Source: Escherichia phage AV123. From it: a stretch of DNA of 64,000 nt. Location of the stretch: sequence record OR352953.1, one strand, 5' to 3'. Below the pieces are notes generated by a model. The model ran no database searches. It was not told where the DNA came from and saw only the letters and a program-made list of their open reading frames with translations. The translations under genes and the position numbers were made by a program. Below are positions 1 to 64,000 of this stretch, one piece after another (the first letter of the stretch is position 1; each line of letters begins with the position of its first letter).

Positions 1-2
1 CT

Positions 3-752
3 GGATCAGATGACTGGGAAAACTCTACAATTGTTAGTAATATCAATTGTAATGTTTTTAAATGGCGTGGGCTACCATCTAGCTCTACCTTTAATAATAT
101 TCGTTGCCGTAGTATTGACTTTATTGGTCAACACGGAAGCGGAGAAGGAAGTGGTGGCGGTTTCTATACTCGCAGCCAATTCACGTATATGAAGTGGGTA
201 GGATGTACAGCACTTAGCGGAGATGAAACAACAGTTTCTTTTGCTAAAATCTACACTGATCGTTGCGATCAGGTTGGAAATAACTTTGGTGTTCCAACTG
301 CTGTTGATGGAACAGGTCATCGTGGGCCAGTTTTAACTACTATTTCTGAACAATATTTTACAACTTATGATGAATTCCCAGGTGGGCGTGAATTCCCTAC
401 TGGAACAGTTATTCATTGTGCAAGCGGTAAAAAACATGTTGTTACAGTAGGTGGTGCTTTCTTTAGTGCCAACGAGAAAATAAAAGCAACTGTTACAGGT
501 CAAACCTATCTACAGTCTAATGCTTTAAACTGGGCTAGTAATGGCTACGCTAAAGCAGCAGGTACTAAGATTGTTATTCCAGGTGCAGGTGCAAATGGCG
601 GCGATCTTGTGACAACTATAGCACGTGCTACATATGTGACAAATAGTTTGTACACAATAGATATTGCAGATCCAATTGTAACACCTACAGCAGAGAATAC
701 ACAAATTAAAGCTCTGAACCCTGTTACTTTTGTTACTGTCAATAATGCTTAA
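3..752 (+). CDS. C-terminal part of a structural (tail-fibre-like) protein; 5' end outside window
   Basis: Frame is open from base 3 to the stop at 750-752; track ORF 189..752 is an internal Met of the same frame; hairpin terminator follows. Confidence 0.5.
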   Translation, partial: GSDDWENSTIVSNINCNVFKWRGLPSSSTFNNIRCRSIDFIGQHGSGEGSGGGFYTRSQFTYMKWVGCTALSGDETTVSFAKIYTDRCDQVGNNFGVPTAVDGTGHRGPVLTTISEQYFTTYDEFPGGREFPTGTVIHCASGKKHVVTVGGAFFSANEKIKATVTGQTYLQSNALNWASNGYAKAAGTKIVIPGAGANGGDLVTTIARATYVTNSLYTIDIADPIVTPTAENTQIKALNPVTFVTVNNA

Positions 753-756
753 TTAA

Positions 757-776
757 AAAGGGGCGAAAGCCCCTTT
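757..776 (+). terminator. Hairpin terminator (GGGGC-GAAA-GCCCC then T-run)
   Basis: AAAGGGGCGAAAGCCCCTTT directly after the stop. Confidence 0.6.
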
Positions 777-793
777 ATAAAAGGAGTAGTAAA

Positions 794-2755
794 GTGATTT
801 TAACACGTCCAAATAGTGCCATTGCAGACATGGTAGAGTCTCGCTATAGAAAGCGTAGAAGTTTTGCAAGTGGTTTTACCTTAAGAGATGCTCGTGAAGC
901 ATTGCTCTTTGAAACTGACGGTAACTACTATCAGTGGAAAGGTTCTCTACCTAAAGTTGTACCTGCTAACTCTACTCCTACATCTACTGGAGGGATTTCA
1001 GATACAGCTTGGAAAAATGTGGGTAATGCAGATGACATTGCTCAAATAGAATCAGAATTAGATGCTATTGAAGCTGAAATTGAAGATCTTAGAGAATCCA
1101 TTCCAGAAGCTGGTAAATCAGCTTACCAGATTGCCGTAGACAATGGTTTCCAAGGTACTGAGACAGAGTGGTTGGCTTCTTTAAAAGGTGATCCAGGTGC
1201 TCCATTAAAGCTGCTAGGGACGCTATCTAATACCAACCAATTACCTACAACTGGAAACAATGCAGGAGATGCATGGATTGTAGGCGAGAATATGTATGCT
1301 TGGGATGGTACTGCTTGGAGAAAAGTAAACTCACAGGGGCCAGAAGGTAAATCGGCTTATCAAGTTTGGCTTGCAGCAGGAAACCAAGGTACAGAACTAG
1401 ATTATCTTGCTTCAATTAAAGGTGATAAAGGGGAGCCTGGCCCAGAGGGGCCACAAGGTGTACCAGGTAACAATGCTAATGGTTTTGATTACCAAGGTGC
1501 AGCTAATTCCGTTTCAGATCTTCCTTCTGCATCTCCTGGAAACACATCTCAAGCATGGAATATTGGTACATATCTATACGTGTCAAACGGTGTAGAATGG
1601 ATCAATATGGGCGCTATAGTGGGGCCAAAAGGAGATAAAGGCGACAAAGGAGATAAGGGTAACACTGGTGATTCAGCTTATCAAGTCTGGTTAAACGCTG
1701 GTAACGTTGGTACTATTGACGAATATATTGCCTCTCTGAAAGGAGAAAAAGGTGATAAGGGAGATAAGGGTGATCAAGGTGAGCAGGGTATACAAGGCTT
1801 GACGGGGCCAACTGGTGCAGGGTTGACCATTATTGATATTCTGACTGACACTTCTGAACTACCACAAACTGGAGAAGATGGTGATGGTTATCTGATCAAT
1901 AATGAACTTTGGGTTTGGTTGCAAGGAGCCACACAGTGGACAAATGTTGGTCGTTTAGCTGGTACTCCAATCACTGCAAAAGGACACGTTGCGTCTGCAA
2001 GTGCACTTCCTCCTACATCCAATTACGGTGATGCTTATTTGACGGAAGATACAGGTCATCTTTACATTTACACCTATGATGAACAAACTCAAACTGCTGA
2101 ATATGTAGATATGGGTAGTTTGAAAGGTGATAAGGGTGAGAAAGGTGACGCTGGTACTAACGGTACAGACGGTGCTACTTGGATTGTTAAAACAACAGAT
2201 CCAATCTCTAGTGATGGTAAACAAGGTGATTATGCCTTTAATATCTCCACTGGCGAGGTGTTCTTAAAAACATCTGCAACTGTCTGGACTTCTCAAGGTA
2301 CACTACCTAGCATCACAGATGCACCTAGTGACGGTAAGATCTATGCTCGTAAAGATGGAGCATGGGAAGAACTAACTAGTTCTGTAGATGGTCAAGATAT
2401 AGTTCCAACAAAAGTAACAGCTAATTTTATAGAGGTTACAGCATACACCAACAACTCTGTTACAGGGGACTGGACACCTCCAGGAACACATAACATGAAT
2501 GTGTTGAATCTTACTGGTAACTCTACTATAAAAGCATGGCCTGGTGTCGAAGATAGCACAAAACCTAAACCATTCTCTGCAATAGTTTATCTTATCCAAG
2601 ATGCCACTGGGGGTCATACTGTTACTTTAGATCCATCTTACAAAGTAATTGGTTCTAGTGATATTAATACAGATCCTAACGGAGTAACAATACTACAACT
2701 AACATATTGTGGTGTTGGTGATTACGTGGATGCTATTGTTGCTAAACGCACATAA
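794..2755 (+). CDS. Tail fibre protein with collagen-like Gly-X-Y repeats
   Basis: GTG start 7 nt after AAGGAG; repeated GDKGDKGDKG / GEKGDKGDKGDQGEQGIQGLTGPTG triplets in translation. Confidence 0.75.
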   Translation: MILTRPNSAIADMVESRYRKRRSFASGFTLRDAREALLFETDGNYYQWKGSLPKVVPANSTPTSTGGISDTAWKNVGNADDIAQIESELDAIEAEIEDLRESIPEAGKSAYQIAVDNGFQGTETEWLASLKGDPGAPLKLLGTLSNTNQLPTTGNNAGDAWIVGENMYAWDGTAWRKVNSQGPEGKSAYQVWLAAGNQGTELDYLASIKGDKGEPGPEGPQGVPGNNANGFDYQGAANSVSDLPSASPGNTSQAWNIGTYLYVSNGVEWINMGAIVGPKGDKGDKGDKGNTGDSAYQVWLNAGNVGTIDEYIASLKGEKGDKGDKGDQGEQGIQGLTGPTGAGLTIIDILTDTSELPQTGEDGDGYLINNELWVWLQGATQWTNVGRLAGTPITAKGHVASASALPPTSNYGDAYLTEDTGHLYIYTYDEQTQTAEYVDMGSLKGDKGEKGDAGTNGTDGATWIVKTTDPISSDGKQGDYAFNISTGEVFLKTSATVWTSQGTLPSITDAPSDGKIYARKDGAWEELTSSVDGQDIVPTKVTANFIEVTAYTNNSVTGDWTPPGTHNMNVLNLTGNSTIKAWPGVEDSTKPKPFSAIVYLIQDATGGHTVTLDPSYKVIGSSDINTDPNGVTILQLTYCGVGDYVDAIVAKRT

Positions 2756-2757
2756 TC

Positions 2758-2776
2758 AAAGCCCCTTCGGGGGCTT
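2758..2776 (+). terminator. Hairpin terminator
   Basis: AAAGCCCCTTCGGGGGCTT (UUCG-type loop) after stop. Confidence 0.6.
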
Positions 2777-2794
2777 ATTGTTTAAGGAGATTAA

Positions 2795-4681
2795 ATGTAT
2801 CCTATTCCTTTATTTATGTCAACAACATCAGCTTCAGTAGTAACAGCTACATCTATAACTACTTCCTCTATTGGTATTGCAATAGTTGGTGGTAAAAAAC
2901 AACTGACATACACAGTTACACCGGAAGATGGTGCATTATTTGATATAGCTTTTTCATCTTCAGATGATACCAAAATGGTTATAGATAATAATGGTATGAT
3001 GGAGTTTGTTGCCGAAGGTGGTTTTGATGCAATAATGACAGCTAAAAATAATTTAGGTGCTGTCTTAACTGATCAATCTGGTGGTTATGCTTCAGAATTA
3101 AGTGTGTACACTGAAAGTCTATCGGCTATGGATGTAGGCACTACTCAACAGTTGGTTGCTACAATCCGTCCAGAAGGTGCTAAAGACCTTCCAGACATGG
3201 TAATTACATACACCACAACAGATCCAGAAGTAGCTACTGTAAGCTCTACAGGATTAATAACTGCTCTTAAAGATGGCAATTGCCGTATAGGTTGTACTGC
3301 AACGTATCAAGGAACAGTTGTGGCCTCTGATAGTTCTTATTTAGGTGTTAATGCTATTCCTGTTATTTCTAATGTAACAGCCGTGGCAAACAGTTATGGA
3401 GACGTTCGTGTTGCTTGGGATGTAACTGATCCGCTAGATGGTGATACTTATACTGTAGAAGTATTAGATTTAAGTGATAATAGTGTCCAGTGGACTACAA
3501 CAACCACAAATACTTACGCCTACTTTGATATCTCTGACTCTATTCCTCTTTATGGGTTTGCTCCAACATACCTTAAAATTAGCGTTAAGAGCACCAAAGC
3601 AGCAGCCGTTATCTTTAATAGCTCAATAGCTACAGATGATTCATTCATTAAAGAAGTTATTGTCTTTGCTGGACAAGATAACGTAAATGCACACTTTACA
3701 GAACTATCTGGCGCAAATAAAGCAGCAATGAGTAGCACAACAGCCCGTAATGCATATGCTACGCAACGTGGTTTAGCAAATGCTGAAGTTCTTCCGTTAA
3801 ATGCAGCTTCTGGATCATCAGCAGCAGATAAATATGCAGATGATAAAGCCGGAACAGGAACGCCAGACAACTACTGGTATGATCTGGATAACACAGCAGA
3901 TGGGCCATGCTTAACTAACTTTATCACTAAAGTCACACCTTATGCAAGTAAGGTTAAAGCAATTATTTGGGGACAAGGTGAAAATGATGCTGTATCAGCA
4001 TCTTCGACTGTTGCAGGTAGGTACAGTAACACTACACGTTACCATGATGCTACGATAGCTATCTTTGATAAGATGCGTACAATAGTTCCTGCTTCTCAAG
4101 CAAAAATTGTTTGGCAGATCCTAGGACGTTCTTATTTATATGGTGTAGAAGTTAATGGTGTGGATTGGCAGAAGTACAGAAATGTACAAAGAACCATCTC
4201 TACAGCACGTGATGATGTTATCATTGGTTCTTGGGTAGATGGTGCTGAACGTTACAGTGGTTATGTTTATGAAGAAGGTATTGATGGTCGTATCCATTAT
4301 ATTTCTTCTGTATACCAAACAGCAGCTACAAAACTTGCTAAATCGGCAGCAGACGGTACAGACTTAACATCAGCGTCACCTGTTTGGGTTGATATGTCTG
4401 TTCCAACAGGAGGAGCCGCTGTAAGACAAGCTAACCAAGATGCAATTATCTCTTGGGAACCAGCAGGATATACTAAACATTACTTCCGAAATGTAAACGT
4501 CCTCACAGCAGCAATTCTTACAGAACAAACCCTGGATACTAACACTTACACATTTACTTATGCAGATCAGGTTGAACAATATGGATTTGCAGCAGGTACA
4601 ACAGCGTTTGATGTTGCACACTATGATGCTGATAATGACGTGTTATCACCTCTTGTCAGATTTACAGTCAATGTTACATAA
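2795..4681 (+). CDS. Large tail fibre/spike protein with possible SGNH/SASA-type esterase motif
   Basis: AAGGAG RBS; T/S/V-rich Ig-like N-terminal region; IIWGQGENDA resembles the W-x-QGE-xD motif of sialate O-acetylesterase-like hydrolases. Confidence 0.55.
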   Translation: MYPIPLFMSTTSASVVTATSITTSSIGIAIVGGKKQLTYTVTPEDGALFDIAFSSSDDTKMVIDNNGMMEFVAEGGFDAIMTAKNNLGAVLTDQSGGYASELSVYTESLSAMDVGTTQQLVATIRPEGAKDLPDMVITYTTTDPEVATVSSTGLITALKDGNCRIGCTATYQGTVVASDSSYLGVNAIPVISNVTAVANSYGDVRVAWDVTDPLDGDTYTVEVLDLSDNSVQWTTTTTNTYAYFDISDSIPLYGFAPTYLKISVKSTKAAAVIFNSSIATDDSFIKEVIVFAGQDNVNAHFTELSGANKAAMSSTTARNAYATQRGLANAEVLPLNAASGSSAADKYADDKAGTGTPDNYWYDLDNTADGPCLTNFITKVTPYASKVKAIIWGQGENDAVSASSTVAGRYSNTTRYHDATIAIFDKMRTIVPASQAKIVWQILGRSYLYGVEVNGVDWQKYRNVQRTISTARDDVIIGSWVDGAERYSGYVYEEGIDGRIHYISSVYQTAATKLAKSAADGTDLTSASPVWVDMSVPTGGAAVRQANQDAIISWEPAGYTKHYFRNVNVLTAAILTEQTLDTNTYTFTYADQVEQYGFAAGTTAFDVAHYDADNDVLSPLVRFTVNVT

Positions 4682-4683
4682 AC

Positions 4684-4713
4684 AAAAAGGAGCCTATTGG
4701 CTCCTTTTCTTTT
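4684..4713. terminator. Bidirectional hairpin terminator between convergent genes
   Basis: AAAAAGGAGCCTATTGGCTCCTTTTCTTTT lies between + gene end 4681 and - gene end 4717. Confidence 0.65.
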
Positions 4714-4716
4714 ATC

Positions 4717-5148
4717 TTAATCAGTGAAAATTACGCTTACATCTTCTTTAGAGAAGAGTTTATGATCTTCACCTTTTGTCTCAAGAGTTTCATACAGGTT
4801 AAGAAGTTCTGAAACATCCTTCTCTACCAGTTTCTTCAATGTTGCAATTTTCTGTTTGCGATTCTTAATACGTTCAGCTACAACCTTACGTTGGTATCCG
4901 GCAGTACGATAACCTGAGAAAGTTACACCAGTGAGACTTGCAGTTACAGGATCGTAATGACGTTCAATCTGAAATTTATTAAAAGGTACAGCGTCATCAC
5001 GAATAATCTTACCGCCATTACTTACTTGACGAAGACCAGTAACTTGTTCCAGTCGTGCCATAGAAATCTTTGGAGACAGACCAGAGTCCAGGTTCATACC
5101 GTTGTTAATCAGTGCTTTCAGGGTGATTTTGCTGTTCAGTGTACTCAT
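4717..5148 (-). CDS. Hypothetical protein
   Basis: GGAGGAA RBS before ATG at 5148; overlaps 3' end of the methyltransferase gene. Confidence 0.5.
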   Translation of the reverse strand: MSTLNSKITLKALINNGMNLDSGLSPKISMARLEQVTGLRQVSNGGKIIRDDAVPFNKFQIERHYDPVTASLTGVTFSGYRTAGYQRKVVAERIKNRKQKIATLKKLVEKDVSELLNLYETLETKGEDHKLFSKEDVSVIFTD

Positions 5149-5836
5149 TTAGTCGTTCCTCCGCTTGCTTAAAAATATTTACATCGGCTTCACAGCCTAA
5201 GTATTCTCTACCTGTTAAAAGTGCCGCAACTTGTGTTGTTGCACTTCCAGAGAAGAAGTCTAAGACTACATCTCCTTCGTTGGTGTGTATATTAATAAGG
5301 TCACAAAACAAAGTCAAGTGCTTTTGTGTTGGATGAAAACGATCTGCTCCTTGATAGATAGGATACTCAAACACACCCTTATGGTAGGAAGCATTGAAGG
5401 TTGGCTTCGAACCTTTAACACAAACAATAGCCATCTCTTTAGCGTTACTAAGGTAGTTAACACCACTGTTGATGGGTACAGGGTTTGTTTTAATCCATTC
5501 AATAGTACGGAACATACGAAAACCAAGCGGTTCAAGGATTTCACGTAGCTCCTGGATCTTCCAGATATCATACCAAACTATGCAAGTACCACCTTTTCTA
5601 AGCACCCTATAGGCTTCTTTGAATACTTCTTTAAAGTAAGGAATATCTACAACATCCCAATCACCAAAGTTGTAAGATACACGGAATCTATCTGTATCTT
5701 TTCCAGTAGGCTCTCCAGATTGAAAATTTGTATCACGAGAAATAGCATATGGTGGGTCAGTAAGAATCAAATCTACACTGTTGCTTTCGAGGGTTTGCAG
5801 GTAGTTTAATGCGGTGTTGTTTACAAATTCGCTCAT
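5105..5836 (-). CDS. DNA methyltransferase (beta-class N6-adenine or N4-cytosine)
   Basis: LILTDPPYAI (DPPY motif) precedes DFFSGSATT (FxGxG SAM motif); that motif order defines the beta class. Confidence 0.8.
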   Translation of the reverse strand: MSEFVNNTALNYLQTLESNSVDLILTDPPYAISRDTNFQSGEPTGKDTDRFRVSYNFGDWDVVDIPYFKEVFKEAYRVLRKGGTCIVWYDIWKIQELREILEPLGFRMFRTIEWIKTNPVPINSGVNYLSNAKEMAIVCVKGSKPTFNASYHKGVFEYPIYQGADRFHPTQKHLTLFCDLINIHTNEGDVVLDFFSGSATTQVAALLTGREYLGCEADVNIFKQAEERLNEYTEQQNHPESTD

Positions 5837-5854
5837 TATATCTCCTTCAAAGAA

Positions 5855-5874
5855 AAGGAGCCGTTAGGCTCCTT
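5855..5874 (-). terminator. Hairpin terminator
   Basis: AAGGAGCCGTTAGGCTCCTT between genes. Confidence 0.5.
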
Positions 5875-5896
5875 ATATTCACACAATATTTAACTA

Positions 5897-6844
5897 TTAG
5901 AAACAGTGCAGGAAGTTTCGACCATACTGCAAACCAATAGGAGCAAATGGGATATCATCATCGAAATCTTGAACAACAGGTTCTGGCTCTTTCGGTGCTG
6001 GCTCTTTCTTCTCTACTTTTTTAGTTTCTTTCTTAACTTCTTGTACTGGGGTAGACATTCCACGGATAGCAGCAGCTACTTTATCAGACAAAGCAAGAAC
6101 TTCACGAGCAGCTTCAATAATCTCTTCTGCCGTTACAGTTTTACCTGTATGATCACGACAAGCATTAAGAATTGCGTGTCCAACTGAAGCACCAAGATCA
6201 TAATCAGTTACATCAACGCCACGATCTTTAGCAATTTCAGCTTTCAGAGTAACAGTTGCAGATTGTACCACACCAGCCAAATCGAAAGCATCACCTTTCA
6301 CACCAGCACGTAGAAGCTCCAGAGCGCCGTTTACAGCGTGTCCTGTTTCAATCCCTACGGTATCACGTTTTTTGTAGTTAGGCTTGCTACCATCGTTATT
6401 AGATGGCTTATTTCCACCTTTTGAAGAAGATTGTGCTTGCTGAACACCTTCTGTTGAAAGAATAGTGATTTTACCTTTAGAGGAATTGTAGTATGTTTTG
6501 CCATTCCATTCAGAAGGTTTAACATCCATAGTTAGTTCTACACCTTTTTCGATAGTAACCCACTTATCACCATCTTTAACTTGCAGGTTTTCATGTTCTG
6601 GGTGCAGTTTAACTTCACCTAAGCTAACCCAAACACCTTTATCATCAGCACCAGCACCTTTCTCTTTAATAAGCAGAGATGCTTTGTGAGTTGATTCAAT
6701 TTTCTTATCTGGCTGACCTGCAACCTTAATATAAGAGACTTTCATTTCATCAAACTTATCTAGTTTGACATATTCGACAATACCTTCAGCCCAGAATGCT
6801 TCTTTTTTAGTACGGCGGTCGATTTCAGAATTAATTACTGGCAT
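5897..6844 (-). CDS. Putative ssDNA-binding protein with SSB-type acidic tip motif
   Basis: GAGGAG RBS; translation contains DFDDDIPF (E. coli SSB C-terminal tip) 18 residues before the end; K/E-rich linker. Confidence 0.45.
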   Translation of the reverse strand: MPVINSEIDRRTKKEAFWAEGIVEYVKLDKFDEMKVSYIKVAGQPDKKIESTHKASLLIKEKGAGADDKGVWVSLGEVKLHPEHENLQVKDGDKWVTIEKGVELTMDVKPSEWNGKTYYNSSKGKITILSTEGVQQAQSSSKGGNKPSNNDGSKPNYKKRDTVGIETGHAVNGALELLRAGVKGDAFDLAGVVQSATVTLKAEIAKDRGVDVTDYDLGASVGHAILNACRDHTGKTVTAEEIIEAAREVLALSDKVAAAIRGMSTPVQEVKKETKKVEKKEPAPKEPEPVVQDFDDDIPFAPIGLQYGRNFLHCF

Positions 6845-6860
6845 AAATTCTCCTCTATAA

Positions 6861-7259
6861 TTACATTACTTTAACACAAAACTCTCGTAAAAGAGTAGCG
6901 TCAGTTTCTTCCAACAGGTATTTACCAAGACCAATACCAAAGCCTATTTCACCACTTTCAAAATGGAGAATTTGTATCTTTTCTCCACCAAGATTAATTA
7001 CTTTTGCTTTTCCAGGATTATCCAAAACATCTCGTATTGTATCCTGTAATAACATAAGCTCACGTTTTGTGATAGTGGTTTCAGATATCTCTTTGTTTTC
7101 TACTCTCACTGTTAAACGATTGTATCCACCAAAGAGACACAGTATTTGAATAAAAAAGGTATTATCTTGAGGTTCAACATCTTTTTTGGTTAGCTCAAGA
7201 CGATTAGTTTCTCTACTGTAGAACGTCTCGACTAAGATTTTAGAACGATTATCTGTCAT
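6861..7259 (-). CDS. Hypothetical protein
   Basis: ORF with GAGGA RBS in operon context. Confidence 0.5.
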   Translation of the reverse strand: MTDNRSKILVETFYSRETNRLELTKKDVEPQDNTFFIQILCLFGGYNRLTVRVENKEISETTITKRELMLLQDTIRDVLDNPGKAKVINLGGEKIQILHFESGEIGFGIGLGKYLLEETDATLLREFCVKVM

Positions 7260-7302
7260 TCAAGTCCTCATAATAACACATAATTATAATGTTTGTCAAC
7301 AC

Positions 7303-7896
7303 TTAAATTTTAAATTCTTCATTGTTAAATGAATCCAGTGTACGTACTTCTGGTTCTTTGGGAATGAAAACGTCTTTTACAAAACGGAACATAGGGAAAC
7401 GTTCTGCCATTTTACGGACGTGTGCTTCTTTACCTGTGTATCGGTGATTAATAGTGCAAATATTAGTCTTCAATGCAAATTCAAAATCTGGATGATATAC
7501 ATAGTTTTGACCATCCCAGTAACACAGGCAGATAGCTACATCAAAGTTCCATACGATTTCACTGCGTACACCTTCTTCCATGATCATAAAGTTAAACTTA
7601 AGATCTTTATAGTATGCTTCAAATACCCATTTCAAATGTGGTAGTTCGGCATAAGTGTGTTCTGTTTGCTTAGTAAGTTGTTTCACATTACGTGCACCAA
7701 CACCCAACATCAAAAATTTCTCTACTAATACGAGTGTATTGTGGTTAGGCATACGCAAGTAAATGTCAATATCTTGCGCAGGTTTCTCTAATCGCCAATC
7801 ACGTACAGCGCCGCCAGCTACAATTGCAAACGGATCTACCAGTTGGCACATACGTAATACTTCTAAAGCTCGTACTTTTTGATCTTCAATATTCAT
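7303..7896 (-). CDS. Pol-beta superfamily nucleotidyltransferase (CCA-adding / poly(A) polymerase head-like)
   Basis: GGAVRD followed by DIDI catalytic motif in the N-terminal 50 residues; 197 aa. Confidence 0.6.
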   Translation of the reverse strand: MNIEDQKVRALEVLRMCQLVDPFAIVAGGAVRDWRLEKPAQDIDIYLRMPNHNTLVLVEKFLMLGVGARNVKQLTKQTEHTYAELPHLKWVFEAYYKDLKFNFMIMEEGVRSEIVWNFDVAICLCYWDGQNYVYHPDFEFALKTNICTINHRYTGKEAHVRKMAERFPMFRFVKDVFIPKEPEVRTLDSFNNEEFKI

Positions 7897-8033
7897 ATTT
7901 TCTCCTATCTCTTATGGTCTTTGCGTTATTCTAGATGTTCAAACATCTAATTATGAAATGGTTTAAAAGTGCGGAACAACCTTGGCAATCACAGATTGTT
8001 CCACATAAAAACTCCTTTAAAATCAAATAGATA

Positions 8034-10613
8034 CTAGTGACAACTGGCCCATGAGTTACCAACATCGTAACCAGCAGTGAGAGGTACATTAAGATTGTAA
8101 TACTCACCAGCTTTATTAACAGCGATAGATGCTAATTCTCCAGCACGACTGTAGGCTGTAAACCAACCACCTTTTGGAGACTCATGTACGTTAGCCCAAA
8201 TCTTGCCAGTACGTTTCTCTTCCTCTTCTTTCCAGGCATTAACTTTATCCAAACATTCTTTATCAATTTTCTTTTGTTCATCTGGATCATCAACTTGAGT
8301 CCAACCTAAAGATTCTTTAGAGAACCATTTAAAATGCACCAGATCACGAGTTACTTCAAGCTGTGCTTCATCGTGATATGCAATCATTTGTTGAACGAAT
8401 GACTTATTTTTCCAGTCATCAACAAAAAAGTCAACAGCTAATCCTTCTTCTTCGATAAGATCGTCGTAGATAACCATTGCTCTTTTTGCACAAATAACAC
8501 CACCACTCTGGAACAGAGAGTTAAGTATTGCGTGTGCAGATCGTGTAGGTACTTTTCTACCATCAATACCAAGAATGTATTTCTTACCTGTTTTAACCCA
8601 AAAATCATGCAGACGTTCTTTAAGAAGCGCAAGAGGTTTTGCAGCTTCCCAGAAAGCATCGTATACAAGCTGTCCTGTATACATATCACTACCTATAGTT
8701 TTTGCTACTTTTGCAGCTTGAGCACCATAAGTAATACCATACTTAACAGATTTAGCAGGGCTTCGTTCAAACTTACGACCAATAGTGTCAGAAATACGTC
8801 GAGCCATCATTGTATGAACATCATTAGGTTTTTCCAATAACAGAGCATTACAATATTCGTGTGGTTCCTGCTCGTACCGCCAACAGTAGTGTGATTCTAT
8901 TTTTGCCTCAAGAGAATCAAAGTCATAACCAATTTGGAAATATTTTGGAACTTCTACACCAAATAAGTTACGCATTTCATATCCGTACAGAGATGTTACA
9001 CGTGGGATATTTGCTACTAACCTATGTTTCATACGAGACGTAGCTGCATCACACGTTGCAGCAGGAGTTGGTATACGACCATCAGCCCTTACTGCCGCCA
9101 GATAACCTTTATCGTAATCCTCTTCATCTTCTTCCCAATCAGCACCACCCCCTAGGATAGAGTTTCTACGATGTTTATACGTAAGATACTGCACAATCTG
9201 CGTAGCATAAGGAAACTTTTCACCTAGTGCTTCCAAGTTAGGACAAATATCCTTCTCTTGCCCTTTTGTAAAGGAAGGGTTAGTAAGCACTTTAACACCA
9301 CGACCTTTAGCTTTAGCAATACGATCTCTTAGTTTCCATTCCAAAGTTTCTGGTGTGCACTCCAGATGATCACATCTGTCCTGGCAGAAGTTAGATGCTA
9401 ATGTTTGATCAACATAGTCACGAATAGCTTTCTCCATTTGTGCTTCATCTTTCTTAATCTTAGTGCCAGATTTAAGAGTGATATCTTTATCTTTATATTC
9501 AGATGGACTCCAACCTAAACCAACCAGCCAATTTTTAATATGCGTAGTGTCGTCTAAAGTAGCAGGTACTGTAGGATCACAAATAGGTTCCTCTGCTGGA
9601 ATAGGGAGTTTAAACTCTTTACCTAATGCAAATAACCACCAACCATCTTCTTTTTGTACAAGTTCACCAGAATGTTTCTCTGCAAACTTTACCATGTTAC
9701 TTGAAGGTTCACCATTCTTTTTAAACTGTAGTTTAGGTGGAATGAATGATTTCAAATAACCTTTAGTAGCAGGTTTAGGAGGTAGCACAGGTTCTGCCTC
9801 TAAACGACATGCTTCCATTCGAGCATCCAGATCACGAATATTATCTTCTGCTTGTTTCATATTGAAAGCAAAGCCACGGTGCTCTTGACGTGTAATAATA
9901 TCAGCTACACGTTGTTCTAAGTTAAATGGTTCAGACCACTTACTATAATCACCCCACTCTTCCATCAAATAACGGAACACTGCGGTGTTAGCTTTGTTAT
10001 CGTAAATACAGTAATACAGCATATCTGCTGCAAATGTTCTAAATCTTTCAGCTTCAGGAATGTTTTTTCTGAAATCAATTTTAACATCCCCTCCAGCCTT
10101 CTTAGATAACTCTGCCAGACTATGACCACCGAAGCGATCAGGGTTTAGTGTCTTACTTAAGATCATAGTATCACAAATTTCAATGTTACTATTACCCCAA
10201 GTATTGTACTTAACACTGTAGTTGAGTTTAAAAAATAATTTAATTGCCAGTAAGTCGAAGTTAATGATGTTGTGTCCAACTACTTTGGTAATTTTATAGT
10301 TTGAATTACCTTTAAATTTACCTGTTCCATTTACAAAATCAGGAAAATCTTTAAGAGGGAAATGGGTATATTCTAAATGCTCATATTCCTCCAGTCGGTA
10401 TTCATACTTTCCGTCAGTCTCAACATACGGACGACCATCGAAAAGATATTTATCACCATCATGGAAAGCAATAATCTCTCCAGTATCATGACTTTCGCAC
10501 ACAATACAGTGCATTGCAAAACTATCTTTTAAACGATATGGACTTGCCAAGTAATCTACACTTTCGTCATTAAGCAAGTTGTTACTTTCAATGTCGAAAG
10601 TAAAAGCTCCCAT
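8034..10613 (-). CDS. Family A DNA polymerase
   Basis: AGGAGGG RBS; motif A-like DFDSLEAKI, motif B-like RSPAKSVKYGITYG, motif C YHDE; 859 aa. Confidence 0.85.
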   Translation of the reverse strand: MGAFTFDIESNNLLNDESVDYLASPYRLKDSFAMHCIVCESHDTGEIIAFHDGDKYLFDGRPYVETDGKYEYRLEEYEHLEYTHFPLKDFPDFVNGTGKFKGNSNYKITKVVGHNIINFDLLAIKLFFKLNYSVKYNTWGNSNIEICDTMILSKTLNPDRFGGHSLAELSKKAGGDVKIDFRKNIPEAERFRTFAADMLYYCIYDNKANTAVFRYLMEEWGDYSKWSEPFNLEQRVADIITRQEHRGFAFNMKQAEDNIRDLDARMEACRLEAEPVLPPKPATKGYLKSFIPPKLQFKKNGEPSSNMVKFAEKHSGELVQKEDGWWLFALGKEFKLPIPAEEPICDPTVPATLDDTTHIKNWLVGLGWSPSEYKDKDITLKSGTKIKKDEAQMEKAIRDYVDQTLASNFCQDRCDHLECTPETLEWKLRDRIAKAKGRGVKVLTNPSFTKGQEKDICPNLEALGEKFPYATQIVQYLTYKHRRNSILGGGADWEEDEEDYDKGYLAAVRADGRIPTPAATCDAATSRMKHRLVANIPRVTSLYGYEMRNLFGVEVPKYFQIGYDFDSLEAKIESHYCWRYEQEPHEYCNALLLEKPNDVHTMMARRISDTIGRKFERSPAKSVKYGITYGAQAAKVAKTIGSDMYTGQLVYDAFWEAAKPLALLKERLHDFWVKTGKKYILGIDGRKVPTRSAHAILNSLFQSGGVICAKRAMVIYDDLIEEEGLAVDFFVDDWKNKSFVQQMIAYHDEAQLEVTRDLVHFKWFSKESLGWTQVDDPDEQKKIDKECLDKVNAWKEEEEKRTGKIWANVHESPKGGWFTAYSRAGELASIAVNKAGEYYNLNVPLTAGYDVGNSWASCH

Positions 10614-10680
10614 TCTCCCTCCTTAAAATATTTCTAAAGTCTTAATTTGTTAATACTGTACCATAAATTAATTGTTTTGT

Positions 10681-10699
10681 AAAGGGGCTTTCGCCCCTT
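10681..10699 (-). terminator. Hairpin terminator
   Basis: AAAGGGGCTTTCGCCCCTT. Confidence 0.55.
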
Positions 10700-10703
10700 C
10701 TTG

Positions 10704-11099
10704 TTATTTATTGTCAGCACTTAATTGTACTTTAATAAGGCAATTAGGGACACCATTGGTATTTCTCAAGCCTACACGGTCAATTTTAACTGTCCCTGTT
10801 AAGCCACTAAAAGTGGAAACAATGTTATTAATGTTTTCATCCTTACTAGCGATATCAAGAACAACTTTATCACTAACATTTTTCAGCATACGATCTACAA
10901 GCTCTCCCACAAAACCACTGGTAGTTTGAATGAGAAGGTATAGGCAACCATCCTCAAACCACAAATGTTCACCATAAGCATAACCATATGGTTCTAACTC
11001 CGATCCATCTTGAAATTTAAACTTAGCAACAGTTTTCGTATAATCATACCCTAACGCAGAAGGGGATACACCATAGAGGATATTTTCGTTGTCTTTCAT
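10704..11099 (-). CDS. Hypothetical protein
   Basis: Start moved to internal ATG (MKDNENIL) with AGGAGAG RBS, 11 nt downstream of primase stop; track ORF extended into the primase gene. Confidence 0.5.
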   Translation of the reverse strand: MKDNENILYGVSPSALGYDYTKTVAKFKFQDGSELEPYGYAYGEHLWFEDGCLYLLIQTTSGFVGELVDRMLKNVSDKVVLDIASKDENINNIVSTFSGLTGTVKIDRVGLRNTNGVPNCLIKVQLSADNK

Positions 11100-11109
11100 A
11101 TTTCTCTCC

Positions 11110-12882
11110 TTAATAAGAACCATCAGGAATATTCTCTGGGTTACTTGTATATTGATCGTAATCGTGAAGTGTAGCTGTTTTAATCTCATAGAAGAAACTA
11201 CCTGCTGCACCAGTCTCTGAGAACTCACGGTTCTTTAGAATGTAGCAATATGTACGGTTACGTTCCATAGGATCTTCAGCTTGTTTATCACGCTCCAGCG
11301 CAATTGTAATACCAGCACCTTTAGCAAGGAAGCTACTACCCATTGCATCATCTTCTACAATATGTTCATTACTATTGTTAGAAGACTTTTTAACGTGTGA
11401 AATTACAACAATGGTAATTGCGTACTCTTTCATAATGCGTTTCAGCCACGTCGCAAGTTCCTCTTGTTGTGACACGTCCATACCAGAAAGCAAATCAGAA
11501 TAAGGGTCGATAACAAGAATGGTTACTCCGAAATAAATAATCATTTCCAGAACCTTCTCTTTAATCACATCTACGTTAGCTCCACGATCATCACAAACAT
11601 AGAAACGTGGTGTTCCATCTTCTCGTTCGTAAAAATCACGAATCTTTTCTTCATTATCTTTTAAAATCTTTTCCTTCTCTTCTTTTGTTTTACGGTGAAG
11701 AGGGATATGCAAGAATGAAGACAGCAAGTTACGAGAATACTTCTTATACGTTGCCTCCAAAGATAAAATACCAAGAGTATGTTCTGGGTGTGCAAGAATA
11801 ATGTGTTTCGTAATCTCGTTAACCAACAGTGTCTTACCGATACTTGTTTTTGCAAGTATAACAGTAATTTCTTCTTCTACCAAGCCTCCACCTAACATAT
11901 TAGAAGCAACACGCATGAATGGAGGAAGGGTGATCATTTTAGCTTCCAGGCATTCCAGGGCTGCTTCATACAGTACGTTAGAAGCGTAAACACCAGCAGG
12001 TGTGTACAGTTTAGCTTTGAAAAAGCGATCAATAAAATGATCAATTTTTCCTTCTACTAGTGCCTGGTTAGGATCTTTAACATCCGTTAGTTCCATCACG
12101 TAAACTTTATTACGTGGTAAGATTTTAACACATTTCTCAACTGCTGCACGTCCAGCTTCATCATTATCCATACATAGAACAATCTTTTTAAATTGATCTA
12201 AGAATTTATAACGATGTTGAAGCTGCTTATGCAGAGATGTTTCGCCACAAGTACCAGATACTACAGCAGGAACAGGATATTTACCACCCTTATTATAATC
12301 TTTTAGCATCTGTGTTGCAGCCAGCATATCGTGTTCACCACCAACGATTAGAATAGTACCGCTGTGGTTACGATATTTAAACTCCCCAAAAAGATCACAA
12401 TCCTTTCCTGTTTCACCGATAGGATGCGAGAAATCTTTTGGATCGATACGTTGTTTATACCCAGCAATATTGTAATCTTTAGTTGTAGGGTATAGTGTTG
12501 AAATTACTTCGCCAGTAGCCTCATCGTACATATAGCGTACACCGAAAGGCTTAGAGATATCTTCACGAATACCACGATAACCTTTTGGATTAGTTCCAGT
12601 GCTGGCTTTTAGTTTATCATGTACTTCTTGATTAAACTCACTACCCAAGATATCCTCCTCTTCAATTTCTTCGCCGTGTGCATTTAACCATTTTTGATCA
12701 GGGATAGTAAAGCCACAAGAAAAACAATGTGCGCCTCGATGGTCTTCATCGGCATCTAAGCCATATACCATCAAATTGTTTTGTGATCGATCACGCCCTC
12801 CTTTCATACAACGAGGACACCCAGTATGTCCTTCTTGACTTAGATCAATGTTATACCCATATTTATTTACAACATAAGACAC
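11110..12882 (-). CDS. Primase-helicase (T7 gp4-like)
   Basis: GTG start after GGAGA; N-terminal Cys4 zinc ribbon (CPRC...CFSCGF), TOPRIM-like DNDEAG, DnaB-type Walker A AKTSIGKT. Confidence 0.85.
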   Translation of the reverse strand: MSYVVNKYGYNIDLSQEGHTGCPRCMKGGRDRSQNNLMVYGLDADEDHRGAHCFSCGFTIPDQKWLNAHGEEIEEEDILGSEFNQEVHDKLKASTGTNPKGYRGIREDISKPFGVRYMYDEATGEVISTLYPTTKDYNIAGYKQRIDPKDFSHPIGETGKDCDLFGEFKYRNHSGTILIVGGEHDMLAATQMLKDYNKGGKYPVPAVVSGTCGETSLHKQLQHRYKFLDQFKKIVLCMDNDEAGRAAVEKCVKILPRNKVYVMELTDVKDPNQALVEGKIDHFIDRFFKAKLYTPAGVYASNVLYEAALECLEAKMITLPPFMRVASNMLGGGLVEEEITVILAKTSIGKTLLVNEITKHIILAHPEHTLGILSLEATYKKYSRNLLSSFLHIPLHRKTKEEKEKILKDNEEKIRDFYEREDGTPRFYVCDDRGANVDVIKEKVLEMIIYFGVTILVIDPYSDLLSGMDVSQQEELATWLKRIMKEYAITIVVISHVKKSSNNSNEHIVEDDAMGSSFLAKGAGITIALERDKQAEDPMERNRTYCYILKNREFSETGAAGSFFYEIKTATLHDYDQYTSNPENIPDGSY

Positions 12883-12894
12883 ATGATTCTCCTA

Positions 12895-13164
12895 CTAAAA
12901 TGATTCGTTTGTCTCCATAATATATTGCATTTCCAAATCTTCCATATGTTTCTTAAATTGGTAAACAATTTCCGATGGGGAAATATCTATATCAAAAAGT
13001 TCTTTTGTGCCAGAATAAAACCTAATACCATCAACAATAAGACCACCATAATAATCCCAATCACTTTCTCGTGAGAAAGGATTAGGTTCTTCATAATAGT
13101 AATCTACTTCAACAATAATAGGTTCTTTATTATCTTGTTTATACTCAAAATCAAAAGTGTTCAT
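12895..13164 (-). CDS. Hypothetical protein
   Basis: ORF in operon, overlaps neighbour by 1 nt. Confidence 0.45.
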   Translation of the reverse strand: MNTFDFEYKQDNKEPIIVEVDYYYEEPNPFSRESDWDYYGGLIVDGIRFYSGTKELFDIDISPSEIVYQFKKHMEDLEMQYIMETNESF

Positions 13165-14108
13165 TATAAATCCTCGATAAGCAGTCTGCGGGTTTCATTT
13201 AAATCATCAATATTGTAGTTATCTCTTACATACTTAGCAAGAGCCAATCCTTTCTCAATACAAACATCAGGAGATTCGATTAAGTATTCTACAATATCTT
13301 TCCACTCTTTAACTGAATCAGCAAAGAAGATTAGGTCTTTAAATTCTTCAGTATAATAGTTCTCTCGTGGTGAACAAACGAGTGGCAAACCTTTAGCACC
13401 AGCTTCAAGAATTTTTAAATTACTTTTGGCATTATTAAAATGATTATTTACCAATGGAGCTATGGAGATTTGATGACCATCGTATGCTTCCATATAACAT
13501 TCATAAGGACGAATACCTTCATAAACACAATCTGGTTGAATATCTTCTTTAATTTGCAACCATTGAGCACTACTTAACTCTTCGTGATCTCTACGAAATC
13601 CACATAAAGTTAAATCTTTACCAAAATCAGGAAGAATTGCTAAATCATGTTTATGTGTTTCACTTCCCGCCCAAACTAGTGGACTTTTAGAATAACGGTC
13701 TTTCGTAAGAACAAACTGTCCTTCATCAAAAGGTAATCCGTTAGGCACAATATGTACATTATCATTGTATTGGCTTAATTCAACCTTTAATGCCGGAGTT
13801 GTTGTAGTTACAAGATCGCTTCTTTCAAGGAACCATTTTAGGTCATCTCGGATTTGATTTTCAAATAGTCCTTCAAGCATATGCCCTTCAGGAATAATTA
13901 AAGAATCATCCAGATCCATTACCAATTTAAACCCAAGTTGTTTAAGAGCCAGGAAACCTGGCTTTCCACGTGTTGGTACTCCATTGAACACAAAAATATT
14001 ATGCTTAGGATTAATTGTCAGTTTGCGTTTATATGGCAAAATGATTCTATGAAAATCACATACACTATACTTTTCATTTCCGCGTGTGTCAAGAATAATA
14101 TTAGGCAT
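13164..14108 (-). CDS. Glycosyltransferase (GT-B fold, GT4-like)
   Basis: C-terminal KILEAGAKGLPLVCSP matches the GT4 E-x7-E region; paralog of adjacent gene. Confidence 0.6.
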   Translation of the reverse strand: MPNIILDTRGNEKYSVCDFHRIILPYKRKLTINPKHNIFVFNGVPTRGKPGFLALKQLGFKLVMDLDDSLIIPEGHMLEGLFENQIRDDLKWFLERSDLVTTTTPALKVELSQYNDNVHIVPNGLPFDEGQFVLTKDRYSKSPLVWAGSETHKHDLAILPDFGKDLTLCGFRRDHEELSSAQWLQIKEDIQPDCVYEGIRPYECYMEAYDGHQISIAPLVNNHFNNAKSNLKILEAGAKGLPLVCSPRENYYTEEFKDLIFFADSVKEWKDIVEYLIESPDVCIEKGLALAKYVRDNYNIDDLNETRRLLIEDL

Positions 14109-14119
14109 ATAACTCCTTG

Positions 14120-15094
14120 TTAAAGACTTTCAATAACTTGACGACGCAGTTCATTGGCATCTGCAAGATTATAATTAAGACGAACGTGTTCTGCAAGCAT
14201 CATACCACGATCTTCTGTGTATCTAGGGTTCCTCATTAGCTTGACAACTTCATAATGCCAAGATGCTTTAGAATCTGCATAGATAACAGCCTTTGCATCT
14301 ACCGGATTGAAGTACGGCAGCACAGGAGAACAGATAATAGGAAGACCCTTTGCACCTGCTTCCAAAATCTTCAAATTGCTTTTACAGTTGTTGAAGTCAT
14401 TATCTACCAGGGGAGCAATTGCAATACTGTGACCGTCATACACAGACATATACTCACCTAAATTTTTAATAGCTGGTTTATACTGTGCATTTGGAATTTT
14501 ACGTTTTATTTTAACCCACTCCGCAGTAGTTAGATACTGACTGTTATTTCCAACAGGTGCAGAAGGATACACTTCATACCCTGCAATTGTCAATAGTGTA
14601 TCATCAAATGTATTAGCTACAAGAGATAAATCAGGTTCGTGGCTTGCTCCTCCAGCCCAGATAATAGGCGTGTCAGAATTACGGTCTTTTGTCAAAGTAA
14701 ATTGACCTTCGTCGTAAGGTAGTGCGTTTCTAATAACGACAACATTACGATTTAAATGACGAATTTTGTAAGCTAGGTATTCTGTTGTTACAGTAACAAC
14801 ATCTGCTAACTTGACCATCTCTACAATAGTCTTTGAGTGATTAGTAAATACGCCAGCCATATAATGTTCAGGATTAAGTGAATAAAAATCATCTAAATCA
14901 ACAATAATCTTAACACCTTGTGCCTTCAGGCGTTTAACCTCGTCTGCTCCACGAGAATACACTCTATTAAAAACTAAAACGTCTTTCTTAGGTTTAAACG
15001 TATTTCCAGCAAATGGCATTACAATACGATGGTAATCACAACCACTGCCTAACTTATTATCACACTTAAGTACAGGAGTATTAGGATTTACCAT
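14120..15094 (-). CDS. Glycosyltransferase (GT-B fold), tandem paralog
   Basis: KILEAGAKGLPIICSP and YDGHSIAIAPLVDNDFNNCKSN parallel the upstream gene; start set at internal ATG with GAGGAGG RBS. Confidence 0.6.
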   Translation of the reverse strand: MVNPNTPVLKCDNKLGSGCDYHRIVMPFAGNTFKPKKDVLVFNRVYSRGADEVKRLKAQGVKIIVDLDDFYSLNPEHYMAGVFTNHSKTIVEMVKLADVVTVTTEYLAYKIRHLNRNVVVIRNALPYDEGQFTLTKDRNSDTPIIWAGGASHEPDLSLVANTFDDTLLTIAGYEVYPSAPVGNNSQYLTTAEWVKIKRKIPNAQYKPAIKNLGEYMSVYDGHSIAIAPLVDNDFNNCKSNLKILEAGAKGLPIICSPVLPYFNPVDAKAVIYADSKASWHYEVVKLMRNPRYTEDRGMMLAEHVRLNYNLADANELRRQVIESL

Positions 15095-15767
15095 ATTTTT
15101 GAGCCTCCTCATAAGAGATAAAAGTTTTACCATTGCGAAGATCCTCCAGTGATTGTTTATATTGTTCCCAGTTTACACCAATCCCCTGTTCTTTCTCTTC
15201 TTTTGACAGATTCGCAAAAGGTAAAGGATTGTCTCCAAATACATCATCAGGATGGATAAACGCCATAATTCGAATAGGACATGGCACGCCTTGAATACCT
15301 CGGTTCAAACCTGCCAGTGGAACGCGATGAATCCACTCTGCATCTTCATATCCATAACCGTGGGTGTATGAGCGGAAATAGCCAGCTTTCTCAATAACTG
15401 CACGGGAATACATACCAAACTGGCACATACCTAGTTCCCAAATAACCACTTCCCCTTCAATACCTTTTACTTTATCTTTAAAGTATTCAGGCATACCAAA
15501 GAAATCCCAACCATTTTCCTTCGCCTGTTTTACAAAATATGTTTCCCAACCTTGAACAACAGGATAGCAATCATCATCAAAAATAAACCAGTAATCATAC
15601 CCTTCATCATAAAACTTTTTCATCAGTTCATTACGAGCATATGCAACACCTTTTCGTTCCCGATCATACTGTACAACAAAAGTAGCATTAGGATCAGTCA
15701 CAAGATAATCTTTAAGAGGACGCTTACCTACAGTAATAACACCAACACCAATTTTTGTATTTTCCAA
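15081..15767 (-). CDS. Putative GT-A-like glycosyltransferase
   Basis: TTG start after AAGGAG; WFIFDDDCYP DxD-type motif. Confidence 0.45.
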   Translation of the reverse strand: MENTKIGVGVITVGKRPLKDYLVTDPNATFVVQYDRERKGVAYARNELMKKFYDEGYDYWFIFDDDCYPVVQGWETYFVKQAKENGWDFFGMPEYFKDKVKGIEGEVVIWELGMCQFGMYSRAVIEKAGYFRSYTHGYGYEDAEWIHRVPLAGLNRGIQGVPCPIRIMAFIHPDDVFGDNPLPFANLSKEEKEQGIGVNWEQYKQSLEDLRNGKTFISYEEAQKYGKS

Positions 15768-15776
15768 AATAACTCC

Positions 15777-16340
15777 TTAAATAATTTTATTCATGTCTTG
15801 ACAATGTAAAAGGTGTGAAATAGCTTTTCTAGGATCATCATTACCTAAACGGTATGTGTGAAATAAGTATAACCCACGTAGTAAACCTAGCCTTTTATTG
15901 TTAGCGTGTAATGCTTTAGAGAAAATTATATCAAACTGTATTGACCTTTCCTCAAAAGGGATTTCATTCCACAGACTCTTACGAAAGAGAAGAAAGAATC
16001 CTGCTAAGATAGCATCTGTAGGTACTTCCTCTATTGAGTTTCCCCATTCTAGATGTGCTCTTTTTGCAATCTCAATGTGGTGTAATATATTCGGATCTTC
16101 ACTTCTTTCATTATTAAATAATTGATATGTTGATCCCAATCTGTTACAAGATGCACCAAGAACATCAAAATCAGGATTTGAACGGACAATTGATTCCAGC
16201 CAAGCAGGTTGTTCTGGAAGAAGAAACATTGTATCAATGTCTCTTAGGCAAATCCAACTATCTTCTGGTAAGACACTTATTGTGTCATTGATACCTTTTC
16301 CAATATCTCCAGAAAGATAGGGAGTTATGTGAAATATCAT
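15777..16340 (-). CDS. Putative nucleotide-sugar glycosyltransferase-like protein
   Basis: GGAGGGAG RBS; LRDIDTMF DxD-like motif. Confidence 0.4.
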   Translation of the reverse strand: MIFHITPYLSGDIGKGINDTISVLPEDSWICLRDIDTMFLLPEQPAWLESIVRSNPDFDVLGASCNRLGSTYQLFNNERSEDPNILHHIEIAKRAHLEWGNSIEEVPTDAILAGFFLLFRKSLWNEIPFEERSIQFDIIFSKALHANNKRLGLLRGLYLFHTYRLGNDDPRKAISHLLHCQDMNKII

Positions 16341-16397
16341 ACTCCCTCCGTATTATTACTTTAGCATTTTTAGACTAAAAAGTCCAAATGGTTTTAC

Positions 16398-16592
16398 CTA
16401 TTGATTACGTTTTGCGAGTTCCATTTGGATAGCTAAACTGTGATCTCGTGCTTCCATATACTCTTTATATGTTTCATTAAGATGATCACGACAAACATCA
16501 CGCAGTTTAATCAGTTTATCTGTAGGGATACCACTAAGATCATCCCAAGATTTTACAACTTCACCAGTATCATTGATCCCAATGGTTTTCAT
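16398..16592 (-). CDS. Hypothetical protein
   Basis: AAGGAGG RBS. Confidence 0.45.
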   Translation of the reverse strand: MKTIGINDTGEVVKSWDDLSGIPTDKLIKLRDVCRDHLNETYKEYMEARDHSLAIQMELAKRNQ

Positions 16593-16800
16593 CTACAACC
16601 TCCTTAATTGCTACAGCACAGTTTTTGCAGATACACTGCCCTTTACCTTTAGAAATCTGAATGTAAGGTTCATTTTCATTTTCGCCCTTACGTGAGTCAT
16701 ATATTACAGTATTGAAGCACACAACGCAAATATTTTTTAAGATTGTATACTTATCAACTTTCTTTTTTGTTTTAAAGTTAACTTCAATAACATCAGCCAT
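16570..16800 (-). CDS. Zinc-ribbon microprotein
   Basis: Start ATG overlaps upstream stop (TGATG); two CxxC pairs (CVVC...CKNC). Confidence 0.45.
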   Translation of the reverse strand: MADVIEVNFKTKKKVDKYTILKNICVVCFNTVIYDSRKGENENEPYIQISKGKGQCICKNCAVAIKEVVDENHWDQ

Positions 16801-17078
16801 CAGTGTAACACTCCCAGTATATTGCTTTGTGACATAACCATAGAACATTCAACATTATCGTGACTACGTGAAAAACGTTCCCAAACCTCTTCATCGACTC
16901 GTAAAGCTATACAAGGATAGACGTTATCATTGATCATTTCAATTGAATAAACATCCATATTGTCTTCGTCTTCGATGAACATCATTGCAAACTGTTCTAA
17001 ATGTTTCCTAATGTAATGTACATCCTCTTCTGTAAGACCAATAACAAGATAACTTGCAACGATAACGCCATCTTTCAT
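16800..17078 (-). CDS. Hypothetical protein
   Basis: ORF in operon. Confidence 0.45.
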   Translation of the reverse strand: MKDGVIVASYLVIGLTEEDVHYIRKHLEQFAMMFIEDEDNMDVYSIEMINDNVYPCIALRVDEEVWERFSRSHDNVECSMVMSQSNILGVLH

Positions 17079-17088
17079 CTATATCTCC

Positions 17089-17598
17089 TTAGCGATAAAA
17101 TTGATGTTCTTTGTAGCGGTACACTAGAACCATATCTTTTTCCCAGTGTGCTCTTATTGTAGATTTTTTAAAGTATAATGCTCCTTTTGTAATATCTAAT
17201 GCAATTCGTAATTCTGGAAAATGCGTATCGAGATAAAGTAGACGTTCTGCTATAGCCTTAGCTTCCTTCCACTTATCACGTTCCATAACGTTGAATGTCT
17301 TTGTGTAAGAGAATTGTCCTTTTTGAAACAAAACTTCTTTTATAGTATCAGGGAAATATGAATCTCTAGCCCTATTCAATACTACATTACCAACAGCAGA
17401 CATACCGCGCTTTCCTTGATTACGACTTTCTGCATAGATTGCACAAGCTAATAGATTTTCTTTACTATCACGCTTTGTACACTTGTGAACTACTTTAGCA
17501 GTTTTTACGTTTGCAGCTTCGGCTTGCGCCACAACAGGTGTAAATGTAAAAGCAGTTAAGGATAGTAACGCAATTGCGACAAAGGTTTTTATTGACAA
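17089..17598 (-). CDS. Secreted cell-wall hydrolase (SleB / Hydrolase_2-like), candidate endolysin
   Basis: TTG start after AGGAGG; N-terminal signal peptide ending AQAEA; AVGNVVLNRARDSYFPDTIKEVLFQKGQFSY resembles the SleB-type core. Confidence 0.6.
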   Translation of the reverse strand: MSIKTFVAIALLSLTAFTFTPVVAQAEAANVKTAKVVHKCTKRDSKENLLACAIYAESRNQGKRGMSAVGNVVLNRARDSYFPDTIKEVLFQKGQFSYTKTFNVMERDKWKEAKAIAERLLYLDTHFPELRIALDITKGALYFKKSTIRAHWEKDMVLVYRYKEHQFYR

Positions 17599-17660
17599 AC
17601 TTGCCTCCTATTTTGTTAAACGAACTTTTATTGTAACACAGAAGAGGCTGTTTTGCAAGT

Positions 17661-17680
17661 GGAGGGGGATAACCCCCCTC
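17661..17680 (-). terminator. Hairpin terminator
   Basis: GGAGGGGGATAACCCCCCTC. Confidence 0.5.
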
Positions 17681-17690
17681 TTACATTCTG

Positions 17691-18293
17691 TTAGATACTG
17701 TAAACCTTCGTATGAGTTACTACACCATCTTCTACAAAATCAATACGTTCTTGATCCGTAACTAGTGCAGACAATACTTTAAATTTAATTGTTACACGTT
17801 CAAAAGCTGGTTGACCATCTTTAAGATAATTATGTTCAGTTGTTACTGTCTTGTTTACAAAATCAACTTTTGCTTTACCGTTTTCGCGCAAGTGGAATGT
17901 TTTTCCTGCTTTATACACAATTTCAACATTACCTTCGAGAGTAATTCCTTCAAAAAGTTCACCCTCTTCTTCATTTTCTTCATTTTTGAACAGACGACGA
18001 AACTCTTCCATATCAAGATAAACAACATCTTCAGAATAACTATCAGTAAGGTATGTCTTACCATCCATTAACCCGAAATATTGCCAGATTGCAGAATAAA
18101 CATCACTAGTTGATCCAAGGGTTTCTCTGAGTTTAGTTCCACGGATTACTTCATAAACTTCAAAATTGAAACCAGACTGCAAAGCATTAAACAGTACATC
18201 ACTAACTTCTAAAGCATAATCTTCATTGTTGTCAATATCCACAAGAAAATTACCGCTGCGAATAAGTTTTTGACCTTCTAAAGTAATACCCAT
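17691..18293 (-). CDS. Hypothetical protein
   Basis: GAGGAGAA RBS; acidic 200-aa product. Confidence 0.5.
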   Translation of the reverse strand: MGITLEGQKLIRSGNFLVDIDNNEDYALEVSDVLFNALQSGFNFEVYEVIRGTKLRETLGSTSDVYSAIWQYFGLMDGKTYLTDSYSEDVVYLDMEEFRRLFKNEENEEEGELFEGITLEGNVEIVYKAGKTFHLRENGKAKVDFVNKTVTTEHNYLKDGQPAFERVTIKFKVLSALVTDQERIDFVEDGVVTHTKVYSI

Positions 18294-18322
18294 TGTTTTC
18301 TCCTCTTCTATTTAAAATATGC

Positions 18323-18338
18323 GCCCCGAAGGGCGCTA
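18323..18338 (-). terminator. Hairpin terminator
   Basis: GCGCCCCGAAGGGCGC. Confidence 0.5.
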
Positions 18339-18345
18339 TGATTTA

Positions 18346-18942
18346 TTACTCGAACCAATCGTCGCCAGCGCCAAACGCTTTAACTACATCATAAATGTCA
18401 AGTCCAGCTTTACCTACACCATATGCTTTCAGTTTCCATTCGCTATCTTCCCGCACCAGGGAGGCAACGTGGCAAATGGTATTACCTGCAAGTTCTGGAG
18501 CCAAGAAGTCAAAATCCAGCAGTTCAACGTTACGTTCATCATCGAAGATTTTAAGGAAACCTTCGGTAGCGTGACCAAGGCGTTTCTTACCCGTTTCGTC
18601 ATCAATAGTGATTACGAATGCAATTTCCTGTGCTTCAGCAGAGATATTATCCAGTGTAACATCAATCTGCTCCATTTGTCCTACACCGTCACGAACATCT
18701 TCACCTGCAAAAGTAGAACGTTCAGGATCAAATTTCTGTGCGTAGCATACCAGGTGGCGAGGAGACAACAGTTCCGGCAGACCAGATGCATTGTGTCGGC
18801 AAATCAGAGCACTAACATCCAGATCCAGTTTTTCGTTAGATTTCCAAGAGAATTCCAGACGAATGCGTTTCAGTGCTGGTGCAATCTTTTTCAGAGAAAC
18901 TTTTTCGCTAGAACCTTTTTTCAGGGAAATTTTCTGAGTCAT
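18346..18942 (-). CDS. TerD-family protein
   Basis: N-terminal ISLKKGSSEKVSLKK and acidic GEDVRDGVGQME region resemble TerD signatures; about 198 aa. Confidence 0.65.
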   Translation of the reverse strand: MTQKISLKKGSSEKVSLKKIAPALKRIRLEFSWKSNEKLDLDVSALICRHNASGLPELLSPRHLVCYAQKFDPERSTFAGEDVRDGVGQMEQIDVTLDNISAEAQEIAFVITIDDETGKKRLGHATEGFLKIFDDERNVELLDFDFLAPELAGNTICHVASLVREDSEWKLKAYGVGKAGLDIYDVVKAFGAGDDWFE

Positions 18943-19014
18943 AATTTATTATCTCCTTTGTTGTTAATTTACGTTGTCTATTTTACTAATCTTTTCTACA
19001 AAGTCAAGCGTTTT

Positions 19015-19809
19015 TTACGCTTTTGCTCCAAATTTTTTAACCCACTCGCCAAACTCTTCGGATAGCAGTTTATTGTAAAGTTCTTCGTCAGACAAGGACA
19101 AATCTGCAATACCGATAAAATCAACGTTATCGTATTCTTTTGCCAAGTCTTTCAGGAATTTAAAGTTTGCATTACCTACACCAACCATAAACCAGTAAAC
19201 AGGAGTGTTGCGGTGTTTGTTCAGCAAACTACGTACTGCTGAAGTATCCATGTTCTCCCCGTCAGTTTGGAAGAAAATCATTGCAGGAGTACGATCAACT
19301 TGTGCATCAGTATCTACAACCTGTTCTACAACAGTACGTGTAACTTCTACACGTTCTTTTTTACCAGTTAGTTTAGCAAGGAAACCCTTAGCCGGAACTT
19401 CTTCATACTCAACGACTTCGCGTGTAATATTTTTCATAGGTACACTACCGAAGTATGTATCATAGATCTCTTGCATTACTGGAGCATAAGCTGTACCACC
19501 ATTGATGCAAACATTAGACATACAAGAGCCGACATAATCATCATATACATCAGCCGTTGCAGGAGGCAGTTCAAAAGAAGAACTATTGAAAGCCCACATG
19601 TCAATCTGTGCATTATCATCAAACTTCATACCAAACGGCAGCAGCTTACCTACAAAATCACTGACAGTGCCATCACGATACAGCTCACACATACTACCCG
19701 AAATATCTAAGGCGCTACCTACACGAAGAACAACATCGTTAATCTTTTTCTTACGCAGGGATACAGTAAGAGTTTCTTGACGTTTTTTAAGACTGATTTT
19801 ATTGGACAT
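19015..19809 (-). CDS. vWA-domain protein (TerY-like)
   Basis: MIDAS motif DISGSM after a hydrophobic strand; TerD-like ISLKK N-terminus. Confidence 0.6.
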   Translation of the reverse strand: MSNKISLKKRQETLTVSLRKKKINDVVLRVGSALDISGSMCELYRDGTVSDFVGKLLPFGMKFDDNAQIDMWAFNSSSFELPPATADVYDDYVGSCMSNVCINGGTAYAPVMQEIYDTYFGSVPMKNITREVVEYEEVPAKGFLAKLTGKKERVEVTRTVVEQVVDTDAQVDRTPAMIFFQTDGENMDTSAVRSLLNKHRNTPVYWFMVGVGNANFKFLKDLAKEYDNVDFIGIADLSLSDEELYNKLLSEEFGEWVKKFGAKA

Positions 19810-19810
19810 A

Positions 19811-20080
19811 TTATTTCTCCTTTCTGACTGTAATGTTAGTAACTTCTAAATCCACTTCTACCACTTCTGTATCATATAAAATACAGTTAAGTTGACCTCT
19901 TTGTGAACCGTTCAGACACATTGCTTGGTTTGTATTAACCTTAATAAACACTAAGTTTCTGAACGTATCTAAACCAGCATCTTGATAGGCAACATAATAT
20001 ACGAATGTATCACCTGTGTCAAGTTCTCCAAAACATTTAGGTTCATCTGATTTGTCGTCTTTGATATTAAATTTAAGCAC
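19811..20080 (-). CDS. Hypothetical protein
   Basis: GTG start after AAGGAGA. Confidence 0.45.
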   Translation of the reverse strand: MLKFNIKDDKSDEPKCFGELDTGDTFVYYVAYQDAGLDTFRNLVFIKVNTNQAMCLNGSQRGQLNCILYDTEVVEVDLEVTNITVRKEK

Positions 20081-20636
20081 TGTCTTCTCCTTTACCTGCT
20101 CTCAAGCCTAAATAGAAAGCCTCTCTGGTGATCTTTTGCAACTCGTTTAAAGAGATAGTTACAACTAAATCATCTTCAATTTCTAGCTTTGAGTCTTCTT
20201 CTGTCTCAATGCAAGTATTATGCACTTTGTGGTAAGGATTGTCAACACGTTTAAATTTATTATTTTCAGTGCTGAAGAAGCAATCTGGATCTTCTTCCCC
20301 ATCACCCCAACCCTGGTTAGGATCTTCTTCAGATCTTTCTGTTGGGATCTCGCCTGTAAAGTGCTCTTCTAATACCAGAGCAATCCCATCTCCAAGATCG
20401 GAAGAGAACATCAAATTACAAACTTCTTCCCAAGGCATAGACCACTTAAATCTTTTACGATTGCCATGTTTATCTTCTTCGTTAGAGAAAACACTACCAT
20501 AGCTATCATAATTCCCATACATCTCTTCGACAACCTTACCACCTTTCAAAAGAAATAGGTAGCAAGGAGAGCCATCGAAAGAGGTAGAAAGAGCAGCATT
20601 ACCAGACTCTTTGCACAAGAAACTAAAACACCCCAT
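20073..20636 (-). CDS. Hypothetical acidic protein
   Basis: Start overlaps upstream stop (TAATG). Confidence 0.45.
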   Translation of the reverse strand: MGCFSFLCKESGNAALSTSFDGSPCYLFLLKGGKVVEEMYGNYDSYGSVFSNEEDKHGNRKRFKWSMPWEEVCNLMFSSDLGDGIALVLEEHFTGEIPTERSEEDPNQGWGDGEEDPDCFFSTENNKFKRVDNPYHKVHNTCIETEEDSKLEIEDDLVVTISLNELQKITREAFYLGLRAGKGEDSA

Positions 20637-20836
20637 TATACACCAGCCTTAAGATCAATTAAAGCCAAAGTTGTTTCAGAGTGTGTTTGCTCGTCTACAG
20701 GTGCAGTCATATGATAATACAAAAAATCTTCGGCATCATACCAATCTGATTCTTGACCTTGTTTCCAACCATCAATGAAAGCATCTTCCATAATGGTTTG
20801 CAATTCTTCACGAGTTAAGTGAATATCTTTACTCAT
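20636..20836 (-). CDS. Hypothetical protein
   Basis: Coupled ORF. Confidence 0.4.
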   Translation of the reverse strand: MSKDIHLTREELQTIMEDAFIDGWKQGQESDWYDAEDFLYYHMTAPVDEQTHSETTLALIDLKAGV

Positions 20837-21069
20837 TACACATTCTCCTCTTTTACCAATTCCATTGTTGAATTGTCAAAACCATCTTTAGAAGAATAGG
20901 TATAGACAGCACGTAGTTCTCGCAGGACAGTGAATACATTAGGATCATCTAACCAAGCATCCTGGAGGAGAACATAACGATCTTCATTGTCATACTGGAC
21001 AGCAATCATAGAGCCAGACAGTTTGTAAATTTTAATATTCATAATATATTTCTCCTTAAAGTAGACCAC
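20836..21069 (-). CDS. Hypothetical protein
   Basis: Coupled ORF. Confidence 0.4.
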   Translation of the reverse strand: MVYFKEKYIMNIKIYKLSGSMIAVQYDNEDRYVLLQDAWLDDPNVFTVLRELRAVYTYSSKDGFDNSTMELVKEENV

Positions 21070-22159
21070 GTTTAACAGTTTGAATCATACCATCTTCAAG
21101 AGATTGCACTTCTTGAATGTAATCAATACGAGCAGCACGGGCTTCAGTGTTGATTCGGTTAGTTTCTTCCAACATTTTAACTAAGTTTTCTTGATCACGA
21201 CGCAATGTTTCAATATCCAATACTTGACGATTAGCAAGTTGTGTAGCTTCAATCTGGTTTTGTGCAGCCAGATCACTACCCATTGCAATAGCAGCATTAA
21301 ATTCATTCAGTACGTTGTTCTGTGTATCGGCTGCTTTCTTCTGGCGCAGACTTTCAATATACATAGAAAAGTTTGCAGAGTAAGCAGGAATAACATTGTT
21401 CACAATATTACGGGCTGATCGCATCAAACTTGCAGATACTTTCTGCATACTTTGTACACGTGGCCCCATCTGAACGCACAGTAAGCGTAAGGCTTTCAGG
21501 TCTGCAATACGAATTTCAAGCAGATCCATAGTGTCACGAGTACGTTGACGCTCTTCTACTTCATTTTCAGGTAGTGTATTAAGGCGAACTTCTTCTTTTT
21601 CATAAGTAGCTGTTAGAAGCTCTATATCCCTGTTTAAGCTAAGAGCATATTTTGCAATAGCCTCCTCTAAACGTTGCAGATATCGTAAAGAATCTTCTTC
21701 TTTTTTCAAGTCTGTTTGGAGTGTCTTTACCAAACCCTCAATACGATTATTGATGGTGTCAAATTCTCCAAACAAATCTTCTTTCATACCTAATACTTTC
21801 TTAACTAACTTACCTAAACCTTTAGATTGTTTAATAGAATTAGGATCAAGTTGCTTTGCTTGCTTAATAAGTGCAGTTAAACGTTCACTCATTTCATCTC
21901 CCTGAGATGAACGCTGGTGTTTAAGCACTTCAGCATTAAGGTTACGAAGAGTAAGTCCTGCATCAGCACCAACTTGTTCAATCTCTTCACGAGACATTGG
22001 AGGCAGCATTTGTACAGGTCGTGCAACAGCAGGGGCATATACAGGACTTGCATCCATAGCACTTGGAGCAAACAAAGACTTACTTTTTTCTGTTGTTGCC
22101 GTGAATACACTCATTTCAGACGGTTTGCTTTTTACGGCACTGATAAAAGGACTGGACAT
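21056..22159 (-). CDS. Coiled-coil protein, possibly TelA-like
   Basis: 367 aa, extended heptad-rich helical regions; size and context within Ter-type cluster fit TelA/KlaB; no diagnostic motif seen. Confidence 0.4.
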   Translation of the reverse strand: MSSPFISAVKSKPSEMSVFTATTEKSKSLFAPSAMDASPVYAPAVARPVQMLPPMSREEIEQVGADAGLTLRNLNAEVLKHQRSSQGDEMSERLTALIKQAKQLDPNSIKQSKGLGKLVKKVLGMKEDLFGEFDTINNRIEGLVKTLQTDLKKEEDSLRYLQRLEEAIAKYALSLNRDIELLTATYEKEEVRLNTLPENEVEERQRTRDTMDLLEIRIADLKALRLLCVQMGPRVQSMQKVSASLMRSARNIVNNVIPAYSANFSMYIESLRQKKAADTQNNVLNEFNAAIAMGSDLAAQNQIEATQLANRQVLDIETLRRDQENLVKMLEETNRINTEARAARIDYIQEVQSLEDGMIQTVKRGLL

Positions 22160-22227
22160 TCAATTTCCTCCATATTCTTTAGTAGATGGTGATACCTCTG
22201 TACCACCATCATAACACAAATTAAGTA

Positions 22228-23079
22228 TTAAACAAACATATCTAAATAATTTGTAGTAATAAATGCTCCATCTGCTTCCAGATTAACATAACCAGTAGCA
22301 TTAGTGGTTAAGAAATCCAGATCGAAGGACTCTTTAACACCCCGTACCTCAACACGAGAGATATCGAATACAGGTAGTGTAACAGCCTCTTCGTGCAATA
22401 CCGTACCTTTGTAGGTTGCCTTAATGATAAACTTGATATTACCCGTTCCAGCATCATACAAAACACTTTCAAACCCTTTGAGAGTATATTTATCACCAGA
22501 AGTGAAGTGCAAAGTTGCTTTGTTTACAGTACGTTTTTTACGAGGAGTTCCTTTCACACGTTTATGATCACTACGTTTTTTGTACTTAGGAATGAATACA
22601 AACGATACATTCTGAAGAAAGGTATCAACATCAAGGATTTTAATATCCTCTGTTGCAGCAAATTTTGAAGTCGTTGCATCAAAATGCTTTTCCCTGCGAT
22701 CATACATAAAGATATCAAACCGATCTTCTAAATCAAACAAATTATGTATTTTAATTTCAGAATGCTTGCGCATTGCAGCAACCTTGAACTCTTCAAAACG
22801 TGGGTGTTCTACAAGTTCTTCAAGTTTTACACCAAAGACAGTATATTGCTTCGGAGTTTTTTCTGGTGTTGGCATTACAGAAGCATAATCCCCGATTGCG
22901 CTCTTAAAGCAAAATTGTTCTTGACCTGTATTTTTACCAACGAATTTACAGTATTCATCATTGTGCATACTTTCCTTAGTAGTACCAACAAACTCAAAAC
23001 CATCTTTATTCTTCTCAAGAATTTCTTGATTAAAGATCCAACCTTCCAGGTGATATACTTTACCAACTTCTAGTTTCAT
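22228..23079 (-). CDS. Hypothetical protein
   Basis: AAGGAG RBS. Confidence 0.5.
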   Translation of the reverse strand: MKLEVGKVYHLEGWIFNQEILEKNKDGFEFVGTTKESMHNDEYCKFVGKNTGQEQFCFKSAIGDYASVMPTPEKTPKQYTVFGVKLEELVEHPRFEEFKVAAMRKHSEIKIHNLFDLEDRFDIFMYDRREKHFDATTSKFAATEDIKILDVDTFLQNVSFVFIPKYKKRSDHKRVKGTPRKKRTVNKATLHFTSGDKYTLKGFESVLYDAGTGNIKFIIKATYKGTVLHEEAVTLPVFDISRVEVRGVKESFDLDFLTTNATGYVNLEADGAFITTNYLDMFV

Positions 23080-23114
23080 CTGTTTCTCCTTCTTATTTAA
23101 TCTGTATTAAATTA

Positions 23115-23720
23115 TTAACGACGACGTGAGCTACTAAAACTACGTTTCGACGAAGAATAACTTTTCGAAGACTTACTATAAGAGCTAATAGGACTTGAGT
23201 AAGACTTACGAGCAGAGTAATCACTATTCACTTTTGTTGTTGACGGGCGTGAATACGTTTGTACACTTTGCTGCTTAATTGTGTTTTGTTTAGTGGTTGT
23301 ATATGTATTCCCTTGTTTATCATAAAAACGATGCTTTTGTGTTGTATATGCTTTACTATTAGTTGTAGGAGCAGCGTTGTTATTGATAATTGTTGTATTG
23401 CTACCGCCATCTCTATAACCACCACCGCCACTATTACCACTCAACATATGACCAAGAAGCATACCTGTAGCAAACTCACCTACACCAGAAGAACCACTGC
23501 CGCCTCCTTGCACAACAACTGTTGAAGGTTGTGCAGGTGCTGCTTGAACAACTTGAGGTGCAGGCTGATTTACATATTGTTCATCTACCATCTGATTTGG
23601 TGTTTGTTGGTAACGTTGATTTTGTACATTTTCAGAATCATCACAACCTACCAGCAATGCACTACCTAAAACAACTGCAACAATAAAAGATTTAATGTTT
23701 TTCATTTGTAACCCTCTCAT
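23115..23720 (-). CDS. Putative lipoprotein with low-complexity Q-, G- and S/Y-rich regions
   Basis: Signal peptide with lipobox LVGC; C-terminal YSSPISSYSKSSKSYSSSKRSFSSSRRR. Confidence 0.55.
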   Translation of the reverse strand: MRGLQMKNIKSFIVAVVLGSALLVGCDDSENVQNQRYQQTPNQMVDEQYVNQPAPQVVQAAPAQPSTVVVQGGGSGSSGVGEFATGMLLGHMLSGNSGGGGYRDGGSNTTIINNNAAPTTNSKAYTTQKHRFYDKQGNTYTTTKQNTIKQQSVQTYSRPSTTKVNSDYSARKSYSSPISSYSKSSKSYSSSKRSFSSSRRR

Positions 23721-23898
23721 TTAAAGTCTCAACACAATTTTTAAAATCCCTAGAGAAACAATACATCTGTTCTCCGTTCCTGTTGATAGTAATTGTATGG
23801 TTATCAATGTATGTTGTCAAGATAAAAATCAAACAAAATAACCCTAAAGCAAAACAAATATTTTCAAACAGAATCCAAAGAACACGTAAAACTACCAT
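23692..23898 (-). CDS. Small hydrophobic protein (tentative)
   Basis: GAGGTGA RBS; fills otherwise empty gap upstream of lipoprotein gene. Confidence 0.3.
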   Translation of the reverse strand: MVVLRVLWILFENICFALGLFCLIFILTTYIDNHTITINRNGEQMYCFSRDFKNCVETLNERVTNEKH

Positions 23899-23937
23899 CA
23901 GATCACCTCAACAAAGCCCCCGAAGGGGCTTAATGAA

Positions 23938-24915
23938 TTAAGCAACAGTCTGGTCTTCTTTTTCAGGGAAGATTAAACTTGCAATAACACCCAACCCAAG
24001 AGTACCTAACACAATATACATACTGATCGTCGGATCAATGTGTGCTGGCAGGAAACTCATTTTTGCGTGCAGAGTTTCTGCAAACGGGTGATACATCAGT
24101 TTTACACCCACAAATACCAGGACTACGATAACTGCTTTCTCCAGATGAACCAAATACTTCAGTGCAACACTAAGAACAAAGAACAGAGCACGTAAACCTA
24201 AGATTGCACAGAGCATCGAAGAGAACACCAGTAGAGGTTCTTGTGTCACTGCAATTACTGCTGGAACAGAGTCTACTGCAAAGATTACGTCAACCATTTC
24301 CATTACAAACACACAAACCAGAGCCGGAGTTGCTACACGAACACCATTTTTGATTGTGAAGAACTTCTCACCATCCATCTGATCAGATACAGGGAACAGC
24401 TTACGAACAATGCGAGTAGCCCAGTGTTTAGAGTAATCAACTTCTGCATCATTATCTCCAGCGAATACCATTTTAGCCGCACAGAAAAGGATGACAGCAC
24501 CGAAGAAGATATTAACATACCAGCCCAAACTCAACAAGTAAGTACCTACTGCTACAAACACACCTCGGAAGACAATCGCACCTGCAATACCCCAAAGTAG
24601 AATCTTGTGCTGCAAGTGTGTGCTTTTAATACCAAAACTTGCGAAGACTGCCACAAATACTACTAAGTTATCTACAGAAAGAGATTTCTCCAACACATAC
24701 CCACTCAAAAACAAGCTCGCAAAATCAGCACCGTGTTGGAAGTATACAAAACCATAGTAGGCTAATGATACCCCAATCCAGAAAATTGACCAGCCAATTG
24801 CAGATTTAAATGAAATTTCTTTGTTTTCTCTGTGTCCAAAGAAGTCAATACAAATCGACAAGACTAAAATACCCACTAAAACAACCACATCAATAATTGG
24901 GAAACCCAGTTGCAT
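23938..24915 (-). CDS. TerC-family integral membrane protein
   Basis: Multi-pass hydrophobic profile; LEKSLSVDN matches the TerC E-x-SLS-x-DN motif. Confidence 0.75.
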   Translation of the reverse strand: MQLGFPIIDVVVLVGILVLSICIDFFGHRENKEISFKSAIGWSIFWIGVSLAYYGFVYFQHGADFASLFLSGYVLEKSLSVDNLVVFVAVFASFGIKSTHLQHKILLWGIAGAIVFRGVFVAVGTYLLSLGWYVNIFFGAVILFCAAKMVFAGDNDAEVDYSKHWATRIVRKLFPVSDQMDGEKFFTIKNGVRVATPALVCVFVMEMVDVIFAVDSVPAVIAVTQEPLLVFSSMLCAILGLRALFFVLSVALKYLVHLEKAVIVVLVFVGVKLMYHPFAETLHAKMSFLPAHIDPTISMYIVLGTLGLGVIASLIFPEKEDQTVA

Positions 24916-24933
24916 TCTTTTCTCCTCTTTAAT

Positions 24934-24952
24934 GCGGAGGACAATCCTCCGC
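24934..24952 (-). terminator. Hairpin
   Basis: GCGGAGGACAATCCTCCGC. Confidence 0.45.
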
Positions 24953-24992
24953 TCTATGTCTTATACTATAAACTGTTTTTAAAGAAAGTCAA

Positions 24993-25241
24993 CTAGTTCA
25001 GTTCTGTAATTTTAAGTTTATCTTCTTTGTTAATGACAGGGAAAGCTACAGCATCACCTACGTCATCAATAAAGCAAATAGCAATACCACCTTCCACTTT
25101 GCTAATCTGACCATTAAAGGCGTGATACGGGGCAGGAACTTGATCTCCATCTTCAAGGAGAATAGCCTCGTAAACCTTGCCGATAGTACAATCACGAGTG
25201 TTTCTAAATTTTTCAAGCACTTCAACATTTACTTTACGCAT
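24993..25241 (-). CDS. Hypothetical protein
   Basis: GAGAGGA RBS. Confidence 0.45.
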   Translation of the reverse strand: MRKVNVEVLEKFRNTRDCTIGKVYEAILLEDGDQVPAPYHAFNGQISKVEGGIAICFIDDVGDAVAFPVINKEDKLKITELN

Positions 25242-25255
25242 ATAAAAATCCTCTC

Positions 25256-25462
25256 TTATTTGTTAGATTGAAAGATACCACGAAGTACCGCAAGAATGAA
25301 CGTCACACAGACTACACTCCAAAACGTTACAGGAACATGATGCCAGTCTAAGCCGATAATGTCAATCATATAGTTGTATGCTAAAAGCAGTAGCCAACTA
25401 GGGATTAACACAATCAAAAACACAACAATAAAACAACCTAATACTGCTAAAACACCTGCCAT
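25256..25462 (-). CDS. Small membrane protein
   Basis: AAGGAG RBS; two hydrophobic helices. Confidence 0.45.
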   Translation of the reverse strand: MAGVLAVLGCFIVVFLIVLIPSWLLLLAYNYMIDIIGLDWHHVPVTFWSVVCVTFILAVLRGIFQSNK

Positions 25463-25471
25463 ACTTTCTCC

Positions 25472-26188
25472 TTATTTCAGTTTGTAAACAATTACATTTA
25501 AACCTTTGTTTACTAGAGTTTCTTCGATCATAAGTTTTACAATACTCCAAGAACCTCCAGCCAAACCACAACCAAGCATTGGTAAACCTACAATTTTACC
25601 GCCTGAAGATACAACATCGTCTCCCATACTATCTAACGCATTGTAGATAGCTTCATAATTCAGGTCACGCTTACCTTCCTCACGACGACTATAACCATAT
25701 TGTCCATATAAATTATAAATTGTCAAATTGTTTTCTGTATACTTAGTAAACGTACCTAATTTTTTATAATCACCACGTTTAGTGGCACAATCTGCTTTAA
25801 ACGCACCAGGCCACTTACTTTTAATTTTTGGTGCAATACCACTACCCATAGTGCAAAAACAGTTACAGCAGTGTGCTATAGCGTCTATATCGCCTCTCTC
25901 GGCTGCTGCTAAAAGATCACCGTATACCTCAATGATACCTGCTGGATAACTTGTTACAATTTCATCTTCCCAGTACATTTTCTCTACACCACCGATCAGT
26001 GCAAAGTTTTGTGTAATGCGATCATCAATATAGTTAAGACCTGAAACATACACAGCATATTCATCCTGTGCTGTAATACCTTGTACACGAATTCTTAAGA
26101 CACCATCTTTATCTGTTGCTACACGCCCAAAATCTTTTTCTGTAATATTGGTGATAGGATCTCCGAAAGTCATTACTTTATTAGACAT
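25472..26188 (-). CDS. Macro-domain protein (OARD1/TARG1/Poa1-like ADP-ribose processing)
   Basis: IAHCCNCFCTMGSGIA and LPMLGCGLAGGSWSIV...VIVYKL parallel the H-x-C-N...G-x-GIA and GCGLD...VYTL motifs of that macro family; start ATG overlaps upstream stop (ATGTCTAA). Confidence 0.7.
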   Translation of the reverse strand: MSNKVMTFGDPITNITEKDFGRVATDKDGVLRIRVQGITAQDEYAVYVSGLNYIDDRITQNFALIGGVEKMYWEDEIVTSYPAGIIEVYGDLLAAAERGDIDAIAHCCNCFCTMGSGIAPKIKSKWPGAFKADCATKRGDYKKLGTFTKYTENNLTIYNLYGQYGYSRREEGKRDLNYEAIYNALDSMGDDVVSSGGKIVGLPMLGCGLAGGSWSIVKLMIEETLVNKGLNVIVYKLK

Positions 26189-27038
26189 AATAATCCCCTT
26201 TAACATTAGATTTGTTGATAATGTTGCTTTCAAAAAATTGACGTAGGAAATCAAAGTTCTCTTTATATTTTTCAATGTTATTGTAGCCTTCTGCAAGGCA
26301 ACCAAAGAACAGTTGTTCTACATAATACAAAGGAAGCTGTGAAAGTGCAATTTTAAAATCAACTTCGCTTTGACTCATTAGATACTTAATAGGACGAACC
26401 AAACATTTAGCATCAGTTTCTTGCTTAATCATCTTAATAAAAGCTGCCAGGTTATTGATATAGTTGAAGTTAAGTGCAGCTTCGGTGTTGGCTTCTGTAC
26501 CTTCATACTTTGCAAAGTACAGGAAAAACGTATCGTTTTCAACACCTTCTTTGTCTAAAATTTCAATAAGTTTTTCTTCGTGCGTTCCTGTAATATTAAC
26601 ATCATCAATGAAAATCAGAGTTTTATTACCCCAGAAATCACGATTGATAGAGAAAGTGTCACCATCGATCAAAGCCTTACGATCTTCTTTGCTAAGAAAT
26701 CCATAATCATTGATATAGCTCACTTTACGATGAACGATATCCCACTCCACTGGTTTACCACCTTTGATAGAGATTAGGTAGTTGAGGTGATCTACAAAAT
26801 GTTCAGATAACACTGTAGCTGCATTTTTCACATAGTTATATGGAGATGGAATAACAACAAAACTTTCATTTACCAGTCGTTCTTCATACTTGGAAAAGAA
26901 ACTTTCAGCCAGAATGCGCCCCATTCTTTTTGCTGCCTGGTTACTACCAAACTTTAGTTTGGAATAATCTGCAATGTTAAATTTTGCTTCCTTCAGGTTA
27001 GTAAAAGTATTAGCAAAATGTTGAATTTGATTACGCAT
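26181..27038 (-). CDS. Phosphoribosyltransferase-like protein
   Basis: TLIFIDDVNITGTHEE resembles the type I PRTase PRPP-binding loop. Confidence 0.5.
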   Translation of the reverse strand: MRNQIQHFANTFTNLKEAKFNIADYSKLKFGSNQAAKRMGRILAESFFSKYEERLVNESFVVIPSPYNYVKNAATVLSEHFVDHLNYLISIKGGKPVEWDIVHRKVSYINDYGFLSKEDRKALIDGDTFSINRDFWGNKTLIFIDDVNITGTHEEKLIEILDKEGVENDTFFLYFAKYEGTEANTEAALNFNYINNLAAFIKMIKQETDAKCLVRPIKYLMSQSEVDFKIALSQLPLYYVEQLFFGCLAEGYNNIEKYKENFDFLRQFFESNIINKSNVKGDYYV

Positions 27039-27687
27039 TAATAAGTTCCTCTTTTTTAAGTTTAGCCAACAAGTCTTCTGGATTAATAATATGACAGAAC
27101 TTCATCCCTATGTCAACAGCTTTTCCATCATAAATCAAACTATCTCCAACGTGTAAAATCTCCTCTGGTGCGAGATCAAACGTCACCATTTCATCAAAAG
27201 AGAGTTTAAAAAACCTAGGATCTGGTTTACACAAGCAAAACTCGTCAGAAAAATGCATAAAGTCGAATGGTAATTTTGTTAAACCAGAATATACAGCTAA
27301 GAAACTACCTGGTACAAAATTAGTATTGCTCTTAATACTCAAAGAGTAGGTTGAACTTAGCTCTTCCAACTTCTTGCAAAGTTCAGGATTCAATGTTGGA
27401 GGATGTTTTATAAACATTGCCAAACAATCTCTTTTTAACCCATCCACTTTATCAAGATCAATGTTCAAACGAGTAGAAAGTGTTACCCAAGCATCCTTAG
27501 ACGTTCCACAAATGCCTTTTTCTGCTTTTAAATCCAAGAGAGTTTTTACCTCTTTATATACGGTAGCTGCTTCTGCCTCAGAACAAGAGGCATACTCGGC
27601 AATAACCTTGTTACGCTCTTCTGCATACAAAGGGTTAGCAGTAATAAGAGTATTCCATACATCAAAAGAAATATGCTTAACAGTCAT
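27031..27687 (-). CDS. HAD-superfamily hydrolase-like protein
   Basis: ISFDVWNTLI (motif I-like) and HVGDSLIYD (motif IV-like); start set at MTVKH after GGAGG. Confidence 0.5.
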   Translation of the reverse strand: MTVKHISFDVWNTLITANPLYAEERNKVIAEYASCSEAEAATVYKEVKTLLDLKAEKGICGTSKDAWVTLSTRLNIDLDKVDGLKRDCLAMFIKHPPTLNPELCKKLEELSSTYSLSIKSNTNFVPGSFLAVYSGLTKLPFDFMHFSDEFCLCKPDPRFFKLSFDEMVTFDLAPEEILHVGDSLIYDGKAVDIGMKFCHIINPEDLLAKLKKEELINA

Positions 27688-27689
27688 TT

Positions 27690-27845
27690 TTAATCCTCCG
27701 TCCAAAAGAATATCATCTGCTTAATTTTATTGATTTCTTGATGTAGTAACTTTCCAGCATGTGATTGATCTTTAATATTGACAGCAAGAATTTCAAGTTC
27801 CGTTAGTTTTTCTTGGATAGCTTTATATTCATCATCTGTAAGCAT
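27690..27845 (-). CDS. Small ORF (51 aa), not in track
   Basis: AAAGGGGAAG RBS before ATG at 27845; stop abuts HAD RBS. Confidence 0.3.
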   Translation of the reverse strand: MLTDDEYKAIQEKLTELEILAVNIKDQSHAGKLLHQEINKIKQMIFFWTED

Positions 27846-27856
27846 TTTCTTCCCCT

Positions 27857-28048
27857 TTAGAATGGTAATCTTTGTATGTCACTTATCCCCACACCAAGAA
27901 GTCTAGCAACATCCTTATCTAAAAGCAACTCTTTTTGTTCTAAAATGTTAATCAGATCTCCTAATACTTCTTTAATGTCACGATCATTTTTAGCAACGTG
28001 ACCACCTGCTGTATCAACTTTATCTTTAAAAACAAAATAATGATCCAT
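27857..28048 (-). CDS. Hypothetical protein
   Basis: Start set at second ATG (MDHYF) with GGAGGA 5 nt upstream. Confidence 0.4.
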   Translation of the reverse strand: MDHYFVFKDKVDTAGGHVAKNDRDIKEVLGDLINILEQKELLLDKDVARLLGVGISDIQRLPF

Positions 28049-28066
28049 AATATCCTCCATATAAAT

Positions 28067-28089
28067 AAAGGAGGCTTTCGCCTCCTTTT
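28067..28089 (-). terminator. Hairpin terminator
   Basis: AAAGGAGGCTTTCGCCTCCTTTT. Confidence 0.6.
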
Positions 28090-28094
28090 ATCAC

Positions 28095-29255
28095 TTAGTA
28101 AGAACGACCACCAAACACATACTCTGTGTAGTTTTTACGTTCTTTGTTTTTAATAACAACTTCAATGTTGTTGCCTTTATCATCGGTGAACACAAAGTGA
28201 TAACCGTCACCACCCATTGTACGGATGTGTTTTTCATCATACATCAGCAAGATACGGTCTACACCCCAGTAGTAGTCACCTTCTTCATCTTTATCTTCTA
28301 CGGTAACGACTCCTTCCATTTCAGGAAGATGCTCTTCTCCTAGCTTATGGTCTACAGCTACAACATAACGATTACCGCTAAACAAACCTTGTGCTGTCAT
28401 ACCGTCAATATCGGTATCTGACGAAACATCTCCTGTACGATCTACACCGTTAACTTTCAGAAGTTTAACCTCTTTTGCAGCATAGCGGTGTTCAGTAATA
28501 CTGATACCCATCAATGCAAGTGCATCAGAGAATTTGTCATTAGGGTAACGGTTAAGTTCTTCTACTAATGACTGAACAATATCAAAGTTCAAATCCACGG
28601 AGAGATTATAAAGCGTTTCAAAATCTGGTAAGAAGGCTTTGTTCTCCAGATTTTTAGCCAGATAATCATCCATAGTAGCTTTAGGTAGTTTCTTATAGCT
28701 AAAACTGTAGAAAATACGGCTAGGACGATTACGCAAAAATTCTGATACATAACCATCATTTTTAGTCAATACAAACAGTTTGTCGTAGCCACCAACACCA
28801 TCCAACAGGGTAAGCAAACCATCTTGTGCATCTTTTTCAGCATACAGTTTATCAAATTCATCGATCATAATCATCACAGGTTGTGTGATTTTAGACATAA
28901 AATTGATAAAACCTTCGCCATTAAAAGCACTGCCGATAGAAATAGTAGGAATACCCATTTCACGAAGAGCAGAAGACAGCATTTTAGCTTGCAAAGTTTT
29001 ACCGCTACCTTTCGTACCCTCAAGGAGAACACCTGTGTTTTTACCTTTGCGGCTAAGGAACGTTTTGATAATACGTTCTGATTTATCATCAGTATCACCG
29101 TATGTTACTGAAGGCACTTCCATATCGTTTTTAGGATACAGGAAGAACTCACCACTTTGAGTAACACCTACACCAAAAGTTCCTGCTGGAATTTCTTCAA
29201 TATCTGTACCAGATTTCTGACGCAGGAAGATTTGATTGCCGAATACTGTAAACAT
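28095..29255 (-). CDS. P-loop NTPase (AAA-like), paralog of 43218..44345
   Basis: Walker A GTKGSGKT, Walker B MIMIDEFDK; aligns along its length with the + strand paralog. Confidence 0.65.
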   Translation of the reverse strand: MFTVFGNQIFLRQKSGTDIEEIPAGTFGVGVTQSGEFFLYPKNDMEVPSVTYGDTDDKSERIIKTFLSRKGKNTGVLLEGTKGSGKTLQAKMLSSALREMGIPTISIGSAFNGEGFINFMSKITQPVMIMIDEFDKLYAEKDAQDGLLTLLDGVGGYDKLFVLTKNDGYVSEFLRNRPSRIFYSFSYKKLPKATMDDYLAKNLENKAFLPDFETLYNLSVDLNFDIVQSLVEELNRYPNDKFSDALALMGISITEHRYAAKEVKLLKVNGVDRTGDVSSDTDIDGMTAQGLFSGNRYVVAVDHKLGEEHLPEMEGVVTVEDKDEEGDYYWGVDRILLMYDEKHIRTMGGDGYHFVFTDDKGNNIEVVIKNKERKNYTEYVFGGRSY

Positions 29256-29275
29256 AGTTTTCTCCTCTATTTAAT

Positions 29276-29746
29276 TTAGTCAGATTCCCAAATGTTGTCT
29301 TTCTTAACCCACATTCGTTGATTATCTGAACCTCTATAACGTTTCGTTGTTGGTTGATTCATATCATACTTACCATCTATCACTATGTCAACCAGTTTTT
29401 TAATTTTCTCTGGAATTTCTTCAAAAAGATATCCTGTATATAAGACAATATCTTTTTTGTTTCCAAAACAATCTCTTACCTTCTCAAGAACATACTCTAC
29501 AGTGTCAATGTTCTCTTTGTCAAGAGGTTCACCACCTAAAACTGTTAATCCTTTAATGAAAGGTCGAGATAAATCTTCCAAGATAAGATCTAATGTTTCA
29601 GCAGTGAACTCTTGTCCGTAGTTATACGACCAGGCTTTCTGGTTAAAGCAGCCACGGCAACCGTGGCTACAACCGCTCACCCACAAAGAGCATCTTACAC
29701 CGTCACCGTTGAGCATGTCAACAGGTTCATATCCGGCGTAATTCAA
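29276..29746 (-). CDS. nrdG: Anaerobic ribonucleotide reductase activating protein
   Basis: Radical-SAM CxxxCxxC cluster CSHGCRGC near N-terminus; 156 aa; directly downstream of nrdD with ATGA overlap. Confidence 0.85.
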   Translation of the reverse strand: MNYAGYEPVDMLNGDGVRCSLWVSGCSHGCRGCFNQKAWSYNYGQEFTAETLDLILEDLSRPFIKGLTVLGGEPLDKENIDTVEYVLEKVRDCFGNKKDIVLYTGYLFEEIPEKIKKLVDIVIDGKYDMNQPTTKRYRGSDNQRMWVKKDNIWESD

Positions 29747-31542
29747 AAGTGTTTCTCCCTTTCTAGTACCTCTTGCATTTTACCTTTATTATAAGGGCGA
29801 GAGTTAGGGGCAGAAAGGTATCCTGACACTCTTCTGATCACAGATATGGATTCTTCTTCATGATTACCGCAACTTGGACACTCGAAGCCTTTAGCTGTTG
29901 CCTTAAATTCACCATGAAAACCACATTTGAAACACTGATCTACAGGTTGGTTCACGCCAAAATAAGGAATTTTGTTGTAGGCATAATCTACAAGAGTTTC
30001 CAGTGCTTGCAAGTTATTTTTAAGGTTTGGTGTTTCTACATAACCTATGTTCCCACCATTACTAATTTGTGCAAAACCTTCCTCATAATCCCATTTTTGG
30101 AACGGGGTAGTGTGCATCCATACAGGTTGATGGAAAGAGTTTGTCAAGTAGTCACGATCAATAGAACCAGGATAGCGATCATTTAACGCTTTGGCAAATT
30201 TATAGCACAAGGATTCTGCTGGTGTTCCATACAAACTAAAAGCTAAACCAGAACGTTCTTTAAATGTGCAACAGATATCCTTCATATATTGAAGGATGTT
30301 TTTACCCATTGCTTTTGGATTGGTGTTATTTGGGTATAAAATCTCCATAGCTTCTGCTAAACCTACATAACCGATACTAATAGAGGCATAACCACCTTCA
30401 AATAGTTTACCAATCTCTTCATTAGCTTCTAGTCGAGCTAAAGCCCCTTCCATAAACAATGTAGGGTTTTGAGATGCTTTGGTATGTCTAATACGGTTAA
30501 CACGTAGCATATGTGCCTTATACGCCATCTCCATATGTTGTTCCAACAGTTCAGTAAATAAGATGCCCTTTTCACGGGACTCTGCTGCAATGATAGGTAA
30601 GTTTAAAGAAACTACGCCTAAGTTGAAACGACCATCATATTTTTCACCTTGCTCTGTTGCATAGTATGACAAGAAGCTACGGCAACCCATGCTTGTGACA
30701 CGACCATCTGAAGATCCTGTAACTTCTTTGTTTAAAGGTACAGAGATAAAATCAGGATAAATGCGTTCAGCACAACACTCCATTGCCAGTTGCTTCAAAT
30801 CATAGTTTGGATCGCCAGCTTTCATGTTAACACCATCTTCCAAGAAGAAGATAACTTTAGGAAACACAGGAGTTACCCTATCTTTTCCTAATCCTTGTTT
30901 GTGCACCATTAGGTAGTTTTTAGTGATCATTCTACCAAAAGCAGAGGTATCCAAACCTAAACTAATTGTTATAAAAGGTGACTGACCATTTACACTCATT
31001 AGGGTGTTCACCTGGTAGATTAAAGTTTGCATTGCATCGTAAACCTGTTTATCTACCATACGCATAGCAATATCATAATCGCCAACATCGGCATATATTT
31101 TGTTAAAACTTGCTTTAACGTATTGACTAAGCCCAGTATCAATATGTGCACAAGTTTGTCCACCATATTGGCTAGAAGCTACTGCTTGAATAATTTGAGT
31201 TAGGACAGTAGTTGCTACGCCAATAGATTTTGGTTTTTCAATATGTGCATTACCAATACGGAAACCGTTCTCAAGCATATCTTGGTAATTTACCAGGCAA
31301 CAATTAGTTAGAGGTGAGAGTAAATAATCTAAATCGTGAATGTGACCATACCCACTTTTATGCCATTCTGCTAGATCTTCCGGTAAAATATGGGTCATTG
31401 CCATGTGCTTGCTTAGGATACCTGCTAGTAAGTCTCGGTGAGTATTAACAATCATTGCAGGTTTGTTTGCATTTTCACGAGTAAATTCTTCGGATGTTTG
31501 TTCGAGGAATCCGATTACATCCTCATATAGTTTTTGGGTCAT
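29743..31542 (-). CDS. nrdD: Anaerobic ribonucleoside-triphosphate reductase
   Basis: C-terminal zinc ribbon CFKCG...CPSCG and glycyl-radical-like RVSGYL; start set at MTQKLY after GGAGGA. Confidence 0.85.
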   Translation of the reverse strand: MTQKLYEDVIGFLEQTSEEFTRENANKPAMIVNTHRDLLAGILSKHMAMTHILPEDLAEWHKSGYGHIHDLDYLLSPLTNCCLVNYQDMLENGFRIGNAHIEKPKSIGVATTVLTQIIQAVASSQYGGQTCAHIDTGLSQYVKASFNKIYADVGDYDIAMRMVDKQVYDAMQTLIYQVNTLMSVNGQSPFITISLGLDTSAFGRMITKNYLMVHKQGLGKDRVTPVFPKVIFFLEDGVNMKAGDPNYDLKQLAMECCAERIYPDFISVPLNKEVTGSSDGRVTSMGCRSFLSYYATEQGEKYDGRFNLGVVSLNLPIIAAESREKGILFTELLEQHMEMAYKAHMLRVNRIRHTKASQNPTLFMEGALARLEANEEIGKLFEGGYASISIGYVGLAEAMEILYPNNTNPKAMGKNILQYMKDICCTFKERSGLAFSLYGTPAESLCYKFAKALNDRYPGSIDRDYLTNSFHQPVWMHTTPFQKWDYEEGFAQISNGGNIGYVETPNLKNNLQALETLVDYAYNKIPYFGVNQPVDQCFKCGFHGEFKATAKGFECPSCGNHEEESISVIRRVSGYLSAPNSRPYNKGKMQEVLEREKHF

Positions 31543-31560
31543 TAATCCTCCGTGGAAAAT

Positions 31561-31584
31561 AAAAGCCAGCATTAAGCTGGCTTT
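31561..31584 (-). terminator. Hairpin terminator
   Basis: AAAAGCCAGCATTAAGCTGGCTTT. Confidence 0.55.
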
Positions 31585-31631
31585 AGGGTGGATCTTTATT
31601 TTAAATCTTTTTCGTAAGATTGTCCTTGATC

Positions 31632-32582
31632 TTAGTCAAGGTTTTTGGTAATACGTGTACAACCGTCAGAAGTCAAACCGTCAACTTGAGTTTCCCAAGT
31701 ACCATGAATATTTCGGAACAATGTTGTTACACCTTTTGGTTCATTAATAATGATTGCCATAACAAGTTTAGGATCGATAACAGACATAATCTTTTCCTCA
31801 ATACCCTCTGTAATAACATTATTACGCACAATATTAATTACATCTTCTTGTACAGTAAGAGTGCTTACGTTCTTAAGAGTATATACCTGCTGCGTAGTGT
31901 AAATGATACGAACATAACTTACAGAACGAGTAGGCACAGGTTTACGTGGACGACGAAAACGTGGTTTTGGTGAAGATTCAGTCTTACTTTCATTTTTTGA
32001 ATAATACTCCTCAAACAGTTTAGTAAATGTTTTTACATCAACTACAAACCGATCTTTCCTATATGGAGAATTCTTATGTGCACCATTAATACCACTATTT
32101 TCATCGAAGAAAGTAATGTTTTCTTCAGTTGAATACATTAGATAATGATCTGCATTTTTCCAATGTGGTTGTGGACAATGAGGATTACAAACGGAAAGCA
32201 AGTAATTAATATTTTCCTCCGTGGCCTCAGTATCCAGGAAACACGTATTATGCACAGTCAGTTGTACTTTTTCAGCCATATCTTTTTCTTTATCCTCTTT
32301 AGCAAGATATTCAGTACGAATAATCTCCAGAAAACCTTCAGGTGTTACTTCCATAAATGTATATTCAGGATGAAGCTCCATATATTCAAATCCACAACCA
32401 TCTAATTGCTGTAGAAAGTTAGGGTAGAAGAACAAGTCATTAACACTGTGAATCAGATCATTGATTTCTGCTTCGGTTGTGTAACCAAAACTCTTGTGAA
32501 TTGCTTCGTTAAGAATATGCAGGATACCCATCTCTTCTGCTGCTTTTTTAACTTCCAGTTTATTAGCGTAAAATGCAATCAT
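31632..32582 (-). CDS. Hypothetical protein
   Basis: AAGGAG RBS; 316 aa. Confidence 0.5.
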   Translation of the reverse strand: MIAFYANKLEVKKAAEEMGILHILNEAIHKSFGYTTEAEINDLIHSVNDLFFYPNFLQQLDGCGFEYMELHPEYTFMEVTPEGFLEIIRTEYLAKEDKEKDMAEKVQLTVHNTCFLDTEATEENINYLLSVCNPHCPQPHWKNADHYLMYSTEENITFFDENSGINGAHKNSPYRKDRFVVDVKTFTKLFEEYYSKNESKTESSPKPRFRRPRKPVPTRSVSYVRIIYTTQQVYTLKNVSTLTVQEDVINIVRNNVITEGIEEKIMSVIDPKLVMAIIINEPKGVTTLFRNIHGTWETQVDGLTSDGCTRITKNLD

Positions 32583-32599
32583 TATGTTCTCCTTCTAAA

Positions 32600-33034
32600 T
32601 TAGTTTAAAATTTCTTTTGCAATGGTAGAAGCAAGTTTTCCATCATATTGATTCGGATACTCTGCTTTAAGGTGTTTCATCATATCTGGCATTTTCTTGC
32701 CTGTCAAGGCAAATTCTTCAGCAATAGCTCGAAGATCATCTTCAGATAGCATTTCTGGCAAATATTTTTCCAGAGTGGTGATATCACGCATAGCTCGCTC
32801 ACACTTGCTAATGGAGGCATTAACTTTCTTAAGTGAGTCTAGTTCCTCTTTAGCATGTGCAATACCAATCTTAACAATGTTAATCATAATATCGTCTTCT
32901 GATTTATTCAGATTTGCCTTTTGAGTACGAGCAAGGTCAAACTCACCAATAATATTAGTTAACAAAGCAAAAGCACCCTTATCGGTTGTACGTGCTAAGA
33001 TACGATCTGCTTTCATTTGTGTCACAATAGACAT
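32600..33034 (-). CDS. GatB/YqeY-domain protein
   Basis: LEKYLPEMLSEDDLRAIAEEF...MPDMMKHLKAEYPNQYDGKLASTIAKEIL matches the YqeY signature (yLP...G...DGk...v...L). Confidence 0.6.
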   Translation of the reverse strand: MSIVTQMKADRILARTTDKGAFALLTNIIGEFDLARTQKANLNKSEDDIMINIVKIGIAHAKEELDSLKKVNASISKCERAMRDITTLEKYLPEMLSEDDLRAIAEEFALTGKKMPDMMKHLKAEYPNQYDGKLASTIAKEILN

Positions 33035-33046
33035 TCTATTCTCCTC

Positions 33047-33619
33047 TTATTTGCTAATGCTTTGAATCTTATTTACAACACGGTTTATTGCCAGTGAAGC
33101 CCTAGGCTCCGCAATACCTGTTGCATAGATATAAGGATGACCTTTTGGAGACTCCCTCATACCGAATGAACCTAATTCTAAACCATATTCATCCTCTACG
33201 TCAACCCCAATATTAGTGGGTACTAAATATGTTTTAACTCCATAATAAGTAGAGAAGAAACAGCGCATAGAGTTAGCATACTCTTCAATTGTAGCATCAG
33301 GGTAGAACTCAATCAACTCCAATTTCAAGAAAATATTAAAATGGGTATCATCTAAATTTTCTTCTGTGCGGTAACATGGTGTTAGTGCCATATAAGGATT
33401 ACCTGCTGCAAATTCAAAACCATCCTTCTCCATTTGCAGGAAAGATTGTTCTGCACTAGCTACATAGTATTTACCGTTAGGATGCCCTAATGGGCGATCC
33501 TCTTTATTTTCTGGTAGTGTGTACGCCAGTATATCAGCATCCACGAGATATGGAACTTCCAACATTTGTGCAAACCGACCATAGTAATCAATAGCTTGAG
33601 CTATTACTGCAACATTCAT
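33047..33619 (-). CDS. Hypothetical protein
   Basis: GGAGG RBS. Confidence 0.5.
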   Translation of the reverse strand: MNVAVIAQAIDYYGRFAQMLEVPYLVDADILAYTLPENKEDRPLGHPNGKYYVASAEQSFLQMEKDGFEFAAGNPYMALTPCYRTEENLDDTHFNIFLKLELIEFYPDATIEEYANSMRCFFSTYYGVKTYLVPTNIGVDVEDEYGLELGSFGMRESPKGHPYIYATGIAEPRASLAINRVVNKIQSISK

Positions 33620-33867
33620 GATCGACCTCCATTGCGGAATGCACGTTTAGTAATGTTCGACATAGTGATCAAATCTTGAAGCGTCATATCAGGAAAATGC
33701 TGTTCAAGAACACCTTCAACAGCGCCTACAATATCTGATAACTCAATAAGTTGCATCAGCTTGCAATCTTGATCAATAGCATCCTGAAGTTCATAAAGCT
33801 CTTCTTGAATTTTAGCAATAGAACCATATTCCTCTTTGCTAATCTCCTTCAAATGATACCCTGCCAC
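33616..33867 (-). CDS. Small all-alpha NTP pyrophosphohydrolase (MazG-like)
   Basis: GTG start after AAGGGGG; EELYEL...ELSDIVG metal-binding-type helices; 83 aa. Confidence 0.45.
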   Translation of the reverse strand: MAGYHLKEISKEEYGSIAKIQEELYELQDAIDQDCKLMQLIELSDIVGAVEGVLEQHFPDMTLQDLITMSNITKRAFRNGGRS

Positions 33868-33877
33868 TTTAACCCCC

Positions 33878-35614
33878 TTAGTTTACCAGTTTATTTATGT
33901 CTGGTAAAAGATTTATTTCACCTAAAAAATCACCTTCACCTTCCTCTAGCCAACTCTCATATGCTTGTGCATGATTATAGTTACCATCAAAAGAATCTGC
34001 AACAAATTTTTCTACAGTTTTTCGAGATGTGCCAGCGCCAAATACACCAAGTTTAATACCATTGATCGGTAAAGTGGTACTTGTGGGTACTTTCTCTGTT
34101 GCAACACGGTTGATATCTATAATCTCCTGTACGGTTGTGTTCCATTGTAAGCATTTAACACAACGGGTATGCGCTACATACAGTAGGTTTCGCTCTGCCT
34201 CTTCCAGTCCTACCCATTCACCAGTCTTTTTATCATAGTTGGAAGGAAAATCATTAGCAACAATAACCTGATCCCACTCCAAACCTTTAGACTTGTGTGC
34301 TGTAGTCAGTGTGACTTTTGCTGTAGGAGAATTTCTATGCGTTCTAAGTGTATGTGCTATAGTGTTTGCCTTACCAGAAACTACGATGTTTAACAAGCGT
34401 TTAGCATCTGGATCAGCCTCTGCACACTCAACAAATTCATCCCAGTCTGCGTAAGGTAATACAGTTTCATGTTTTACTTTCTCAATATCTCCTCTACGAA
34501 GAGCATTAACACTATCTACCATAGAGATAAAATCCCTGGTATCTACGTTAATAATAATTTCTTCCCCATCTGCAATACGATCCATTGCCTCCATAAGCAA
34601 GGTTAAATTCTTGCGAAAGATGATAGTGTAAGGTTTTGTATAGTCTACAACATCTGATTTGTAGCTACCTACTACAGTATCAAAGCCTTTACCAACCAAA
34701 GGATGACGCAAAGGTTCTTTATCGCTTAAAATCATATTGGCAATGTTTGCCACTTTGGGGCCAAAACGGAAGCAAGCAGTTAATGGAAGCTCTGCCCCAT
34801 ATGTAGAGGTTTCCTTCATCATATTTTGGCTTCCACGGAACTGGTAGATGCTCTGATATTCGTCACCCACCACTACTACTTGTTTTGCAGATTTAGCATT
34901 TCGCAGAATAGACAAGAATGCAGGGTTAACATCCTGGAATTCATCCCCAAAAATAATGTCATAACCAAGATCAGCACCAGACAATTCAAACAATTTTACA
35001 TAGGTGTCATGCGTCATCAAAGTATCTGTATTAGGATCAATGCGCTCTCGCCACAATTGTTTTGCATACTTAACTACTTCTGTAATTAGTTTGTGTTCGT
35101 TAATACCTTTTCTTTTAATATCTGCAAGATGTACACCAGGAAAATGTTTACGGCTGATAAAAGGATCATCCGAAAATTCAAACTTACCTACGGTTTGCTT
35201 GATCATTAAACCAATCATAGCACGAGTTAAAAGTGTTTTCCCTCGCTTATCAATAAGATTATTAATCTTAAATTTCTTTGCTATTTCACTACCTGTACCT
35301 GCAACGTTAACATACTGTCCTTCTGGTCGTGACAGTTTTGCACGTAAACGATGATCCAGGAATTGATAGCAAATAGAATGCAATGTACGGCATTCTACAT
35401 TTAGTGGCATCTTACGTCGTGCTTCTTCTGCCATGCTTTTATTGAAAGCTAAGTAAAGAATGCGATCTTCTGTACTGTTAGCCAGCAAATAAAGTGTTGA
35501 CGTTTTGCCTGATCCAGATTTAGCTTGGATAGTTAAAAAGCGATGGTCTGGAAAAGCCTCCTTAATAGCTGTTTGCTCTTCTGTTGGAGTGAAGCTCAAC
35601 TCTTTCTTAGCCAT
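33878..35614 (-). CDS. UvrD/Rep-family DNA helicase
   Basis: Walker A AKSGSGKTS, motif II GDEFQD, C-terminal TAHKSKGLEWDQV; start set at MAKKELS. Confidence 0.8.
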   Translation of the reverse strand: MAKKELSFTPTEEQTAIKEAFPDHRFLTIQAKSGSGKTSTLYLLANSTEDRILYLAFNKSMAEEARRKMPLNVECRTLHSICYQFLDHRLRAKLSRPEGQYVNVAGTGSEIAKKFKINNLIDKRGKTLLTRAMIGLMIKQTVGKFEFSDDPFISRKHFPGVHLADIKRKGINEHKLITEVVKYAKQLWRERIDPNTDTLMTHDTYVKLFELSGADLGYDIIFGDEFQDVNPAFLSILRNAKSAKQVVVVGDEYQSIYQFRGSQNMMKETSTYGAELPLTACFRFGPKVANIANMILSDKEPLRHPLVGKGFDTVVGSYKSDVVDYTKPYTIIFRKNLTLLMEAMDRIADGEEIIINVDTRDFISMVDSVNALRRGDIEKVKHETVLPYADWDEFVECAEADPDAKRLLNIVVSGKANTIAHTLRTHRNSPTAKVTLTTAHKSKGLEWDQVIVANDFPSNYDKKTGEWVGLEEAERNLLYVAHTRCVKCLQWNTTVQEIIDINRVATEKVPTSTTLPINGIKLGVFGAGTSRKTVEKFVADSFDGNYNHAQAYESWLEEGEGDFLGEINLLPDINKLVN

Positions 35615-35615
35615 T

Positions 35616-36092
35616 TCAACCTCTCTTAATTTGTTTAACAAGCATAGGAACAAAATCTCGTTTTAAAATTTGTTCAATAATATGATCAGGTAGCTGTTGG
35701 AAATTATAATTAAAAGCTACTGTCTCACCTTTAGGTGTTTCTACCCGCACATATAACATGTTACGAAGTTTATCCACTTGTGCTGTATATTCTAAACCAT
35801 GTAATTGATGCATTGCAAACATCAAATCATCAGTTTCAGTTTGTAATCTATCATTTGCTTGCATCAAGGACAAGGTAAAAGGTAGATTTTCCCTAAGAGC
35901 CACCTTCTTAGGAACTAGTGAAGGAAAATACTCACCAATAACTTCCTGTGTAAGCTGGATACACTCTTTTTCAAGTTGGTTTTGTTCCTTAAGTTCACAA
36001 ACACTTTTTTGTAAAGTGTTAACCTCTTTTTGCAAAGCTGCTAGTTGAGCACTTAACTTTCTTTTTTGATTACGACCAAAACGTTTAGACAT
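35616..36092 (-). CDS. Hypothetical coiled-coil protein
   Basis: AGGGGGAA RBS. Confidence 0.5.
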   Translation of the reverse strand: MSKRFGRNQKRKLSAQLAALQKEVNTLQKSVCELKEQNQLEKECIQLTQEVIGEYFPSLVPKKVALRENLPFTLSLMQANDRLQTETDDLMFAMHQLHGLEYTAQVDKLRNMLYVRVETPKGETVAFNYNFQQLPDHIIEQILKRDFVPMLVKQIKRG

Positions 36093-36100
36093 ATTTCCCC

Positions 36101-36616
36101 CTAGTAAAACCCTTTAACAATCTGTATTAACTCGGCACAACGGTTGACCAACTTTTCCTCATACAATACACGTTGTGGCATATGTTGTATAATATACTCC
36201 ATTTGCTCATGCCATGTCCACTTTTCTTTTTTGTCTGGGATAACATCACTAGCACGAGAATTATCTTTTAATGTTTGTATAATCCAATTGCTTGGAAAGT
36301 GCTCTCCACCTTTCTTAAATGGTTTATAGTGGCCTAGAGTAAATTGAGAATCCCCTGTTAGAGCACCCAATTTATTTAGATGGATAATCAAACTACGAAA
36401 CACATAGTATTCATAGATGTTATCCACCGTATAGCAAGCATAATATTTCAAGATGCCCTTATCTCGCGGATACTTACCAACATCCAGATTGCACCAGTTG
36501 ACATTTTCTGGATCATAGTGGTGTTCCTTAAGCCATATTTCTCTTTCATCAAAGTCTGGATATATTACCGCTCTGCTTACAGAGTCAACAAGTGGAGATT
36601 GAGCATCAAAAAACAT
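36101..36616 (-). CDS. Hypothetical protein
   Basis: AAGGAA RBS. Confidence 0.5.
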   Translation of the reverse strand: MFFDAQSPLVDSVSRAVIYPDFDEREIWLKEHHYDPENVNWCNLDVGKYPRDKGILKYYACYTVDNIYEYYVFRSLIIHLNKLGALTGDSQFTLGHYKPFKKGGEHFPSNWIIQTLKDNSRASDVIPDKKEKWTWHEQMEYIIQHMPQRVLYEEKLVNRCAELIQIVKGFY

Positions 36617-36637
36617 TATATTTTCCTTATTGGTTTG

Positions 36638-37003
36638 TTAAACGTTTTCTAAATCTTTTAAGGCATTACCCAACGTTAGAACAATAACATCATTTGCTGC
36701 CTCTTCCCCATTGATATTGGTGAAATTTGGTGTTACAAAAGTAACCATATAAAACTCGTCCACCTGGAAGATAGCAATAACACCATCCATCTTAACATCT
36801 TGACGAAAGGAAAAACCAATCATCTTCTCTTGCAAAGGCATATCCCCTTCCTTCATTACTGCCAGGGAGTCTTCAGGAATGTTATATTTATCTGCTCCGA
36901 TGTAGATGTATGTAATGTTATCTTTATCGTGATGATACAGGGTTGCTTTTTCCATATCTAAACCTGACAGATCAAATACGTTAATTTCTTGTGTAGTCTT
37001 CAT
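36638..37003 (-). CDS. Hypothetical protein
   Basis: Start set at MKTTQE with GGGAGGA RBS. Confidence 0.45.
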   Translation of the reverse strand: MKTTQEINVFDLSGLDMEKATLYHHDKDNITYIYIGADKYNIPEDSLAVMKEGDMPLQEKMIGFSFRQDVKMDGVIAIFQVDEFYMVTFVTPNFTNINGEEAANDVIVLTLGNALKDLENV

Positions 37004-37367
37004 AAATATCCTCCCAAATCCAATAATCATCTGTGTAAGTAGGATGCCTTTTATCCCACTCTGTTCTAGCCCAAGCAACCGCTGCTACCAACACATCACC
37101 ATGACAAGGTTGAGGTGCGCAGAAGCAAACTAAGTCTTTCCCTTCTAATTCTAACAAATCCTCAAGAGTGATTTTACCACAACGAATTTGTTCCCACAAC
37201 CACTCTTTATATCTTTGTATAGTTGACCCTCGTGGTTCATCATCCTTTAACTTAAAAGGATTTGCAAACTTTGAGGCTTTTAACCCCATATGAGGCATAG
37301 CTCTGCCAATGTAAACTGCACCTTCAGGTATTACTTTACCTAAGTGGTAAAAATTTAATACTTTCAT
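36981..37367 (-). CDS. Hypothetical protein, DUF4326-like motif pattern
   Basis: YIGR...NPF and GKDLVCFCAPQPCHGDVL; start ATG one nt after upstream stop. Confidence 0.35.
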   Translation of the reverse strand: MKVLNFYHLGKVIPEGAVYIGRAMPHMGLKASKFANPFKLKDDEPRGSTIQRYKEWLWEQIRCGKITLEDLLELEGKDLVCFCAPQPCHGDVLVAAVAWARTEWDKRHPTYTDDYWIWEDIYEDYTRN

Positions 37368-37368
37368 A

Positions 37369-37719
37369 TTAACCCAAACACATCTGTGCAATCAAGCCCT
37401 GTATAAATTTATTAGCTTCTTTACTGTCGTAGTCAGTCTCTTCTGGATATCCATCTTCATCGTACACAACTGTACCTTCAATATACCCTGCCTCAATTAA
37501 GGCGCGGATCATATCAAATTGCCAGCATGAGTTACCAAATGGACGTTTACCATTAAAACACTCTTCTTCTCTCCATAACGTAGAGAGTAGTTGTCGGAAA
37601 TATTCCCGTACAGTGACAGTACCAAGATCTGAATCCTCAAACATAACATCCAAGGCATCAGGATTGCTTTTCTCTACATAAGGAATATATTTAACACCAT
37701 TAATAGTTACATCAAGCAT
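37369..37719 (-). CDS. Hypothetical protein
   Basis: AAGGAGAAA RBS. Confidence 0.45.
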   Translation of the reverse strand: MLDVTINGVKYIPYVEKSNPDALDVMFEDSDLGTVTVREYFRQLLSTLWREEECFNGKRPFGNSCWQFDMIRALIEAGYIEGTVVYDEDGYPEETDYDSKEANKFIQGLIAQMCLG

Positions 37720-38082
37720 TTATTTCTCCTTATCATCATATTCTAGGAACATATCTGCACGATATGCTTTACGCTCTTCAAACTTAGCAGGATCTACAAC
37801 AATAAGCAATACAAGGTTAACATCTAAATACTTCTTAACAAATAGAAATAAATCTTTTCCACAGTTAAAACCTACACCAGTATAGGCATCCCCATATTGA
37901 TCTACTGATTTAATCTTCTTACTAACCGTACACTCTATGCTATTCTTTTCTTCTTGGTATAAGGCTTTCCCACCCCAATATGTAAAGAATTTAGTACCGT
38001 CAGCACCAAGTTTAAAACCCTCTGTTGCATGTCCCGCAAATGAAAGTAAACATAACCAAGTGATCATCAGGTACTTTAGCAT
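37720..38082 (-). CDS. Secreted hypothetical protein
   Basis: Start at MLKYLM with GGTGG RBS; signal peptide ending AGHA. Confidence 0.45.
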   Translation of the reverse strand: MLKYLMITWLCLLSFAGHATEGFKLGADGTKFFTYWGGKALYQEEKNSIECTVSKKIKSVDQYGDAYTGVGFNCGKDLFLFVKKYLDVNLVLLIVVDPAKFEERKAYRADMFLEYDDKEK

Positions 38083-38083
38083 T

Positions 38084-38566
38084 TTAACCACCCAATTGTA
38101 AATGTTTAGAAAGAACAATATCCCATTGATCACCACAGCCGTTATCTATGCGGAACATAATGTACGTATCATCTTCTTCTACGACATATAATACCTCATA
38201 GGAATTACAACAACCTTCCCAATTTTTAACAGCCTCTGGTGTATCATGTGTAAGAATTTCATTACCATCGTATGACCAAAACAAAGGGGTAAGGTTTTCG
38301 AAGGTCAGTGAAGTAGGGTTTACTTCATCTTTAACTGCTTCCTCATATTCTTTATGCGTTTGTACTGCTTTAGTTAGTGTACTCATGTCTATCTCCTTTT
38401 CTCCTTCTTGACTATGGAGGATAGCGAACTCTCTAAACTCCACTTCACGCCATGTTTTTAGGTAGTGCTTTATAATTTTATCAACATCTGCCTGTTCAAC
38501 ATTACTTTTCAAGCAATAGTAATCATGGTCTTCGCCCATTCTACCCCATATGCTATACCTTGTCAT
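38084..38566 (-). CDS. Hypothetical protein
   Basis: ORF in operon. Confidence 0.45.
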   Translation of the reverse strand: MTRYSIWGRMGEDHDYYCLKSNVEQADVDKIIKHYLKTWREVEFREFAILHSQEGEKEIDMSTLTKAVQTHKEYEEAVKDEVNPTSLTFENLTPLFWSYDGNEILTHDTPEAVKNWEGCCNSYEVLYVVEEDDTYIMFRIDNGCGDQWDIVLSKHLQLGG

Positions 38567-38834
38567 CTGATTGATCCTTTACATTGCTCTTGGTATACAC
38601 AGGAATAACATCGTGTTGATCTTTATTACTTTCATCTGTTAAAGCCCAAAACAACTTACCTGCTGGATGTTTAAAGATGTAGGCAATAGGTTCCTCTTCC
38701 TGTGCTTCTTTGCTACGGATACCATCCCGCCAGGCAAGCCAAGTGTAGATCATCACTTCTTGACGTTCTTCTTCGTTAGGCCACATATGTGGTGGGAAGG
38801 TTTTATCAAACCATTGCTTAAATTCTTCGGTCAT
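38553..38834 (-). CDS. Hypothetical protein
   Basis: AAGGAG RBS. Confidence 0.45.
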   Translation of the reverse strand: MTEEFKQWFDKTFPPHMWPNEEERQEVMIYTWLAWRDGIRSKEAQEEEPIAYIFKHPAGKLFWALTDESNKDQHDVIPVYTKSNVKDQSDDKV

Positions 38835-38844
38835 AATCTACTCC

Positions 38845-39009
38845 TTAACGTACAAAGTTAACCTCTGCTTCTTTCAGCTTTGACACTTCTACATAACCAC
38901 CATGATCATCTTTAATCCATTCTTTTCCTTTACGGATGATAACAGGGTAGGTAGAGTGAGTAAGTTTAGGTACAGATCTTTTTGTTTTAGTGATAGAAAT
39001 GTTTTGCAT
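38845..39009 (-). CDS. Small ORF (54 aa), not in track
   Basis: AAGGAG 6 nt before ATG at 39009. Confidence 0.35.
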   Translation of the reverse strand: MQNISITKTKRSVPKLTHSTYPVIIRKGKEWIKDDHGGYVEVSKLKEAEVNFVR

Positions 39010-39069
39010 AATAATCTCCTTAGTAAACTTTACATAGAGTCTAGATTATTTAGTAGATAGAGTCAATAA

Positions 39070-39336
39070 CTAATTACTGTTAGATCTGTATTCTGTCTTC
39101 CATTCACAATGGTAAACTTCAACAGGTTCTAACTTCCAGTGTTCAGGAACTAGTTCAGGACAATATCTACAAAAGAGAAATAGATAGATAACTAAGACAG
39201 GTATTAAATAGTAAAATGGTATACGATCATAACCATACTTACGAGATAACATGTAGACATATAGATATGGTATAACAATTAAACCTATAACTATAAGTAA
39301 GAAGAGAAGTATAAACCTTAGTGTAGTAACATCCAT
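39070..39336 (-). CDS. Small membrane protein
   Basis: AGGAGAA RBS; two TM helices. Confidence 0.45.
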   Translation of the reverse strand: MDVTTLRFILLFLLIVIGLIVIPYLYVYMLSRKYGYDRIPFYYLIPVLVIYLFLFCRYCPELVPEHWKLEPVEVYHCEWKTEYRSNSN

Positions 39337-39500
39337 AGTATTCTCCTATACAGTAATATACTCTGTTCCTGCCCCTCCATGAGTGACAGGAACAATATCT
39401 ATAGAGAATACTAACTCGCTTCGCTCGTCACCTTTCAGGTTTAGGGTAGCATGTTTTTCTGAAAAAGTCAATACTCTCCACAAAACTTTACAAAATACTT

Positions 39501-39773
39501 TTACATAGGTACAACAGAATCTGTTTTGAAGTCGTACATATGATTTACACCTGTGATTTTTGACATAGAGATTGCACGTTTAGCACCTGCAATTACCTGG
39601 TCTGTCTTCTTAATCTCTTCACGGAACTTACGTACAGTTAAAGAGAAGAAACGATGATCCATCCATTGACGATTCACACGATCACGCTTGAAGTGACGGA
39701 AATCTTCAATCTGCTTATTGCGCAATCGGCGCAGTACATGCAATAGTTGATAGTAAGGGTGTTTATTTTTCAT
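39501..39773 (-). CDS. Hypothetical basic protein
   Basis: GGAGAA RBS. Confidence 0.45.
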   Translation of the reverse strand: MKNKHPYYQLLHVLRRLRNKQIEDFRHFKRDRVNRQWMDHRFFSLTVRKFREEIKKTDQVIAGAKRAISMSKITGVNHMYDFKTDSVVPM

Positions 39774-39776
39774 AAA

Positions 39777-40205
39777 TTATTCTCCAAATCGAAAATCGTC
39801 AATATCATCAAACCATACACAATGGCGAGTCCTTTCTTTTTCTGTTGCAGACATTGTTTCAACAGCTTTAGGACTAAGCACAACAGGAGTGTAACGAATA
39901 GGTCGTTCATAATAGTAGCCATACTTTTCTGTATTAGCTGCCTCAAAGACTTTACGGCGTTCTTCAAGATCTTCTATGGTGAATCCTACCATATAACCAT
40001 CATGTTTGCTACCCCATCCTTCCTCACTTTCAACAATCGGGATATAAAAGCCGTTACGCGTCCCTGACACTGGTTTTTCTTGAGCCTGAAGGCAAGCCTC
40101 CCATCCTGCTTTAAAGACGTTATAGAGCGATTTACGCACGTTATGAGTGCCGCTTTCGCTTGCTGGATAGAGTTCATTAAATTTGTCTTGAATTTGTTGT
40201 GTCAT
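39777..40205 (-). CDS. Hypothetical protein
   Basis: AAGGGGCG RBS. Confidence 0.5.
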   Translation of the reverse strand: MTQQIQDKFNELYPASESGTHNVRKSLYNVFKAGWEACLQAQEKPVSGTRNGFYIPIVESEEGWGSKHDGYMVGFTIEDLEERRKVFEAANTEKYGYYYERPIRYTPVVLSPKAVETMSATEKERTRHCVWFDDIDDFRFGE

Positions 40206-40348
40206 ACTCGCCCCTTAGTGATTATTTGACCAGCTAAACAAATAGCTTGTAGTACAATAAAGAAGTAGCCTAATTTTACACTACCTAATACCCAGAATGC
40301 AATGTTTGCAAACAAACAGAAAGCAATATTAAGTTTAAAGAATAACAT
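40202..40348 (-). CDS. Small hydrophobic ORF (48 aa), coupled
   Basis: GAAGGGG RBS; ATGA overlap with downstream gene. Confidence 0.3.
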   Translation of the reverse strand: MLFFKLNIAFCLFANIAFWVLGSVKLGYFFIVLQAICLAGQIITKGRV

Positions 40349-40549
40349 TTAATCCCCTTCATATTTAGGTAAAGGCATATATGCCACAATAGGAGGGTAA
40401 TCAAAGTGAAAATGATGGTTCACCACAATAATCTTACCAGACATACTTTTATGCACTTCACAATACCCTTTTTCACCATCTTCCATTACCACCACATACT
40501 CACCTAGTGGGATATCGTATGGATCTTCTACTTTTACCCATCCTGTCAT
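40349..40549 (-). CDS. Hypothetical protein
   Basis: GAGGAG RBS. Confidence 0.45.
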   Translation of the reverse strand: MTGWVKVEDPYDIPLGEYVVVMEDGEKGYCEVHKSMSGKIIVVNHHFHFDYPPIVAYMPLPKYEGD

Positions 40550-40698
40550 TTTGTAAACTCCTCATAGTAAGGTAAAGCCTTGATCAGTTGTTCTGAAGTG
40601 CCATTTTGCACCCACGTAACACCATTGTCAACAGAAACATACCCTTTTTTGTCAATAAATTTACGCAGACAACCAGTGAACTTATTTTTGTAGATCAT
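40546..40698 (-). CDS. Small ORF (50 aa), coupled
   Basis: ATGA overlaps at both ends; AAAGGAAAG upstream. Confidence 0.35.
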   Translation of the reverse strand: MIYKNKFTGCLRKFIDKKGYVSVDNGVTWVQNGTSEQLIKALPYYEEFTK

Positions 40699-40862
40699 TT
40701 CTTCTTTCCTTTTTTGATTACAGCCCCATCACTTCCTTGCCAAACTTCCGCTCTAAATTCCATCTCAAACCACTCACCACCGCAAAAACGGCTGTGTTCA
40801 ACACGTCTATCTTCCTTCATTGCTTCTTTAGCTTCGATAGAAGTTAGTTCGATGTTTTGCAT
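40695..40862 (-). CDS. Small ORF (55 aa), first gene of - strand block
   Basis: AAAGGAGAAAAG before ATG at 40862 (MQNIELTS...); track ORF 40695..41036 is an upstream extension. Confidence 0.4.
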   Translation of the reverse strand: MQNIELTSIEAKEAMKEDRRVEHSRFCGGEWFEMEFRAEVWQGSDGAVIKKGKKK

Positions 40863-40980
40863 TTGCTTTTCTCCTTTCATTTGGTATGCGCTAATCTTAA
40901 CAAAATAAAAATGTATGTCAATACTTGATTTGAAATTAGTTTCTGGTACTCTGTGTGTATCGTAACAAAAGAGGTTAGAT
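40863..40980. promoter_or_regulatory. Divergent promoter region at strand switch
   Basis: 118-bp AT-rich gap between divergently oriented first genes (- 40862, + 40981). Confidence 0.4.
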
Positions 40981-41271
40981 ATGAACATCACACTAGCAAC
41001 TAAGAATATTACAGAAACTTTCGATGGTTTTGGCATTATTATTGCTGTTCATGGGCATAACGAAAAATGGTTAGCCTCTTTTGAAGAGGACAAAGAACGC
41101 AATGTACGTTTGAATGCACCAATCAAAGTTTTACACCAGGTAGGTGAGAATAAGAAACAATGGAGATCATACAAAGAGTGGAACATTACAAACGAATTAA
41201 TACACAAACTTGACAAAGTGCTAAACATGTTCGACAATGCACCAAGCAGTGCAAAACGTGTTTTACTATAA
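40981..41271 (+). CDS. Hypothetical protein
   Basis: ORF with AGAGG RBS. Confidence 0.5.
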   Translation: MNITLATKNITETFDGFGIIIAVHGHNEKWLASFEEDKERNVRLNAPIKVLHQVGENKKQWRSYKEWNITNELIHKLDKVLNMFDNAPSSAKRVLL

Positions 41272-41282
41272 AGGAGAGTGAT

Positions 41283-41636
41283 ATGAAAATTGTACACGAT
41301 GAAATTCAATTTGAAGAGAGTGATCTTCTTGATCTGGATGTGACACTAAGTAAACTGATCTACAACGCACTTTCTGCATATCGTGCAAAAGTGATAGCCA
41401 CAAACAATGTTAAAATTCCTAGCGGGTTACTTCGTCGGATGTACCCACACGCTAAAGGTGACTATCTACCTTATATGGAAGAACGAGCAGCAGAACACTG
41501 GTTAGAAATTCTTGAAAAAATGGAGTCCTCTTTTAAGGATTCAACTCCACCTGAAGAAGTTAATGAAAAACAACGGCAAGAGCGTTTAGAAGGTCGTATT
41601 TTGTTTGCTAAGTATTTCCATAATTTGTGGAGCTAA
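41283..41636 (+). CDS. Hypothetical protein
   Basis: AAAGGAGAG RBS. Confidence 0.5.
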   Translation: MKIVHDEIQFEESDLLDLDVTLSKLIYNALSAYRAKVIATNNVKIPSGLLRRMYPHAKGDYLPYMEERAAEHWLEILEKMESSFKDSTPPEEVNEKQRQERLEGRILFAKYFHNLWS

Positions 41637-41716
41637 ACATATCTGGTAAAATCACTTATATGTTCTTAGTATACTTGTGTAAAGAAGTTATCGGTCTAAT
41701 TAATTAAGGGGAAGAT

Positions 41717-41968
41717 ATGATTCAGTTTCAAAAAGGTCAAAAGATGACAGTTCACGATGCAGAGGAAATGGAGTTTGCACTTAAACTTCTCGAAAATGCT
41801 GGGTTTGTGTGGATCAACGGTGGAGAGAAGCCTACAGCTTGGCTTCCGCATGAGAAAATAGCCAACCACACCTTCCCTGATAGTATCAATTGGCATTCTG
41901 ATGGTAAGATTTGCCGTGGAAGTTACCCAACAGGTGTTGAGTGGACTATTAAATTAGGAGGGCTTTAA
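41717..41968 (+). CDS. Hypothetical protein
   Basis: AAGGGGAAG RBS. Confidence 0.5.
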   Translation: MIQFQKGQKMTVHDAEEMEFALKLLENAGFVWINGGEKPTAWLPHEKIANHTFPDSINWHSDGKICRGSYPTGVEWTIKLGGL

Positions 41969-41969
41969 T

Positions 41970-42308
41970 ATGTTTAGTAAAGAAATGAGAGAAGTAATTG
42001 CCACTTTGGTAGTTGATCATGGTGTTGAAGTTGAGCGTCACGTTTGGAACGATGAACCTCCTTTCTTCGATTTGGCATCACGAGCTAAAAGTCATATGCA
42101 CCTGCTGGAAGACGGTAATGAGTTTGTTCTCCGTATGCGTTATGATCGAGAGTTTCGAATTCCGCTTGACACTGAACCAGATGGTGTAGTAATGTGGTTG
42201 GCAGAACATTTCGCATACGATGCACTACATGGAAGAAGTTTTGGTAATGAGCGTTGGGATGCCATTTGTCGTAAGCATAATATTGAACCAGAGTACGGAG
42301 TTTTATAA
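41970..42308 (+). CDS. Hypothetical protein
   Basis: AGGAGGG RBS. Confidence 0.5.
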   Translation: MFSKEMREVIATLVVDHGVEVERHVWNDEPPFFDLASRAKSHMHLLEDGNEFVLRMRYDREFRIPLDTEPDGVVMWLAEHFAYDALHGRSFGNERWDAICRKHNIEPEYGVL

Positions 42309-42559
42309 TGTTAAGTATCAAACCTAAAATGATAACAGCAGATGAAGCAGACTTTATTTTCAAATGTGGACGTGTATGGAGAGAATTCACAAAAGGGAAT
42401 GAAGTGGTGGTTGTTGTCGAACACAAGATATCTATCCAGGATCTGTTTGGACAATATGTTGATGTTATTAAATTAGGTATTGACAAGGGTTTAGTTGAGG
42501 TGTTAACATTAGATCAAGTTGAAGCAGAGCACCTCGACAAAGTAGTGGTTGAATTTTAA
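42308..42559 (+). CDS. Hypothetical protein
   Basis: Coupled (TAATG). Confidence 0.45.
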   Translation: MLSIKPKMITADEADFIFKCGRVWREFTKGNEVVVVVEHKISIQDLFGQYVDVIKLGIDKGLVEVLTLDQVEAEHLDKVVVEF

Positions 42560-42579
42560 AATACAGATGGGAGAAAGGT

Positions 42580-42753
42580 ATGAGTTTCTTTGTTACAGTA
42601 TTTATGGCTATCTGGATTGTAGTCTCACTCGTTCTTTTCCTGGTGGGTTGTCTGGAAGAGATTAAGAAAGCGGTTATTTGCGGTTTCTTTGGCTTTATTA
42701 TCTCTCCTGCCTGGATGTGGTTCTTCATTATGATTGGTTTCCTTAAAAGGTAA
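42580..42753 (+). CDS. Small membrane protein (57 aa), not in track
   Basis: GGGAGAAAGG RBS; two hydrophobic helices. Confidence 0.4.
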   Translation: MSFFVTVFMAIWIVVSLVLFLVGCLEEIKKAVICGFFGFIISPAWMWFFIMIGFLKR

Positions 42754-42767
42754 GTGAGGAATAAAGA

Positions 42768-43205
42768 ATGAGTAAAACAAACGCAATCGCAGATAAAGCA
42801 ACTGATGTACTTCTGAACATGGTTAACGTCACTATTCAAACAATGAGTGATGTTGTAGAGTTTGGAAAACAACAAATTCCAGAAGTAATTCATCAATTAT
42901 TAATGTGGAAAGCAGTATCCGCAGGTTTATGGCAACTTTTTAGTATTTGCTTTATGTTTATTACTTTTATTGTTGTGCGGAACCTCATAAAAGCAATTAA
43001 AGATAAAGAATGTCTGTGGTCACGAGATCGCTATGGTGAGGTATCTGCTTTGCCTATTGTTGGTCTTGTTGTCTGTGCTTTCTTTTTCTTTTTAGGATTT
43101 GTTATTTTCTTTTCGAATTTCGATTGGCTAAAAATTATTATTGCACCAAAAGTGTATCTGATTGAATTTGCTGCTGATTTAATTCGTTCATCTCAACAAA
43201 GATAA
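42768..43205 (+). CDS. Membrane protein
   Basis: GAGGAA RBS; several TM segments. Confidence 0.5.
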   Translation: MSKTNAIADKATDVLLNMVNVTIQTMSDVVEFGKQQIPEVIHQLLMWKAVSAGLWQLFSICFMFITFIVVRNLIKAIKDKECLWSRDRYGEVSALPIVGLVVCAFFFFLGFVIFFSNFDWLKIIIAPKVYLIEFAADLIRSSQQR

Positions 43206-43217
43206 AAGGGGTTTAAA

Positions 43218-44345
43218 ATGAAATACACGATTTATGGTGATATTGTAAGTGTAAATAAAGATATGGGCGTGGAATCTAACTATCTTCCACCTGGATTCTA
43301 TACTGTTAGTCGTGATCCCCTTGGCAATTACTTTTTAAGCCGTGGTAATCTAACAGGTGTACCGGATGTTCTGTATGGTGAAACAGAAAAACGAGCAAAT
43401 CACGTTATTCGTACATTCCATCGCCGGAGTGCACAAGGTAAAAATACAGGTTTGCTCCTGACAGGCACTAAGGGCAGTGGTAAAACTATGTTAGCCAAAC
43501 TCATTAGTCGTGACCTTGTAGAAGAAGGTATTCCAACTATTATGGTTACTCAAGCCTACAGCGATGCTAATTTCATTGAACTTATTAGCAAGATCACCGA
43601 CAAAGCAGTGATTATTTTTGACGAGTTTGATAAAGTATATGAGAAGAAACAAGATCAAGAAGCACTTCTCACTTTGTTAGATGGTACTGGCAGTGGTAAT
43701 AAACTGTTTATTCTAACTAAAAACAGTGGCTTTATCTCTGAATTCTTTCTAAATCGTCCTAGTCGTGTGTTTTATAATTTTAATTATGATAAAATCTCAC
43801 TAGAAACTATGATTGACTATTTAGATAAAAACCTGGATAACAAAGCACACTTTGATAATTTCCAAAGGCTTTGGGATGTAAGTTTAGAGTTGTCCTTTGA
43901 TGTGATCCAAGGTATAGTAGAAGAACTTAATTTCTACCCTGATTTATCCTTTAAAGAATGCATCTCTATGATGGGCGTTTCTTTGGGTGGTGGTAATAAG
44001 TGGGATATCAGCAGCGTTGTTATTAATGGGAAACTTCAGAAAGTTAGCTGGGTATCTAGTTGGCATAACTTCACACCTGCAATCTTTTTAGGTGGCTCGT
44101 GCACACTAGACGTGTACTTGTCATCTCCAAGTGATGCAGACTCTAAAGAAGCCCTTGCTAATAGCTCTTACGTGGTTTTTGATGATGAAGGAGATGCTCG
44201 AATTCCATTGAATGCGACAAAAATGAAAGCAGATCTTATTACAGGCGGTAAAATCGTTGTGTTTAGTGATGATCCAGAAGATTCTTTCCGTATTGTTCTG
44301 GAACCAACTATCACCAATGGTGCAACTTTGGCAAGCGTGTTTTAA
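43218..44345 (+). CDS. P-loop NTPase (AAA-like), paralog of 28095..29255
   Basis: Walker A GTKGSGKT, Walker B IIFDEFDK; LLTLLDG and NRPSR segments shared with the - strand paralog. Confidence 0.65.
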   Translation: MKYTIYGDIVSVNKDMGVESNYLPPGFYTVSRDPLGNYFLSRGNLTGVPDVLYGETEKRANHVIRTFHRRSAQGKNTGLLLTGTKGSGKTMLAKLISRDLVEEGIPTIMVTQAYSDANFIELISKITDKAVIIFDEFDKVYEKKQDQEALLTLLDGTGSGNKLFILTKNSGFISEFFLNRPSRVFYNFNYDKISLETMIDYLDKNLDNKAHFDNFQRLWDVSLELSFDVIQGIVEELNFYPDLSFKECISMMGVSLGGGNKWDISSVVINGKLQKVSWVSSWHNFTPAIFLGGSCTLDVYLSSPSDADSKEALANSSYVVFDDEGDARIPLNATKMKADLITGGKIVVFSDDPEDSFRIVLEPTITNGATLASVF

Positions 44346-44360
44346 GTAAGCCAGCAAATA

Positions 44361-44388
44361 AAAACCCGCTCCGGCGGGTTTTCTTGTA
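44361..44388 (+). terminator. Hairpin terminator
   Basis: AAAAACCCGCTCCGGCGGGTTTTCTT. Confidence 0.65.
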
Positions 44389-44419
44389 TTGATGCCAGAT
44401 TTAATAAGAGGAGTAATAG

Positions 44420-45409
44420 ATGACAGCACCAAAATCATGGGAACAATATAAAGAAGAGTGTATACCAATAGCAGAGAGTAAGCAAATCCAAATCTTAGGA
44501 TGGACGGGACAATGGAAAGGGGTCCACACAAAACTTGATTTGTTGTGCCATTGTGGTTATAAATGGGATACTACAAGTATTAACAGTTTTAAATGTGGTA
44601 GCGGTTGTCCACAATGTAGGAGGAAGAATATAAGGAAGTCACAAACAATGTCCGACGATCAACATATTGCAGATTTCTTTTCTACAGGGGAATTTAAGGA
44701 AGGCACTATCTTCACTAACACAGGAACACGGGGTAAAGGATGTAGGAATATTATCTGGATGGTTGAATGTCCTGTTTGCTCTCATGATGAATATGTTCAA
44801 GCAGGTGTTTGTGATGGTAAATTTTACTCTGAAGGAGATAACCTTAAACGAGGGTATATTCCGTGTCGTTGTGGGAACTATCGGTATACAGAAGACCAGA
44901 TCACCTATAGGGTAAAAAAGGAAGTAGAAGGGAAAGGGTATGTCTGGGTAGATTGGATTACCAAACCCTCTTCTATAGGTAAGTTTAAATATCTTTGTCT
45001 TGTGCATGGTGAGCAGATAGGGAGTGCTAATAATTTATTAAGCCTCGGTCGAGGTTGTCCTATGTGTGCTGGTCATAGTCAGCAGCAGTTATATATTAAT
45101 ATTGTTAAGGATGATAATATTATAGTTGCTCTTAAGTTTGGTATAGCTAAAGATAGTGATAGGCGATTAAACATTCAAAATAGCCGTAATCTGTTTTTTA
45201 TGGAACGTATTTGTTTATATGATTTTAGCACAGTGAAACAGTGTAAGGCTGCTGAAAGAGCTATAAAGAAAAAATTAAAAACTGGTATTTTAACAGCAAG
45301 AGAGTTGAAAGACGGTCATACAGAAACAGTAAGTGTTTCTGATTTGGAAAATCTTCAAAAAATTATTACACAATATGGTGGCAAGTTAGTATACAATAAG
45401 GAGGTGTAA
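44420..45409 (+). CDS. Multi-zinc-ribbon protein with C-terminal T5orf172 (GIY-YIG-like) type region
   Basis: At least four CxxC pairs; C-terminal LYINIVKDDNIIVALKFGIAKDSDRRL resembles T5orf172 core. Confidence 0.4.
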   Translation: MTAPKSWEQYKEECIPIAESKQIQILGWTGQWKGVHTKLDLLCHCGYKWDTTSINSFKCGSGCPQCRRKNIRKSQTMSDDQHIADFFSTGEFKEGTIFTNTGTRGKGCRNIIWMVECPVCSHDEYVQAGVCDGKFYSEGDNLKRGYIPCRCGNYRYTEDQITYRVKKEVEGKGYVWVDWITKPSSIGKFKYLCLVHGEQIGSANNLLSLGRGCPMCAGHSQQQLYINIVKDDNIIVALKFGIAKDSDRRLNIQNSRNLFFMERICLYDFSTVKQCKAAERAIKKKLKTGILTARELKDGHTETVSVSDLENLQKIITQYGGKLVYNKEV

Positions 45410-45961
45410 ATGCGGATTACTGATAAGTATGTGTTCTTCTTTTCAGCAAAAGATGAATTTAGCAACTGGTATCTATCATCTTTTATTGAACCTTTAGCAC
45501 CCAAGTATAATAATTCTATTACAAGTTCTGTTGAATTTACTTGTGTGGAACAATATATGATGTGGAGAAAAGCATGTTTGTTTTATGATTACAGTATTGC
45601 ATCTTCTATTTTAACCGGAGATCTAAGATATACAGGAGAAAAAGAACAAGCATATTATAAGCGACTAGGCAGATTAGTTAAAGATTATGATGAAGATACC
45701 TGGACTTCTTTACGGGAGAAGATTGTCAAACGTGGTTTGTATCTTAAATACACACAAAATGAAGATCTCAAAAATAAACTTATAACCTACGCAGATAAGG
45801 AGTTCGTAGAGGCAAGCCCTTATGATTCTATTTATGGTATCAAAATGGGGATGTGGGATCGTGACGTGGAAAATAAGGACTGTTGGAAAGGACAAAATCT
45901 TTTAGGAAAATGGCATACAGACCTTGCTGTTTATCTAAAAGCACAATCTGATATTTCCTGA
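45410..45961 (+). CDS. NADAR (YbiA-like) domain protein
   Basis: FFFS...SNWY...F...EQYMMWRKA...LGRLV...EASPYDSIYGIKMG...GQNLLGK matches NADAR signature blocks. Confidence 0.65.
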   Translation: MRITDKYVFFFSAKDEFSNWYLSSFIEPLAPKYNNSITSSVEFTCVEQYMMWRKACLFYDYSIASSILTGDLRYTGEKEQAYYKRLGRLVKDYDEDTWTSLREKIVKRGLYLKYTQNEDLKNKLITYADKEFVEASPYDSIYGIKMGMWDRDVENKDCWKGQNLLGKWHTDLAVYLKAQSDIS

Positions 45962-46177
45962 TATTTTGAAAATTTTTATTTTTATAAAAAGGGGTGTGGG
46001 TTTCATGTACGGAAATTCACCCTCTGAATAATATATTCAGAGTAAATATTATTTTGTACTCTGTTAATAAATTATTTAATTTGTTTGTTGGATTATGATA
46101 TCTGGTTTTTAAAAGGCATACTATCTCTTAACTACTATTTATAACAGAACAGTAAAATCATTTTTATAAAAAGGACA

Positions 46178-46390
46178 AAATTATTTAAAGTTTTTACAGA
46201 TTTTTGGATACAAATTTTGAAAATGAAAAGTTCAAGTTTGGTCAAAATTATTTAAAGTTTTTGTATGTATTTCTATCCAGATTTTGAAAATGAAAACTTC
46301 AATTTTTTAAAAATTCCCCAGTTTATTTAAAGTTTTTTTGCCTTTTTCCGTAGAAAAATCAAAAATGAAAAGTTCAATTTCGTGTTTTTA
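46178..46390. repeat. Three tandem direct repeats (66-78 bp units)
   Basis: AAATTATTTAAAGTTTTT...TTTTGAAAATGAAAAGTTCAA recurs at about 46178, 46244 and 46320. Confidence 0.6.
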
Positions 46391-46394
46391 TAGG

Positions 46395-46510
46395 TGTGTT
46401 AATGAGAATCATTTTCGTTTGTAAATGAGAATCATTATCATTTAACTATGTAAGTGATAATCATTCTCACTAAGAGAATGAGAATCATTAGCAAATGAGA
46501 ATTTTTCTCA
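46395..46510. promoter_or_regulatory. Cluster of Fur-box-like palindromes
   Basis: AATGAGAATCATT (46401), AATGAGAATCATTATCATT (46424-46442), GATAATCATTCTC, and perfect inverted repeat AATGAGAA-TTT-TTCTCATT (46492-46510). Confidence 0.5.
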
Positions 46511-46774
46511 TTTAGAGAATAACGCGCAGGGGTGGTGTTTGTCTCGCGCTCCCGTGTCCCCTCGCCATACAATAAGAATAGCATAACCAACAACAAAAGC
46601 AAGCGATTATTTTTATCTTTACATTTCTTTACAAATTTATTTTAGACGAGCTACCAGCGATCAACCTTCCAACCAGTGCCCCCTGGTATGTTAGCCCCGC
46701 CTTTACGCCGTGGGGATGGCGCTTCCTCTTCTGTATGTAAAACAGTATAAGCCCGATCCCTGGGCTTGTCAAGA

Positions 46775-47041
46775 TTATTTTTTGTTTTCTTGCCAGGATA
46801 GGACACCTAACCAAAAATACATGTCGCCCCGCGCCCCTGGCGGGATCTTGCTTTCCCCGCCGCCACTGCAAGCCCATAGATAACCATTTGCGAACGTATC
46901 AAAATGATCTATTTCTTCCACCTTATGATCGCCCAGGTTGAGAACGGTTTCAACCTTTAAGCCCGTTGCGCTTGCTACCTGGTGCACCGTGCCGCCTTGC
47001 CAGCCTAATGAGTGCATGAGGTGTGAAGTAGTATTTGTCAT
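46775..47041 (-). CDS. Hypothetical protein, GC-rich gene on opposite strand
   Basis: AAAGAAAGGGCG leader and GCGCC...GGCGC hairpin upstream on - strand; GC-rich codons. Confidence 0.45.
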   Translation of the reverse strand: MTNTTSHLMHSLGWQGGTVHQVASATGLKVETVLNLGDHKVEEIDHFDTFANGYLWACSGGGESKIPPGARGDMYFWLGVLSWQENKK

Positions 47042-47246
47042 GGTATCGCCCTTTCTTTGATGTGCGCCCTGGTTGGCGCGGTAGAAAGATAATAGCCCTT
47101 TCCTTTATAGATAGCAAGCAAAAAAGAAATGAAAAAAAGATTAAAAAAGGGGTTGACGGTTGGAACGATTAACGCTATTTTGTTAGCCGTTCCAGTGTGG
47201 ATCACTGTAGCAATTGTTGTTTCAATCATTCTATAAGGCGCACACT

Positions 47247-47529
47247 ATGAGCAAGGTAATTAATCATAAAGAGTTAAACCCTACCCTTTCAATGAGTGAA
47301 TGTACCGATGGTTTTTGGCTGTATGATGATACGCGCGGTATGAATTTAGCCATGCGTGAAAAAAACAGAAGAGGCGGCGTATATTAAAGCCCTGGGCTAC
47401 TATCAGGAGCGATTAAAGGAAGTAGAAAACAATTATAATAACCTAAAAGCAAAAGTAGATCACTTTATCAGCCAGGTAGCTCATGACGACGATGATCACT
47501 ACTGCGAACAATGTGGATCATATAGTTAA
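47247..47529 (+). pseudogene. ORF interrupted at an A7 run (possible +1 frameshift or sequencing error)
   Basis: Frame from ATG 47247 stops at 47385-47387; downstream frame is open to 47527-47529 and reads as a coiled-coil continuation; A7 run at 47359-47365. Confidence 0.35.
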
Positions 47530-47547
47530 AATTATCTAAAAATATTC

Positions 47548-47607
47548 TTGACAACGTTTTTTAATCTGATAAGATGTAACAAATAAGGCGGGAAGTGGTT
47601 TCCCACC
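47548..47607 (+). promoter_or_regulatory. Sigma70-like promoter plus leader hairpin (PeSL-like cassette)
   Basis: TTGACA 47548-47553, -10 TAAGAT, hairpin GGCGGGAAGTGGTTTCCCACC 47587-47607, then RBS and ATG 47633. Confidence 0.55.
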
Positions 47608-47632
47608 AGGCAATCAAAGAAAGGGTAACACA

Positions 47633-47995
47633 ATGAGCAAGCAAATCAATACTATCATGTTAAACCTGGTATCTTTCCGCGATGACGTGAAAAACCTTCC
47701 GCGTGATGCAGTGGATGCACGGATCGAAAGCTATCGCACACAGATCGCAACATTACCGTTAAAACGTGATCAACATGCCGCTAATATGATGCTTGATGCT
47801 ATGATTAAAAAGATGATTCAGTGTGATATTACCCTGGCTTATGAATATGCTGGCGATCTATTTGTAACATACAATAAACCCGTTCCAGGTATGAGCACAA
47901 CCGAAGAATTGCATGCCTTAAATCTGAGACAAGATGCATGGGATAACATGCGCCGTGTTATGGTATGGGTAGAAAGCGGCAAAATTTACGCGTAA
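47633..47995 (+). CDS. Hypothetical protein
   Basis: AAAGAAAGGG RBS after cassette. Confidence 0.55.
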   Translation: MSKQINTIMLNLVSFRDDVKNLPRDAVDARIESYRTQIATLPLKRDQHAANMMLDAMIKKMIQCDITLAYEYAGDLFVTYNKPVPGMSTTEELHALNLRQDAWDNMRRVMVWVESGKIYA

Positions 47996-47998
47996 AGA

Positions 47999-48051
47999 TT
48001 GACATTGCACTAAAACCTGATAAGCTATCTTAAAGCGGGAACTATTCCCGC
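47999..48051 (+). promoter_or_regulatory. Promoter plus leader hairpin
   Basis: TTGACA 47999-48004; hairpin GCGGGAACTATTCCCGC 48035-48051. Confidence 0.5.
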
Positions 48052-48070
48052 TTACATAGGATAAAACTTT

Positions 48071-48217
48071 ATGAAACAATATGTAATGAGTATTCACACC
48101 AAAAACGGCGCTACTGTTACGACTCCGGCACGGTTTGCACTTGTAAACCGTTGCAAAAGACTAAAACGAGAGCTAAAAAACAACCGTGCAACGGGCTTTA
48201 AACGCTGGGGAGGATAA
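48071..48217 (+). CDS. Small basic ORF (48 aa), not in track
   Basis: ATG 48071 after hairpin; stop 48215-48217. Confidence 0.3.
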   Translation: MKQYVMSIHTKNGATVTTPARFALVNRCKRLKRELKNNRATGFKRWGG

Positions 48218-48219
48218 TC

Positions 48220-48480
48220 TTGTTTTTTCTAAAAGTTTTTGATAATGTGATCGCTTTTGAACATGCTACAACGTTCGACCTGGCGAGATACGCTATCAGG
48301 TTTAAAGATAATGTTTATCCCCGTGCTGGCGGCGGTTACACTATTTTTAATCATCGCAACGCGCAACTAACTGATATAACTAATCCAGATCCTGGAGTGT
48401 ATCGGATAGGCTGGCTACCGTCAAAAGATGCGGCAAGCATGTTTAAGGTATGTAAACTACTAACAGAAGAGGCGAACTAA
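48220..48480 (+). CDS. Hypothetical protein
   Basis: TTG start 8 nt after GGGAGG. Confidence 0.45.
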   Translation: MFFLKVFDNVIAFEHATTFDLARYAIRFKDNVYPRAGGGYTIFNHRNAQLTDITNPDPGVYRIGWLPSKDAASMFKVCKLLTEEAN

Positions 48481-48481
48481 C

Positions 48482-49036
48482 ATGGGGCGTGAATATGTGA
48501 TCCAGTCCTGGGTAAAGCATGATGCTAATGATCCGCGCATAATACCAGATGACATGATCGATCACATGGTAGGGTATAGCGGGGAGCAGATAGGAAATCG
48601 AGCGGCAAAGAGCAACGGCAACACCAGGACGCGATCCGTTCGCCCTGGATGGCTGGCAAATGGTAACGCTGACATTGCAAGCGCCGCAGATCCAAGCGAT
48701 GACGCTAAAAATAATCCCTTATACAGTATTGATCCGGCTTTTAAGGTGTTGGAAGAGTATCCCGCTAAATTAGCCGCACTAGATAAAGCATACGAAGAAA
48801 AACGGGTGGCATGGACTGTATACAACACCGCTAAAATGGTGCTAGATGCAAAATTGATTAAAGCCCAGGAGAAGATCAATAAACTTGTTACCATAGCGCG
48901 AGAGGAAGACCAGGACGACCAGGAGGAAGAGGAAGAAATCATGCCTAACCTGGAAGAGGAAGAGATCCAGCCATACACGCCGACAGAAGAGGAAAAAATA
49001 CAAGCCTTAAAAAATTATAAAAATTGTATTGTGTAA
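48482..49036 (+). CDS. Hypothetical protein with acidic E-rich C-terminal region
   Basis: Coupled to upstream (TAACATG). Confidence 0.5.
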   Translation: MGREYVIQSWVKHDANDPRIIPDDMIDHMVGYSGEQIGNRAAKSNGNTRTRSVRPGWLANGNADIASAADPSDDAKNNPLYSIDPAFKVLEEYPAKLAALDKAYEEKRVAWTVYNTAKMVLDAKLIKAQEKINKLVTIAREEDQDDQEEEEEIMPNLEEEEIQPYTPTEEEKIQALKNYKNCIV

Positions 49037-49039
49037 GGC

Positions 49040-49095
49040 TTGACATATGCAAACAAGCCCCGTAATATGTACCACATAAAGCGGGGCAACGCCCC
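49040..49095 (+). promoter_or_regulatory. Promoter plus leader hairpin
   Basis: TTGACA 49040-49045, 17-bp spacer, TAATAT 49063-49068, hairpin GCGGGGCAACGCCCC 49081-49095. Confidence 0.55.
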
Positions 49096-49117
49096 ATAAG
49101 GTGAAATAAAAAATCAC

Positions 49118-49145
49118 TTGACACCTGAAATCAGTAAGCTATAAT
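49118..49145 (+). promoter_or_regulatory. Consensus sigma70-like promoter
   Basis: TTGACA 49118-49123, 16-bp spacer, TATAAT 49140-49145. Confidence 0.6.
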
Positions 49146-49182
49146 GCTTATATAGATTGAAACATTACTAAGGAATAAAAGC

Positions 49183-49362
49183 ATGGCTATTATTGCAAAG
49201 ACTGAGATCGTAGGTTTAGATTCTATCATCCTGGCATATGAGGAAGCTATAGAAATGTATGTGGTTTCCTATGGTGATTATATCCGTGAATATAAATCTA
49301 TTGATCTAGCTTTTGAATGCTATATTCGCCAGGTCAATAAAGCATATGATGATTATCGTTAA
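49183..49362 (+). CDS. Small ORF (59 aa), not in track
   Basis: AAGGAA RBS; sits behind two tandem promoters. Confidence 0.4.
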   Translation: MAIIAKTEIVGLDSIILAYEEAIEMYVVSYGDYIREYKSIDLAFECYIRQVNKAYDDYR

Positions 49363-49381
49363 AAGTTTTAGTCTTGTGCTA

Positions 49382-49411
49382 TTGACAACGAACGATAGTA
49401 CAAGCATAATA
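49382..49411 (+). promoter_or_regulatory. Sigma70-like promoter
   Basis: TTGACA 49382-49387 and CATAAT about 17 bp downstream. Confidence 0.45.
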
Positions 49412-49457
49412 ACTTTTATCGGGAATACTCCTAACTAATCAAAAGAGATTAAAGACT

Positions 49458-49823
49458 ATGGCTAAAAATATCAATGTTTCTGCTTATGCTACCCTGGCTA
49501 ACACTGCTAAAATTGAACTATCCAGCATTGAAGCGGTACATATTAGCGCCCGTCGCTGGTTTCAAAAGTCTTATGGTAATACTTATTTCTCTTTGATGGT
49601 TGACGTTGAGATCGGCGGTAAACTGATTGAAGTCGTTAACGTTCCGTTTCAATATGGTTATGGTGATCATTTTGATACCGTTGCCCTAGAAGAGTTTAGC
49701 AAGGTTATCAACCTGGAAGGTAAAGAGTTTTCAAATTATGCATACCTTTCCCGTTTTTGCCGTGATAATGGGATCGCTGTATACAGTCATGCAAGCGATG
49801 TTAAACGTAAAAAAGATTTATAA
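49458..49823 (+). CDS. Hypothetical protein
   Basis: AAGAGA RBS. Confidence 0.5.
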   Translation: MAKNINVSAYATLANTAKIELSSIEAVHISARRWFQKSYGNTYFSLMVDVEIGGKLIEVVNVPFQYGYGDHFDTVALEEFSKVINLEGKEFSNYAYLSRFCRDNGIAVYSHASDVKRKKDL

Positions 49824-49829
49824 AAAGCA

Positions 49830-49887
49830 TTGACAGCACGAATAAAAAGCATATAATACTTATATCGAGAGCGGGAATAGTTCCCGC
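49830..49887 (+). promoter_or_regulatory. Promoter plus leader hairpin
   Basis: TTGACA 49830-49835, TATAAT 49852-49857, hairpin GCGGGAATAGTTCCCGC 49871-49887. Confidence 0.6.
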
Positions 49888-49911
49888 CTCACTGAAAAAG
49901 AGATTAACATC

Positions 49912-50151
49912 ATGGCTAAATCTAAAATGTTCTTAGGTCACAAAAACAAAACTCATTGGAATGTAAGCCTTTGGATCAACAACGATGAAGGTTTTTATAA
50001 TCTTGCGCGTGAATTTATCGCAGCTAACACCAATAAGAATGACGCAGCGCGGGATATGATGTTATTTCTTGAAAGTATGGATCAAGATAAAACGCCAGAC
50101 GGATTCAAGTTCAGTAAAACCGCGATCCGTGCCGCTATGGTTGGAATGTAA
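49912..50151 (+). CDS. Hypothetical protein
   Basis: AAAGAG leader. Confidence 0.5.
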   Translation: MAKSKMFLGHKNKTHWNVSLWINNDEGFYNLAREFIAANTNKNDAARDMMLFLESMDQDKTPDGFKFSKTAIRAAMVGM

Positions 50152-50246
50152 AGGAGGTATAAAAATGAAACATCGTTCGACCTATCTCACAAAACGTTTT
50201 AGCTTAGATCATAAGTTAGGCTATTACGGAAGAAATAGAAAATAAT

Positions 50247-50306
50247 TTGACACTGTTTAAAATTCTGGTATAGTTTATCACATAGGGCGGGAAATGGTTT
50301 CCCGCC
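50247..50306 (+). promoter_or_regulatory. Promoter plus leader hairpin
   Basis: TTGACA 50247-50252, TATAGT, hairpin GGCGGGAAATGGTTTCCCGCC 50286-50306 (9-bp stem, 3-nt loop). Confidence 0.6.
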
Positions 50307-50328
50307 AAATCAAAGAAAGGTTATCATT

Positions 50329-50556
50329 ATGGCTATCGTTATTGTTCGCGTATCCGGTACGGTTGGAAGCTCCCAGGTAGTAGCAGTTATCACAGAGAAG
50401 AAAGGGGATGATCTTCACTCCTCCTTGAATAGCTGGGCGGTCGCTAACTTTGGGCAATGGTCGAGCGTTGAGTACATCGAATCCTACCAGGTGCCAACGA
50501 TTAGCCTAACCGATCTAAATGTTGATCGCTTGTTGTGCCTGGATCAATTAAACTAA
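50329..50556 (+). CDS. Hypothetical protein
   Basis: AAAGAAAGG leader. Confidence 0.5.
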   Translation: MAIVIVRVSGTVGSSQVVAVITEKKGDDLHSSLNSWAVANFGQWSSVEYIESYQVPTISLTDLNVDRLLCLDQLN

Positions 50557-50564
50557 AAATAATA

Positions 50565-50620
50565 TTGACAAGATAACTAAAATCAGTAAAATGTAATGCA
50601 TAGGGCGGCAATAGTGCCGC
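50565..50620 (+). promoter_or_regulatory. Promoter plus leader hairpin
   Basis: TTGACA 50565-50570, TAAAAT, hairpin GCGGCAATAGTGCCGC. Confidence 0.5.
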
Positions 50621-50643
50621 TCCTAGTGAGAGAGATTATCAAG

Positions 50644-50859
50644 ATGGCTAATATCCGCACACTGTTAAAAAATGCAAGTCAAGTTTTATTTTCAGATGAC
50701 GAGTATTTCAACAAAGACATTACAGGCGTGAAAAATTTAAAAGACGTGAAGGATGTTATCGGTATCCGTGGATCTTTACGTAAAGGTGACATATACGGTA
50801 ACAAGGTGCAATATAAACTGTCAAAAGATTATGATTTTACTTTGACATTTATTTCATAA
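50644..50859 (+). CDS. Hypothetical protein
   Basis: Start at MANIRT after leader; track start is an upstream extension through the hairpin. Confidence 0.5.
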   Translation: MANIRTLLKNASQVLFSDDEYFNKDITGVKNLKDVKDVIGIRGSLRKGDIYGNKVQYKLSKDYDFTLTFIS

Positions 50860-50865
50860 AACCGC

Positions 50866-50926
50866 TTGCAATACTGCAAAAATAAAGTAAACTGTATTCA
50901 TCAAGGCGGTGGAATAGCCCACCGCC
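50866..50926 (+). promoter_or_regulatory. Promoter plus leader hairpin
   Basis: TTGCAA, TAAACT, hairpin GGCGGTGG-AATAGC-CCACCGCC 50905-50926. Confidence 0.45.
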
Positions 50927-50949
50927 TAACAAAGAGAAGAGGAAACATC

Positions 50950-51120
50950 ATGATCACTTTCGCTACCCGTGAAGCCGCTCGCAACGTTGCACGTAAAGTT
51001 AACGCCGCCAACCTGGGCGCTACGCTTAAAGCCCCGGTAAAAGATGAATCAGGTAAATGGATCTTCCCTGGTCTGCGTCACGCTGATAAGCTGGGAACGT
51101 TAACGCTAAAAAATAAATAA
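50950..51120 (+). CDS. Small hypothetical protein (56 aa)
   Basis: AGAGAAGAGGAAA leader then ATG 50950. Confidence 0.45.
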   Translation: MITFATREAARNVARKVNAANLGATLKAPVKDESGKWIFPGLRHADKLGTLTLKNK

Positions 51121-51127
51121 AATCCGC

Positions 51128-51186
51128 TTGACAGTAGCATCATTTATAAGTAAAGTAACAACAACGGCGGGAAATGGTTTCCCGCC
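51128..51186 (+). promoter_or_regulatory. Promoter plus leader hairpin
   Basis: TTGACA 51128-51133, TAAAGT, hairpin GGCGGGAAATGGTTTCCCGCC 51166-51186. Confidence 0.6.
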
Positions 51187-51206
51187 ATCAATAAAGAGAT
51201 AAGATC

Positions 51207-51566
51207 ATGAAATCAGTAAAAGCAATTAAAACTTACATTGTGTCGGCTATTTCTTTTGATGGTACTACAACCGAAAAAGAAAAGATCACCGAACTGATGC
51301 GCCGTTTTAACTCTGAATACTGGTATCCCGATAATCAAAAACGTTACAATTATAACGTGATCAAGGCGATAGCCTCATGGTTACAAGGTTTACCGTCAGA
51401 CATTAACATCGCCTTTGATTATAACGAGATTGATCATTTATTAATTGAATGGAAGTACATAAAAGAAACAAGCAAAGAAACAACCGTTACCCGTGAGCGG
51501 GAAAATTATTGGTTATATATTGCAAGCATGATCGTAATCCTGGCAAAACAGCATAACGTGGCGTAA
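51207..51566 (+). CDS. Hypothetical protein
   Basis: AAAGAGA leader. Confidence 0.5.
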   Translation: MKSVKAIKTYIVSAISFDGTTTEKEKITELMRRFNSEYWYPDNQKRYNYNVIKAIASWLQGLPSDINIAFDYNEIDHLLIEWKYIKETSKETTVTRERENYWLYIASMIVILAKQHNVA

Positions 51567-51581
51567 TTAAGAGGAAGAAAC

Positions 51582-51719
51582 ATGAACGCATCACAGCAGA
51601 TCGAAAAATTCAACCGCAGCAAGGCGCGTAAAGATTGGAACGAAGAGATCACCAAAAAAGGCGACAAGCGGAACAAAACAAAGAGAGATCGCAGCACAAA
51701 AAGATACTGGAACGAATAA
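51582..51719 (+). CDS. Small highly basic ORF (45 aa), not in track
   Basis: GAGGAAGAAA RBS; K/R-rich product; terminator follows. Confidence 0.35.
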   Translation: MNASQQIEKFNRSKARKDWNEEITKKGDKRNKTKRDRSTKRYWNE

Positions 51720-51723
51720 CAAA

Positions 51724-51747
51724 AAAGGGCGCAATAAGCGCCCTTTT
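51724..51747 (+). terminator. Hairpin terminator
   Basis: AAGGGCGCAATAAGCGCCCTTTT. Confidence 0.65.
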
Positions 51748-51838
51748 AGCTTATATAGAGGCTTGTTACCCATAGGCAATGGTAACGCCAGGATAAGCCT
51801 ATAAATCAACGTTAGACGGCTTTACAGGAGCTTTAAAA

Positions 51839-52021
51839 ATGAAATTAGACGAAATAAGCAAGGCACTAGCCCAGGGGCAAAGGTTATGCGCCCGATATCG
51901 TGATCAATATGGCTTCATAACTAGCGGCGTGATCCTGGGGATTGAAGGCAATAAGATTTTTATTGACACGTTGAAAAACGTTGTATATAGTGACAATATA
52001 ATCTCAATAAAACATATATGA
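51839..52021 (+). CDS. Hypothetical protein
   Basis: AGGAG RBS. Confidence 0.45.
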   Translation: MKLDEISKALAQGQRLCARYRDQYGFITSGVILGIEGNKIFIDTLKNVVYSDNIISIKHI

Positions 52022-52029
52022 GGCAAGAA

Positions 52030-52431
52030 ATGAAAAAATTATTGATCGCTGGTTTAATCTCTTTTGGCATGGTTGGAACATCTAGCGCGGCGATATCCTC
52101 CACAGTAGCAGAATTAAGCGCCGTTGATGCAATGGAAAACGTCATGCTTATTAATAATGCGATCCCCGATGAAATCATGGAGGATTCACACATGATCGCT
52201 TATGGTGCTGTTACACAACTAACGGCAAAAATAGATAAATCTATTGTTAACGGCTTAAATGAAGATGTGCCATGTGAAATTATTACCAGTGTGCTGACTA
52301 CTCAAAATTTTACGCCGTGGTTAAAAAGTATTCAAAAAGTACACAGTACAGCCGCAGATCGTAGCAATGAAAAACTAGTGTCAGCACTTGCAACGTATAC
52401 CCTAGCAAAATGCACCGAGATAAAAGATTGA
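52030..52431 (+). CDS. Secreted hypothetical protein
   Basis: Start at MKKLLIAG with GAGG RBS; signal peptide ending SSAAIS. Confidence 0.5.
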   Translation: MKKLLIAGLISFGMVGTSSAAISSTVAELSAVDAMENVMLINNAIPDEIMEDSHMIAYGAVTQLTAKIDKSIVNGLNEDVPCEIITSVLTTQNFTPWLKSIQKVHSTAADRSNEKLVSALATYTLAKCTEIKD

Positions 52432-52456
52432 CAACATAGAAAGCACGTTATAAGAT
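52428..52456 (+). promoter_or_regulatory. Sigma70-like promoter
   Basis: TTGACA 52428-52433, 17-bp spacer, TAAGAT 52451-52456. Confidence 0.5.
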
Positions 52457-52478
52457 ACACACAACAAAGGAGAACTAC

Positions 52479-52781
52479 ATGAACGGCATAGCTAAAACGT
52501 TTTTTCTTTTTTCTGGTGTAAATGATCCATCAATAAAAGTCGATAGTGTAAAAGAAAACAATACTATCACCGCTAAATTGTTTCAAGATGAAACAAATAA
52601 CGTGCTAATCATTAATCTTAAAGAAATAACGAAAGGTTATTATACTATTGCTTACCATGCAATCTATCGTGCTGGTACTAGTGAGGAAGTGCAAACAAGC
52701 AACAACGAAAGCGCGGCACTACCTGGTGATCTGGTGCTGGGCGTTATCAGTTTAATTGTCAATGATTTTTTTAAGGAGTAA
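52479..52781 (+). CDS. Hypothetical protein
   Basis: AAAGGAGAA RBS. Confidence 0.5.
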   Translation: MNGIAKTFFLFSGVNDPSIKVDSVKENNTITAKLFQDETNNVLIINLKEITKGYYTIAYHAIYRAGTSEEVQTSNNESAALPGDLVLGVISLIVNDFFKE

Positions 52782-52785
52782 AACC

Positions 52786-52881
52786 ATGCCCTATTTACAT
52801 TTATTTTTCGGTATCTTATTGACAGGATCTTTTTTCTTCTGTATGCTTGTTTCTATTGTAAACCACGTTTTAAGACATTAA
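52786..52881 (+). CDS. Hydrophobic micro-ORF (31 aa), tentative
   Basis: AAGGAG 7 nt upstream of ATG. Confidence 0.25.
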   Translation: MPYLHLFFGILLTGSFFFCMLVSIVNHVLRH

Positions 52882-52890
52882 GGAAACAGC

Positions 52891-53010
52891 ATGAAAATTA
52901 TTCCCGTACAATATAGCGTAATAAATCCAGCATACGAGGAAGGAAGGAAAACAAGCATGGCTTTATGTTGTATTGCTACTATAGCCATGTTGTTATACAT
53001 TGTGTTTTAA
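52891..53010 (+). CDS. Hydrophobic micro-ORF (39 aa), tentative
   Basis: AGGAAA RBS; C-terminal TM helix. Confidence 0.25.
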   Translation: MKIIPVQYSVINPAYEEGRKTSMALCCIATIAMLLYIVF

Positions 53011-53110
53011 TAGGTTTTATAGTTGTACGCTTTAAAGGCTTGACAATTTTTTGTTATGCTTTAAACTATATCTTGAAAACGGCAAAGGCCGCAAACAAAA
53101 GGGTAAAATT

Positions 53111-53434
53111 ATGAAATCTGTGATCGGTGTTTATTTGGATAACTCTGATTTTTTCTATCATCGCGCGCGTTTACTTGATGCTATTGAAATGATAGAATCA
53201 GGCTTTAAAGAGTATCGCCTTGCACATGATGACCTGGAAGCATTACAGGGCAATAGTGTTTTTACATTGCAAGCGAAAGCACTATGCAAAAGCCGGATCG
53301 AGATTGCAAGTAAAAAGATACAACGCGGCATGTCCTGGTTGCGCACCGCAGAAATCAACATGGGGCAATGGTACGGCGAAAACTTAGAAAATAAACGCAC
53401 TTTTGTAAATGTAGAAAATCTTAAAGATTATTGA
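53111..53434 (+). CDS. Hypothetical protein
   Basis: Start at MKSVIG; TTGACA at 53040-53045 upstream. Confidence 0.5.
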   Translation: MKSVIGVYLDNSDFFYHRARLLDAIEMIESGFKEYRLAHDDLEALQGNSVFTLQAKALCKSRIEIASKKIQRGMSWLRTAEINMGQWYGENLENKRTFVNVENLKDY

Positions 53435-53496
53435 TTGACAGCACACCTAACAGATAGTATATTGTATCTCATAGAGCGGGGAAATGGTTTCCCCGC
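53435..53496 (+). promoter_or_regulatory. Promoter plus leader hairpin
   Basis: TTGACA 53435-53440, TATATT, hairpin GCGGGGAAATGGTTTCCCCGC 53476-53496. Confidence 0.6.
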
Positions 53497-53516
53497 CTTA
53501 ACAGAAGAGATAAGCT

Positions 53517-53801
53517 ATGAAGATCACAAAAGCACTTTCCAACTATGCAGCACGTCGCGGATTATGTTTAACCGTTGAAAATTTAGGGAAAGAAGATTTT
53601 TTGTGCTTTTGGGAGCTTGAGAATGATAATGAGTGGATCTTCTCTTATTCTATCTGCGAAGATCAAAACGGTTGTTTATTAACCTGGCGCGGTAATATCT
53701 ATCTACCGGAAGAAATCAAAGAAGAATTACCAGGCACGATCATGACTGAGAAACAGCTTAAGGAAGTGATCAATTTTGTAGGGCAAAACATTAAAAAATA
53801 A
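53517..53801 (+). CDS. Hypothetical protein
   Basis: AGAAGAGA leader. Confidence 0.5.
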   Translation: MKITKALSNYAARRGLCLTVENLGKEDFLCFWELENDNEWIFSYSICEDQNGCLLTWRGNIYLPEEIKEELPGTIMTEKQLKEVINFVGQNIKK

Positions 53802-53802
53802 T

Positions 53803-53862
53803 TTGACACTAGGCAAACAACGTAGTAAAGTTTATCACATAGGGCGGGAAATGGTTTCCCGC
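53803..53862 (+). promoter_or_regulatory. Promoter plus leader hairpin
   Basis: TTGACA 53803-53808; hairpin GCGGGAAATGGTTTCCCGC 53844-53862. Confidence 0.55.
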
Positions 53863-53885
53863 TCACAACAGAAGAGAAACAAATC

Positions 53886-54056
53886 ATGATCCCAACTATG
53901 TTTTATGTATCGCGCAAAGGTCACAATATTTTTTGGTCTGAAGATTTAAATGAAGCCATGACGTTTGCCCGTGATCGTGTTGCTATCGGTGGCGTTAACA
54001 TTACTGTAACCGATGAAAACGGCATTGAATACTATAACGGCGACGATGAAGAGTAA
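53886..54056 (+). CDS. Small ORF (56 aa), not in track
   Basis: AGAAGAGAAA leader. Confidence 0.4.
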   Translation: MIPTMFYVSRKGHNIFWSEDLNEAMTFARDRVAIGGVNITVTDENGIEYYNGDDEE

Positions 54057-54063
54057 TTAATAA

Positions 54064-54084
54064 GGCGGGGGAGTATTCCCCGCC
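54064..54084 (+). promoter_or_regulatory. Intercistronic GC-rich hairpin without own -35/-10
   Basis: GGCGGGGGAGTATTCCCCGCC; no T-run after it. Confidence 0.4.
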
Positions 54085-54103
54085 GTCAATAAAGAGGTAA
54101 ATC

Positions 54104-54373
54104 ATGAAAATATCTTTGGACGTTGCAATCAAGGCCATTGAATCCGGTTACACCCTGGTAAAAGATGATAAGGCTAAAACCGTGCACCACGTTAACAAGG
54201 AAACAGGCGAAAGCATGATCACATATAAAACCGCCTATTTTCTCCAATCAGTAGCAGATCCGCGCGTACAACGCCAGGTTACGGCGGCTATTGCTAAAAA
54301 ATTATGTGCTTTACAGGGTACAAGTTTTAACGAGATCGCCCCGTGTTTTGACTGGTCGAGCTTGAAAAAATAG
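54104..54373 (+). CDS. Hypothetical protein
   Basis: AAAGAGG leader. Confidence 0.5.
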   Translation: MKISLDVAIKAIESGYTLVKDDKAKTVHHVNKETGESMITYKTAYFLQSVADPRVQRQVTAAIAKKLCALQGTSFNEIAPCFDWSSLKK

Positions 54374-54374
54374 T

Positions 54375-54430
54375 TTGACAACAATTATAAATCGGGTAGA
54401 ATGTATTTCGTAGGGCGGCAATAGTGCCGC
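54375..54430 (+). promoter_or_regulatory. Promoter plus leader hairpin
   Basis: TTGACA 54375-54380, TAGAAT, hairpin GCGGCAATAGTGCCGC 54415-54430. Confidence 0.55.
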
Positions 54431-54453
54431 TCACAACTAAAAGAGAAATCAGC

Positions 54454-54648
54454 ATGGCGCTTAAAAAACTAACAAGCAATACTCGTTGGGATGAAATCGA
54501 CGGAGAAGTTTACATTTTCGCCCGTAAACCAGGTGATCAAAAATGGTCTAAGGCTTTTACTTGCCACCCTGCAACAATAGACCTGATAAAAAGGGAAGGT
54601 TTACGTGAAGCGGTAGCAAGAAGTTTACTGATCCCTTATAAAAAATAG
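54454..54648 (+). CDS. Hypothetical protein
   Basis: Start at MALKKL after leader. Confidence 0.5.
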   Translation: MALKKLTSNTRWDEIDGEVYIFARKPGDQKWSKAFTCHPATIDLIKREGLREAVARSLLIPYKK

Positions 54649-54713
54649 TTTGACAATACGCGGTTATCTGGTAAAGTGTACGACATAGGGCGGGGCAATA
54701 AGGCAACGCCCAT
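54649..54713 (+). promoter_or_regulatory. Promoter plus degenerate leader hairpin
   Basis: TTGACA 54649-54654; GGGCG...CGCCC stem. Confidence 0.4.
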
Positions 54714-54729
54714 TAATGAGGGTAGAATC

Positions 54730-54834
54730 ATGTTAGAGAAAATTTTCACGGTTGTAATAGTTGGCCTGGCGTTATCGGTTGGATTGGTTGCAACTATGGC
54801 TAACATGATCCTATCTTCCCACGGTATTGGATAA
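54730..54834 (+). CDS. Hydrophobic micro-ORF (34 aa), tentative
   Basis: GAGGG leader; single TM helix. Confidence 0.3.
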   Translation: MLEKIFTVVIVGLALSVGLVATMANMILSSHGIG

Positions 54835-54844
54835 GGTGAATCAA

Positions 54845-55060
54845 ATGATCACGAATAAGACAGGTAAAACAGAATTTTTACGCGGCTTGCAAATAGGTAA
54901 ACCTGAGATCTGGCATTGCACTAAATCCGCGCATAATGAAATGAAAGATTTTACCGCTACTTTACAACGTGTTAAAATATCTATCACGCAGAAAAAAGCC
55001 TTGTTAGTAGTAGAAAACGAGATACCGCAAACCATTATTATTGTCGAGCGTACAGCATGA
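54845..55060 (+). CDS. Hypothetical protein
   Basis: AAGGTGA RBS before ATG 54845. Confidence 0.45.
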   Translation: MITNKTGKTEFLRGLQIGKPEIWHCTKSAHNEMKDFTATLQRVKISITQKKALLVVENEIPQTIIIVERTA

Positions 55061-55443
55061 AAACTGAAATCATTATTGAAATCATCAACGGTTATAAAGA
55101 AGCCTTTATTTTTGCTGAATCAGCCAGGGATCATGAAGGCTATTTTATTGATAACTTAGACGATTATGATTTTTCAGATCAAGCCCATCAGCGGATCATT
55201 CATGACGTAGCGGCTTATTGTGATGCCAATGATGCTGCTATCTCTGAGGCAATGAGCGACGGCGCTACAGCAAACCAGATCGGGAATGATTTACATTTTA
55301 CCCGTAACGGTCACGGCGTAGGCTTTTGGGATCGCCCTGAAATATACACTACTAACACCGCCAACCGCCTAACAAATGCAGCTAAATTAATGCCATCGGT
55401 GCATGCTTACATTGGTGAAGATAATTTGATTTATATTGAATAA
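55057..55443 (+). CDS. Hypothetical acidic protein
   Basis: ATGA coupling. Confidence 0.5.
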   Translation: MKTEIIIEIINGYKEAFIFAESARDHEGYFIDNLDDYDFSDQAHQRIIHDVAAYCDANDAAISEAMSDGATANQIGNDLHFTRNGHGVGFWDRPEIYTTNTANRLTNAAKLMPSVHAYIGEDNLIYIE

Positions 55444-55449
55444 AAAGTA

Positions 55450-55508
55450 TTGACACCGATCCCCAATATGTTATTATTTACCACGTAGGCGGGAAATGGT
55501 TTCCCGCC
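55450..55508 (+). promoter_or_regulatory. Promoter plus leader hairpin
   Basis: TTGACA 55450-55455; hairpin GGCGGGAAATGGTTTCCCGCC 55488-55508. Confidence 0.6.
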
Positions 55509-55531
55509 AGGTAATCAAAAAGGTAAATACT

Positions 55532-55921
55532 ATGCGCAACCTGGTTTCTGTTTCTAACGTTGAAAAATTCCAATCTTTACAGGGTATCGTTAACAACGTA
55601 GCGCCTTTTTTAGTCAATGGCTTGATTGCAAAGATGAAAAATAAACATCATGCGGCATGGTCTGCTTACTGCTTTGATAATGATGAAAAAGCGGCTGAAA
55701 TGATGTTAAATATGCTGTTAGACAGTGTAGAATCATCTTTACCGGAAAACATCGCAGAAGAGATCACCTATCGTTATAATATGGCGATCACTTACCAGGA
55801 GGTTGCGCAATTTAATATGATGGATGATGACGAACAACAGGATCAGGAAATGTTCTGGGAGTATGCAGATCGTCAATCGGCTTTTGATGAAAAGTTAGCG
55901 ATGTATTATAACGAATATTAA
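55532..55921 (+). CDS. Hypothetical acidic protein
   Basis: AAAAAGG leader then ATG 55532. Confidence 0.5.
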   Translation: MRNLVSVSNVEKFQSLQGIVNNVAPFLVNGLIAKMKNKHHAAWSAYCFDNDEKAAEMMLNMLLDSVESSLPENIAEEITYRYNMAITYQEVAQFNMMDDDEQQDQEMFWEYADRQSAFDEKLAMYYNEY

Positions 55922-55934
55922 TACACGGTAAAAG

Positions 55935-55962
55935 AAAGGGGCGCACTAAGCGCCCTTTTTTG
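55935..55962 (+). terminator. Hairpin terminator
   Basis: AAAGGGGCGCACTAAGCGCCCTTTTTTG. Confidence 0.7.
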
Positions 55963-56305
55963 TATTCTTTTTCACAATGGAAGCGACACGTAAAGAATAG
56001 GCGTAAAGGTGGCGTAAAACCATCTAAAACCGACTGTAACCGCTTAAACAAGGTAGGAATGATTAATCACCTTACCAGGATGAAAAAGCTGTTATAAAGC
56101 TATCTAGAGCGTTTAAAGCACATAGGAAATAATTTGCTTTTTATCTTGCCTTTTATCCTGCTTTTGATTATTATTATGGAACGGGCGGCACCTGGGGACA
56201 GGGGAAGATAATCACCGGAAGATCCCGCTATATATTAATAGCTAATACCTATCAAACAACAAAACATCAAAGGAATAAACTATCAAATCTTTACAATCCT
56301 ACCTA

Positions 56306-56365
56306 TTGACACCGGATCGCCCTTATACTAAGATGTATCACGTAAGGCGGGAAGTGGTTTCCCGC
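56306..56365 (+). promoter_or_regulatory. Promoter plus leader hairpin
   Basis: TTGACA 56306-56311, TAAGAT, hairpin GGCGGGAAGTGGTTTCCCGC. Confidence 0.55.
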
Positions 56366-56384
56366 TCAATATAGGAATCATATC

Positions 56385-56615
56385 ATGATCGAACAAATTA
56401 AACGCGCTGAAGCTATTAACGGCAATGTGATCTATTCTGTCAGCAATAACGAAAAAGGCGTACCCTATGCAGCGGTGATAGTACAGCCTGACGGTGATTA
56501 TTGGTTTACTGTATACGGATCTTATTCTTTTGGGCGTCCAGTACATGATAAAATTTTGAAAGTAGCTAATCCCACTGGGAAGAATATCACAGTAGAAAAA
56601 TTTTTTGAAAAATAA
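56385..56615 (+). CDS. Hypothetical protein
   Basis: AGGAAT leader. Confidence 0.5.
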   Translation: MIEQIKRAEAINGNVIYSVSNNEKGVPYAAVIVQPDGDYWFTVYGSYSFGRPVHDKILKVANPTGKNITVEKFFEK

Positions 56616-56690
56616 CTTGCTTTATAGCCTCTGTTAACTTATAGTTATCGTGTAGGGCAAACAATTTTAAACGGTAAACGAGGAATCACC

Positions 56691-57074
56691 ATGAGCAATA
56701 TCATCAACCTGGCGGCTACTGTAAACGGTAAAGACTTTAACGGCGCTGTAGACCGTGATCCTATGTGGTGCTTGTCAGTGTTTAAAGGTGACTTGGTTGA
56801 AGTTAGAACAACCGAAGGGTATAGCGATGATTATAAATGCGAGATCCATTTACACAACTGGTACACGGGTAAAACTTATGCACTGAATCATGCGTTTATC
56901 GGCAAGGTTGAATATAGAGAAATGATCGACGAAGAAACGGGGCAAGATTTTAGCGAGCATGTTTATATTCGTTCAGAAACATTAGCCGAACGTTTGATCG
57001 AGAAAATGAAAGCAAAAAATAAAATTAATTTATCTCATTGGATTGATATAACAAACGATCCAGCTTATCAGTAA
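56691..57074 (+). CDS. Hypothetical protein
   Basis: ACGAGGAA RBS. Confidence 0.5.
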   Translation: MSNIINLAATVNGKDFNGAVDRDPMWCLSVFKGDLVEVRTTEGYSDDYKCEIHLHNWYTGKTYALNHAFIGKVEYREMIDEETGQDFSEHVYIRSETLAERLIEKMKAKNKINLSHWIDITNDPAYQ

Positions 57075-57088
57075 ATAACATTTCAAAC

Positions 57089-57116
57089 AAGGGCGCTTAT
57101 TGCGCCCTTTCTTTTT
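57089..57116 (+). terminator. Hairpin terminator closing the island
   Basis: AAGGGCGCTTATTGCGCCCTTTCTTTTT. Confidence 0.7.
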
Positions 57117-57321
57117 ACCTAAATAAAGATGATAGCTTTTACCTATCAAAAACGTTCACCGAAAAAAGTGAATAGATCGCGGTATCGAGCTAATCAAGGA
57201 GCAGATGAACAACCATACCATGAAGATCATAAGGCGCTTACAACGTGTTTTAGACCGCTTATTTTTAATTTCTTCATGTAATTACCTGGCAAAAACAGCC
57301 TTTTTCTTGTCTTTCCTCTTA

Positions 57322-57397
57322 AATGATAATCATTCTTATTTATAGCTGATTATTTATGCAATAAATTGCATAATGCAATAATGAGAATCATTCTTAA
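57322..57397. promoter_or_regulatory. Fur-box-like sites flanking an 18-bp palindrome
   Basis: AATGATAATCATT at 57322-57334 (exact Fur-box core), TAATGAGAATCATTCTTA at 57378-57395, palindrome TATGCAATAAATTGCATA between them. Confidence 0.5.
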
Positions 57398-57689
57398 CTT
57401 AAGACCATCTAACCTATAAAATAATAAGTTATCTAACTAAATTAAAACTAATTATCTCACCTTTATTTATAACTTACTGTTACTATCTCATTGATAACAT
57501 TGTATTAAACAATAATAACTAATATAAATCATTACTAAGCTAAATATAATCTATCTAACCCTTAAAACTACAATTATAATCTATCGAATTGTTGCACAAA
57601 GTAACTATTAAATTGTTAGTAACATTACTAAATAATTCACATCCTATCTATTTATGATCTAATCTTTACCTTCCTATCTATTACTTAGA

Positions 57690-57737
57690 TAATCATTTCA
57701 TACAGTAACCATTTCATGTAGTAATCATTCCATACAA
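57690..57737. repeat. Three tandem 16-bp iteron-like repeats
   Basis: TAATCATTTCATACAG / TAACCATTTCATGTAG / TAATCATTCCATACAA. Confidence 0.55.
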
Positions 57738-58241
57738 TAACTATAACAAGAAATATAATTCGCAAGCGTATCATTAGCAGCCTATGCCGGACACATAGGC
57801 GGCTAATAATAACGCAACTACACACCCCACATAATAACCATCACCGATAGTTATTATTTGTGCTTATGTAGCTTGCAACAATTGCAAGCGCAACAATATA
57901 CTAGGGTATATTGTATCCCTTACATTGTTGCGGTGCGTTATTATTAGCTAATGTTTAGAACATTGGCTATAATATAAGCTATCCAATAATAAACATGGTG
58001 AATAATGACACTGATGATCATAATGCGCCACCCTCCAGGGGGCGCTATGTGAACACAAAGAAATCTTTCTTGTCAAGAAAAATATCACCATTATTGCGCA
58101 AAATTATTTATATCTGAATAGATGATTTTTCATACTATTGCCCCCTTGATTATTACCATTTGTTGAGCCTACTTTCTTAAAAGCGCAATAAAATAGAATT
58201 ATATTGATTTTTAGTCGGTTTTATAGTACAGAAAGTATGCA

Positions 58242-58455
58242 AATGATAATCATTATCAGCTATCTTCCACGGGTGGCACTATTTCACACCAGATCATTTC
58301 ATTTGGCAAGGTGTATATAGATGTTTAGACTTGCCAAGCCATTGATTTCCTTAGAATTTATCTGTTTTGTTGTGAGTAGTACCTTTCTTGCTTAGAAAAT
58401 AATCAAAAGTCTTATAAGTCATTGAATGATAATACAAATGATAATTATTCTCATT
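58242..58455. promoter_or_regulatory. Fur-box-like sites upstream of the 58.8-kb gene block
   Basis: AATGATAATCATTATC at 58242-58257 (16/16 to positions 4-19 of GATAATGATAATCATTATC); AATGATAATTATTCTCATT at 58437-58455. Confidence 0.5.
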
Positions 58456-58814
58456 GATATTTGAGGGGGACGGTCGGCAGAAATCGGGGGGTGCTGAAAA
58501 TCGCGTTAAGCACCTCTCGCAAGCGAGCAGTATTTTGCGGCAAGTTATTGATATTATTGACTTTACGCTTATGAAAAGGGGGTGTGTCGAAATAAATCGG
58601 GTATACCGGAAAATTTTTGTGGCATAGATATTTATTTGTCTATATTATGTACAAAGGGGTGTGTTAAAAATAATAGGTATATATAGAATAATTGATAGGG
58701 AATATCTATACTAATTCCTCCATTAATGATATTCCTATGCTACTGCTCTTGTAATAGATGAAAAGACGCTGTATGATGTGTGGCATGAAACGTAAACTTA
58801 TAAAGGAGTCTGAT

Positions 58815-59180
58815 ATGTGTGTTCCTCTTAGCAGTCCACTGCTGTTAGAATTTTACAAAGCATGGATGCAAGATCATTCCTCAATGCATCGTGAGAATGT
58901 TGGTTTGTGTATTTGCCTTATGGATTATCTGGCAACCACTATGTCAAAGAAAAAACCTACGCGAGAAGATATAGAACATTTCAAAATGGTTCGCAGTAAA
59001 ACGCTGGAAGAGATGAAATTGCAATTCACGTGTGCTGGGCTATCCTCCTTCCTGCCCTTTAATGATGATCTTCTGTGTTATGAAGATGAAGGTAAGAAAC
59101 ATTCTTGCCATACTAACCCAGGGAGATTGCAGTGGGTGAAAGACAGACTCGAAGATGCAAATAATGCTTGCATTGAATAG
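58815..59180 (+). CDS. Hypothetical protein, paralog family member 1
   Basis: AAGGAG RBS before ATG 58815; shares LLxFY, GLCxCL, LxPFN, RxQWVxDR blocks with 60961..61329 and 61953..62537. Confidence 0.5.
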   Translation: MCVPLSSPLLLEFYKAWMQDHSSMHRENVGLCICLMDYLATTMSKKKPTREDIEHFKMVRSKTLEEMKLQFTCAGLSSFLPFNDDLLCYEDEGKKHSCHTNPGRLQWVKDRLEDANNACIE

Positions 59181-59250
59181 AAATGCCTGTACACTGTGTT
59201 CCATAAGATATGCAATATCGCGCATAACAAACTACTAATGAGAGGTGTAA

Positions 59251-59568
59251 ATGAGAACCTTAGCTTTGTATATTGATCCTCACTCCATTCGAGAAATGCG
59301 AGATGTACAACAGGATTATGAATTCTACCCAGAAATTTGTGAACGCTATGAAACTATTCTTAGTTCTGTAGAAGATCCAGATACTAGTGAAACAGGTGTT
59401 TCCCACTTACTGTGGATGTTGAATGAAATTCAGGATGGGTGTAATGATATGTCTGAAACCAAACGCCATCGTTGGCTAGGCTATATTCAGGGTGTTATGG
59501 TTATGAAAAACCTTATTACAGTGAATGATGAACGTAATGCTACACGCCCCGTCTTTAATGGAGCATAA
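59251..59568 (+). CDS. Hypothetical protein
   Basis: GAGAGGTG RBS. Confidence 0.5.
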   Translation: MRTLALYIDPHSIREMRDVQQDYEFYPEICERYETILSSVEDPDTSETGVSHLLWMLNEIQDGCNDMSETKRHRWLGYIQGVMVMKNLITVNDERNATRPVFNGA

Positions 59569-59569
59569 C

Positions 59570-59785
59570 ATGAAAAGCATTCAGGTGTGTATTGAAAATA
59601 ATTGTGGTTATCTGGGATTGACACATGTTGCTTTCCCTCTTATGTTAGATGCCGATATCGCTTACAGCGGAGTTGCTTATGTGTCATTCAAGACAATGAG
59701 CCAAGTACCTGGCTGGAAGTGGGAAGTAGTTGATGTTGTTGAAGGAGAAGACTATGTTTTCCTTCCACACGAATATACTGTTTAA
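59570..59785 (+). CDS. Hypothetical protein
   Basis: Start at MKSIQV, 1 nt after upstream stop. Confidence 0.45.
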   Translation: MKSIQVCIENNCGYLGLTHVAFPLMLDADIAYSGVAYVSFKTMSQVPGWKWEVVDVVEGEDYVFLPHEYTV

Positions 59786-59799
59786 AAGAGGAAAAGAAG

Positions 59800-59976
59800 A
59801 TGGATAAAGAGACTACTGTGTACTTAGTAACAAAGAATACCCCAGGCTGGAGCCAATGCAGCACTGTACCTTACAAAATCTGTGCAACACTAGAACTAGC
59901 ACAACGTGCAGAAGCAGAAGTGAATGCCATGCAATACAGCTATGGTGAAATCATTCCTTTTACTCTTGAACAATAA
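59800..59976 (+). CDS. Small ORF (58 aa), not in track
   Basis: AGAGGAAAAGAAG RBS. Confidence 0.4.
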   Translation: MDKETTVYLVTKNTPGWSQCSTVPYKICATLELAQRAEAEVNAMQYSYGEIIPFTLEQ

Positions 59977-59987
59977 GGAGTTGTGTA

Positions 59988-60440
59988 ATGTTTGAAATTG
60001 GTAAAGTGTATCGTTTTAAAAACCCATCTTATATCCGTAAGTTTGCTAACGTGTCTGAGTGCAATAGCAGGATTGCTTCTTTTTTAGGTGATTCCTATTT
60101 TCGTGTATTAGATGTGGATGATTGGTATGGTGTCACTGCTTTGCAATCCTTAGCAGGAGAACAAGAAATTATCGCTCAAAATGAAGGAGACTTTCTTCAG
60201 TGTTACACGTTGCTTGCAAAAAGTGAGTTTGAGTATTTTGTAGAAGTTTTAGAGGAAGCACCAAAAAGTAAACACGAAGAGAAATACCTGCTTGTAGTGG
60301 ATGGAGTTCCGATCATGGAAACCATCTCCCGTGAGGAAGTTGAAAAAGAGGCGAAACGTTACAAGCTGAATCGTACACAGAGTGTAGTTGAAGTCTATTC
60401 TCTTGTTGGTGTTGCAGATATTAGTGTGAACATTGTATAA
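59988..60440 (+). CDS. Hypothetical protein
   Basis: AAGGAG RBS. Confidence 0.5.
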   Translation: MFEIGKVYRFKNPSYIRKFANVSECNSRIASFLGDSYFRVLDVDDWYGVTALQSLAGEQEIIAQNEGDFLQCYTLLAKSEFEYFVEVLEEAPKSKHEEKYLLVVDGVPIMETISREEVEKEAKRYKLNRTQSVVEVYSLVGVADISVNIV

Positions 60441-60651
60441 TATATGTGTAATGACAGATACATTCTTCGTGTATCTGATAAGTCCCCTATGTTTGACTGG
60501 CGGGCTGGTGGCTACTAGCTCCGATGCAAGGTCTGACAGACGTGGAAAAGGAGGCTTATGTGTATACAAAAGAAGAGATAGAAAGTAGCCTTTATTTGAC
60601 AGATAACATTAAGAATGGTATCTTTGAGTGTAAATTGAAAGGAGAGGAAGA

Positions 60652-60951
60652 ATGACTATTACAGAAAAACTGCGCTGTATTGCAAAGCAAAGTGGAGAAG
60701 GCTTATGGTTTCCTATTGAGGAAATTATTCAGGACTGTTATGATCAGGCTAAGACTGGCAAATACTCCAAAGCATTTAAACCATCTGTTTTCGGTTTGGA
60801 TGATTATCCAAAAAATGAACAAGCAAAGAAACGACAAGTTGATTTGATTGATCTGGCTATGGAAGCACTACGAGAGCATGGACTTAGTAAGGTGTATGCT
60901 TTAAACACCAAAGAGGGCTTTGTAGATTCAGTGATCGTAGACTGGTATTAA
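60652..60951 (+). CDS. Hypothetical protein
   Basis: AAAGGAGAGG RBS. Confidence 0.5.
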
Positions 60952-60960
60952 GGAGAAGTC

Positions 60961-61329
60961 ATGCAAGAGAATAGTAAAGTGTGTAGCATGAAAAGCAGCC
61001 CCTATTTGCTACAATTTTATGAGTGGTGGTTAGAACAAGAAGATACAAACTTTAGCAAAAAGCATTATGGTCTTTGCACGTGTCTTGTAGACTTCTTATA
61101 CAATATTGCTTGGATAAAAGATGTTGAGAATGTAGCAAACCTCCAGTCCTCTGTACGAGAGGAAATGAAGGAACAGTTTAAGAAAGCGGGTTTGAACCAT
61201 TTACACCCATTTAATACAGATTTCTCACATTACTTTACGGAAACAGAGTTAGGCATTGCACACCTTAACAAAGAACGTGTACAATGGGTGATTGATCGTA
61301 TTCGTGATATGGAGGAATACAATGGTTAA
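60961..61329 (+). CDS. Hypothetical protein, paralog family member 2
   Basis: AAGGAG RBS; conserved blocks as in member 1. Confidence 0.5.
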   Translation: MQENSKVCSMKSSPYLLQFYEWWLEQEDTNFSKKHYGLCTCLVDFLYNIAWIKDVENVANLQSSVREEMKEQFKKAGLNHLHPFNTDFSHYFTETELGIAHLNKERVQWVIDRIRDMEEYNG

Positions 61330-61540
61330 GTTTAAAACTTTCTGTGCGATTACTGTTTGCCTTATTCTTGCATACGTGTTATTCTCTGGTATCGTTCGTT
61401 TAGGCGAGTATATGGCAAGAGAAGCTCGTGAAAGTGCAGCTAAAAAAGAACAGTGTATTGTGTTCAAGCATCAAAGAGATGCTGAAAAGTTTCTCGCACT
61501 TGATTGTAATCGCTATGTATCTTATCAAATGTATGAGTAA
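61322..61540 (+). CDS. Small membrane-anchored protein
   Basis: GGAGGA RBS before ATG 61322; N-terminal TM helix. Confidence 0.45.
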   Translation: MVKFKTFCAITVCLILAYVLFSGIVRLGEYMAREARESAAKKEQCIVFKHQRDAEKFLALDCNRYVSYQMYE

Positions 61541-61549
61541 GGAGGATTT

Positions 61550-61774
61550 ATGGTAAAACGTCTGGAATGGGATGCGTGTACTGCTCACGCTTGTCACTGT
61601 GATATTGTTGAAGACCCTAATGGAGAAATGGTGTATTATGAGGATTACGAAGCATTGCATAATGCTGTGATCGCTTTACTGGATGATATTAGCTCACGCT
61701 ATCCAGGACAACAGTTTACGTGTCCACATATCCAACTGTTAGCCAAACTTACGGAGTATCCAAGTGTTCCATAG
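61550..61774 (+). CDS. Hypothetical protein
   Basis: AAGGAGGA RBS. Confidence 0.5.
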   Translation: MVKRLEWDACTAHACHCDIVEDPNGEMVYYEDYEALHNAVIALLDDISSRYPGQQFTCPHIQLLAKLTEYPSVP

Positions 61775-61775
61775 T

Positions 61776-61943
61776 ATGGGTATCCCTGAACAACTGCTAT
61801 TTATTGTAGGATTAGTAGGTTTATTGGCGGCTGGCGCTAAAGCCGCTTCTCACACGCATCACATAATGTTAAGATTTCTATTCCTACTCCCTTCTATCCT
61901 TGTATTATTAGTCATACTGATTGATAACATTTTTCACAATTAA
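61776..61943 (+). CDS. Small membrane ORF (55 aa), tentative
   Basis: Fills gap between genes; two hydrophobic helices; no clear RBS. Confidence 0.25.
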   Translation: MGIPEQLLFIVGLVGLLAAGAKAASHTHHIMLRFLFLLPSILVLLVILIDNIFHN

Positions 61944-61952
61944 GGAGAGGCT

Positions 61953-62537
61953 ATGAGTAAAGTTATACCAAGCAGTTATGAATTATTACAGTTTTATGTG
62001 TATTATATAGACTGGGTTAGTAGATCGAATGTTAAAGACAATGCGATGTTTAGTAAAAACATCTGTTTAACAGAAAGTATCTTCCGTTACTGGCACACAG
62101 GTAGAAAGTGTACACACAGTGAAGCTATGCGCATTGTAGGAGAATATCTGGAGCAATTGCAAAAAGCAGAGCTACCTGTCCTTCACCCATTCAATGAATC
62201 TAAAGAAGAATTAGAACAAGAATGTAGGGAAGGTAAGTGCCATTTGAATGAAAAACGTATCGAATGGGTGAGGCAACGTTTAGCCGATGCAGGGAATCCT
62301 CCTAGTGACTCTGACTATACGTGGTATGATGTAGAGGGTTTAGTTCAAGGTTTTGAGGCTTGTGCTATAGGTAATACCAACTTTGCCAAAGTTTTATGCG
62401 AGGTTTATGATCTGGCAGATAAAATCCGAAATCACGGATGGAAACAAGAGCATAAAGAATCATATGAACGCCTTGACAAGATTTTCAAACAGATCTATTC
62501 TAACCACAAAGAGATGTTCCAAATGGAGGATGTGTAA
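61953..62537 (+). CDS. Hypothetical protein, paralog family member 3 (extended)
   Basis: AAGGAGAGG RBS; conserved blocks plus C-terminal extension. Confidence 0.5.
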   Translation: MSKVIPSSYELLQFYVYYIDWVSRSNVKDNAMFSKNICLTESIFRYWHTGRKCTHSEAMRIVGEYLEQLQKAELPVLHPFNESKEELEQECREGKCHLNEKRIEWVRQRLADAGNPPSDSDYTWYDVEGLVQGFEACAIGNTNFAKVLCEVYDLADKIRNHGWKQEHKESYERLDKIFKQIYSNHKEMFQMEDV

Positions 62538-63223
62538 TGAAAGAGATTATGTTTGAAGGGCATCGTTACGAAGTTCCAGACAATGCAAATTTCATGGCTC
62601 GTGATATCACTGGAGATGTGTTCTGGTTTGAAGATGAACCTGTGTTTTCTTCGAACAAACACTGGTTTTCACAACAATCTTCTTCGGAAAATATGACTTT
62701 TGGCTACGTAGAGCCTAAAGTGCGCTGCAAAGCAGCTTCTTCTTTGGTAAAAATTTCCCAAGATGATCAAGAAAATACTCCAGATGTTGTTAGTGCACTA
62801 CTGAAATACATTGCAGAACTTGAGAATAAAATTAAAGAAGCAGAAACTAAGGTGAAAGCACGATCAGCCATCATTGAAGCTATGTCTGAACGTATCTTAG
62901 AGCTAGAAGATTTGTGTGGAGAGGCTTATCAAGTGGTCGGTGCACTGGCTTATGAAGCACAAATGTTTGAAACTTCAGAACAAGTTTCACATATGTTAGA
63001 TAATTTAAGTGAATGTAAAATGATTCATGATGATGTATTGCCATTTTGTTGCAATGTTAACAAAACAGAGCAAACAGAAGATTCAGAAACAGTTTATGTT
63101 CCGCTGATGTGTGTTCCAGATCATTTAAAAGGTGTATTCTCTTGTAAATGGTCACTGTTGAGCGTTACTAATTGTGGTGAAAACTATTCTGCCAACATTG
63201 AATTGCTAAAACACGTTAAATAA
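62537..63223 (+). CDS. Hypothetical protein
   Basis: ATGA coupling. Confidence 0.5.
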   Translation: MKEIMFEGHRYEVPDNANFMARDITGDVFWFEDEPVFSSNKHWFSQQSSSENMTFGYVEPKVRCKAASSLVKISQDDQENTPDVVSALLKYIAELENKIKEAETKVKARSAIIEAMSERILELEDLCGEAYQVVGALAYEAQMFETSEQVSHMLDNLSECKMIHDDVLPFCCNVNKTEQTEDSETVYVPLMCVPDHLKGVFSCKWSLLSVTNCGENYSANIELLKHVK

Positions 63224-63233
63224 GGAGAGTAAT

Positions 63234-63638
63234 ATGTGGTCTGTTAAAATCAAATATAATGCGCAGTATTATGGTGGAAAGCCTTACGAAGTTGTTATTT
63301 GTGACTGTATCTCTAAAGAAGTTGCACAGCTTTGTGGCACTGGTGTTAGTGAAGCTATGAACAAAATGCATAACTCGACTGTGCGTTACCTGGATCAAGA
63401 TATTCCAGAAGATGTAAATGACTATGCTTACGAAGTTATTTACAGTGAAGGTAAGAAGCTCTCTATTGAAGATGCACTTAAAGCACTACCTGCTATGTGC
63501 AGCCCAACACCAGAAGCAGTTAAAGAGATTTTACCAGAATCCAACCCCGATGAATATGCCTCTATGGTTGCTTCAGACATGTGGAATCTCTGTCGAGAAA
63601 CTATGATTAAAAATCTTGTGGAAATGGCGCATGAGTAA
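63234..63638 (+). CDS. Hypothetical protein
   Basis: AAGGAGAG RBS. Confidence 0.5.
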   Translation: MWSVKIKYNAQYYGGKPYEVVICDCISKEVAQLCGTGVSEAMNKMHNSTVRYLDQDIPEDVNDYAYEVIYSEGKKLSIEDALKALPAMCSPTPEAVKEILPESNPDEYASMVASDMWNLCRETMIKNLVEMAHE

Positions 63639-63849
63639 AACACACTTTATACATCCGTTTGATCCAAAGAACAAGGCGGTTATACACCGCCGTTGGACTG
63701 AAACGCGCATTACAAAATGTCCTGTGCCAGCAGCACAGGAATATAACAAAACATATAAAGCAGAATTTGTGGAGTACACCTTTGTAAATAACAAAGGGAA
63801 GGAGGTTTATGTTCCAGAATACTGCCTTTGGATAAAATGGGAGGAATAA
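63631..63849 (+). CDS. Hypothetical protein
   Basis: Start at MSKTHF overlapping upstream stop. Confidence 0.4.
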   Translation: MSKTHFIHPFDPKNKAVIHRRWTETRITKCPVPAAQEYNKTYKAEFVEYTFVNNKGKEVYVPEYCLWIKWEE

Positions 63850-64000
63850 TGCAAACATTTTTTATCGACAAGTTCAATAAAAGTATGAATACGTGGATGG
63901 CAACATTCACTATGCAATTTGCGTCATTTAAAGAAGCTCAAGAATGGTGCGATCAACACAAGGATTTTGATTTTTACTATCAAGTTAATGCAAACCTTTC
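63849..64000 (+). CDS. Hypothetical protein, 3' end outside window
   Basis: GGAGGAATAATG start overlapping upstream stop; frame open to window end. Confidence 0.45.
   Translation, partial: MQTFFIDKFNKSMNTWMATFTMQFASFKEAQEWCDQHKDFDFYYQVNANL

Follow-up and report, generated by a model that had tools for sequence, protein, structure and literature searches.

The classical AAA ATPases (p97/Cdc48 D2, FtsH, NVL/Rix7, Bcs1 and NSF D2) are the closest described relatives of the two phage proteins considered here, copies A and B, and provide their best sequence, profile and structural matches. The classical proteins and the phage family have in common the Walker A (GxxGxGKT) and Walker B (hhhDE) motifs, an 'LLTxxDG' helix, the sensor-1 Asn, RPGR-type arginines, and a lid of four helices that lacks a sensor-2 arginine; an aromatic-x-Gly position of the family aligns with pore loop 1 of p97 D2. 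As points of difference, A and B contain one AAA module of only ~200 residues and no protease or other fused domain. A second set of described proteins, DnaC/DnaI, IstB, Hda/DnaA and the clamp loaders, resembles the family in its frequent location in replication modules, its compact AAA core with few insertions and weak HMM similarity, although the helical insertion that is specific to the initiator clade is absent from the structural model of A. A third comparison is with the crAss-like phages, whose replication block has four conserved genes, among them that of an 'AAA+ superfamily ATPase', ATP_43b (PMC7886860). The crAss-like protein cr52_1 gp38 matches the profile of the family over the N-terminal domain, AAA core and lid (hhalign 99.8%, E 5e-30), and its position between primase and exonuclease suggests that it is ATP_43b. 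The crAss-like members are shorter (259-306 aa), with a C-terminal domain that is reduced or absent.

A pair of ATPase genes on opposite arms

The window, the whole stretch of 64,000 nucleotides from Escherichia phage AV123 (OR352953.1), comes from a Justusliebigvirus (phi92-like) genome and contains two genes of this kind, each an ORF at the position given:

43218..44345, + strand, copy A, AAA+ ATPase of 375 aa
28095..29255, - strand, copy B, paralogous AAA+ ATPase of 386 aa

Both ORFs are real, with the coordinates and strands of the initial annotation, and a good Shine-Dalgarno sequence precedes each. They lie 14 kb apart on opposite strands and, as had been proposed, in separate modules, these being oppositely oriented arms that flank a divergent region at ~41.0-41.3 kb. 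A is situated in a presumably early arm of small ORFs, and B in the replication/nucleotide-metabolism arm, directly after nrdD-nrdG and between UvrD/NrdDG and the primase-helicase/DNA polymerase genes; this type of arm is the usual place of many family members in other phages.

The paralogy of the two proteins is borne out by BLASTP, which aligns residues 3-256 of A with 2-253 of B with 119/254 identities (47%), 70% positives and an E value of 2e-81, and by hhalign for the C-terminal domains. The initial annotation had extended the relationship along the whole length; this holds in direct alignment for the first ~255 residues, but the last ~120 are left unaligned by BLASTP and correspond at the profile level only. 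The A-type and B-type C-terminal domains align over 101 columns with 72.5% probability (E 3e-5), and the probability rises to as much as 94.5% and 95.8% by way of an intermediate clade (P0024-29). By part, identity in the family alignment is 28% in the N-terminal beta domain, 56% in the AAA alpha/beta core, 45% in the lid and 21% in the C-terminal domain. Since the N-terminal domain, core and lid are all shared, the similarity goes far beyond a generic P-loop, and a resemblance confined to that motif is ruled out. All five of the sequence blocks on which the paralogy was originally argued are present in both proteins, the fifth reading YLDKNLDNKA in A and YLAKNLENKA in B, and the full set of catalytic residues is kept in each. 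Exact coordinates were fixed for GTKGSGKT, (I/M)(F/I)DEFDK, LLTLLDG, NRPSR(V/I)FY and the sensor-1, pore-loop and lid FD motifs, and the principal parts of A are:

43218..43382, + strand, small N-terminal beta domain, aa 1-55, with five strands (model secondary structure)
43464..43487, + strand, Walker A GTKGSGKT, aa 83-90 (G83, G86, G88 and K89 invariant in 112 sequences)
43554..43565, + strand, pore-loop-1-like motif A-Y-S-D, aa 113-116 (aligns with p97 D2 MWFG)
43614..43634, + strand, Walker B IFDEFDK (D135 and E136 invariant)
43665..43685, + strand, LLTLLDG helix, the classical-AAA 'ILTEMDG' segment (HMM alignment to p97 D2, conservation)
43716..43775, + strand, sensor-1 N169 and second region of homology NRPSRVFY (aligned to p97 D2 RPGR)
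43794..43979, + strand, four-helix lid, aa 193-254 (model helices; F227, D228 and N238 invariant)
43980..44318, + strand, C-terminal beta-rich domain, aa 255-367 (the fastest-evolving part)
44319..44342, + strand, C-terminal tail GATLASVF, residues 368-375, disordered, with an aromatic end (pLDDT <50)

The corresponding parts of B are:

28995..29018, - strand, Walker A GTKGSGKT, aa 80-87
28917..28928, - strand, pore-loop-1-like motif A-F-N-G, aa 110-113
28848..28868, - strand, Walker B MIDEFDK, aa 130-136
28707..28766, - strand, sensor-1 N166 and second region of homology NRPSRIFY (R177, R180)
28122..28502, - strand, C-terminal beta domain, aa 252-378, remotely homologous to that of A (hhalign, alignment)
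28098..28121, - strand, C-terminal tail YVFGGRSY, with an aromatic end

A compact member of the classical AAA clade

The family was at first not recognised, but it is identifiable as PHROG 2376, 'ATPase', and as classical AAA. A matches PHROG 2376 with an E value of 6.6e-108 (its residues 1-367 aligned to positions 1-357 of the 363 in the profile) and B with 3.9e-104 (residues 1-376 on positions 2-359); the two score 38.9 and 29.4 bits, respectively, against PF00004, for which the cut-off is 21.2, and the family profile finds its best match in p97/Cdc48 D2 (E 3.5e-13). By these three lines of comparison, PF00004 above its cut-off, PHROG 2376 at full length and the p97 D2 profile match, A and B are classified as classical-clade AAA+ ATPases. 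Four of the five blocks noted above correspond to standard motifs of classical AAA proteins, namely Walker A, Walker B, an LLTEMDG-like helix and RPGR-type arginine fingers; the remaining one, YLxKNLxNKA, lies in the lid and matched no named motif. K89, D135, E136, N169, R180 and R183 (A numbering) are invariant among 112 family members, and the family consensus for the second region of homology is NRPGRIFY. The sensor-1 asparagine is followed 11 and 14 residues on by the two arginines of the (N)RPGR motif, a spacing that is the same in FtsH. No sensor-2 arginine is conserved in the lid, as judged by conservation across the 112 sequences and the helices of the model. NCBIfam and PADLOC scans gave sub-threshold P-loop matches only.

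The pore region departs somewhat from that of p97. The family consensus for pore loop 1 is P-[FWY]-x-G, with an aromatic residue at position 114 in 94/112 sequences and G or D in 105/112. The loop is shorter than that of p97, and A has an Asp where the p97-type Gly stands, the alignment here being by sequence and the model that of a monomer; the pore-loop-2 segment is ~13 residues shorter than in p97 D2 in the profile alignment. In the classification of Erzberger and Berger, a short helix between beta2 and alpha2 is said to be the insertion that defines the classical AAA clade. The AF2 monomer model of A (pLDDT 89.7) has no extra helix between these elements, strand 107-110 leading through six connecting residues to helix 117-125, and A as modelled is a reduced version of the classical-clade fold.

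The flanking domains are less familiar. No Pfam or NCBIfam model matches the N-terminal 55-residue beta domain, in which G7, P24, L40, Y53 and G54 of A are conserved across the family, and none of the solved structures in the PDB is related to the C-terminal beta domain. Of 96 non-redundant family members, 51 end in F, Y or W, compared with an aromatic background of 11%, and the tail of the family has the motif [FY][ND][WYF]xxA[F]. Proteins that bind sliding clamps, and those with HbYX-type tails, carry short consensus motifs of their own, and we considered whether the tail might be either; the endings of A (...ASVF) and B (...GRSY) and the family motif fit neither consensus. An orthologue of A is labelled 'FtsH-like protease' in GenBank MZ501100, a label that is unjustified given that the protein has neither a protease domain nor any other domain fused to it: a Pfam search at E<=1 gave no match to Peptidase_M41 or any other protease, and the AF2 model of A has no N-terminal transmembrane helices of the FtsH type.

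A large phage family and an old split

PHROG 2376 is very large, phage-specific, uniform in architecture and already catalogued. With clustering at 50% identity, 1,083 clusters reach E<=1e-30, and the best 150 of their representatives are mostly ~340-460 aa and aligned from the N-terminus to about residue 255. The three-domain architecture is kept family-wide, with full-length BFVD matches at TM 0.6-0.8. Members are found in Stephanstirmvirinae, jumbo phages, Herelleviridae, Sextaecvirus and crAss-like phages, and literature searches returned no functional study or experiment on any of them. The pair in this genome is a modest curiosity, its genes being catalogued, duplicated long ago and already annotated as 'ATPase' in many of the examined public records. 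Of broader interest is that a large, uniform, phage-restricted and uncharacterised family recurs in replication modules, those of crAss-like phages included.

The two copies have different distributions. A is present as a syntenic single copy in Phapecoctavirus, where it is 64.5% identical, and on this comparison it represents the ancestral Stephanstirmvirinae locus, held in common with Phapecoctavirus. B is found in 54 records at >=95% identity and in five Klebsiella-phage records at ~75%; it is absent from the syntenic site of the Phapecoctavirus phAPEC8, and a metagenomic B-type relative, 57% identical, is syntenic downstream of UvrD/YqeY. Two paralogues per genome are particular to Justusliebigvirus and its Klebsiella-phage relatives, most other records searched having one detectable copy.

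The distance between A and B (47% identity) is about the same as that of either from the jumbo-phage homologues (46-48%). Neighbor-joining bootstraps group A, B and the intermediate clades together in only 62.5% of replicates, compared with 0.5% for B with the jumbo-phage proteins and 6% for A with them, and the intermediate P0024 group joins A in 40% and B in 47%. These distances and groupings point to an ancient split and reject a recent duplication. Each protein has its own orthologues, with strong constraint on the motor; B and its Klebsiella-phage orthologue are 93% identical in the AAA core and 50% in the C-terminal domain.

Plausible roles of the two copies

The reading we favor, and regard as probable, is that A and B are stand-alone, single-ring AAA+ motors of the clade that includes FtsH, p97 and Bcs1, with diverged specificity domains and most likely with different targets or partners. 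Each protein would assemble into a ring, most likely a hexamer, in which ATP bound at the Walker A and B motifs of one subunit would be hydrolysed with the help of the arginine fingers of its neighbour (R180 and R183 in A). The aromatic residue of the pore loop (Y114 in A, F111 in B) would grip a macromolecular substrate that is pulled apart or remodelled, although threading of a polypeptide is not assured, because pore loop 2 is shorter, the beta2-alpha2 connection is short and A has Asp for Gly. Gene neighbourhoods of the family are heterogeneous and point to no constant partner, the 14 contexts compared, from annotated phages and metagenomic contigs, having no neighbour in common. Choice of target or partner would come from the small N-terminal beta domain and the flexible, aromatic-ended tail, together with the C-terminal beta domain, which evolves rapidly. 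The combination of identical motors and diverged specificity domains is what argues for different targets. The sub-functionalisation suggested in the initial annotation is therefore plausible as a divergence of the terminal domains, which have drifted to 28% (N-terminal) and 21% (C-terminal) identity while the motors were kept. The two copies could have arisen by ancient duplication or by ancient acquisition from a related phage lineage.

A different role, which we think unlikely, is that of a replication accessory factor that acts on DNA or the replisome as a loader or initiator does, instead of unfolding proteins, with B as the replication version and A as a spare or regulatory one. B sits among the replication genes as described above, and comparable arrangements occur in several unrelated groups of phages: in Sextaecvirus (helicase-primase-RNaseH-RecJ-x-ATPase-HJ resolvase), in the crAss-like cr52_1 and cr130_1 (primase-(resolvase)-ATPase-exonuclease) and in an Acinetobacter phage (primase/helicase-PolA-ATPase); ATP_43b belongs to the conserved crAss-like replication block (PMC7886860), and some sources name family members 'DNA replication protein'. 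Replication/recombination modules account, however, for four or five of the 14 contexts, and early small-ORF regions, that of copy A included, for about half or more of those sampled. There are also weak matches to Hda (3.9e-7), the DnaC-like PRK08116, IstB, and the PHROG clamp-loader and DnaC-like loader families, but these are far under the curated cut-offs and lie mostly in the Walker A region only. Membership of the DnaC/IstB/Hda clade was rejected on these scores (Hda 29.8 bits against a cut-off of 194.8, PRK08116 27.5 against 189, IstB 19.9 against 200), the best sequence and profile matches being to classical AAA proteins, of which the RPGR-type motif in the second region of homology is typical. 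Neither the helical insertion of initiators nor a sensor-2 arginine nor the collar domain of clamp loaders is present. The clamp-loader clade (gamma/tau, RFC and T4 gp44) was rejected likewise, in that the domain after the lid is beta-rich rather than a helical collar and the motif is RPSR/RPGR rather than SRC; PHROG clamp-loader matches reach only 1e-8 compared with 6.6e-108 for PHROG 2376. The 70 kb examined of the relative genome include no annotated sliding clamp, the examined relatives have neither a sliding clamp nor a clamp loader among their annotated genes, and the helicase is fused to a primase.

A broader proposal we put forward only tentatively and consider doubtful: PHROG 2376 may be a widespread minimal AAA remodelling machine tied to genome replication, the job having been split in Justusliebigvirus between the early arm and the replication arm. 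Such a machine might, for example, strip or reload replisome or nucleoid proteins, with the variable C-terminal beta domain and aromatic tail docking the target. If true, this would explain what one member of the conserved four-gene set in the crAss-like replication block does. A genetically tractable E. coli phage with two diverged copies is a convenient entry to what the motor acts on.

The possibility that A and B co-assemble in one hetero-oligomeric ring, as do Pex1/Pex6, the Rpt subunits and FtsH/FtsHi, seems to us improbable, and would mean that duplication gave two subunits of one machine rather than two machines. Both proteins keep the trans-acting arginine fingers and all of the catalytic residues, the motor domains are still 56% identical, and wherever B was seen in a lineage with complete or near-complete genomes it was accompanied by A; these lineages are Justusliebigvirus, the Klebsiella phi1_175008 group, and those of metagenomic contigs 151,530 and 154,881 bp long. 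The converse does not hold, however, as A occurs without B in ~77 Phapecoctavirus-type records and the great majority of other records searched have one detectable copy; moreover the two genes lie in different arms, on opposite strands and 14 kb from each other, and each is followed by its own terminator-like hairpin.

A role in counter-defence or host takeover, in which one or both copies dismantle host complexes such as immune-signalling assemblies, as Trip13 does HORMA complexes, is likewise improbable, in that the Trip13 score is no different from those of dozens of other AAA proteins, PADLOC gave nothing meaningful, adjacency to nrdDG and ADP-ribose-type genes is not conserved, and so large, uniform and widely conserved a family, present even in the crAss-like replication block, would be unusual for anti-defence genes.

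Transcription signals and the nrdDG neighbourhood

The suggestion of an early and a middle version of the protein fits the gene positions. Literature searches found no transcriptome for Stephanstirmvirinae. Consensus scans for promoters and terminators gave match counts equal to those of shuffled controls, and for terminators we report only the two clean hairpins directly past the A and B stop codons, together with two sigma-70-like matches:

41210..41238, + strand, sigma-70-like promoter match TTGACA-17-GACAAT in the divergent intergenic region (consensus scan; matches at chance level)
44361..44382, + strand, terminator-like hairpin AAAACCCGCTCCGGCGGGTTTT with a T-rich tail, 16 nt past the A stop codon
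29363..29391, - strand, sigma-70-like 11/12 match TTGACA-17-TATGAT inside nrdG, ~108 nt upstream of the B start
28067..28088, - strand, terminator-like hairpin AAAGGAGGCGAAAGCCTCCTTT followed by ATTTAT, 6 nt past the B stop codon

The match in the divergent region is a candidate for the start of a rightward unit in which A is the seventh gene. The match inside nrdG is a possible internal promoter for B, in a region where match counts are those expected from shuffled sequence. We also considered nrdD-nrdG-B as a three-gene unit bounded by hairpins and rejected it, the linkage not being kept in relatives. The 57%-identical relative has the UvrD/YqeY synteny without nrdDG, and phAPEC8 has nrdDG without B, so the association of B with nrdDG is incidental.

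Two diverged copies of a reduced AAA ATPase

The window encodes two ATPases, copy A and copy B, on opposite strands, and a clean hairpin lies 6-16 nt past each gene:

43218..44345, + strand: copy A, 375 aa, good ribosome-binding site
44361..44382, + strand: GC hairpin with T-rich tail, 3' of the A stop codon
28095..29255, - strand: copy B, 386 aa, good ribosome-binding site
28088..28067, - strand: GC hairpin with T-rich tail, 3' of the B stop codon

The two proteins are 47% identical (70% positives) over 254 residues by BLASTP (E 2e-81) and share all five motif blocks quoted in the initial annotation, such that the paralogy proposed there is borne out and the similarity is clearly not confined to the P-loop. 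Exact coordinates were fixed for four of these blocks and for the sensor-1, pore-loop and lid FD motifs. The further proposal that the similarity extends along the whole length holds by BLASTP for the 254 residues; the final ~120 residues give no BLAST alignment, and homology of the C-terminal domains is recovered by profile comparison, either directly (probability 72.5%, E 3e-5) or through an intermediate clade of homologues, P0024-29 (94.5-95.8%). Identity is 28% in the N-terminal domain, 56% in the AAA alpha/beta core, 45% in the lid and 21% in the C-terminal domain. The 8-kb stretch round A is 95-98% identical to genomes of Justusliebigvirus, the phi92-like E. coli myophages of the subfamily Stephanstirmvirinae, and the A and B proteins are each 98-100% identical to Justusliebigvirus proteins.

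Matches to PHROG 2376 ('ATPase') span both proteins from end to end (A, E 6.6e-108; B, E 3.9e-104), and both exceed the gathering score of Pfam AAA (PF00004). The best PDB matches of a profile built from 112 relatives are classical-clade AAA proteins (p97/Cdc48 D2, VAT, NVL, AFG2 and Rix7; E 3.5e-13 to 1e-8), and because this alignment spans Walker A through the RPGR motif, four of the five blocks, which had not been assigned to a family, are canonical AAA motifs. The fifth, YLxKNLxNKA, lies within the lid of both copies and has no named AAA equivalent.

Canonical AAA motifs (residue numbers of copy A)
Walker A: GTKGSGKT, in A and B
Walker B: DEFD, in A and B
LLTLLDG helix: in A and B, counterpart of p97 ILTEMDG
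Sensor-1: N169, then NRP(S/G)R, in which R180 and R183 are invariant

A pore-loop-1-like P-[FWY]-x-[GD] motif is also conserved (aromatic in 94 of 112 sequences), and the lid contains an invariant F-D pair resembling the SGAD segment found in classical AAA proteins; the conserved columns of the family include no sensor-2 arginine. The pore-loop-2 segment falls ~13 residues short of its p97 D2 counterpart, and relative to textbook classical AAA proteins the beta2-alpha2 connection is predicted to be short and without an extra helix, and copy A has an Asp at the usual pore-loop Gly position. The helix between beta2 and alpha2, a structural hallmark of the classical clade, is not seen in the predicted model. 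A and B are thus members of the AAA+ superfamily and, as judged from their sequence motifs, a reduced version of the classical clade. One GenBank label for an A orthologue, FtsH-like protease, can be rejected because a protease domain and a membrane anchor are absent, and tests of membership in the DnaC/Hda and clamp-loader families were negative for both copies.

Domain architecture and a conserved C-terminus

Domains of copy A in the predicted model
Residues 1-55: five-stranded beta domain
Residues 56-192: AAA alpha/beta core
Residues 193-254: four-helix lid
Residues 255-367: beta-rich domain
Residues 368-375: disordered tail

This three-domain layout recurs at full length (TM 0.6-0.8) in predicted proteins of Erwinia, Salmonella, Agrobacterium, Proteus and Lactobacillus phages. 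Across the family (proteins P0038-P0120), the extreme C-terminus is unexpectedly conserved given the highly variable domain before it, and in AlphaFold2 models of copy A it lies in a disordered tail. Of 96 non-redundant members, 51 end in F, Y or W (aromatic background 11%) and ~79 in a hydrophobic or aromatic residue, which is often contained in the motif [FY][ND][WYF]xxA[F]. The tail of copy A (44319-44342) ends in ASVF, that of copy B (28098-28121) in GRSY, and that of the jumbo-phage clade in MFDGK; no known docking motif fits the tail.

Two gene arms

From the annotation of relatives, a divergent region is placed at ~41.0-41.3 kb. The leftward arm contains small ORFs, an intein-containing UvrD-type helicase, a tRNA-synthetase-like gene, YqeY, NrdD, NrdG and copy B, followed by HAD/PRTase/macrodomain genes, glycosyltransferases, a primase-helicase, DNA polymerase and Dam methylase. 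In the closely related phage PaulScherrer, two proteins of this arm are annotated as intein-containing precursors, namely the helicase of UvrD/Rep type and the DNA polymerase (relatives' loci L001, 8886-11660, and L013, 11716-15030). Downstream of B, the minus strand (26181-27705 and beyond) encodes a HAD-type hydrolase, a ComF-like phosphoribosyltransferase (PRTase_3, E 1.5e-41) and, from a relative's annotation, a macrodomain protein; these may form an ADP-ribose or nucleotide-modifying cassette, and phAPEC8, of the Phapecoctavirus type, has the same cassette lacking copy B. We also note a terminator-like hairpin at 31562-31584 (-) (AAAGCCAGCTTAATGCTGGCTTT plus a T run) that overlaps the first listed nrdD start codon (31572). 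The true start is probably a Met further downstream, and nrdD-nrdG-B would therefore be bracketed by hairpins.

In the rightward arm, six small ORFs precede copy A, and beyond it come genes for a CapR/T5orf172 nuclease and a NADAR-domain protein and then many small ORFs, each with its own promoter-like element and hairpin; promoter assignments are tentative, since consensus matches occur at shuffled expectation. The two genes next after A (44420-45961, +) specify a protein of 329 aa, which combines two CapR-homology zinc-ribbon stretches with a T5orf172 nuclease domain, and a NADAR-domain protein of 183 aa (Pfam E 1.7e-25 and 5.8e-36), the latter annotated in one relative as a 'YbiA-like N-glycosidase'.

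Origin of the pair

A syntenic orthologue of copy A (64.5% identity) is present, as the sole copy, in ~77 Phapecoctavirus-type records, from which B is absent; the NrdD-NrdG-small ORF-hydrolase-HAD-PRTase-like region of phAPEC8 is collinear with the window, with only the B gene missing. Klebsiella phage phi1_175008 and related metagenomic contigs have B-type (~75%) together with A-type (~74%) orthologues. Loss of B from Phapecoctavirus and its gain in the Justusliebigvirus/Klebsiella-phage lineage may both be considered. The adjacency of B to nrdDG is incidental, because a 57%-identical B-type gene lies 3' of UvrD and YqeY without nrdDG.

Bootstrap support (neighbour-joining tree, 200 bootstraps)
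A clade plus the P0022 group of homologues: 100%
B clade: 100%
A, B and two intermediate clades: 62.5%
A plus jumbo-phage group: 6%
B plus jumbo-phage group: 0.5%

Core identity is 47% between A and B and 46-48% between either copy and jumbo-phage homologues. Together with the bootstrap values, these sequence comparisons indicate that the A/B split is old, and that it probably falls inside this phage lineage. Among orthologues the motor is strongly constrained and the C-terminal domain fast-changing, as judged from identities of 93% (core) and 50% (C-terminal domain) between B and its Klebsiella-phage orthologue, and of 77-87% and 34-62% among A orthologues.

Family distribution and possible roles

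Of 1.84 billion cluster representatives searched exhaustively with phmmer, 3,295 matched at E<=1e-10 and 1,083 at E<=1e-30; the best 150 are mostly ~340-460 aa long, and their alignments run from the N-terminus as far as about residue 255. Annotated phages that carry the family include Stephanstirmvirinae, GAP32/BF-type and Erwinia jumbo phages, Salmonella phage 7-11, Aeromonas, Acinetobacter and Proteus phages, Herelleviridae, Sextaecvirus, Lactococcus 949-type and crAss-like phages, with the Sextaecvirus ATPase (100%, E 3e-45) and crAss-like cr52_1 gp38 (99.8%, E 5e-30) placed in it by profile comparison. Many of the public records examined already label the genes 'ATPase', and PHROG 2376 already groups them; the window holds a paralogous pair of its members. 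The size of the family makes its function worth solving.

No neighbour gene is constant across the contexts compared. Four or five groups carry the ATPase gene inside a replication/recombination module, among them:

Sextaecvirus: helicase-primase-RNaseH-RecJ-x-ATPase-resolvase
crAss-like cr52_1 and cr130_1: primase-(resolvase)-ATPase-exonuclease
Acinetobacter phage: primase/helicase-PolA-ATPase

Yutin et al. (PMC7886860) count an 'AAA+ superfamily ATPase' (ATP_43b) as one of four genes that are highly conserved in the crAss-like replication block, and from gene position only we infer that cr52_1 gp38 corresponds to it. Other sampled contexts place the gene among small early ORFs. We regard a replication loader-type function for the family as unlikely.

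By sequence, A and B retain all residues required to bind and hydrolyse ATP and for arginine-finger catalysis between subunits, as well as the pore-loop aromatic. We propose that each would form a ring-shaped motor that remodels or unfolds a macromolecular target, with the tail and the two terminal beta domains conferring specificity, B being the putative replication-arm version and A the early-arm version. Ring assembly, substrate and timing are the inferred parts of this model. The shortened pore loops make a non-threading, switch-like or loader-like action possible. Since the motor is common to both and the N- and C-terminal domains and tail differ, the simplest reading is that A and B act on different targets or partners. 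The shared motor would also suit a single hetero-oligomer of A and B, which we consider improbable for genes placed in separate arms, and it is similarly doubtful that one or both copies are a counter-defence disassemblase.

Other sequence features

The E. coli Fur consensus is GATAATGATAATCATTATC. Against this sequence, five Fur-box-like matches occur at <=3 mismatches (0.03 expected), with sites at 46398, 46421 and 46474 lying within ~95 bp (46398-46492) and a near-perfect palindrome at 58239-58257; a repeat scan gave further related copies at 58005 and 58432. These matches suggest host iron-responsive regulation of some early phage transcription units. Directly 5' of the cluster, in a gap without long ORFs, are three tandem AT-rich repeats of ~70-79 nt (46160-46380) that may be a regulatory or origin-like region.

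Between 47565 and 56382 (+), many small early ORFs are preceded by a repeated unit consisting of a sigma-70-like promoter, ~10 nt and the GC hairpin GGCGGGAAATGGTTTCCCGCC, reminiscent of the promoter-early stem-loop units of T4-type phages; one example has a TTGACA-17-TAAAAT promoter (50555-50622). Matches with <=3 mismatches occur at six loci (47587, 50286, 51166, 53843, 55488 and 56346; 0 expected), with variants at 53457, 54052, 54392 and 54667, and the equivalent region of phAPEC8 has annotated promoters predicted by PHIRE and MEME. Finally, collagen-like Gly-X-Y coding repeats (AAAGGNGAYAAR units) are present at 1112-2175 (+), in a gene that is the counterpart of the PaulScherrer 'lateral tail fiber protein with type I collagen domain'.

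What the first reader, a model, noticed from the sequence alone, without database searches (positions are those of the whole stretch)
45410..45961. NADAR-domain protein next to a zinc-finger / T5orf172-like protein
The 183-aa product carries the NADAR signature blocks. NADAR enzymes are established to remove ADP-ribose from guanine bases in DNA, reversing DarT-type toxins. Together with the OARD1-type macro domain at 25.5 kb, the phage has two distinct ADP-ribose-reversal enzymes, consistent with counter-defence against ADP-ribosylating systems. The upstream 329-aa multi-CxxC protein with a GIY-YIG-like C-terminus could be a nuclease or DNA-binding partner.
Basis: partly seen in the sequence, partly recalled or inferred. 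Interest (0 to 1): 0.6.

Follow-up and report, generated by a model that had tools for sequence, protein, structure and literature searches.

The report
Phage AdfN: known anti-DarT1 NADAR
This gene encodes a small enzyme that removes ADP-ribose from DNA so the phage can escape the bacterial DarTG1 defence. A copy differing by two amino acids, from a sister phage, has already been shown experimentally to do this, so the finding is correct but not new.

Summary
The ORF at 45410-45961 (+) is real and is a NADAR-domain protein: Pfam E=6e-36, AF2 pLDDT 97, and the best fold match is the ADP-ribose-bound Phytophthora NADAR. All literature-defined active-site residues are present and invariant in its clade.

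The window is a Justusliebigvirus (phi92-like E. coli myovirus). The protein differs by two residues (T126A, A178T) from bas60_0111 of phage PaulScherrer. That protein is AdfN^Bas60 of Johannesman et al. (Nat Commun 2025). It neutralises DarT1 toxicity and restores plaquing of three DarTG1-sensitive phages, but does not counter DarTG2.

The upstream 329-aa gene is not shown to be a partner. It is a T5orf172 (GIY-YIG-fold) homing-endonuclease-type gene with three CapR zinc-finger DNA-binding repeats. Its DNA-binding part is hypervariable (3-5 repeats) between flanks that are 96-100% conserved. It is absent next to NADAR genes in other phage lineages.

The macro-domain protein at 25.5 kb is real. 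It belongs to the TARG1/DarG/SCO6735 group and is 30% identical to T4 Tk.4/AdfM, a reported anti-DarTG2 factor. The phage probably carries both erasers; the macro function is predicted, not tested.

Novelty: already known. Interest: low.

The parts
45410..45961 (+). adfN-type NADAR gene (183 aa), orthologue of AdfN^Bas60 (bas60_0111, QXV83846.1). Predicted catalytic and ADP-ribose-contact residues: E47, K54, K84, G87, R88, W98, E134, D139.
   Evidence: ORF. Pfam NADAR E=5.8e-36. 8BAU E=7e-12. AF2 pLDDT 97.1; Foldseek 8BAU TM 0.77 and YbiA 2B3W TM 0.69. Residues invariant in the 50-sequence alignment A1. Two substitutions relative to Bas60. Published cloning primers match the ORF ends with 0 and 1 mismatch.
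45400..45404 (+). GGAGG ribosome-binding site of the NADAR gene, inside the 3' end of the upstream ORF. The stop TAA (45407-45409) abuts ATG 45410.
   Evidence: Read directly from the sequence.
44420..45409 (+). T5orf172 (GIY-YIG superfamily) homing-endonuclease-type gene, 329 aa. It has three CapR-type Zn-finger DNA-binding repeats (ligands C43/C45/C63/C66; C117/C120/C149/C151; C193/H196/C213/C216) and a C-terminal nuclease domain (about residues 222-329; Y225, G241-I242, R249, E279, E302).
44361..44382 (+). Intrinsic-terminator-like hairpin (AAAACCCGC-TCCG-GCGGGTTTT plus T-tract) after the AAA-ATPase gene, 38 nt before the HEG start. It delimits the HEG-NADAR pair on the 5' side.
   Evidence: sequence.
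25472..26188 (-). Macro-domain protein (238 aa; macro domain about residues 85-237) of the TARG1/DarG/SCO6735 group and a homologue of T4 Tk.4/AdfM. It is the second, mechanistically distinct ADP-ribose eraser cited in the finding.
   Evidence: Pfam Macro E=2.7e-7. PDB SCO6735 1.2e-15, OARD1 3e-10, DarG 7e-4. NCBIfam antitoxin_DarG 4.8e-13. PADLOC DarG 1.2e-13. BLASTP against T4 Tk.4: 30% identity over 139 aa, E=1e-17. Start codon checked.

Best explanation
The 183-aa protein is an orphan, phage-encoded NADAR ADP-ribosylglycohydrolase of the AdfN class ('anti-DarT factor NADAR'), the orthologue of AdfN^Bas60.

Proposed mechanism: when the phage infects a cell carrying the DarTG1 toxin-antitoxin defence, the DarT1 toxin ADP-ribosylates guanine bases in phage DNA and blocks replication. 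AdfN binds the ADP-ribose moiety through K54, R88 and W98 (phosphates), Y93 (adenine stacking), and E47, E134 and D139 (distal ribose). It then hydrolyses the N-glycosidic ribose-guanine bond, restoring unmodified DNA and allowing replication. It needs no other phage factor and is specific for guanine adducts, not thymine adducts.

Shown in the literature, on a protein differing at 2 of 183 positions: neutralisation of DarT1 toxicity, rescue of RB69, T5 and Bas25 on DarTG1 hosts, and no rescue on DarTG2.

Shown here: orthology, NADAR fold, and an intact, invariant active site.

Inferred: the catalytic roles of the individual residues (by homology to PnNADAR and E. coli C7 DarG1), and that the gene is needed by this phage in nature.

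The upstream gene is most likely a selfish T5orf172/CapR homing endonuclease that shares the transcription unit, not a functional subunit.
For: Domain and fold:
- Pfam NADAR 124.6 bits.
- AF2 pLDDT 97.1.
- Only significant PDB fold matches are NADARs: 8BAU (TM 0.77) and YbiA 2B3W.

Active site:
- The phmmer alignment to 8BAU, combined with the residue list of Schuller 2023, maps PnNADAR residues to window residues as follows: E43/K50/K75/G78/R79/Y84/W89/R93/E125/D130 correspond to E47/K54/K84/G87/R88/Y93/W98/R102/E134/D139.
- E47, K54, K84, G87, W98, E134 and D139 are invariant, and R88 is at least 90% conserved, in 50 homologues.

Orthology:
- The gene is 99.3% nucleotide-identical to PaulScherrer (Bas60) bas60_0111. 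The protein differs only by T126A and A178T.
- The published AdfN^Bas60 cloning primers match positions 45410 and 45932-45961 with 0 and 1 mismatch.

Function of the orthologue:
- PMC11825919 Fig. 5b-f, as described in its text; preprint version.

Orphan status:
- Neighbours are a HEG upstream and non-coding DNA downstream.

Independence from the upstream gene:
- Ectopic AdfN^Bas60 alone suffices.
- No HEG lies next to NADAR in five other lineages.
Against: - No deletion of the gene in its native phage (Bas60-62 or this one) is reported in the papers read, so necessity during natural infection is not shown.
- For this clade the papers describe in vivo assays only; direct in vitro hydrolysis was shown for T4 AdfN and other NADARs.
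- NCBIfam TIGR02464 ('riboflavin biosynthesis intermediates N-glycosidase') scores above its cutoff (109.5 against 73.7). The catalytic Glu134 is the YbiA/NADAR-type residue rather than the Asp of DarT1-associated antitoxins.
- E. coli YbiA cleaves G-ADPr in vitro yet does not protect from DarT1, so family membership alone would not have proven the function.
- No promoter was identified for the HEG-NADAR pair.
Confidence: 0.9

Rival explanations
1. Metabolic YbiA-like enzyme: the protein is an N-glycosidase that destroys reactive riboflavin-pathway intermediates (or similar small-molecule ribosides) during infection. Anti-DarT1 activity would then be a side activity seen only on over-expression.
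For: NCBIfam TIGR02464 hit above cutoff. Glu at the YbiA-type catalytic position. Public records call it 'YbiA-like N-glycosidase' or 'GTP cyclohydrolase II'.
Against: No riboflavin genes were identified among the neighbouring genes profile-scanned (AAA-ATPase, HEG), nor in the RefSeq annotation of the homologous region of phage VEcB. E. coli YbiA does not protect from DarT1, whereas AdfN^Bas60 restores three DarTG1-sensitive phages to full titre. The 'GTP cyclohydrolase II' labels stem from RibA-fusion homologues, not from a cyclohydrolase domain; Pfam finds only NADAR.
Confidence: 0.04
2. Broader eraser: the physiological targets extend beyond, or differ from, DarT1 guanine adducts. Candidates are cytidine-ADPr or RNA-linked ADPr made by other ADP-ribosyltransferase toxins, or soluble ADP-ribose-derived immune signals. 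DarTG1 would be only one of several systems countered.
For: NADAR- and YbiA-family enzymes with Glu at this position remove both G-ADPr and C-ADPr from DNA and RNA, whereas Asp (DarG1) and His (T4) types remove only G-ADPr (PMC12945103). The window protein has Glu134. Iyer et al. 2022 argued that phage NADARs mainly process low-molecular-weight ADPr derivatives. In Listeria phage P100 the homologue sits among RNA-repair genes.
Against: No experiment exists on this clade with C-ADPr, RNA or soluble substrates. The only demonstrated phenotype is anti-DarT1. No cytidine-modifying ART defence is known in E. coli from the papers read.
Confidence: 0.15
3. Two-component unit: the upstream Zn-finger/T5orf172 protein is a functional partner, for example recruiting NADAR to DNA or regulating adfN expression like the I-TevI autorepressor.
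For: The genes abut (stop and start adjacent, with the SD inside the upstream ORF). The same gene order is seen in every Stephanstirmvirinae genome examined, including Phapecoctavirus. Nuclease-domain residues are conserved.
Against: AdfN^Bas60 works alone. In ukendt two extra small ORFs separate the two genes. NADAR genes in Seunavirus, Klebsiella, Listeria, Staphylococcus and jumbo-phage-like contigs have no such neighbour. The family is multi-copy and annotated as homing endonucleases elsewhere (856 places in 442 records; ICP1 has 3-5 copies). The DNA-binding array varies by whole repeats between phages whose NADAR is 98-99% identical, as described for selfish T5orf172 HEGs.
Confidence: 0.04

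Closest known systems
AdfN^Bas60 (bas60_0111, QXV83846.1, Escherichia phage PaulScherrer; Johannesman, Carlson & LeRoux, Nat Commun 2025;16:1598)
   Same: Same gene: 99.3% nucleotide identity and 181/183 amino acids. Same locus (ATPase - T5orf172 HEG - NADAR - conserved non-coding region) and same phage genus.
   Different: Two substitutions (T126A, A178T) away from the active site. The neighbouring HEG allele has 3 CapR repeats here against 5 in Bas60.
T4 AdfN (gp30.3)
   Same: An orphan phage NADAR that counters DarTG1 by removing guanine-linked ADP-ribose. Same E...K pair (T4 E36/K43; E47/K54 here).
   Different: No BLASTP-detectable similarity (E=1.7). T4 has His where this protein has Glu134. 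T4 AdfN does not neutralise DarT1 in uninfected cells, whereas AdfN^Bas60 does. The two were acquired independently.
DarG1 (DarT1-associated BC4488-type NADAR antitoxin, e.g. E. coli C7, G. lovleyi)
   Same: Same fold and same reaction (G-ADPr hydrolysis). Conserved Glu and Lys (EcC7 E88/K95).
   Different: No adjacent DarT1. No N-terminal beta1-beta2-alpha1 extension. Glu134 instead of the catalytic Asp (EcC7 D171). No PADLOC DarG hit for the NADAR.
E. coli YbiA and Phytophthora PnNADAR (8BAU)
   Same: Closest solved structures (TM 0.69 and 0.77). YbiA-type catalytic Glu. NCBIfam TIGR02464 membership.
   Different: 21-27% identity. Two clade-specific insertions (about residues 29-40 and 72-80). 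YbiA does not protect against DarT1 in vivo.
T5orf172 homing endonucleases with CapR DNA-binding repeats (ICP1 gp165/gp174 type; Barth et al. 2023; Netter et al. 2021)
   Same: N-terminal repeated CxxC/CxC Zn-fingers plus a C-terminal T5orf172 GIY-YIG-fold nuclease. Repeat-number variation by recombination. Located at a boundary of sequence conservation.
   Different: No HEG-less allele and no second copy were found (only 64 kb of the genome was searched), so homing itself is not evidenced.
T4 AdfM (Tk.4) and S. coelicolor SCO6735, for the macro protein at 25.5 kb
   Same: TARG1/DarG-group macrodomain. 30% identical to Tk.4 (E=1e-17). SCO6735 is the best PDB sequence match. SCO6735 cleaves thymidine-linked DNA ADP-ribose and AdfM protects T4 from DarTG2.
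   Different: An extra N-terminal region of about 85 aa. Translationally overlapped with a ComF-like PRTase gene. No experimental data for this protein.

Membership tests
NADAR superfamily (Pfam PF08719 / DUF1768) | Profile match above the curated threshold | tested here: met
   124.6 bits against a cutoff of 35.1, E=5.8e-36, covering profile positions 9-154 of 163.
NADAR superfamily (Pfam PF08719 / DUF1768) | NADAR/YbiA fold (alpha-helical core flanked by small beta-sheets) | tested here: met
   AF2 pLDDT 97.1. Foldseek finds only NADARs as significant: 8BAU E=1e-9, TM 0.77; 2B3W E=4e-6, TM 0.69.
NADAR superfamily (Pfam PF08719 / DUF1768) | Catalytic and ADPr-binding residues (PnNADAR E43, K50, E125; plus R79, W89, D130) | tested here: met
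   E47, K54, E134, R88, W98 and D139, mapped from the alignment and the residue list. All are invariant or at least 90% conserved in A1.
NADAR superfamily (Pfam PF08719 / DUF1768) | Hydrolysis of guanine-linked ADP-ribose on DNA | not testable with these tools
   Inferred from in vivo DarT1 neutralisation by the 181/183-identical AdfN^Bas60 and from in vitro data on other NADARs.
AdfN (phage orphan anti-DarT1 NADAR), Bas60 type | Orthology to the experimentally tested AdfN^Bas60 | tested here: met
   99.3% nucleotide identity, 2 amino-acid differences, same synteny. Published primers match.
AdfN (phage orphan anti-DarT1 NADAR), Bas60 type | Orphan: no cognate DarT toxin gene adjacent | tested here: met
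   Upstream lie a HEG and an AAA-ATPase; downstream lies 1.6 kb of mostly non-coding DNA.
AdfN (phage orphan anti-DarT1 NADAR), Bas60 type | Protects phage from DarTG1; required in the native phage | not testable with these tools
   Sufficiency is shown for the orthologue in trans. Necessity in the native phage is not reported in the papers read.
DarG1 antitoxin (BC4488-type NADAR) | Encoded next to DarT1 | tested here: not met
   No ART gene adjacent.
DarG1 antitoxin (BC4488-type NADAR) | Catalytic Asp (EcC7 D171) and N-terminal beta-beta-alpha extension | tested here: not met
   Glu134 occupies that position. The core starts at residue 7 of the model, with no N-terminal extension. No PADLOC DarG hit for this protein.
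YbiA-type riboflavin-intermediate N-glycosidase (TIGR02464) | Profile match above the NCBIfam cutoff; Glu at the E125-equivalent position | tested here: met
   109.5 bits against 73.7; Glu134.
YbiA-type riboflavin-intermediate N-glycosidase (TIGR02464) | Fusion or neighbourhood with riboflavin genes (RibA/RibD), or a LexA-operon context | tested here: not met
   Single-domain protein. No rib genes among the profile-scanned neighbours (AAA-ATPase, HEG) or in the annotation of the homologous 42-kb region of VEcB.
T5orf172/CapR homing endonuclease (upstream gene) | T5orf172 (GIY-YIG superfamily) nuclease domain with conserved core residues | tested here: met
T5orf172/CapR homing endonuclease (upstream gene) | Repeated CapR-type Zn-finger DNA-binding domains with repeat-number variation | tested here: met
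   Three stretches here, and 3-5 by Zn-knuckle motif count in alleles of 325-467 aa. Insertions of +201 or +408 nt equal one or two repeats.
T5orf172/CapR homing endonuclease (upstream gene) | Mobility: presence/absence polymorphism, multiple copies, or demonstrated homing | tested here: inconclusive
   The family is multi-copy in ICP1 and other phages. The gene is present at this locus in every relative examined, and there is no paralogue in the 64-kb window. The variability pattern is suggestive only.
AdfM / DarG-type macrodomain (25.5-kb gene) | Macro domain of the TARG1/DarG/SCO6735 group, homologous to T4 Tk.4 | tested here: met
AdfM / DarG-type macrodomain (25.5-kb gene) | Removes thymidine-linked ADP-ribose; protects from DarTG2 | not testable with these tools
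   Analogy only: SCO6735 (PMC9411070, cited) and T4 AdfM.

The most novel reading that the evidence does not exclude
The phi92-like phages may carry a complete two-enzyme kit for erasing DNA ADP-ribosylation. One enzyme is a Glu-type AdfN, which unlike T4's His-type enzyme may also remove cytidine-linked and RNA-linked ADP-ribose. The other is an AdfM-like macrodomain against thymidine adducts. In addition, the adfN gene may be spread or homogenised among co-infecting phages by co-conversion with the adjacent, rapidly diversifying T5orf172/CapR homing endonuclease, so that an anti-defence gene hitch-hikes on a selfish nuclease.
Probability: 0.25. Interest if true: 0.4.

Novelty: already known. 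Interest (0 to 1): 0.15.

Why it matters
It confirms that raw-sequence reading correctly picked out a genuine anti-defence gene. The gene's function (AdfN^Bas60) was published in 2025, and NADAR+macro pairing has a T4 precedent (AdfN plus AdfM).

Practical value is mainly in annotation. Many public records label this gene 'hypothetical', 'GTP cyclohydrolase II' or even 'DNA methyltransferase', and label the macro protein 'phosphatase'. For phage therapy with phi92-like broad-host-range phages, knowing that they carry DarTG1 counter-measures, and probably DarTG2 counter-measures, helps predict host range.

Points that remain open:
- Whether the gene is necessary in its native phage.
- Whether its substrate range goes beyond guanine.
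- What the macro protein does.
- Whether the neighbouring HEG promotes spread of adfN.

Tried and rejected
1. 'Partner' hypothesis for the upstream gene. Rejected as unsupported: the orthologue works alone, the adjacency is lineage-specific, and the gene has HEG hallmarks.

2. DarG1 membership. Rejected: no DarT neighbour, no N-terminal extension, and Glu rather than Asp.

3. A close relationship to T4 AdfN. Rejected: no BLASTP similarity.

4. 'GTP cyclohydrolase II' annotation. Rejected: Pfam finds only a NADAR domain.

6. A search for a HEG-less allele or a paralogue found none, so homing could not be demonstrated.

7. A look for cellular relatives: the contig tried (P0040, 310 kb) looks like a jumbo phage, not a bacterium. 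The origin of the clade was not pursued further.

8. tRNA and Rfam scans of the window and of the downstream non-coding stretch found nothing credible.

9. No sigma-70 promoter could be assigned to the HEG-NADAR pair.

Full report
**Observation**

The window is a phi92-like E. coli myovirus (Stephanstirmvirinae, genus Justusliebigvirus). The 3.2-kb region around the finding is 99.2% identical to phage SD2 and 95-99% identical to about 50 other genomes.

The ORF at 45410-45961 (+) is exactly as described: 183 aa, ATG start, and a GGAGG at 45400-45404. It directly abuts the stop codon of the upstream 329-aa ORF at 44420-45409.

The protein matches:
- Pfam NADAR at E=5.8e-36, 124.6 bits against a gathering score of 35.1.
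- PHROG 1017 at E=1.3e-49.
- The ADP-ribose-bound NADAR of Phytophthora (PDB 8BAU) at E=7e-12.

An AlphaFold2 model built on 50 homologues has pLDDT 97.1. Its only significant PDB fold matches are 8BAU (TM 0.77) and E. coli YbiA (TM 0.69).

**Active site**

Schuller et al. 2023 (PMC11543638) define the PnNADAR residues that contact ADP-ribose (E43, K50, R79, Y84, D86, W89, R93, E125, D130, W133) and K75, which lies close to the active site without contacting the ligand; its E. coli C7 equivalent K115 is needed to counter DarT1. They show by mutagenesis of the E. coli C7 antitoxin that the equivalents of E43, K50 and E125 are needed.

I mapped these through the phmmer alignment. A constant +2 offset between chain index and paper numbering makes all eleven named residues fall on the stated amino acids. 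The window protein has E47, K54, K84, R88, Y93, E95, W98, R102, E134, D139 and Y142.

In a 50-sequence alignment of its clade, E47, K54, K84, G87, W98, E134 and D139 are invariant and R88 is at least 90% conserved.

The residue at the E125 position separates the subfamilies: Glu in NADAR/YbiA types, Asp in DarT1-associated antitoxins, His in T4-type phage NADARs. Here it is Glu134. An alignment with T4 gp30.3 and YbiA shows His and Glu respectively at that column.

**Identity with a characterised protein**

Johannesman, Carlson and LeRoux (preprint PMC11257639; Nat Commun 2025;16:1598, PMC11825919) report that BASEL phages Bas60-62 encode a NADAR that they name AdfN^Bas60. According to their text:
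- It neutralises DarT1 in E. coli without phage.
- It restores plaquing of RB69, T5 and Bas25 on DarTG1 hosts to full titre.
- It does not help T5 on DarTG2.

Their cloning primers match the window at 45410 (0 mismatches) and 45932-45961 (1 mismatch). Bas60 is phage PaulScherrer. Its gene bas60_0111 (QXV83846.1) is 99.3% identical in DNA, and the protein differs only by T126A and A178T. Neither position is an active-site position.

Bas61 (EmilieFrey) bas61_0107 differs at two positions as well. The window gene is therefore adfN of the Bas60 type, and its function is already published.

**Relation to other NADARs**

- There is no BLASTP-detectable similarity to T4 AdfN (E=1.7). This agrees with the authors' view that phages acquired NADARs several times.
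- The protein lacks the features of DarG1: no DarT neighbour, no N-terminal extension, and Glu instead of Asp. PADLOC's DarG model does not hit it.
- NCBIfam's 'riboflavin biosynthesis intermediates N-glycosidase' domain model does score above its cutoff. This explains public labels such as 'YbiA-like N-glycosidase' and 'GTP cyclohydrolase II'.
- No riboflavin genes were identified among the neighbouring genes I profile-scanned or in the VEcB annotation of the homologous region. E. coli YbiA itself does not protect against DarT1. I therefore rate the metabolic reading as unlikely.
- A 2026 study found that Glu-type NADARs also remove cytidine-linked ADP-ribose, whereas Asp and His types do not. 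A wider substrate range for this enzyme is possible but untested.
- Homologues at 35-45% identity are widespread in large myoviruses: Herelleviridae, Vequintavirinae, Klebsiella phages, Xanthomonas jumbo phages and Lak phages (724 records).

**The upstream gene**

The 329-aa protein has three CapR homology domains (Zn-fingers; E=1.7e-25) and a T5orf172 domain (21.5 bits, just above the cutoff of 20). It also has a strong PHROG 'endonuclease' match.

This architecture is the one described for T5orf172 homing endonucleases of ICP1 and other phages. In those, CapR-type fingers are repeated and shuffled by recombination (Barth et al. 2023, PMC10448857).

Three results fit that description:
- The family occurs at 856 places in 442 phage records, with 3-5 copies in ICP1 genomes, where it is annotated as homing endonuclease.
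- Within Justusliebigvirus the flanking ATPase and NADAR proteins are 98-100% identical to the window's. The HEG is 99, 90, 84 and about 61-73% identical in KMB37, Bas61, PHB05 and phi92.
- Alleles are 325-467 aa long with 3-5 Zn-finger repeats. At nucleotide level, identity falls to 49-90% only across 44.4-45.1 kb, with insertions of 201 or 408 nt (one or two repeats). The nuclease part and both flanks stay at 90-100%.

NADAR genes in Seunavirus, a Klebsiella phage, Listeria P100, a Staphylococcus Twortvirinae phage and a jumbo-phage-like contig have no such neighbour. AdfN^Bas60 also acts alone. The 'partner' idea is therefore not supported.

Two cautions apply. I found no HEG-less allele and no second copy in the window, so homing is inferred from family resemblance rather than shown. 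The fixed position of the gene in the whole subfamily leaves a small chance of a regulatory role.

An intrinsic-terminator-like hairpin at 44361-44382 follows the ATPase gene. No convincing sigma-70 promoter precedes the HEG.

**The macro domain at 25.5 kb**

CDS 25472-26188 (-) encodes 238 aa with a C-terminal Macro domain. Its matches are:
- Best PDB sequence matches: SCO6735 (1e-15), BT1257, human OARD1/TARG1 (3e-10) and the DarG macrodomain (7e-4).
- The NCBIfam and PADLOC DarG models hit the macro part.
- It is 30% identical over 139 aa to T4 Tk.4 (E=1e-17).

Tk.4 was recently named AdfM and shown to protect T4 from DarTG2 (bioRxiv 10.1101/2025.11.20.689424). SCO6735 cleaves thymidine-linked DNA ADP-ribose (cited).

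Anti-DarT2 activity of this protein is a prediction.

**Verdict**

The central element is already known as AdfN^Bas60.

Remaining gaps are necessity in the native phage, substrate breadth, the function of the macro protein, and whether the HEG promotes spread of adfN. Interest is low (0.15).

**Side observation**

The 1.6-kb stretch after adfN is mostly non-coding, yet 45962-46640 is about 98% identical across five genomes. It contains three direct repeats of about 70 nt (46160-46380). It also contains an array of palindromic AATGAGAATCATT motifs (46398-46512) that closely match the E. coli Fur box.

Another near-perfect Fur box lies at 58239-58257 in a second large non-coding region. The 19-bp Fur consensus with up to 3 mismatches occurs 5 times against 0.03 expected. 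I did not find this described in the paper library.

Noticed in passing
window 46398-46512 (also 57322-57392 and 58239-58455): Clusters of Fur-box-like palindromes (AATGAGAATCATT or AATGATAATCATT) lie in large non-coding regions of this virulent phage. The 13-mer with up to 2 mismatches occurs 32 times against 8.6 expected. The full 19-bp E. coli Fur consensus with up to 3 mismatches occurs 5 times against 0.03 expected; the best site, at 58239-58257, has 2 mismatches. The array downstream of adfN is conserved in Bas60, Bas61, PHB05, phi92 and KMB37, with one exact copy in Phapecoctavirus ukendt. It could be host Fur operators (iron-responsive phage transcription or Fur titration) or sites for a phage regulator. 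One full-text search of the paper library returned no description of this.
   Followed up: partly
window 45962-46640: An AT-rich (GC about 0.22) non-coding stretch is about 98% identical across five Justusliebigvirus genomes, at least as conserved as the coding flanks. It holds three direct repeats of about 70 nt (46160-46238, 46227-46305, 46302-46380), each containing TTGAAAATGAAAAGTTCAA and AATTATTTAAAGTTTTT. These could be tandem promoters or iterons (a replication origin?). No Rfam family matches.
   Followed up: partly
window 46600-47240: A GC-richer island (GC 0.45-0.51 against about 0.35 around it) lies between the Fur-box array and the next + strand genes. It contains an 88-aa minus-strand ORF (46775-47041; PHROG 19316, unknown function; equivalent to phi92 gp224). 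A near-consensus sigma-70 promoter on the minus strand (46772-46744, TTGACA-17-TATACT) sits just downstream of that ORF.
   Followed up: no
window 26181-27038 (-) and 25472-26188 (-): The macro gene's ATG (26188-26186) overlaps by 8 nt the stop of an upstream 285-aa ComF-like phosphoribosyltransferase gene (Pfam PRTase_3, E=1.5e-41; PHROG 13415, unknown function). This suggests a translationally coupled PRTase-macro pair. A TerC-family membrane protein gene (23938-24915) lies just downstream. What a PRTase does next to an ADP-ribose eraser is unexplained.
   Followed up: partly
window 57280-58750: This is a second large (about 1.4 kb), very AT-rich region with no ORF longer than 57 aa. It carries several of the Fur-box-like sites and many short repeated motifs.
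   Followed up: no
public records matching window 45410-45961: Annotation of this gene is inconsistent across GenBank: 'hypothetical protein', 'GTP cyclohydrolase II', 'putative YbiA-like N-glycosidase', 'NADAR family protein' and even 'DNA methyltransferase' (phage Eryne). The macro protein is labelled 'phosphatase'. Five records named 'Campylobacter phage' (A150, A145, C3, A110a, B15; host C. jejuni) match this region; four are 97.6% nucleotide-identical in adfN to these E. coli phages, while B15 is Phapecoctavirus-like (58.7% protein identity). This suggests mislabelled hosts or contamination.
   Followed up: no
window 45410-45958 (protein): The PADLOC model PDC-M42C, a component of a candidate bacterial defence system, matches the NADAR at E=2e-34. 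NCBIfam has a 'NADAR family anti-phage protein' model (DS32_2) that hits weakly. Closely related NADAR folds therefore appear on both the defence and counter-defence sides.
   Followed up: no

Follow-up and report, generated by a model that had tools for sequence, protein, structure and literature searches.

What is the function of a set of tandem repeats that lies, together with a short inverted repeat, in a gene-free gap of a large virulent coliphage? The locus belongs to Escherichia phage AV123, of which a stretch of 64,000 nucleotides (record OR352953.1) was analysed; this stretch is called the window throughout. The locus was originally predicted to be a dense arrangement of potential protein-binding sites, consisting of a perfect 21-bp palindrome followed by three tandem repeats. 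The analysis finds the repeats to be a real, selected and non-coding element that probably serves to bind a protein; what makes them valuable is above all the module around them.

The Locus and Its Neighbors

The genome that hosts the locus is that of a phi92-like coliphage (Justusliebigvirus, Stephanstirmvirinae); over 45400-47400 its identity is 97% to phi92 and reaches 99% to phage VEcB. The gap without conserved ORFs measures 813 bp (45962-46774), rather than the 660 bp first given, and is bordered by the final gene of a plus-strand operon on the left and by a small reverse gene on the right:

45410 to 45961, plus strand: NADAR-domain gene, homologue of phi92 gp223 (ORF list; Pfam NADAR, E = 5.8e-36; phi92 annotation)
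46775 to 47041, minus strand: small reverse gene of the phi92 gp224 family, 88 aa (phrog_19316)

Homologues of gp224 extend down to 45% identity; its predicted structure is confident (pLDDT 93.5), and no structural relative was found. A search of 45500-47600 against Rfam at a permissive E-value gave chance-level matches only, with none at the gathering score, and ARAGORN found neither tRNA nor tmRNA in the window. Conservation was compared across 14 Justusliebigvirus genomes, namely the AV123 window and 13 relatives; retrieval of the locus from IMG/VR by way of the NADAR gene covered five loci only and contributed little. The GenBank record of phage inny already carries a “repeat_region” at the equivalent place, annotated without comment. 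A literature search on the repeats, origins and transcriptomes of the rV5 and phi92 groups, and on phage Fur boxes, yielded no explanation. The composite module of this control region appears to be undescribed, the repeats themselves having been seen before yet left unexplained.

The Inverted Repeat and the Hairpins behind the Operon

The 21-bp sequence CTCTGAATAATATATTCAGAG is present as predicted, but it lies one base further on, at 46022-46042 instead of 46021-46041. Being of odd length it cannot be a perfect palindrome; its 9-bp arms, CTCTGAATA and TATTCAGAG, flank a 3-nt center, ATA. It shares its ground with two hairpins:

45990 to 46025, plus strand: RNA hairpin of 14 bp, directly after the operon (context fold; the same hairpin occurs in phi92)
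46022 to 46042, no strand assigned: inverted repeat CTCTGAATA-ATA-TATTCAGAG, overlapping both flanking hairpins and perfect in AV123 only
46038 to 46063, plus strand: second hairpin, CAGAGTA-N12-TACTCTG (7 bp), followed by T-rich sequence (context fold)

Folded alone, the inverted repeat reaches −9.5 kcal/mol (z = −3.9) with a 9-bp stem that contains only three G-C pairs. When its 86-nt context is folded (45985-46070; −23.1 kcal/mol, z = −3.3), it is not used at all, and the minimum-energy structure consists of the two flanking hairpins, which borrow its left and right arms. The first of these contains three G.U pairs and therefore forms well on the plus strand only; a T-to-C change at 46017 in five relatives converts one G.U into G-C. 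The second, a weak candidate for a terminator, is weakened in some relatives by changes at 46057 and 46060.

The symmetry of the inverted repeat is not shared by the relatives. Position 46037 is C in all 13 of them, leaving an A.C mismatch, and T solely in the AV123 window; the phi92 group differs further at 46027, 46029 and 46031. Altogether five of the 21 positions vary, the perfect form is found in one of the 14 genomes, and none of the arm substitutions is compensated, which speaks against both a conserved palindromic operator and the predicted protein-binding site. Nor does the sequence have the features of an intrinsic terminator: the terminator scan made no call on it, and the T-run begins about 9 nt past its stem. 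The surrounding 198 bp (45962-46159) are the fastest-evolving part of the gap, and at the equivalent stretch after the upstream gene Phapecoctavirus has a different GC-rich stem followed by the same TATTATTTTGT tail. We conclude that the palindrome is best regarded as incidental, the accident of one substitution, with no conserved protein site, and that the stretch is a hairpin or terminator zone which ends the upstream operon and stands outside the repeat device.

Anatomy of the Tandem Repeats

The repeats are on firmer ground. Tandem Repeats Finder confirmed a 67-bp unit (2.0 copies over 46176-46306, 82% matches), and a separate repeat search resolved three 79-nt copies, at 46160, 46227 and 46302, which are 71-73% identical. 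The copies are spaced by 67 and 75 bp, so the predicted unit of 66-78 bp was roughly right, and together they span 46160-46380:

46160 to 46238, no strand assigned: tandem repeat 1 (box A 46181-46195, box B 46220-46235)
46227 to 46305, no strand assigned: tandem repeat 2 (box A 46248-46262, box B 46287-46302)
46302 to 46380, no strand assigned: tandem repeat 3 (box A 46323-46337, box B 46362-46377)

As the original prediction had it, two shared motifs recur in all three units. Box A, TTATTTAAAGTTTTT, occurs in exactly three copies, starting at 46181, 46248 and 46323; with up to two mismatches it finds five matches in the window, where 1.6 are expected. Box B, AAAATGAAAAGTTCAA, occurs at 46220, 46287 (with one mismatch) and 46362 against an expectation of 0.3, and three matches were reached in none of 100 shuffles. 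The start-to-start offset from box A to box B is 39 bp in each unit, leaving a gap of 24 bp that is filled by a variable spacer. Neither box has a match of comparable quality elsewhere in the 64-kb window, and the possibility that they represent a genome-wide motif was rejected on the ground of this restriction to the repeat locus. Searching IMG/VR with the gapped A-B pattern returned phi92-like contigs only, plus one chance match inside a coding region. A further motif, AAAAGGGGTGTG, was considered as a recurrent signal and rejected for lack of enrichment. Box B, compared by hand, agrees with the Fur consensus at only about 10 of 19 positions, and the repeats are no Fur boxes.

Two conserved boxes at fixed spacing around a variable spacer are an anatomy reminiscent of promoters, and the array does lie upstream of an early-gene region. 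It could then represent three tandem promoters of the T7 A1-A3 kind, or promoters recognized by a polymerase that the phage has modified. The 24-bp gap, however, misfits the 16-18 bp of the −35/−10 geometry; a sigma-70 scan of 46160-46380 found no match on the plus strand and a single 9/12 match on the minus strand, in repeat 2 only; and a motif found nowhere else in the window does not make a general promoter class. We therefore give this less likely explanation very little credence.

Selective Constraint on the Repeats

Across the 14 Justusliebigvirus genomes, six of the 221 positions in the repeats vary (2.7%), and five of these six lie outside the boxes. This compares with 27 of 198 in the left flank (13.6%; p = 3.5e-5), which makes the repeats about five times slower to change, and with 14 of 140 in the Fur-box array that follows them (10%; p = 0.004). 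Repeat 3 is invariant in all 14 genomes, and the corresponding unit is also the best conserved one in Phapecoctavirus. The comparison of copy number among relatives, in which absence of the repeats would have counted against the original prediction, found three copies in every genome. In the sole length variant, phage arall, two Fur boxes are missing and no repeat is. The Phapecoctavirus repeat zone is built of four A-type boxes and three of the B type, at other spacings; among four genomes it differs by one substitution and one indel in about 215 bp, making it the most conserved stretch of the alignment, which changes less than even the adjoining coding sequence. In these two genera, to judge by the alignments, the array is under far stronger purifying selection than its non-coding neighbors.

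These numbers bear directly on the suggestion that the repeats are a non-functional tandem duplication, either young or hitch-hiking. DNA so rich in A+T is easily duplicated by slippage, but a passive duplication would be hard to reconcile with the excess conservation in two genera, with the constant three copies, or with an analogous array at the same place in distant genera. This reading, one of the less likely ones, is already disfavored and we consider it scarcely credible.

Is the conserved sequence a gene or an RNA? A minus-strand ORF of 36 aa lies inside the repeats, and a few relatives have it annotated as a CDS. It is shortened in three of the 14 genomes, to 21 aa in one and to 9 aa in two, and the remaining changes are amino-acid replacements. 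The claim that the region is non-coding, which could have failed had relatives proved to encode a protein here, accordingly stands. As for RNA, none of the repeat units folded better than its shuffled versions, whichever strand was taken (z between −1.35 and +1.35). The repeats are a cis-acting DNA element, neither a gene nor a structured RNA.

A repetitive transcript that acts as a sponge for a protein, like ToxI-like antitoxins or decoys of Hfq or CsrA, deserves some comment in this context. Such a transcript would start at the leftward promoter, or come from polymerases that run on past the end of the upstream operon. There is a precedent in the rV5-like phage PhiTE, which counters ToxIN with tandem RNA repeats (PMC3475682); each AV123 unit contains a U-run and A-rich motifs, and within a genus the spacers are conserved along with the boxes. 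The lack of a fold signal on either strand speaks against it, as do the units of 67-75 nt where type III antitoxins have 34-45 nt. The hairpins described above stand between the operon and the repeats; downstream there are Fur boxes and a non-coding element instead of a toxin-like gene; and the PhiTE pseudo-ToxI sequence is absent from the 8.9-kb stretch of PhiTE that carries the present module. On balance the RNA explanation is less likely, and we would call it quite improbable.

A Cluster of Fur Boxes beside the Repeats

A more informative context lies beyond the coordinates first proposed, in the form of a Fur-box cluster and a conserved element with convergent promoters. The last repeat is followed, after 18 bp, by an array of AATGAGAATCATT boxes:

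46398 to 46513, no strand assigned: Fur-box array, with four strong matches at 46398, 46421, 46450 and 46474 and a degenerate palindrome at 46493-46513
46516 to 46521, plus strand: conserved −10-like hexamer GAGAAT (alignment A1), a putative promoter element

The four strong sites differ from the 19-bp E. coli Fur consensus, GATAATGATAATCATTATC, at three or four positions. The fepD-entS and fepB-entC intergenic regions of E. coli K-12 contain Fur-regulated ent promoters, and their matches in the same scan were no better than the phage sites. The window holds six sites at four mismatches or fewer, where 0.5 are expected and the maximum in 200 simulations was three. All six are non-coding; the other two fall in an ORF-free region of about 1.7 kb, 57075-58757. 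The predicted sites match the consensus as a cluster over 46398-46513, as in a Fur operator. A BLAST search of 5,426 E. coli genomes with the Fur array gave nothing informative. In the open-access literature no paper was found that deals with Fur boxes for virulent phages of the T5-like or rV5-like kind.

Whether a promoter accompanies these boxes is less clear-cut. No convincing −35 element stands beside them on the plus strand of AV123. In most genera the hexamer reads CAGAAT and TTGAAT precedes it by 18 bp, the Fur palindrome spanning the interval.

A Conserved Element Flanked by a Convergent Promoter

Downstream of the hexamer, the gap is filled by two further features:

46523 to 46740, plus strand: conserved non-coding element of about 220 bp (243 matching phage records; alignments A1 and A5)
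46744 to 46772, minus strand: convergent sigma-70 promoter TTGACA-17-TATACT (11/12 consensus match)

The element comprises a GC-rich 5′ part, the motif TCTTTACAxxTCTTTACAAA and a nearly invariant core at 46640-46721. It is in essence a phage sequence: its 26-nt core was found in 13 IMG/VR phage contigs, at one place among 185,579 bacterial and archaeal genomes (a 4-kb metagenome-assembled contig), and a BLAST search of 5,426 E. coli genomes gave no match to the core.

RNAalifold, run on 19 sequences, proposed three plus-strand stems, 46563-46567/46717-46721, 46670-46674/46685-46690 and 46695-46700/46710-46715. The closing stem, CGCCA/UGGCG, has a C-to-U change that leaves a wobble pair in nine of the 19 sequences. 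One core hairpin includes a single covarying pair, A-U in ten sequences and G-C in nine; the other is invariant, with a G.U pair in all 19. Since a G.U pair becomes an A.C mismatch on the opposite strand, an RNA, if there is one, would more readily be read from the plus strand, downstream of the Fur boxes. The GC-rich 5′ part showed no consistent fold, either by eye or by RNAalifold. A second, divergent copy of the core in Certrevirus P7_Pc preserves both hairpins by means of other letters (TATAGCCG/CGGCTATA, and CCAA/TTGG instead of CCCC/GGGG). Support for an RNA is modest because most of the core is invariant; the element is probably transcribed on the plus strand, and it may act at the level of DNA.

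The convergent promoter has a GC hairpin within its spacer, which could also terminate the reverse gene. As judged by eye, five further members of alignment A1 have equivalent minus-strand hexamers in this position.

The Same Layout in Other Genera

The order of these features is common to Stephanstirmvirinae and Vequintavirinae: lineage-specific repeats, Fur palindromes, the −10-like hexamer, the element of about 220 bp and the convergent sigma-70 promoter. It was read in Seunavirus GEC_vB_MG and EC152, in Certrevirus CR3, P7_Pc and PhiTE, in the Vequintavirinae ChuuTotoro and A73 (rV5-like), and in Klebsiella phage KP13-16 of the Stephanstirmvirinae. In the loci of Mydovirus BIS47 and Mydo the layout is complete from the Fur boxes onward; the stretch of about 60 bp that separates these boxes from the annotated CDS before them shows no evident repeats.

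According to alignments A1 and A5, most of the layout is held nearly constant. The Fur palindrome is near-identical across genera, usually TTGAATGAGAATCATTCTCATTTGCAGAAT, and can also be read as TTGAAT-18-CAGAAT; the core, CTACCGGCGATCCACCTTCC...GTTAGCCCCGCCTTTWCGCCGTGGGGTGGCG, is near-identical as well, and the minus-strand promoter keeps its position. The tandem repeats, in contrast, vary by lineage (GGTCTCGATCGGTTTTTC...ATCGTATTCTC; ACTTGAGGGGTTTTTCATTT; AGCATTTTTGACAT...AAAATCCATAATTTT), and the units of Certrevirus are set apart by GC-rich spacers. The repeats are uniform within a genome and different between genera, a pattern that co-evolution with a protein of the phage would generate. 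A host factor would be expected to leave its sites unchanged from one related host to the next, and the Fur boxes behave in this way while the repeats do not. It is chiefly on this ground that we infer a binder probably encoded by the phage. The gp224 protein was considered for this role and rejected: it is 75% identical in A73, whose repeats differ greatly, and so does not co-vary with them.

Composition and Predicted Curvature

With 80% A+T the AV123 repeats rank with the GC-poorest segments of 220 bp in the window. Their A-tracts are phased at a period of about 11 bp, with a score of 5.26 that is the window maximum (background maximum 2.76), and intrinsic curvature is therefore predicted. 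The phasing is moderate in Seunavirus and KP13-16 and absent in Certrevirus, ChuuTotoro, A73 and Phapecoctavirus; curvature as a property shared by the repeats across genera was rejected accordingly.

Could the DNA serve by its shape alone? A static A-tract bend may recruit nucleoid proteins of the host such as H-NS or Fis, so as to silence or stimulate the adjoining promoter, with Fur as the antagonist and without any dedicated phage protein. The extreme A-tract periodicity and A+T content at the repeats would fit this purely architectural role. Antagonism between Fur and H-NS has been described for E. coli ftnA, and the adjoining Fur boxes are reminiscent of it. A host protein, however, should preserve either the sequence or the bend across genera, and here the repeats differ and the phasing is lost; the near-invariant 15-16-mers within a genus also exceed what curvature alone would need. 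We hold this explanation to be less likely, and rather improbable.

A Proposed Role for the Array

What kind of element, then, are the repeats? They are best classed as a cis-regulatory or origin-like repeat array. The original reading as potential protein-binding sites gives the best fit for the repeats, though not for the palindrome, because the boxes are unique, selection is strong, and there is no RNA fold, promoter or conserved ORF that would account for them. Our preferred model, held tentatively and with somewhat less than even confidence, is that the repeats are three bipartite protein-binding sites in curved DNA which form an upstream module tuning a Fur-gated promoter. A sequence-specific protein would bind box A and box B in each unit. 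The binder is most likely encoded by the phage, because the sequence of the repeats changes by genus and the layout stays constant. The array would constitute the upstream module, followed by the Fur operators, a weak −10-like element, the conserved element and the convergent sigma-70 promoter, and its role would be to set how active the Fur-gated promoter of the conserved element is, whether through activation, anti-silencing or wrapping of the DNA. In somewhat broader terms, we infer an array of sites for a lineage-specific, probably phage-encoded protein that may control either a Fur-gated promoter or an origin.

The model has its difficulties. Periods of 67 and 75 bp place the sites off one face of the helix, and the spacers are conserved within a genus too, beyond the needs of a simple array of sites. 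The curvature in the model is further weakened by the loss of A-tract phasing in several genera.

The main rival to the array model is a replication origin, in which the repeats would be initiator-binding iterons, an easily melted unwinding region, or both. The convergent promoters would then provide the transcript that primes or activates replication, in the manner of the T7 primary origin, T4 oriF/oriG and ColE1. Several observations fit such a picture. The repeats, at 20% GC, lie at a locus unique in the window, and the strong conserved promoter at 46772-46744 fires toward them through a GC-rich segment. The rV5-like phages have no defined origin (PMC3606486), and T5-like phages put the same Fur-like boxes beside DnaA boxes (bioRxiv 10.1101/866236). 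In AV123, however, there are no DnaA boxes nearby, with no match to TTWTNCACA over 37855-55968. Iterons are 17-22 bp long and in helical phase, where these repeats have bipartite cores at periods of 67-75 bp; the GC-rich spacers of Certrevirus imply that low melting stability is not conserved; and the locus is flanked by the NADAR gene and gp224, with no initiator gene adjoining. The origins of T5 itself are placed elsewhere by the author of the T5 study (bioRxiv 10.1101/866236). We regard this explanation as unlikely.

A bolder proposal, possible yet doubtful, takes the whole locus together: the repeats, the Fur cluster and the convergently transcribed element would form an undescribed iron-gated module, working either as an early-ncRNA switch or as a transcription-primed origin. 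Such a module would be common to two subfamilies of large virulent Enterobacterales phages. Through it, strictly lytic phages may sense the Fur/iron state of the host, or else titrate Fur; the response would be set by a phage protein that is specific to the lineage and occupies the repeats.

The interest of these proposals extends beyond AV123. Phage therapy and biocontrol make wide use of large virulent coliphages from the rV5 and phi92 groups, for which non-coding regions, origins and early regulation have hardly been mapped at all. The combination of the array, the Fur operators and an element found only in phages offers a testable handle both on how early events are coupled to host physiology, iron in particular, and on which phage protein reads the array. 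If the link to Fur is true, the Fur regulon would extend to strictly lytic phages, including the long-puzzling repeat region of T5.

Comparison with Known Systems

There are several well-studied systems to which the AV123 locus can be compared. The iteron arrays and unwinding elements of lambda ori, P1 oriR and the oriC 13-mers are, like the AV123 array, direct repeats at a unique, A+T-rich and non-coding locus, and they too lie beside promoters and sites for host DNA-binding proteins. The differences are in the details: their units are 13-22 bp long, whereas those of AV123 are 67-75 bp and bipartite; AV123 has no DnaA boxes or initiator gene; and the host sites beside its repeats are Fur boxes.

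Operators with multiple Fur boxes are known from the aerobactin iucA promoter and the ryhB promoter. The AV123 array resembles the multi-box operators of E. coli, since it matches the 19-bp consensus as well as fepD-entS and fepB-entC do, and in most genera one palindrome spans the TTGAAT-18-CAGAAT spacer. Unlike the E. coli operators, it belongs to a virulent phage, and what follows it is a non-coding element, not an iron-uptake gene.

The sites of terminase small subunits, such as lambda cosB R1-R3 and SPP1 pacL/pacR, are direct repeats in curved DNA that are bound by a phage protein. AV123 likewise has a few direct repeats in DNA predicted to be curved, but its locus is in an early-gene region, with no adjoining terminase gene.

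Within the same broad group of phages, the pseudo-ToxI of PhiTE consists of tandem 36-nt RNA pseudoknot units whose copy number is open to selection (PMC3475682). Both systems are tandem non-coding repeats; pseudo-ToxI, however, is at another locus, and PhiTE carries the present module separately. The rV5 genome paper marks a “non-coding” box, and its skew analysis located no origin (PMC3606486).

A further parallel comes from T5, a phage unrelated to AV123. For the left terminal repeat of T5, Davison described a large number of repeats along with DnaA boxes, and did not link to Fur the AAATGAGAATCATT boxes that the present analysis finds there (bioRxiv 10.1101/866236). Repeat Region 3 of this terminal repeat, in the region of the “injection stop signal”, is like the AV123 locus long, conserved and non-coding, and contains boxes of the same AAATGAGAATCATT type together with other direct repeats. 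T5 differs in having DnaA boxes, and nine GTGCAAATCCGAC repeats in place of the A/B units.

The conserved non-coding element

The non-coding element between the array of predicted sites for Fur, the host iron regulator, and gp224, a small reverse gene, is conserved in 243 phage records, which span two subfamilies; bacterial genomes lack it. The array itself begins 18 bp past the last of the tandem repeats, and two of its boxes are missing in phage arall. The two features lie at:

46398-46513: four predicted near-consensus Fur boxes, each differing from the 19-bp consensus at 3-4 positions, and one degenerate palindrome
46523-46740: conserved non-coding element, with its core at 46640-46721

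The element is flanked by predicted convergent promoters and has three predicted helices on the + strand, for which G.U pairs and a single covarying pair provide support; it matched no family in Rfam. Its core is found twice in the Pectobacterium phage P7_Pc, in which a ~190-bp insertion (1640-1830) lies inside the core at CTACCGGCGAT. The insertion is a second, divergent copy that preserves both hairpins through different sequences and ends in its own promoter-like TTGTCAAGC.

The conserved minus-strand promoter (46744-46772) has a G+C-rich hairpin, AAGCCC...GGGCTT, as its spacer, and this hairpin could serve as a terminator of the gp224 transcript. In several genera the same spacer is filled by different GC-rich palindromic sequences, and the hairpin is weak in the Seunavirus phage GEC_vB_MG. 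Terminator and promoter thus appear to overlap at this site.

It is worth pointing out that five "Campylobacter phage" records marked UNVERIFIED (MG065639, MG065645, MG065650, MG065656 and MG065689) are 97-98% identical at this locus to phi92-like and phAPEC8-like phages of E. coli; their host labels are probably wrong.

The variable block

In most Justusliebigvirus genomes the alignment to the window stops at ~47158, continuing further only in phi92, cardinal, PD114, PD06 and PD211; the conserved module therefore lies at the left boundary of a variable block. This block, made up of small early genes, is the "island" of the original prediction. Two overlapping ORFs in this region match phrog_19040:

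47214-47387: 57-aa ORF, corresponding to the N-terminal half of the family
47356-47529: 57-aa ORF, corresponding to the C-terminal half

The family is a single one of 94 aa, and its phi92 member, gp225, has 93 aa. Such a split suggests that the gene in this genome is frameshifted, has become a pseudogene or contains a sequencing error.

Comparison with other phage regions

A second, highly A+T-rich region without ORFs (57075-58757, ~1.7 kb) carries more predicted Fur boxes as well as short direct repeats, TAATCATTTCATACAGTAACCATTTCATGTAGTAATCATTCCATAC at about 57690 being an example. The boxes are at:

57319-57337: predicted Fur box
57377-57395: predicted Fur box
58239-58257: predicted Fur box, just 2 mismatches
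58434-58458: further predicted Fur-box sequence

This region may be equivalent to the "non-coding" box drawn in the rV5 genome paper. Boxes of the AAATGAGAATCATT type seen in the window are also found in the T5-like phage saus111K (2150-2680) and other T5-like records. Two of these boxes have no more than 3-4 mismatches to the Fur consensus. The boxes directly adjoin the paired DnaA boxes of the "injection stop" region in the left terminal repeat, and nine GTGCAAATCCGAC repeats come after them.
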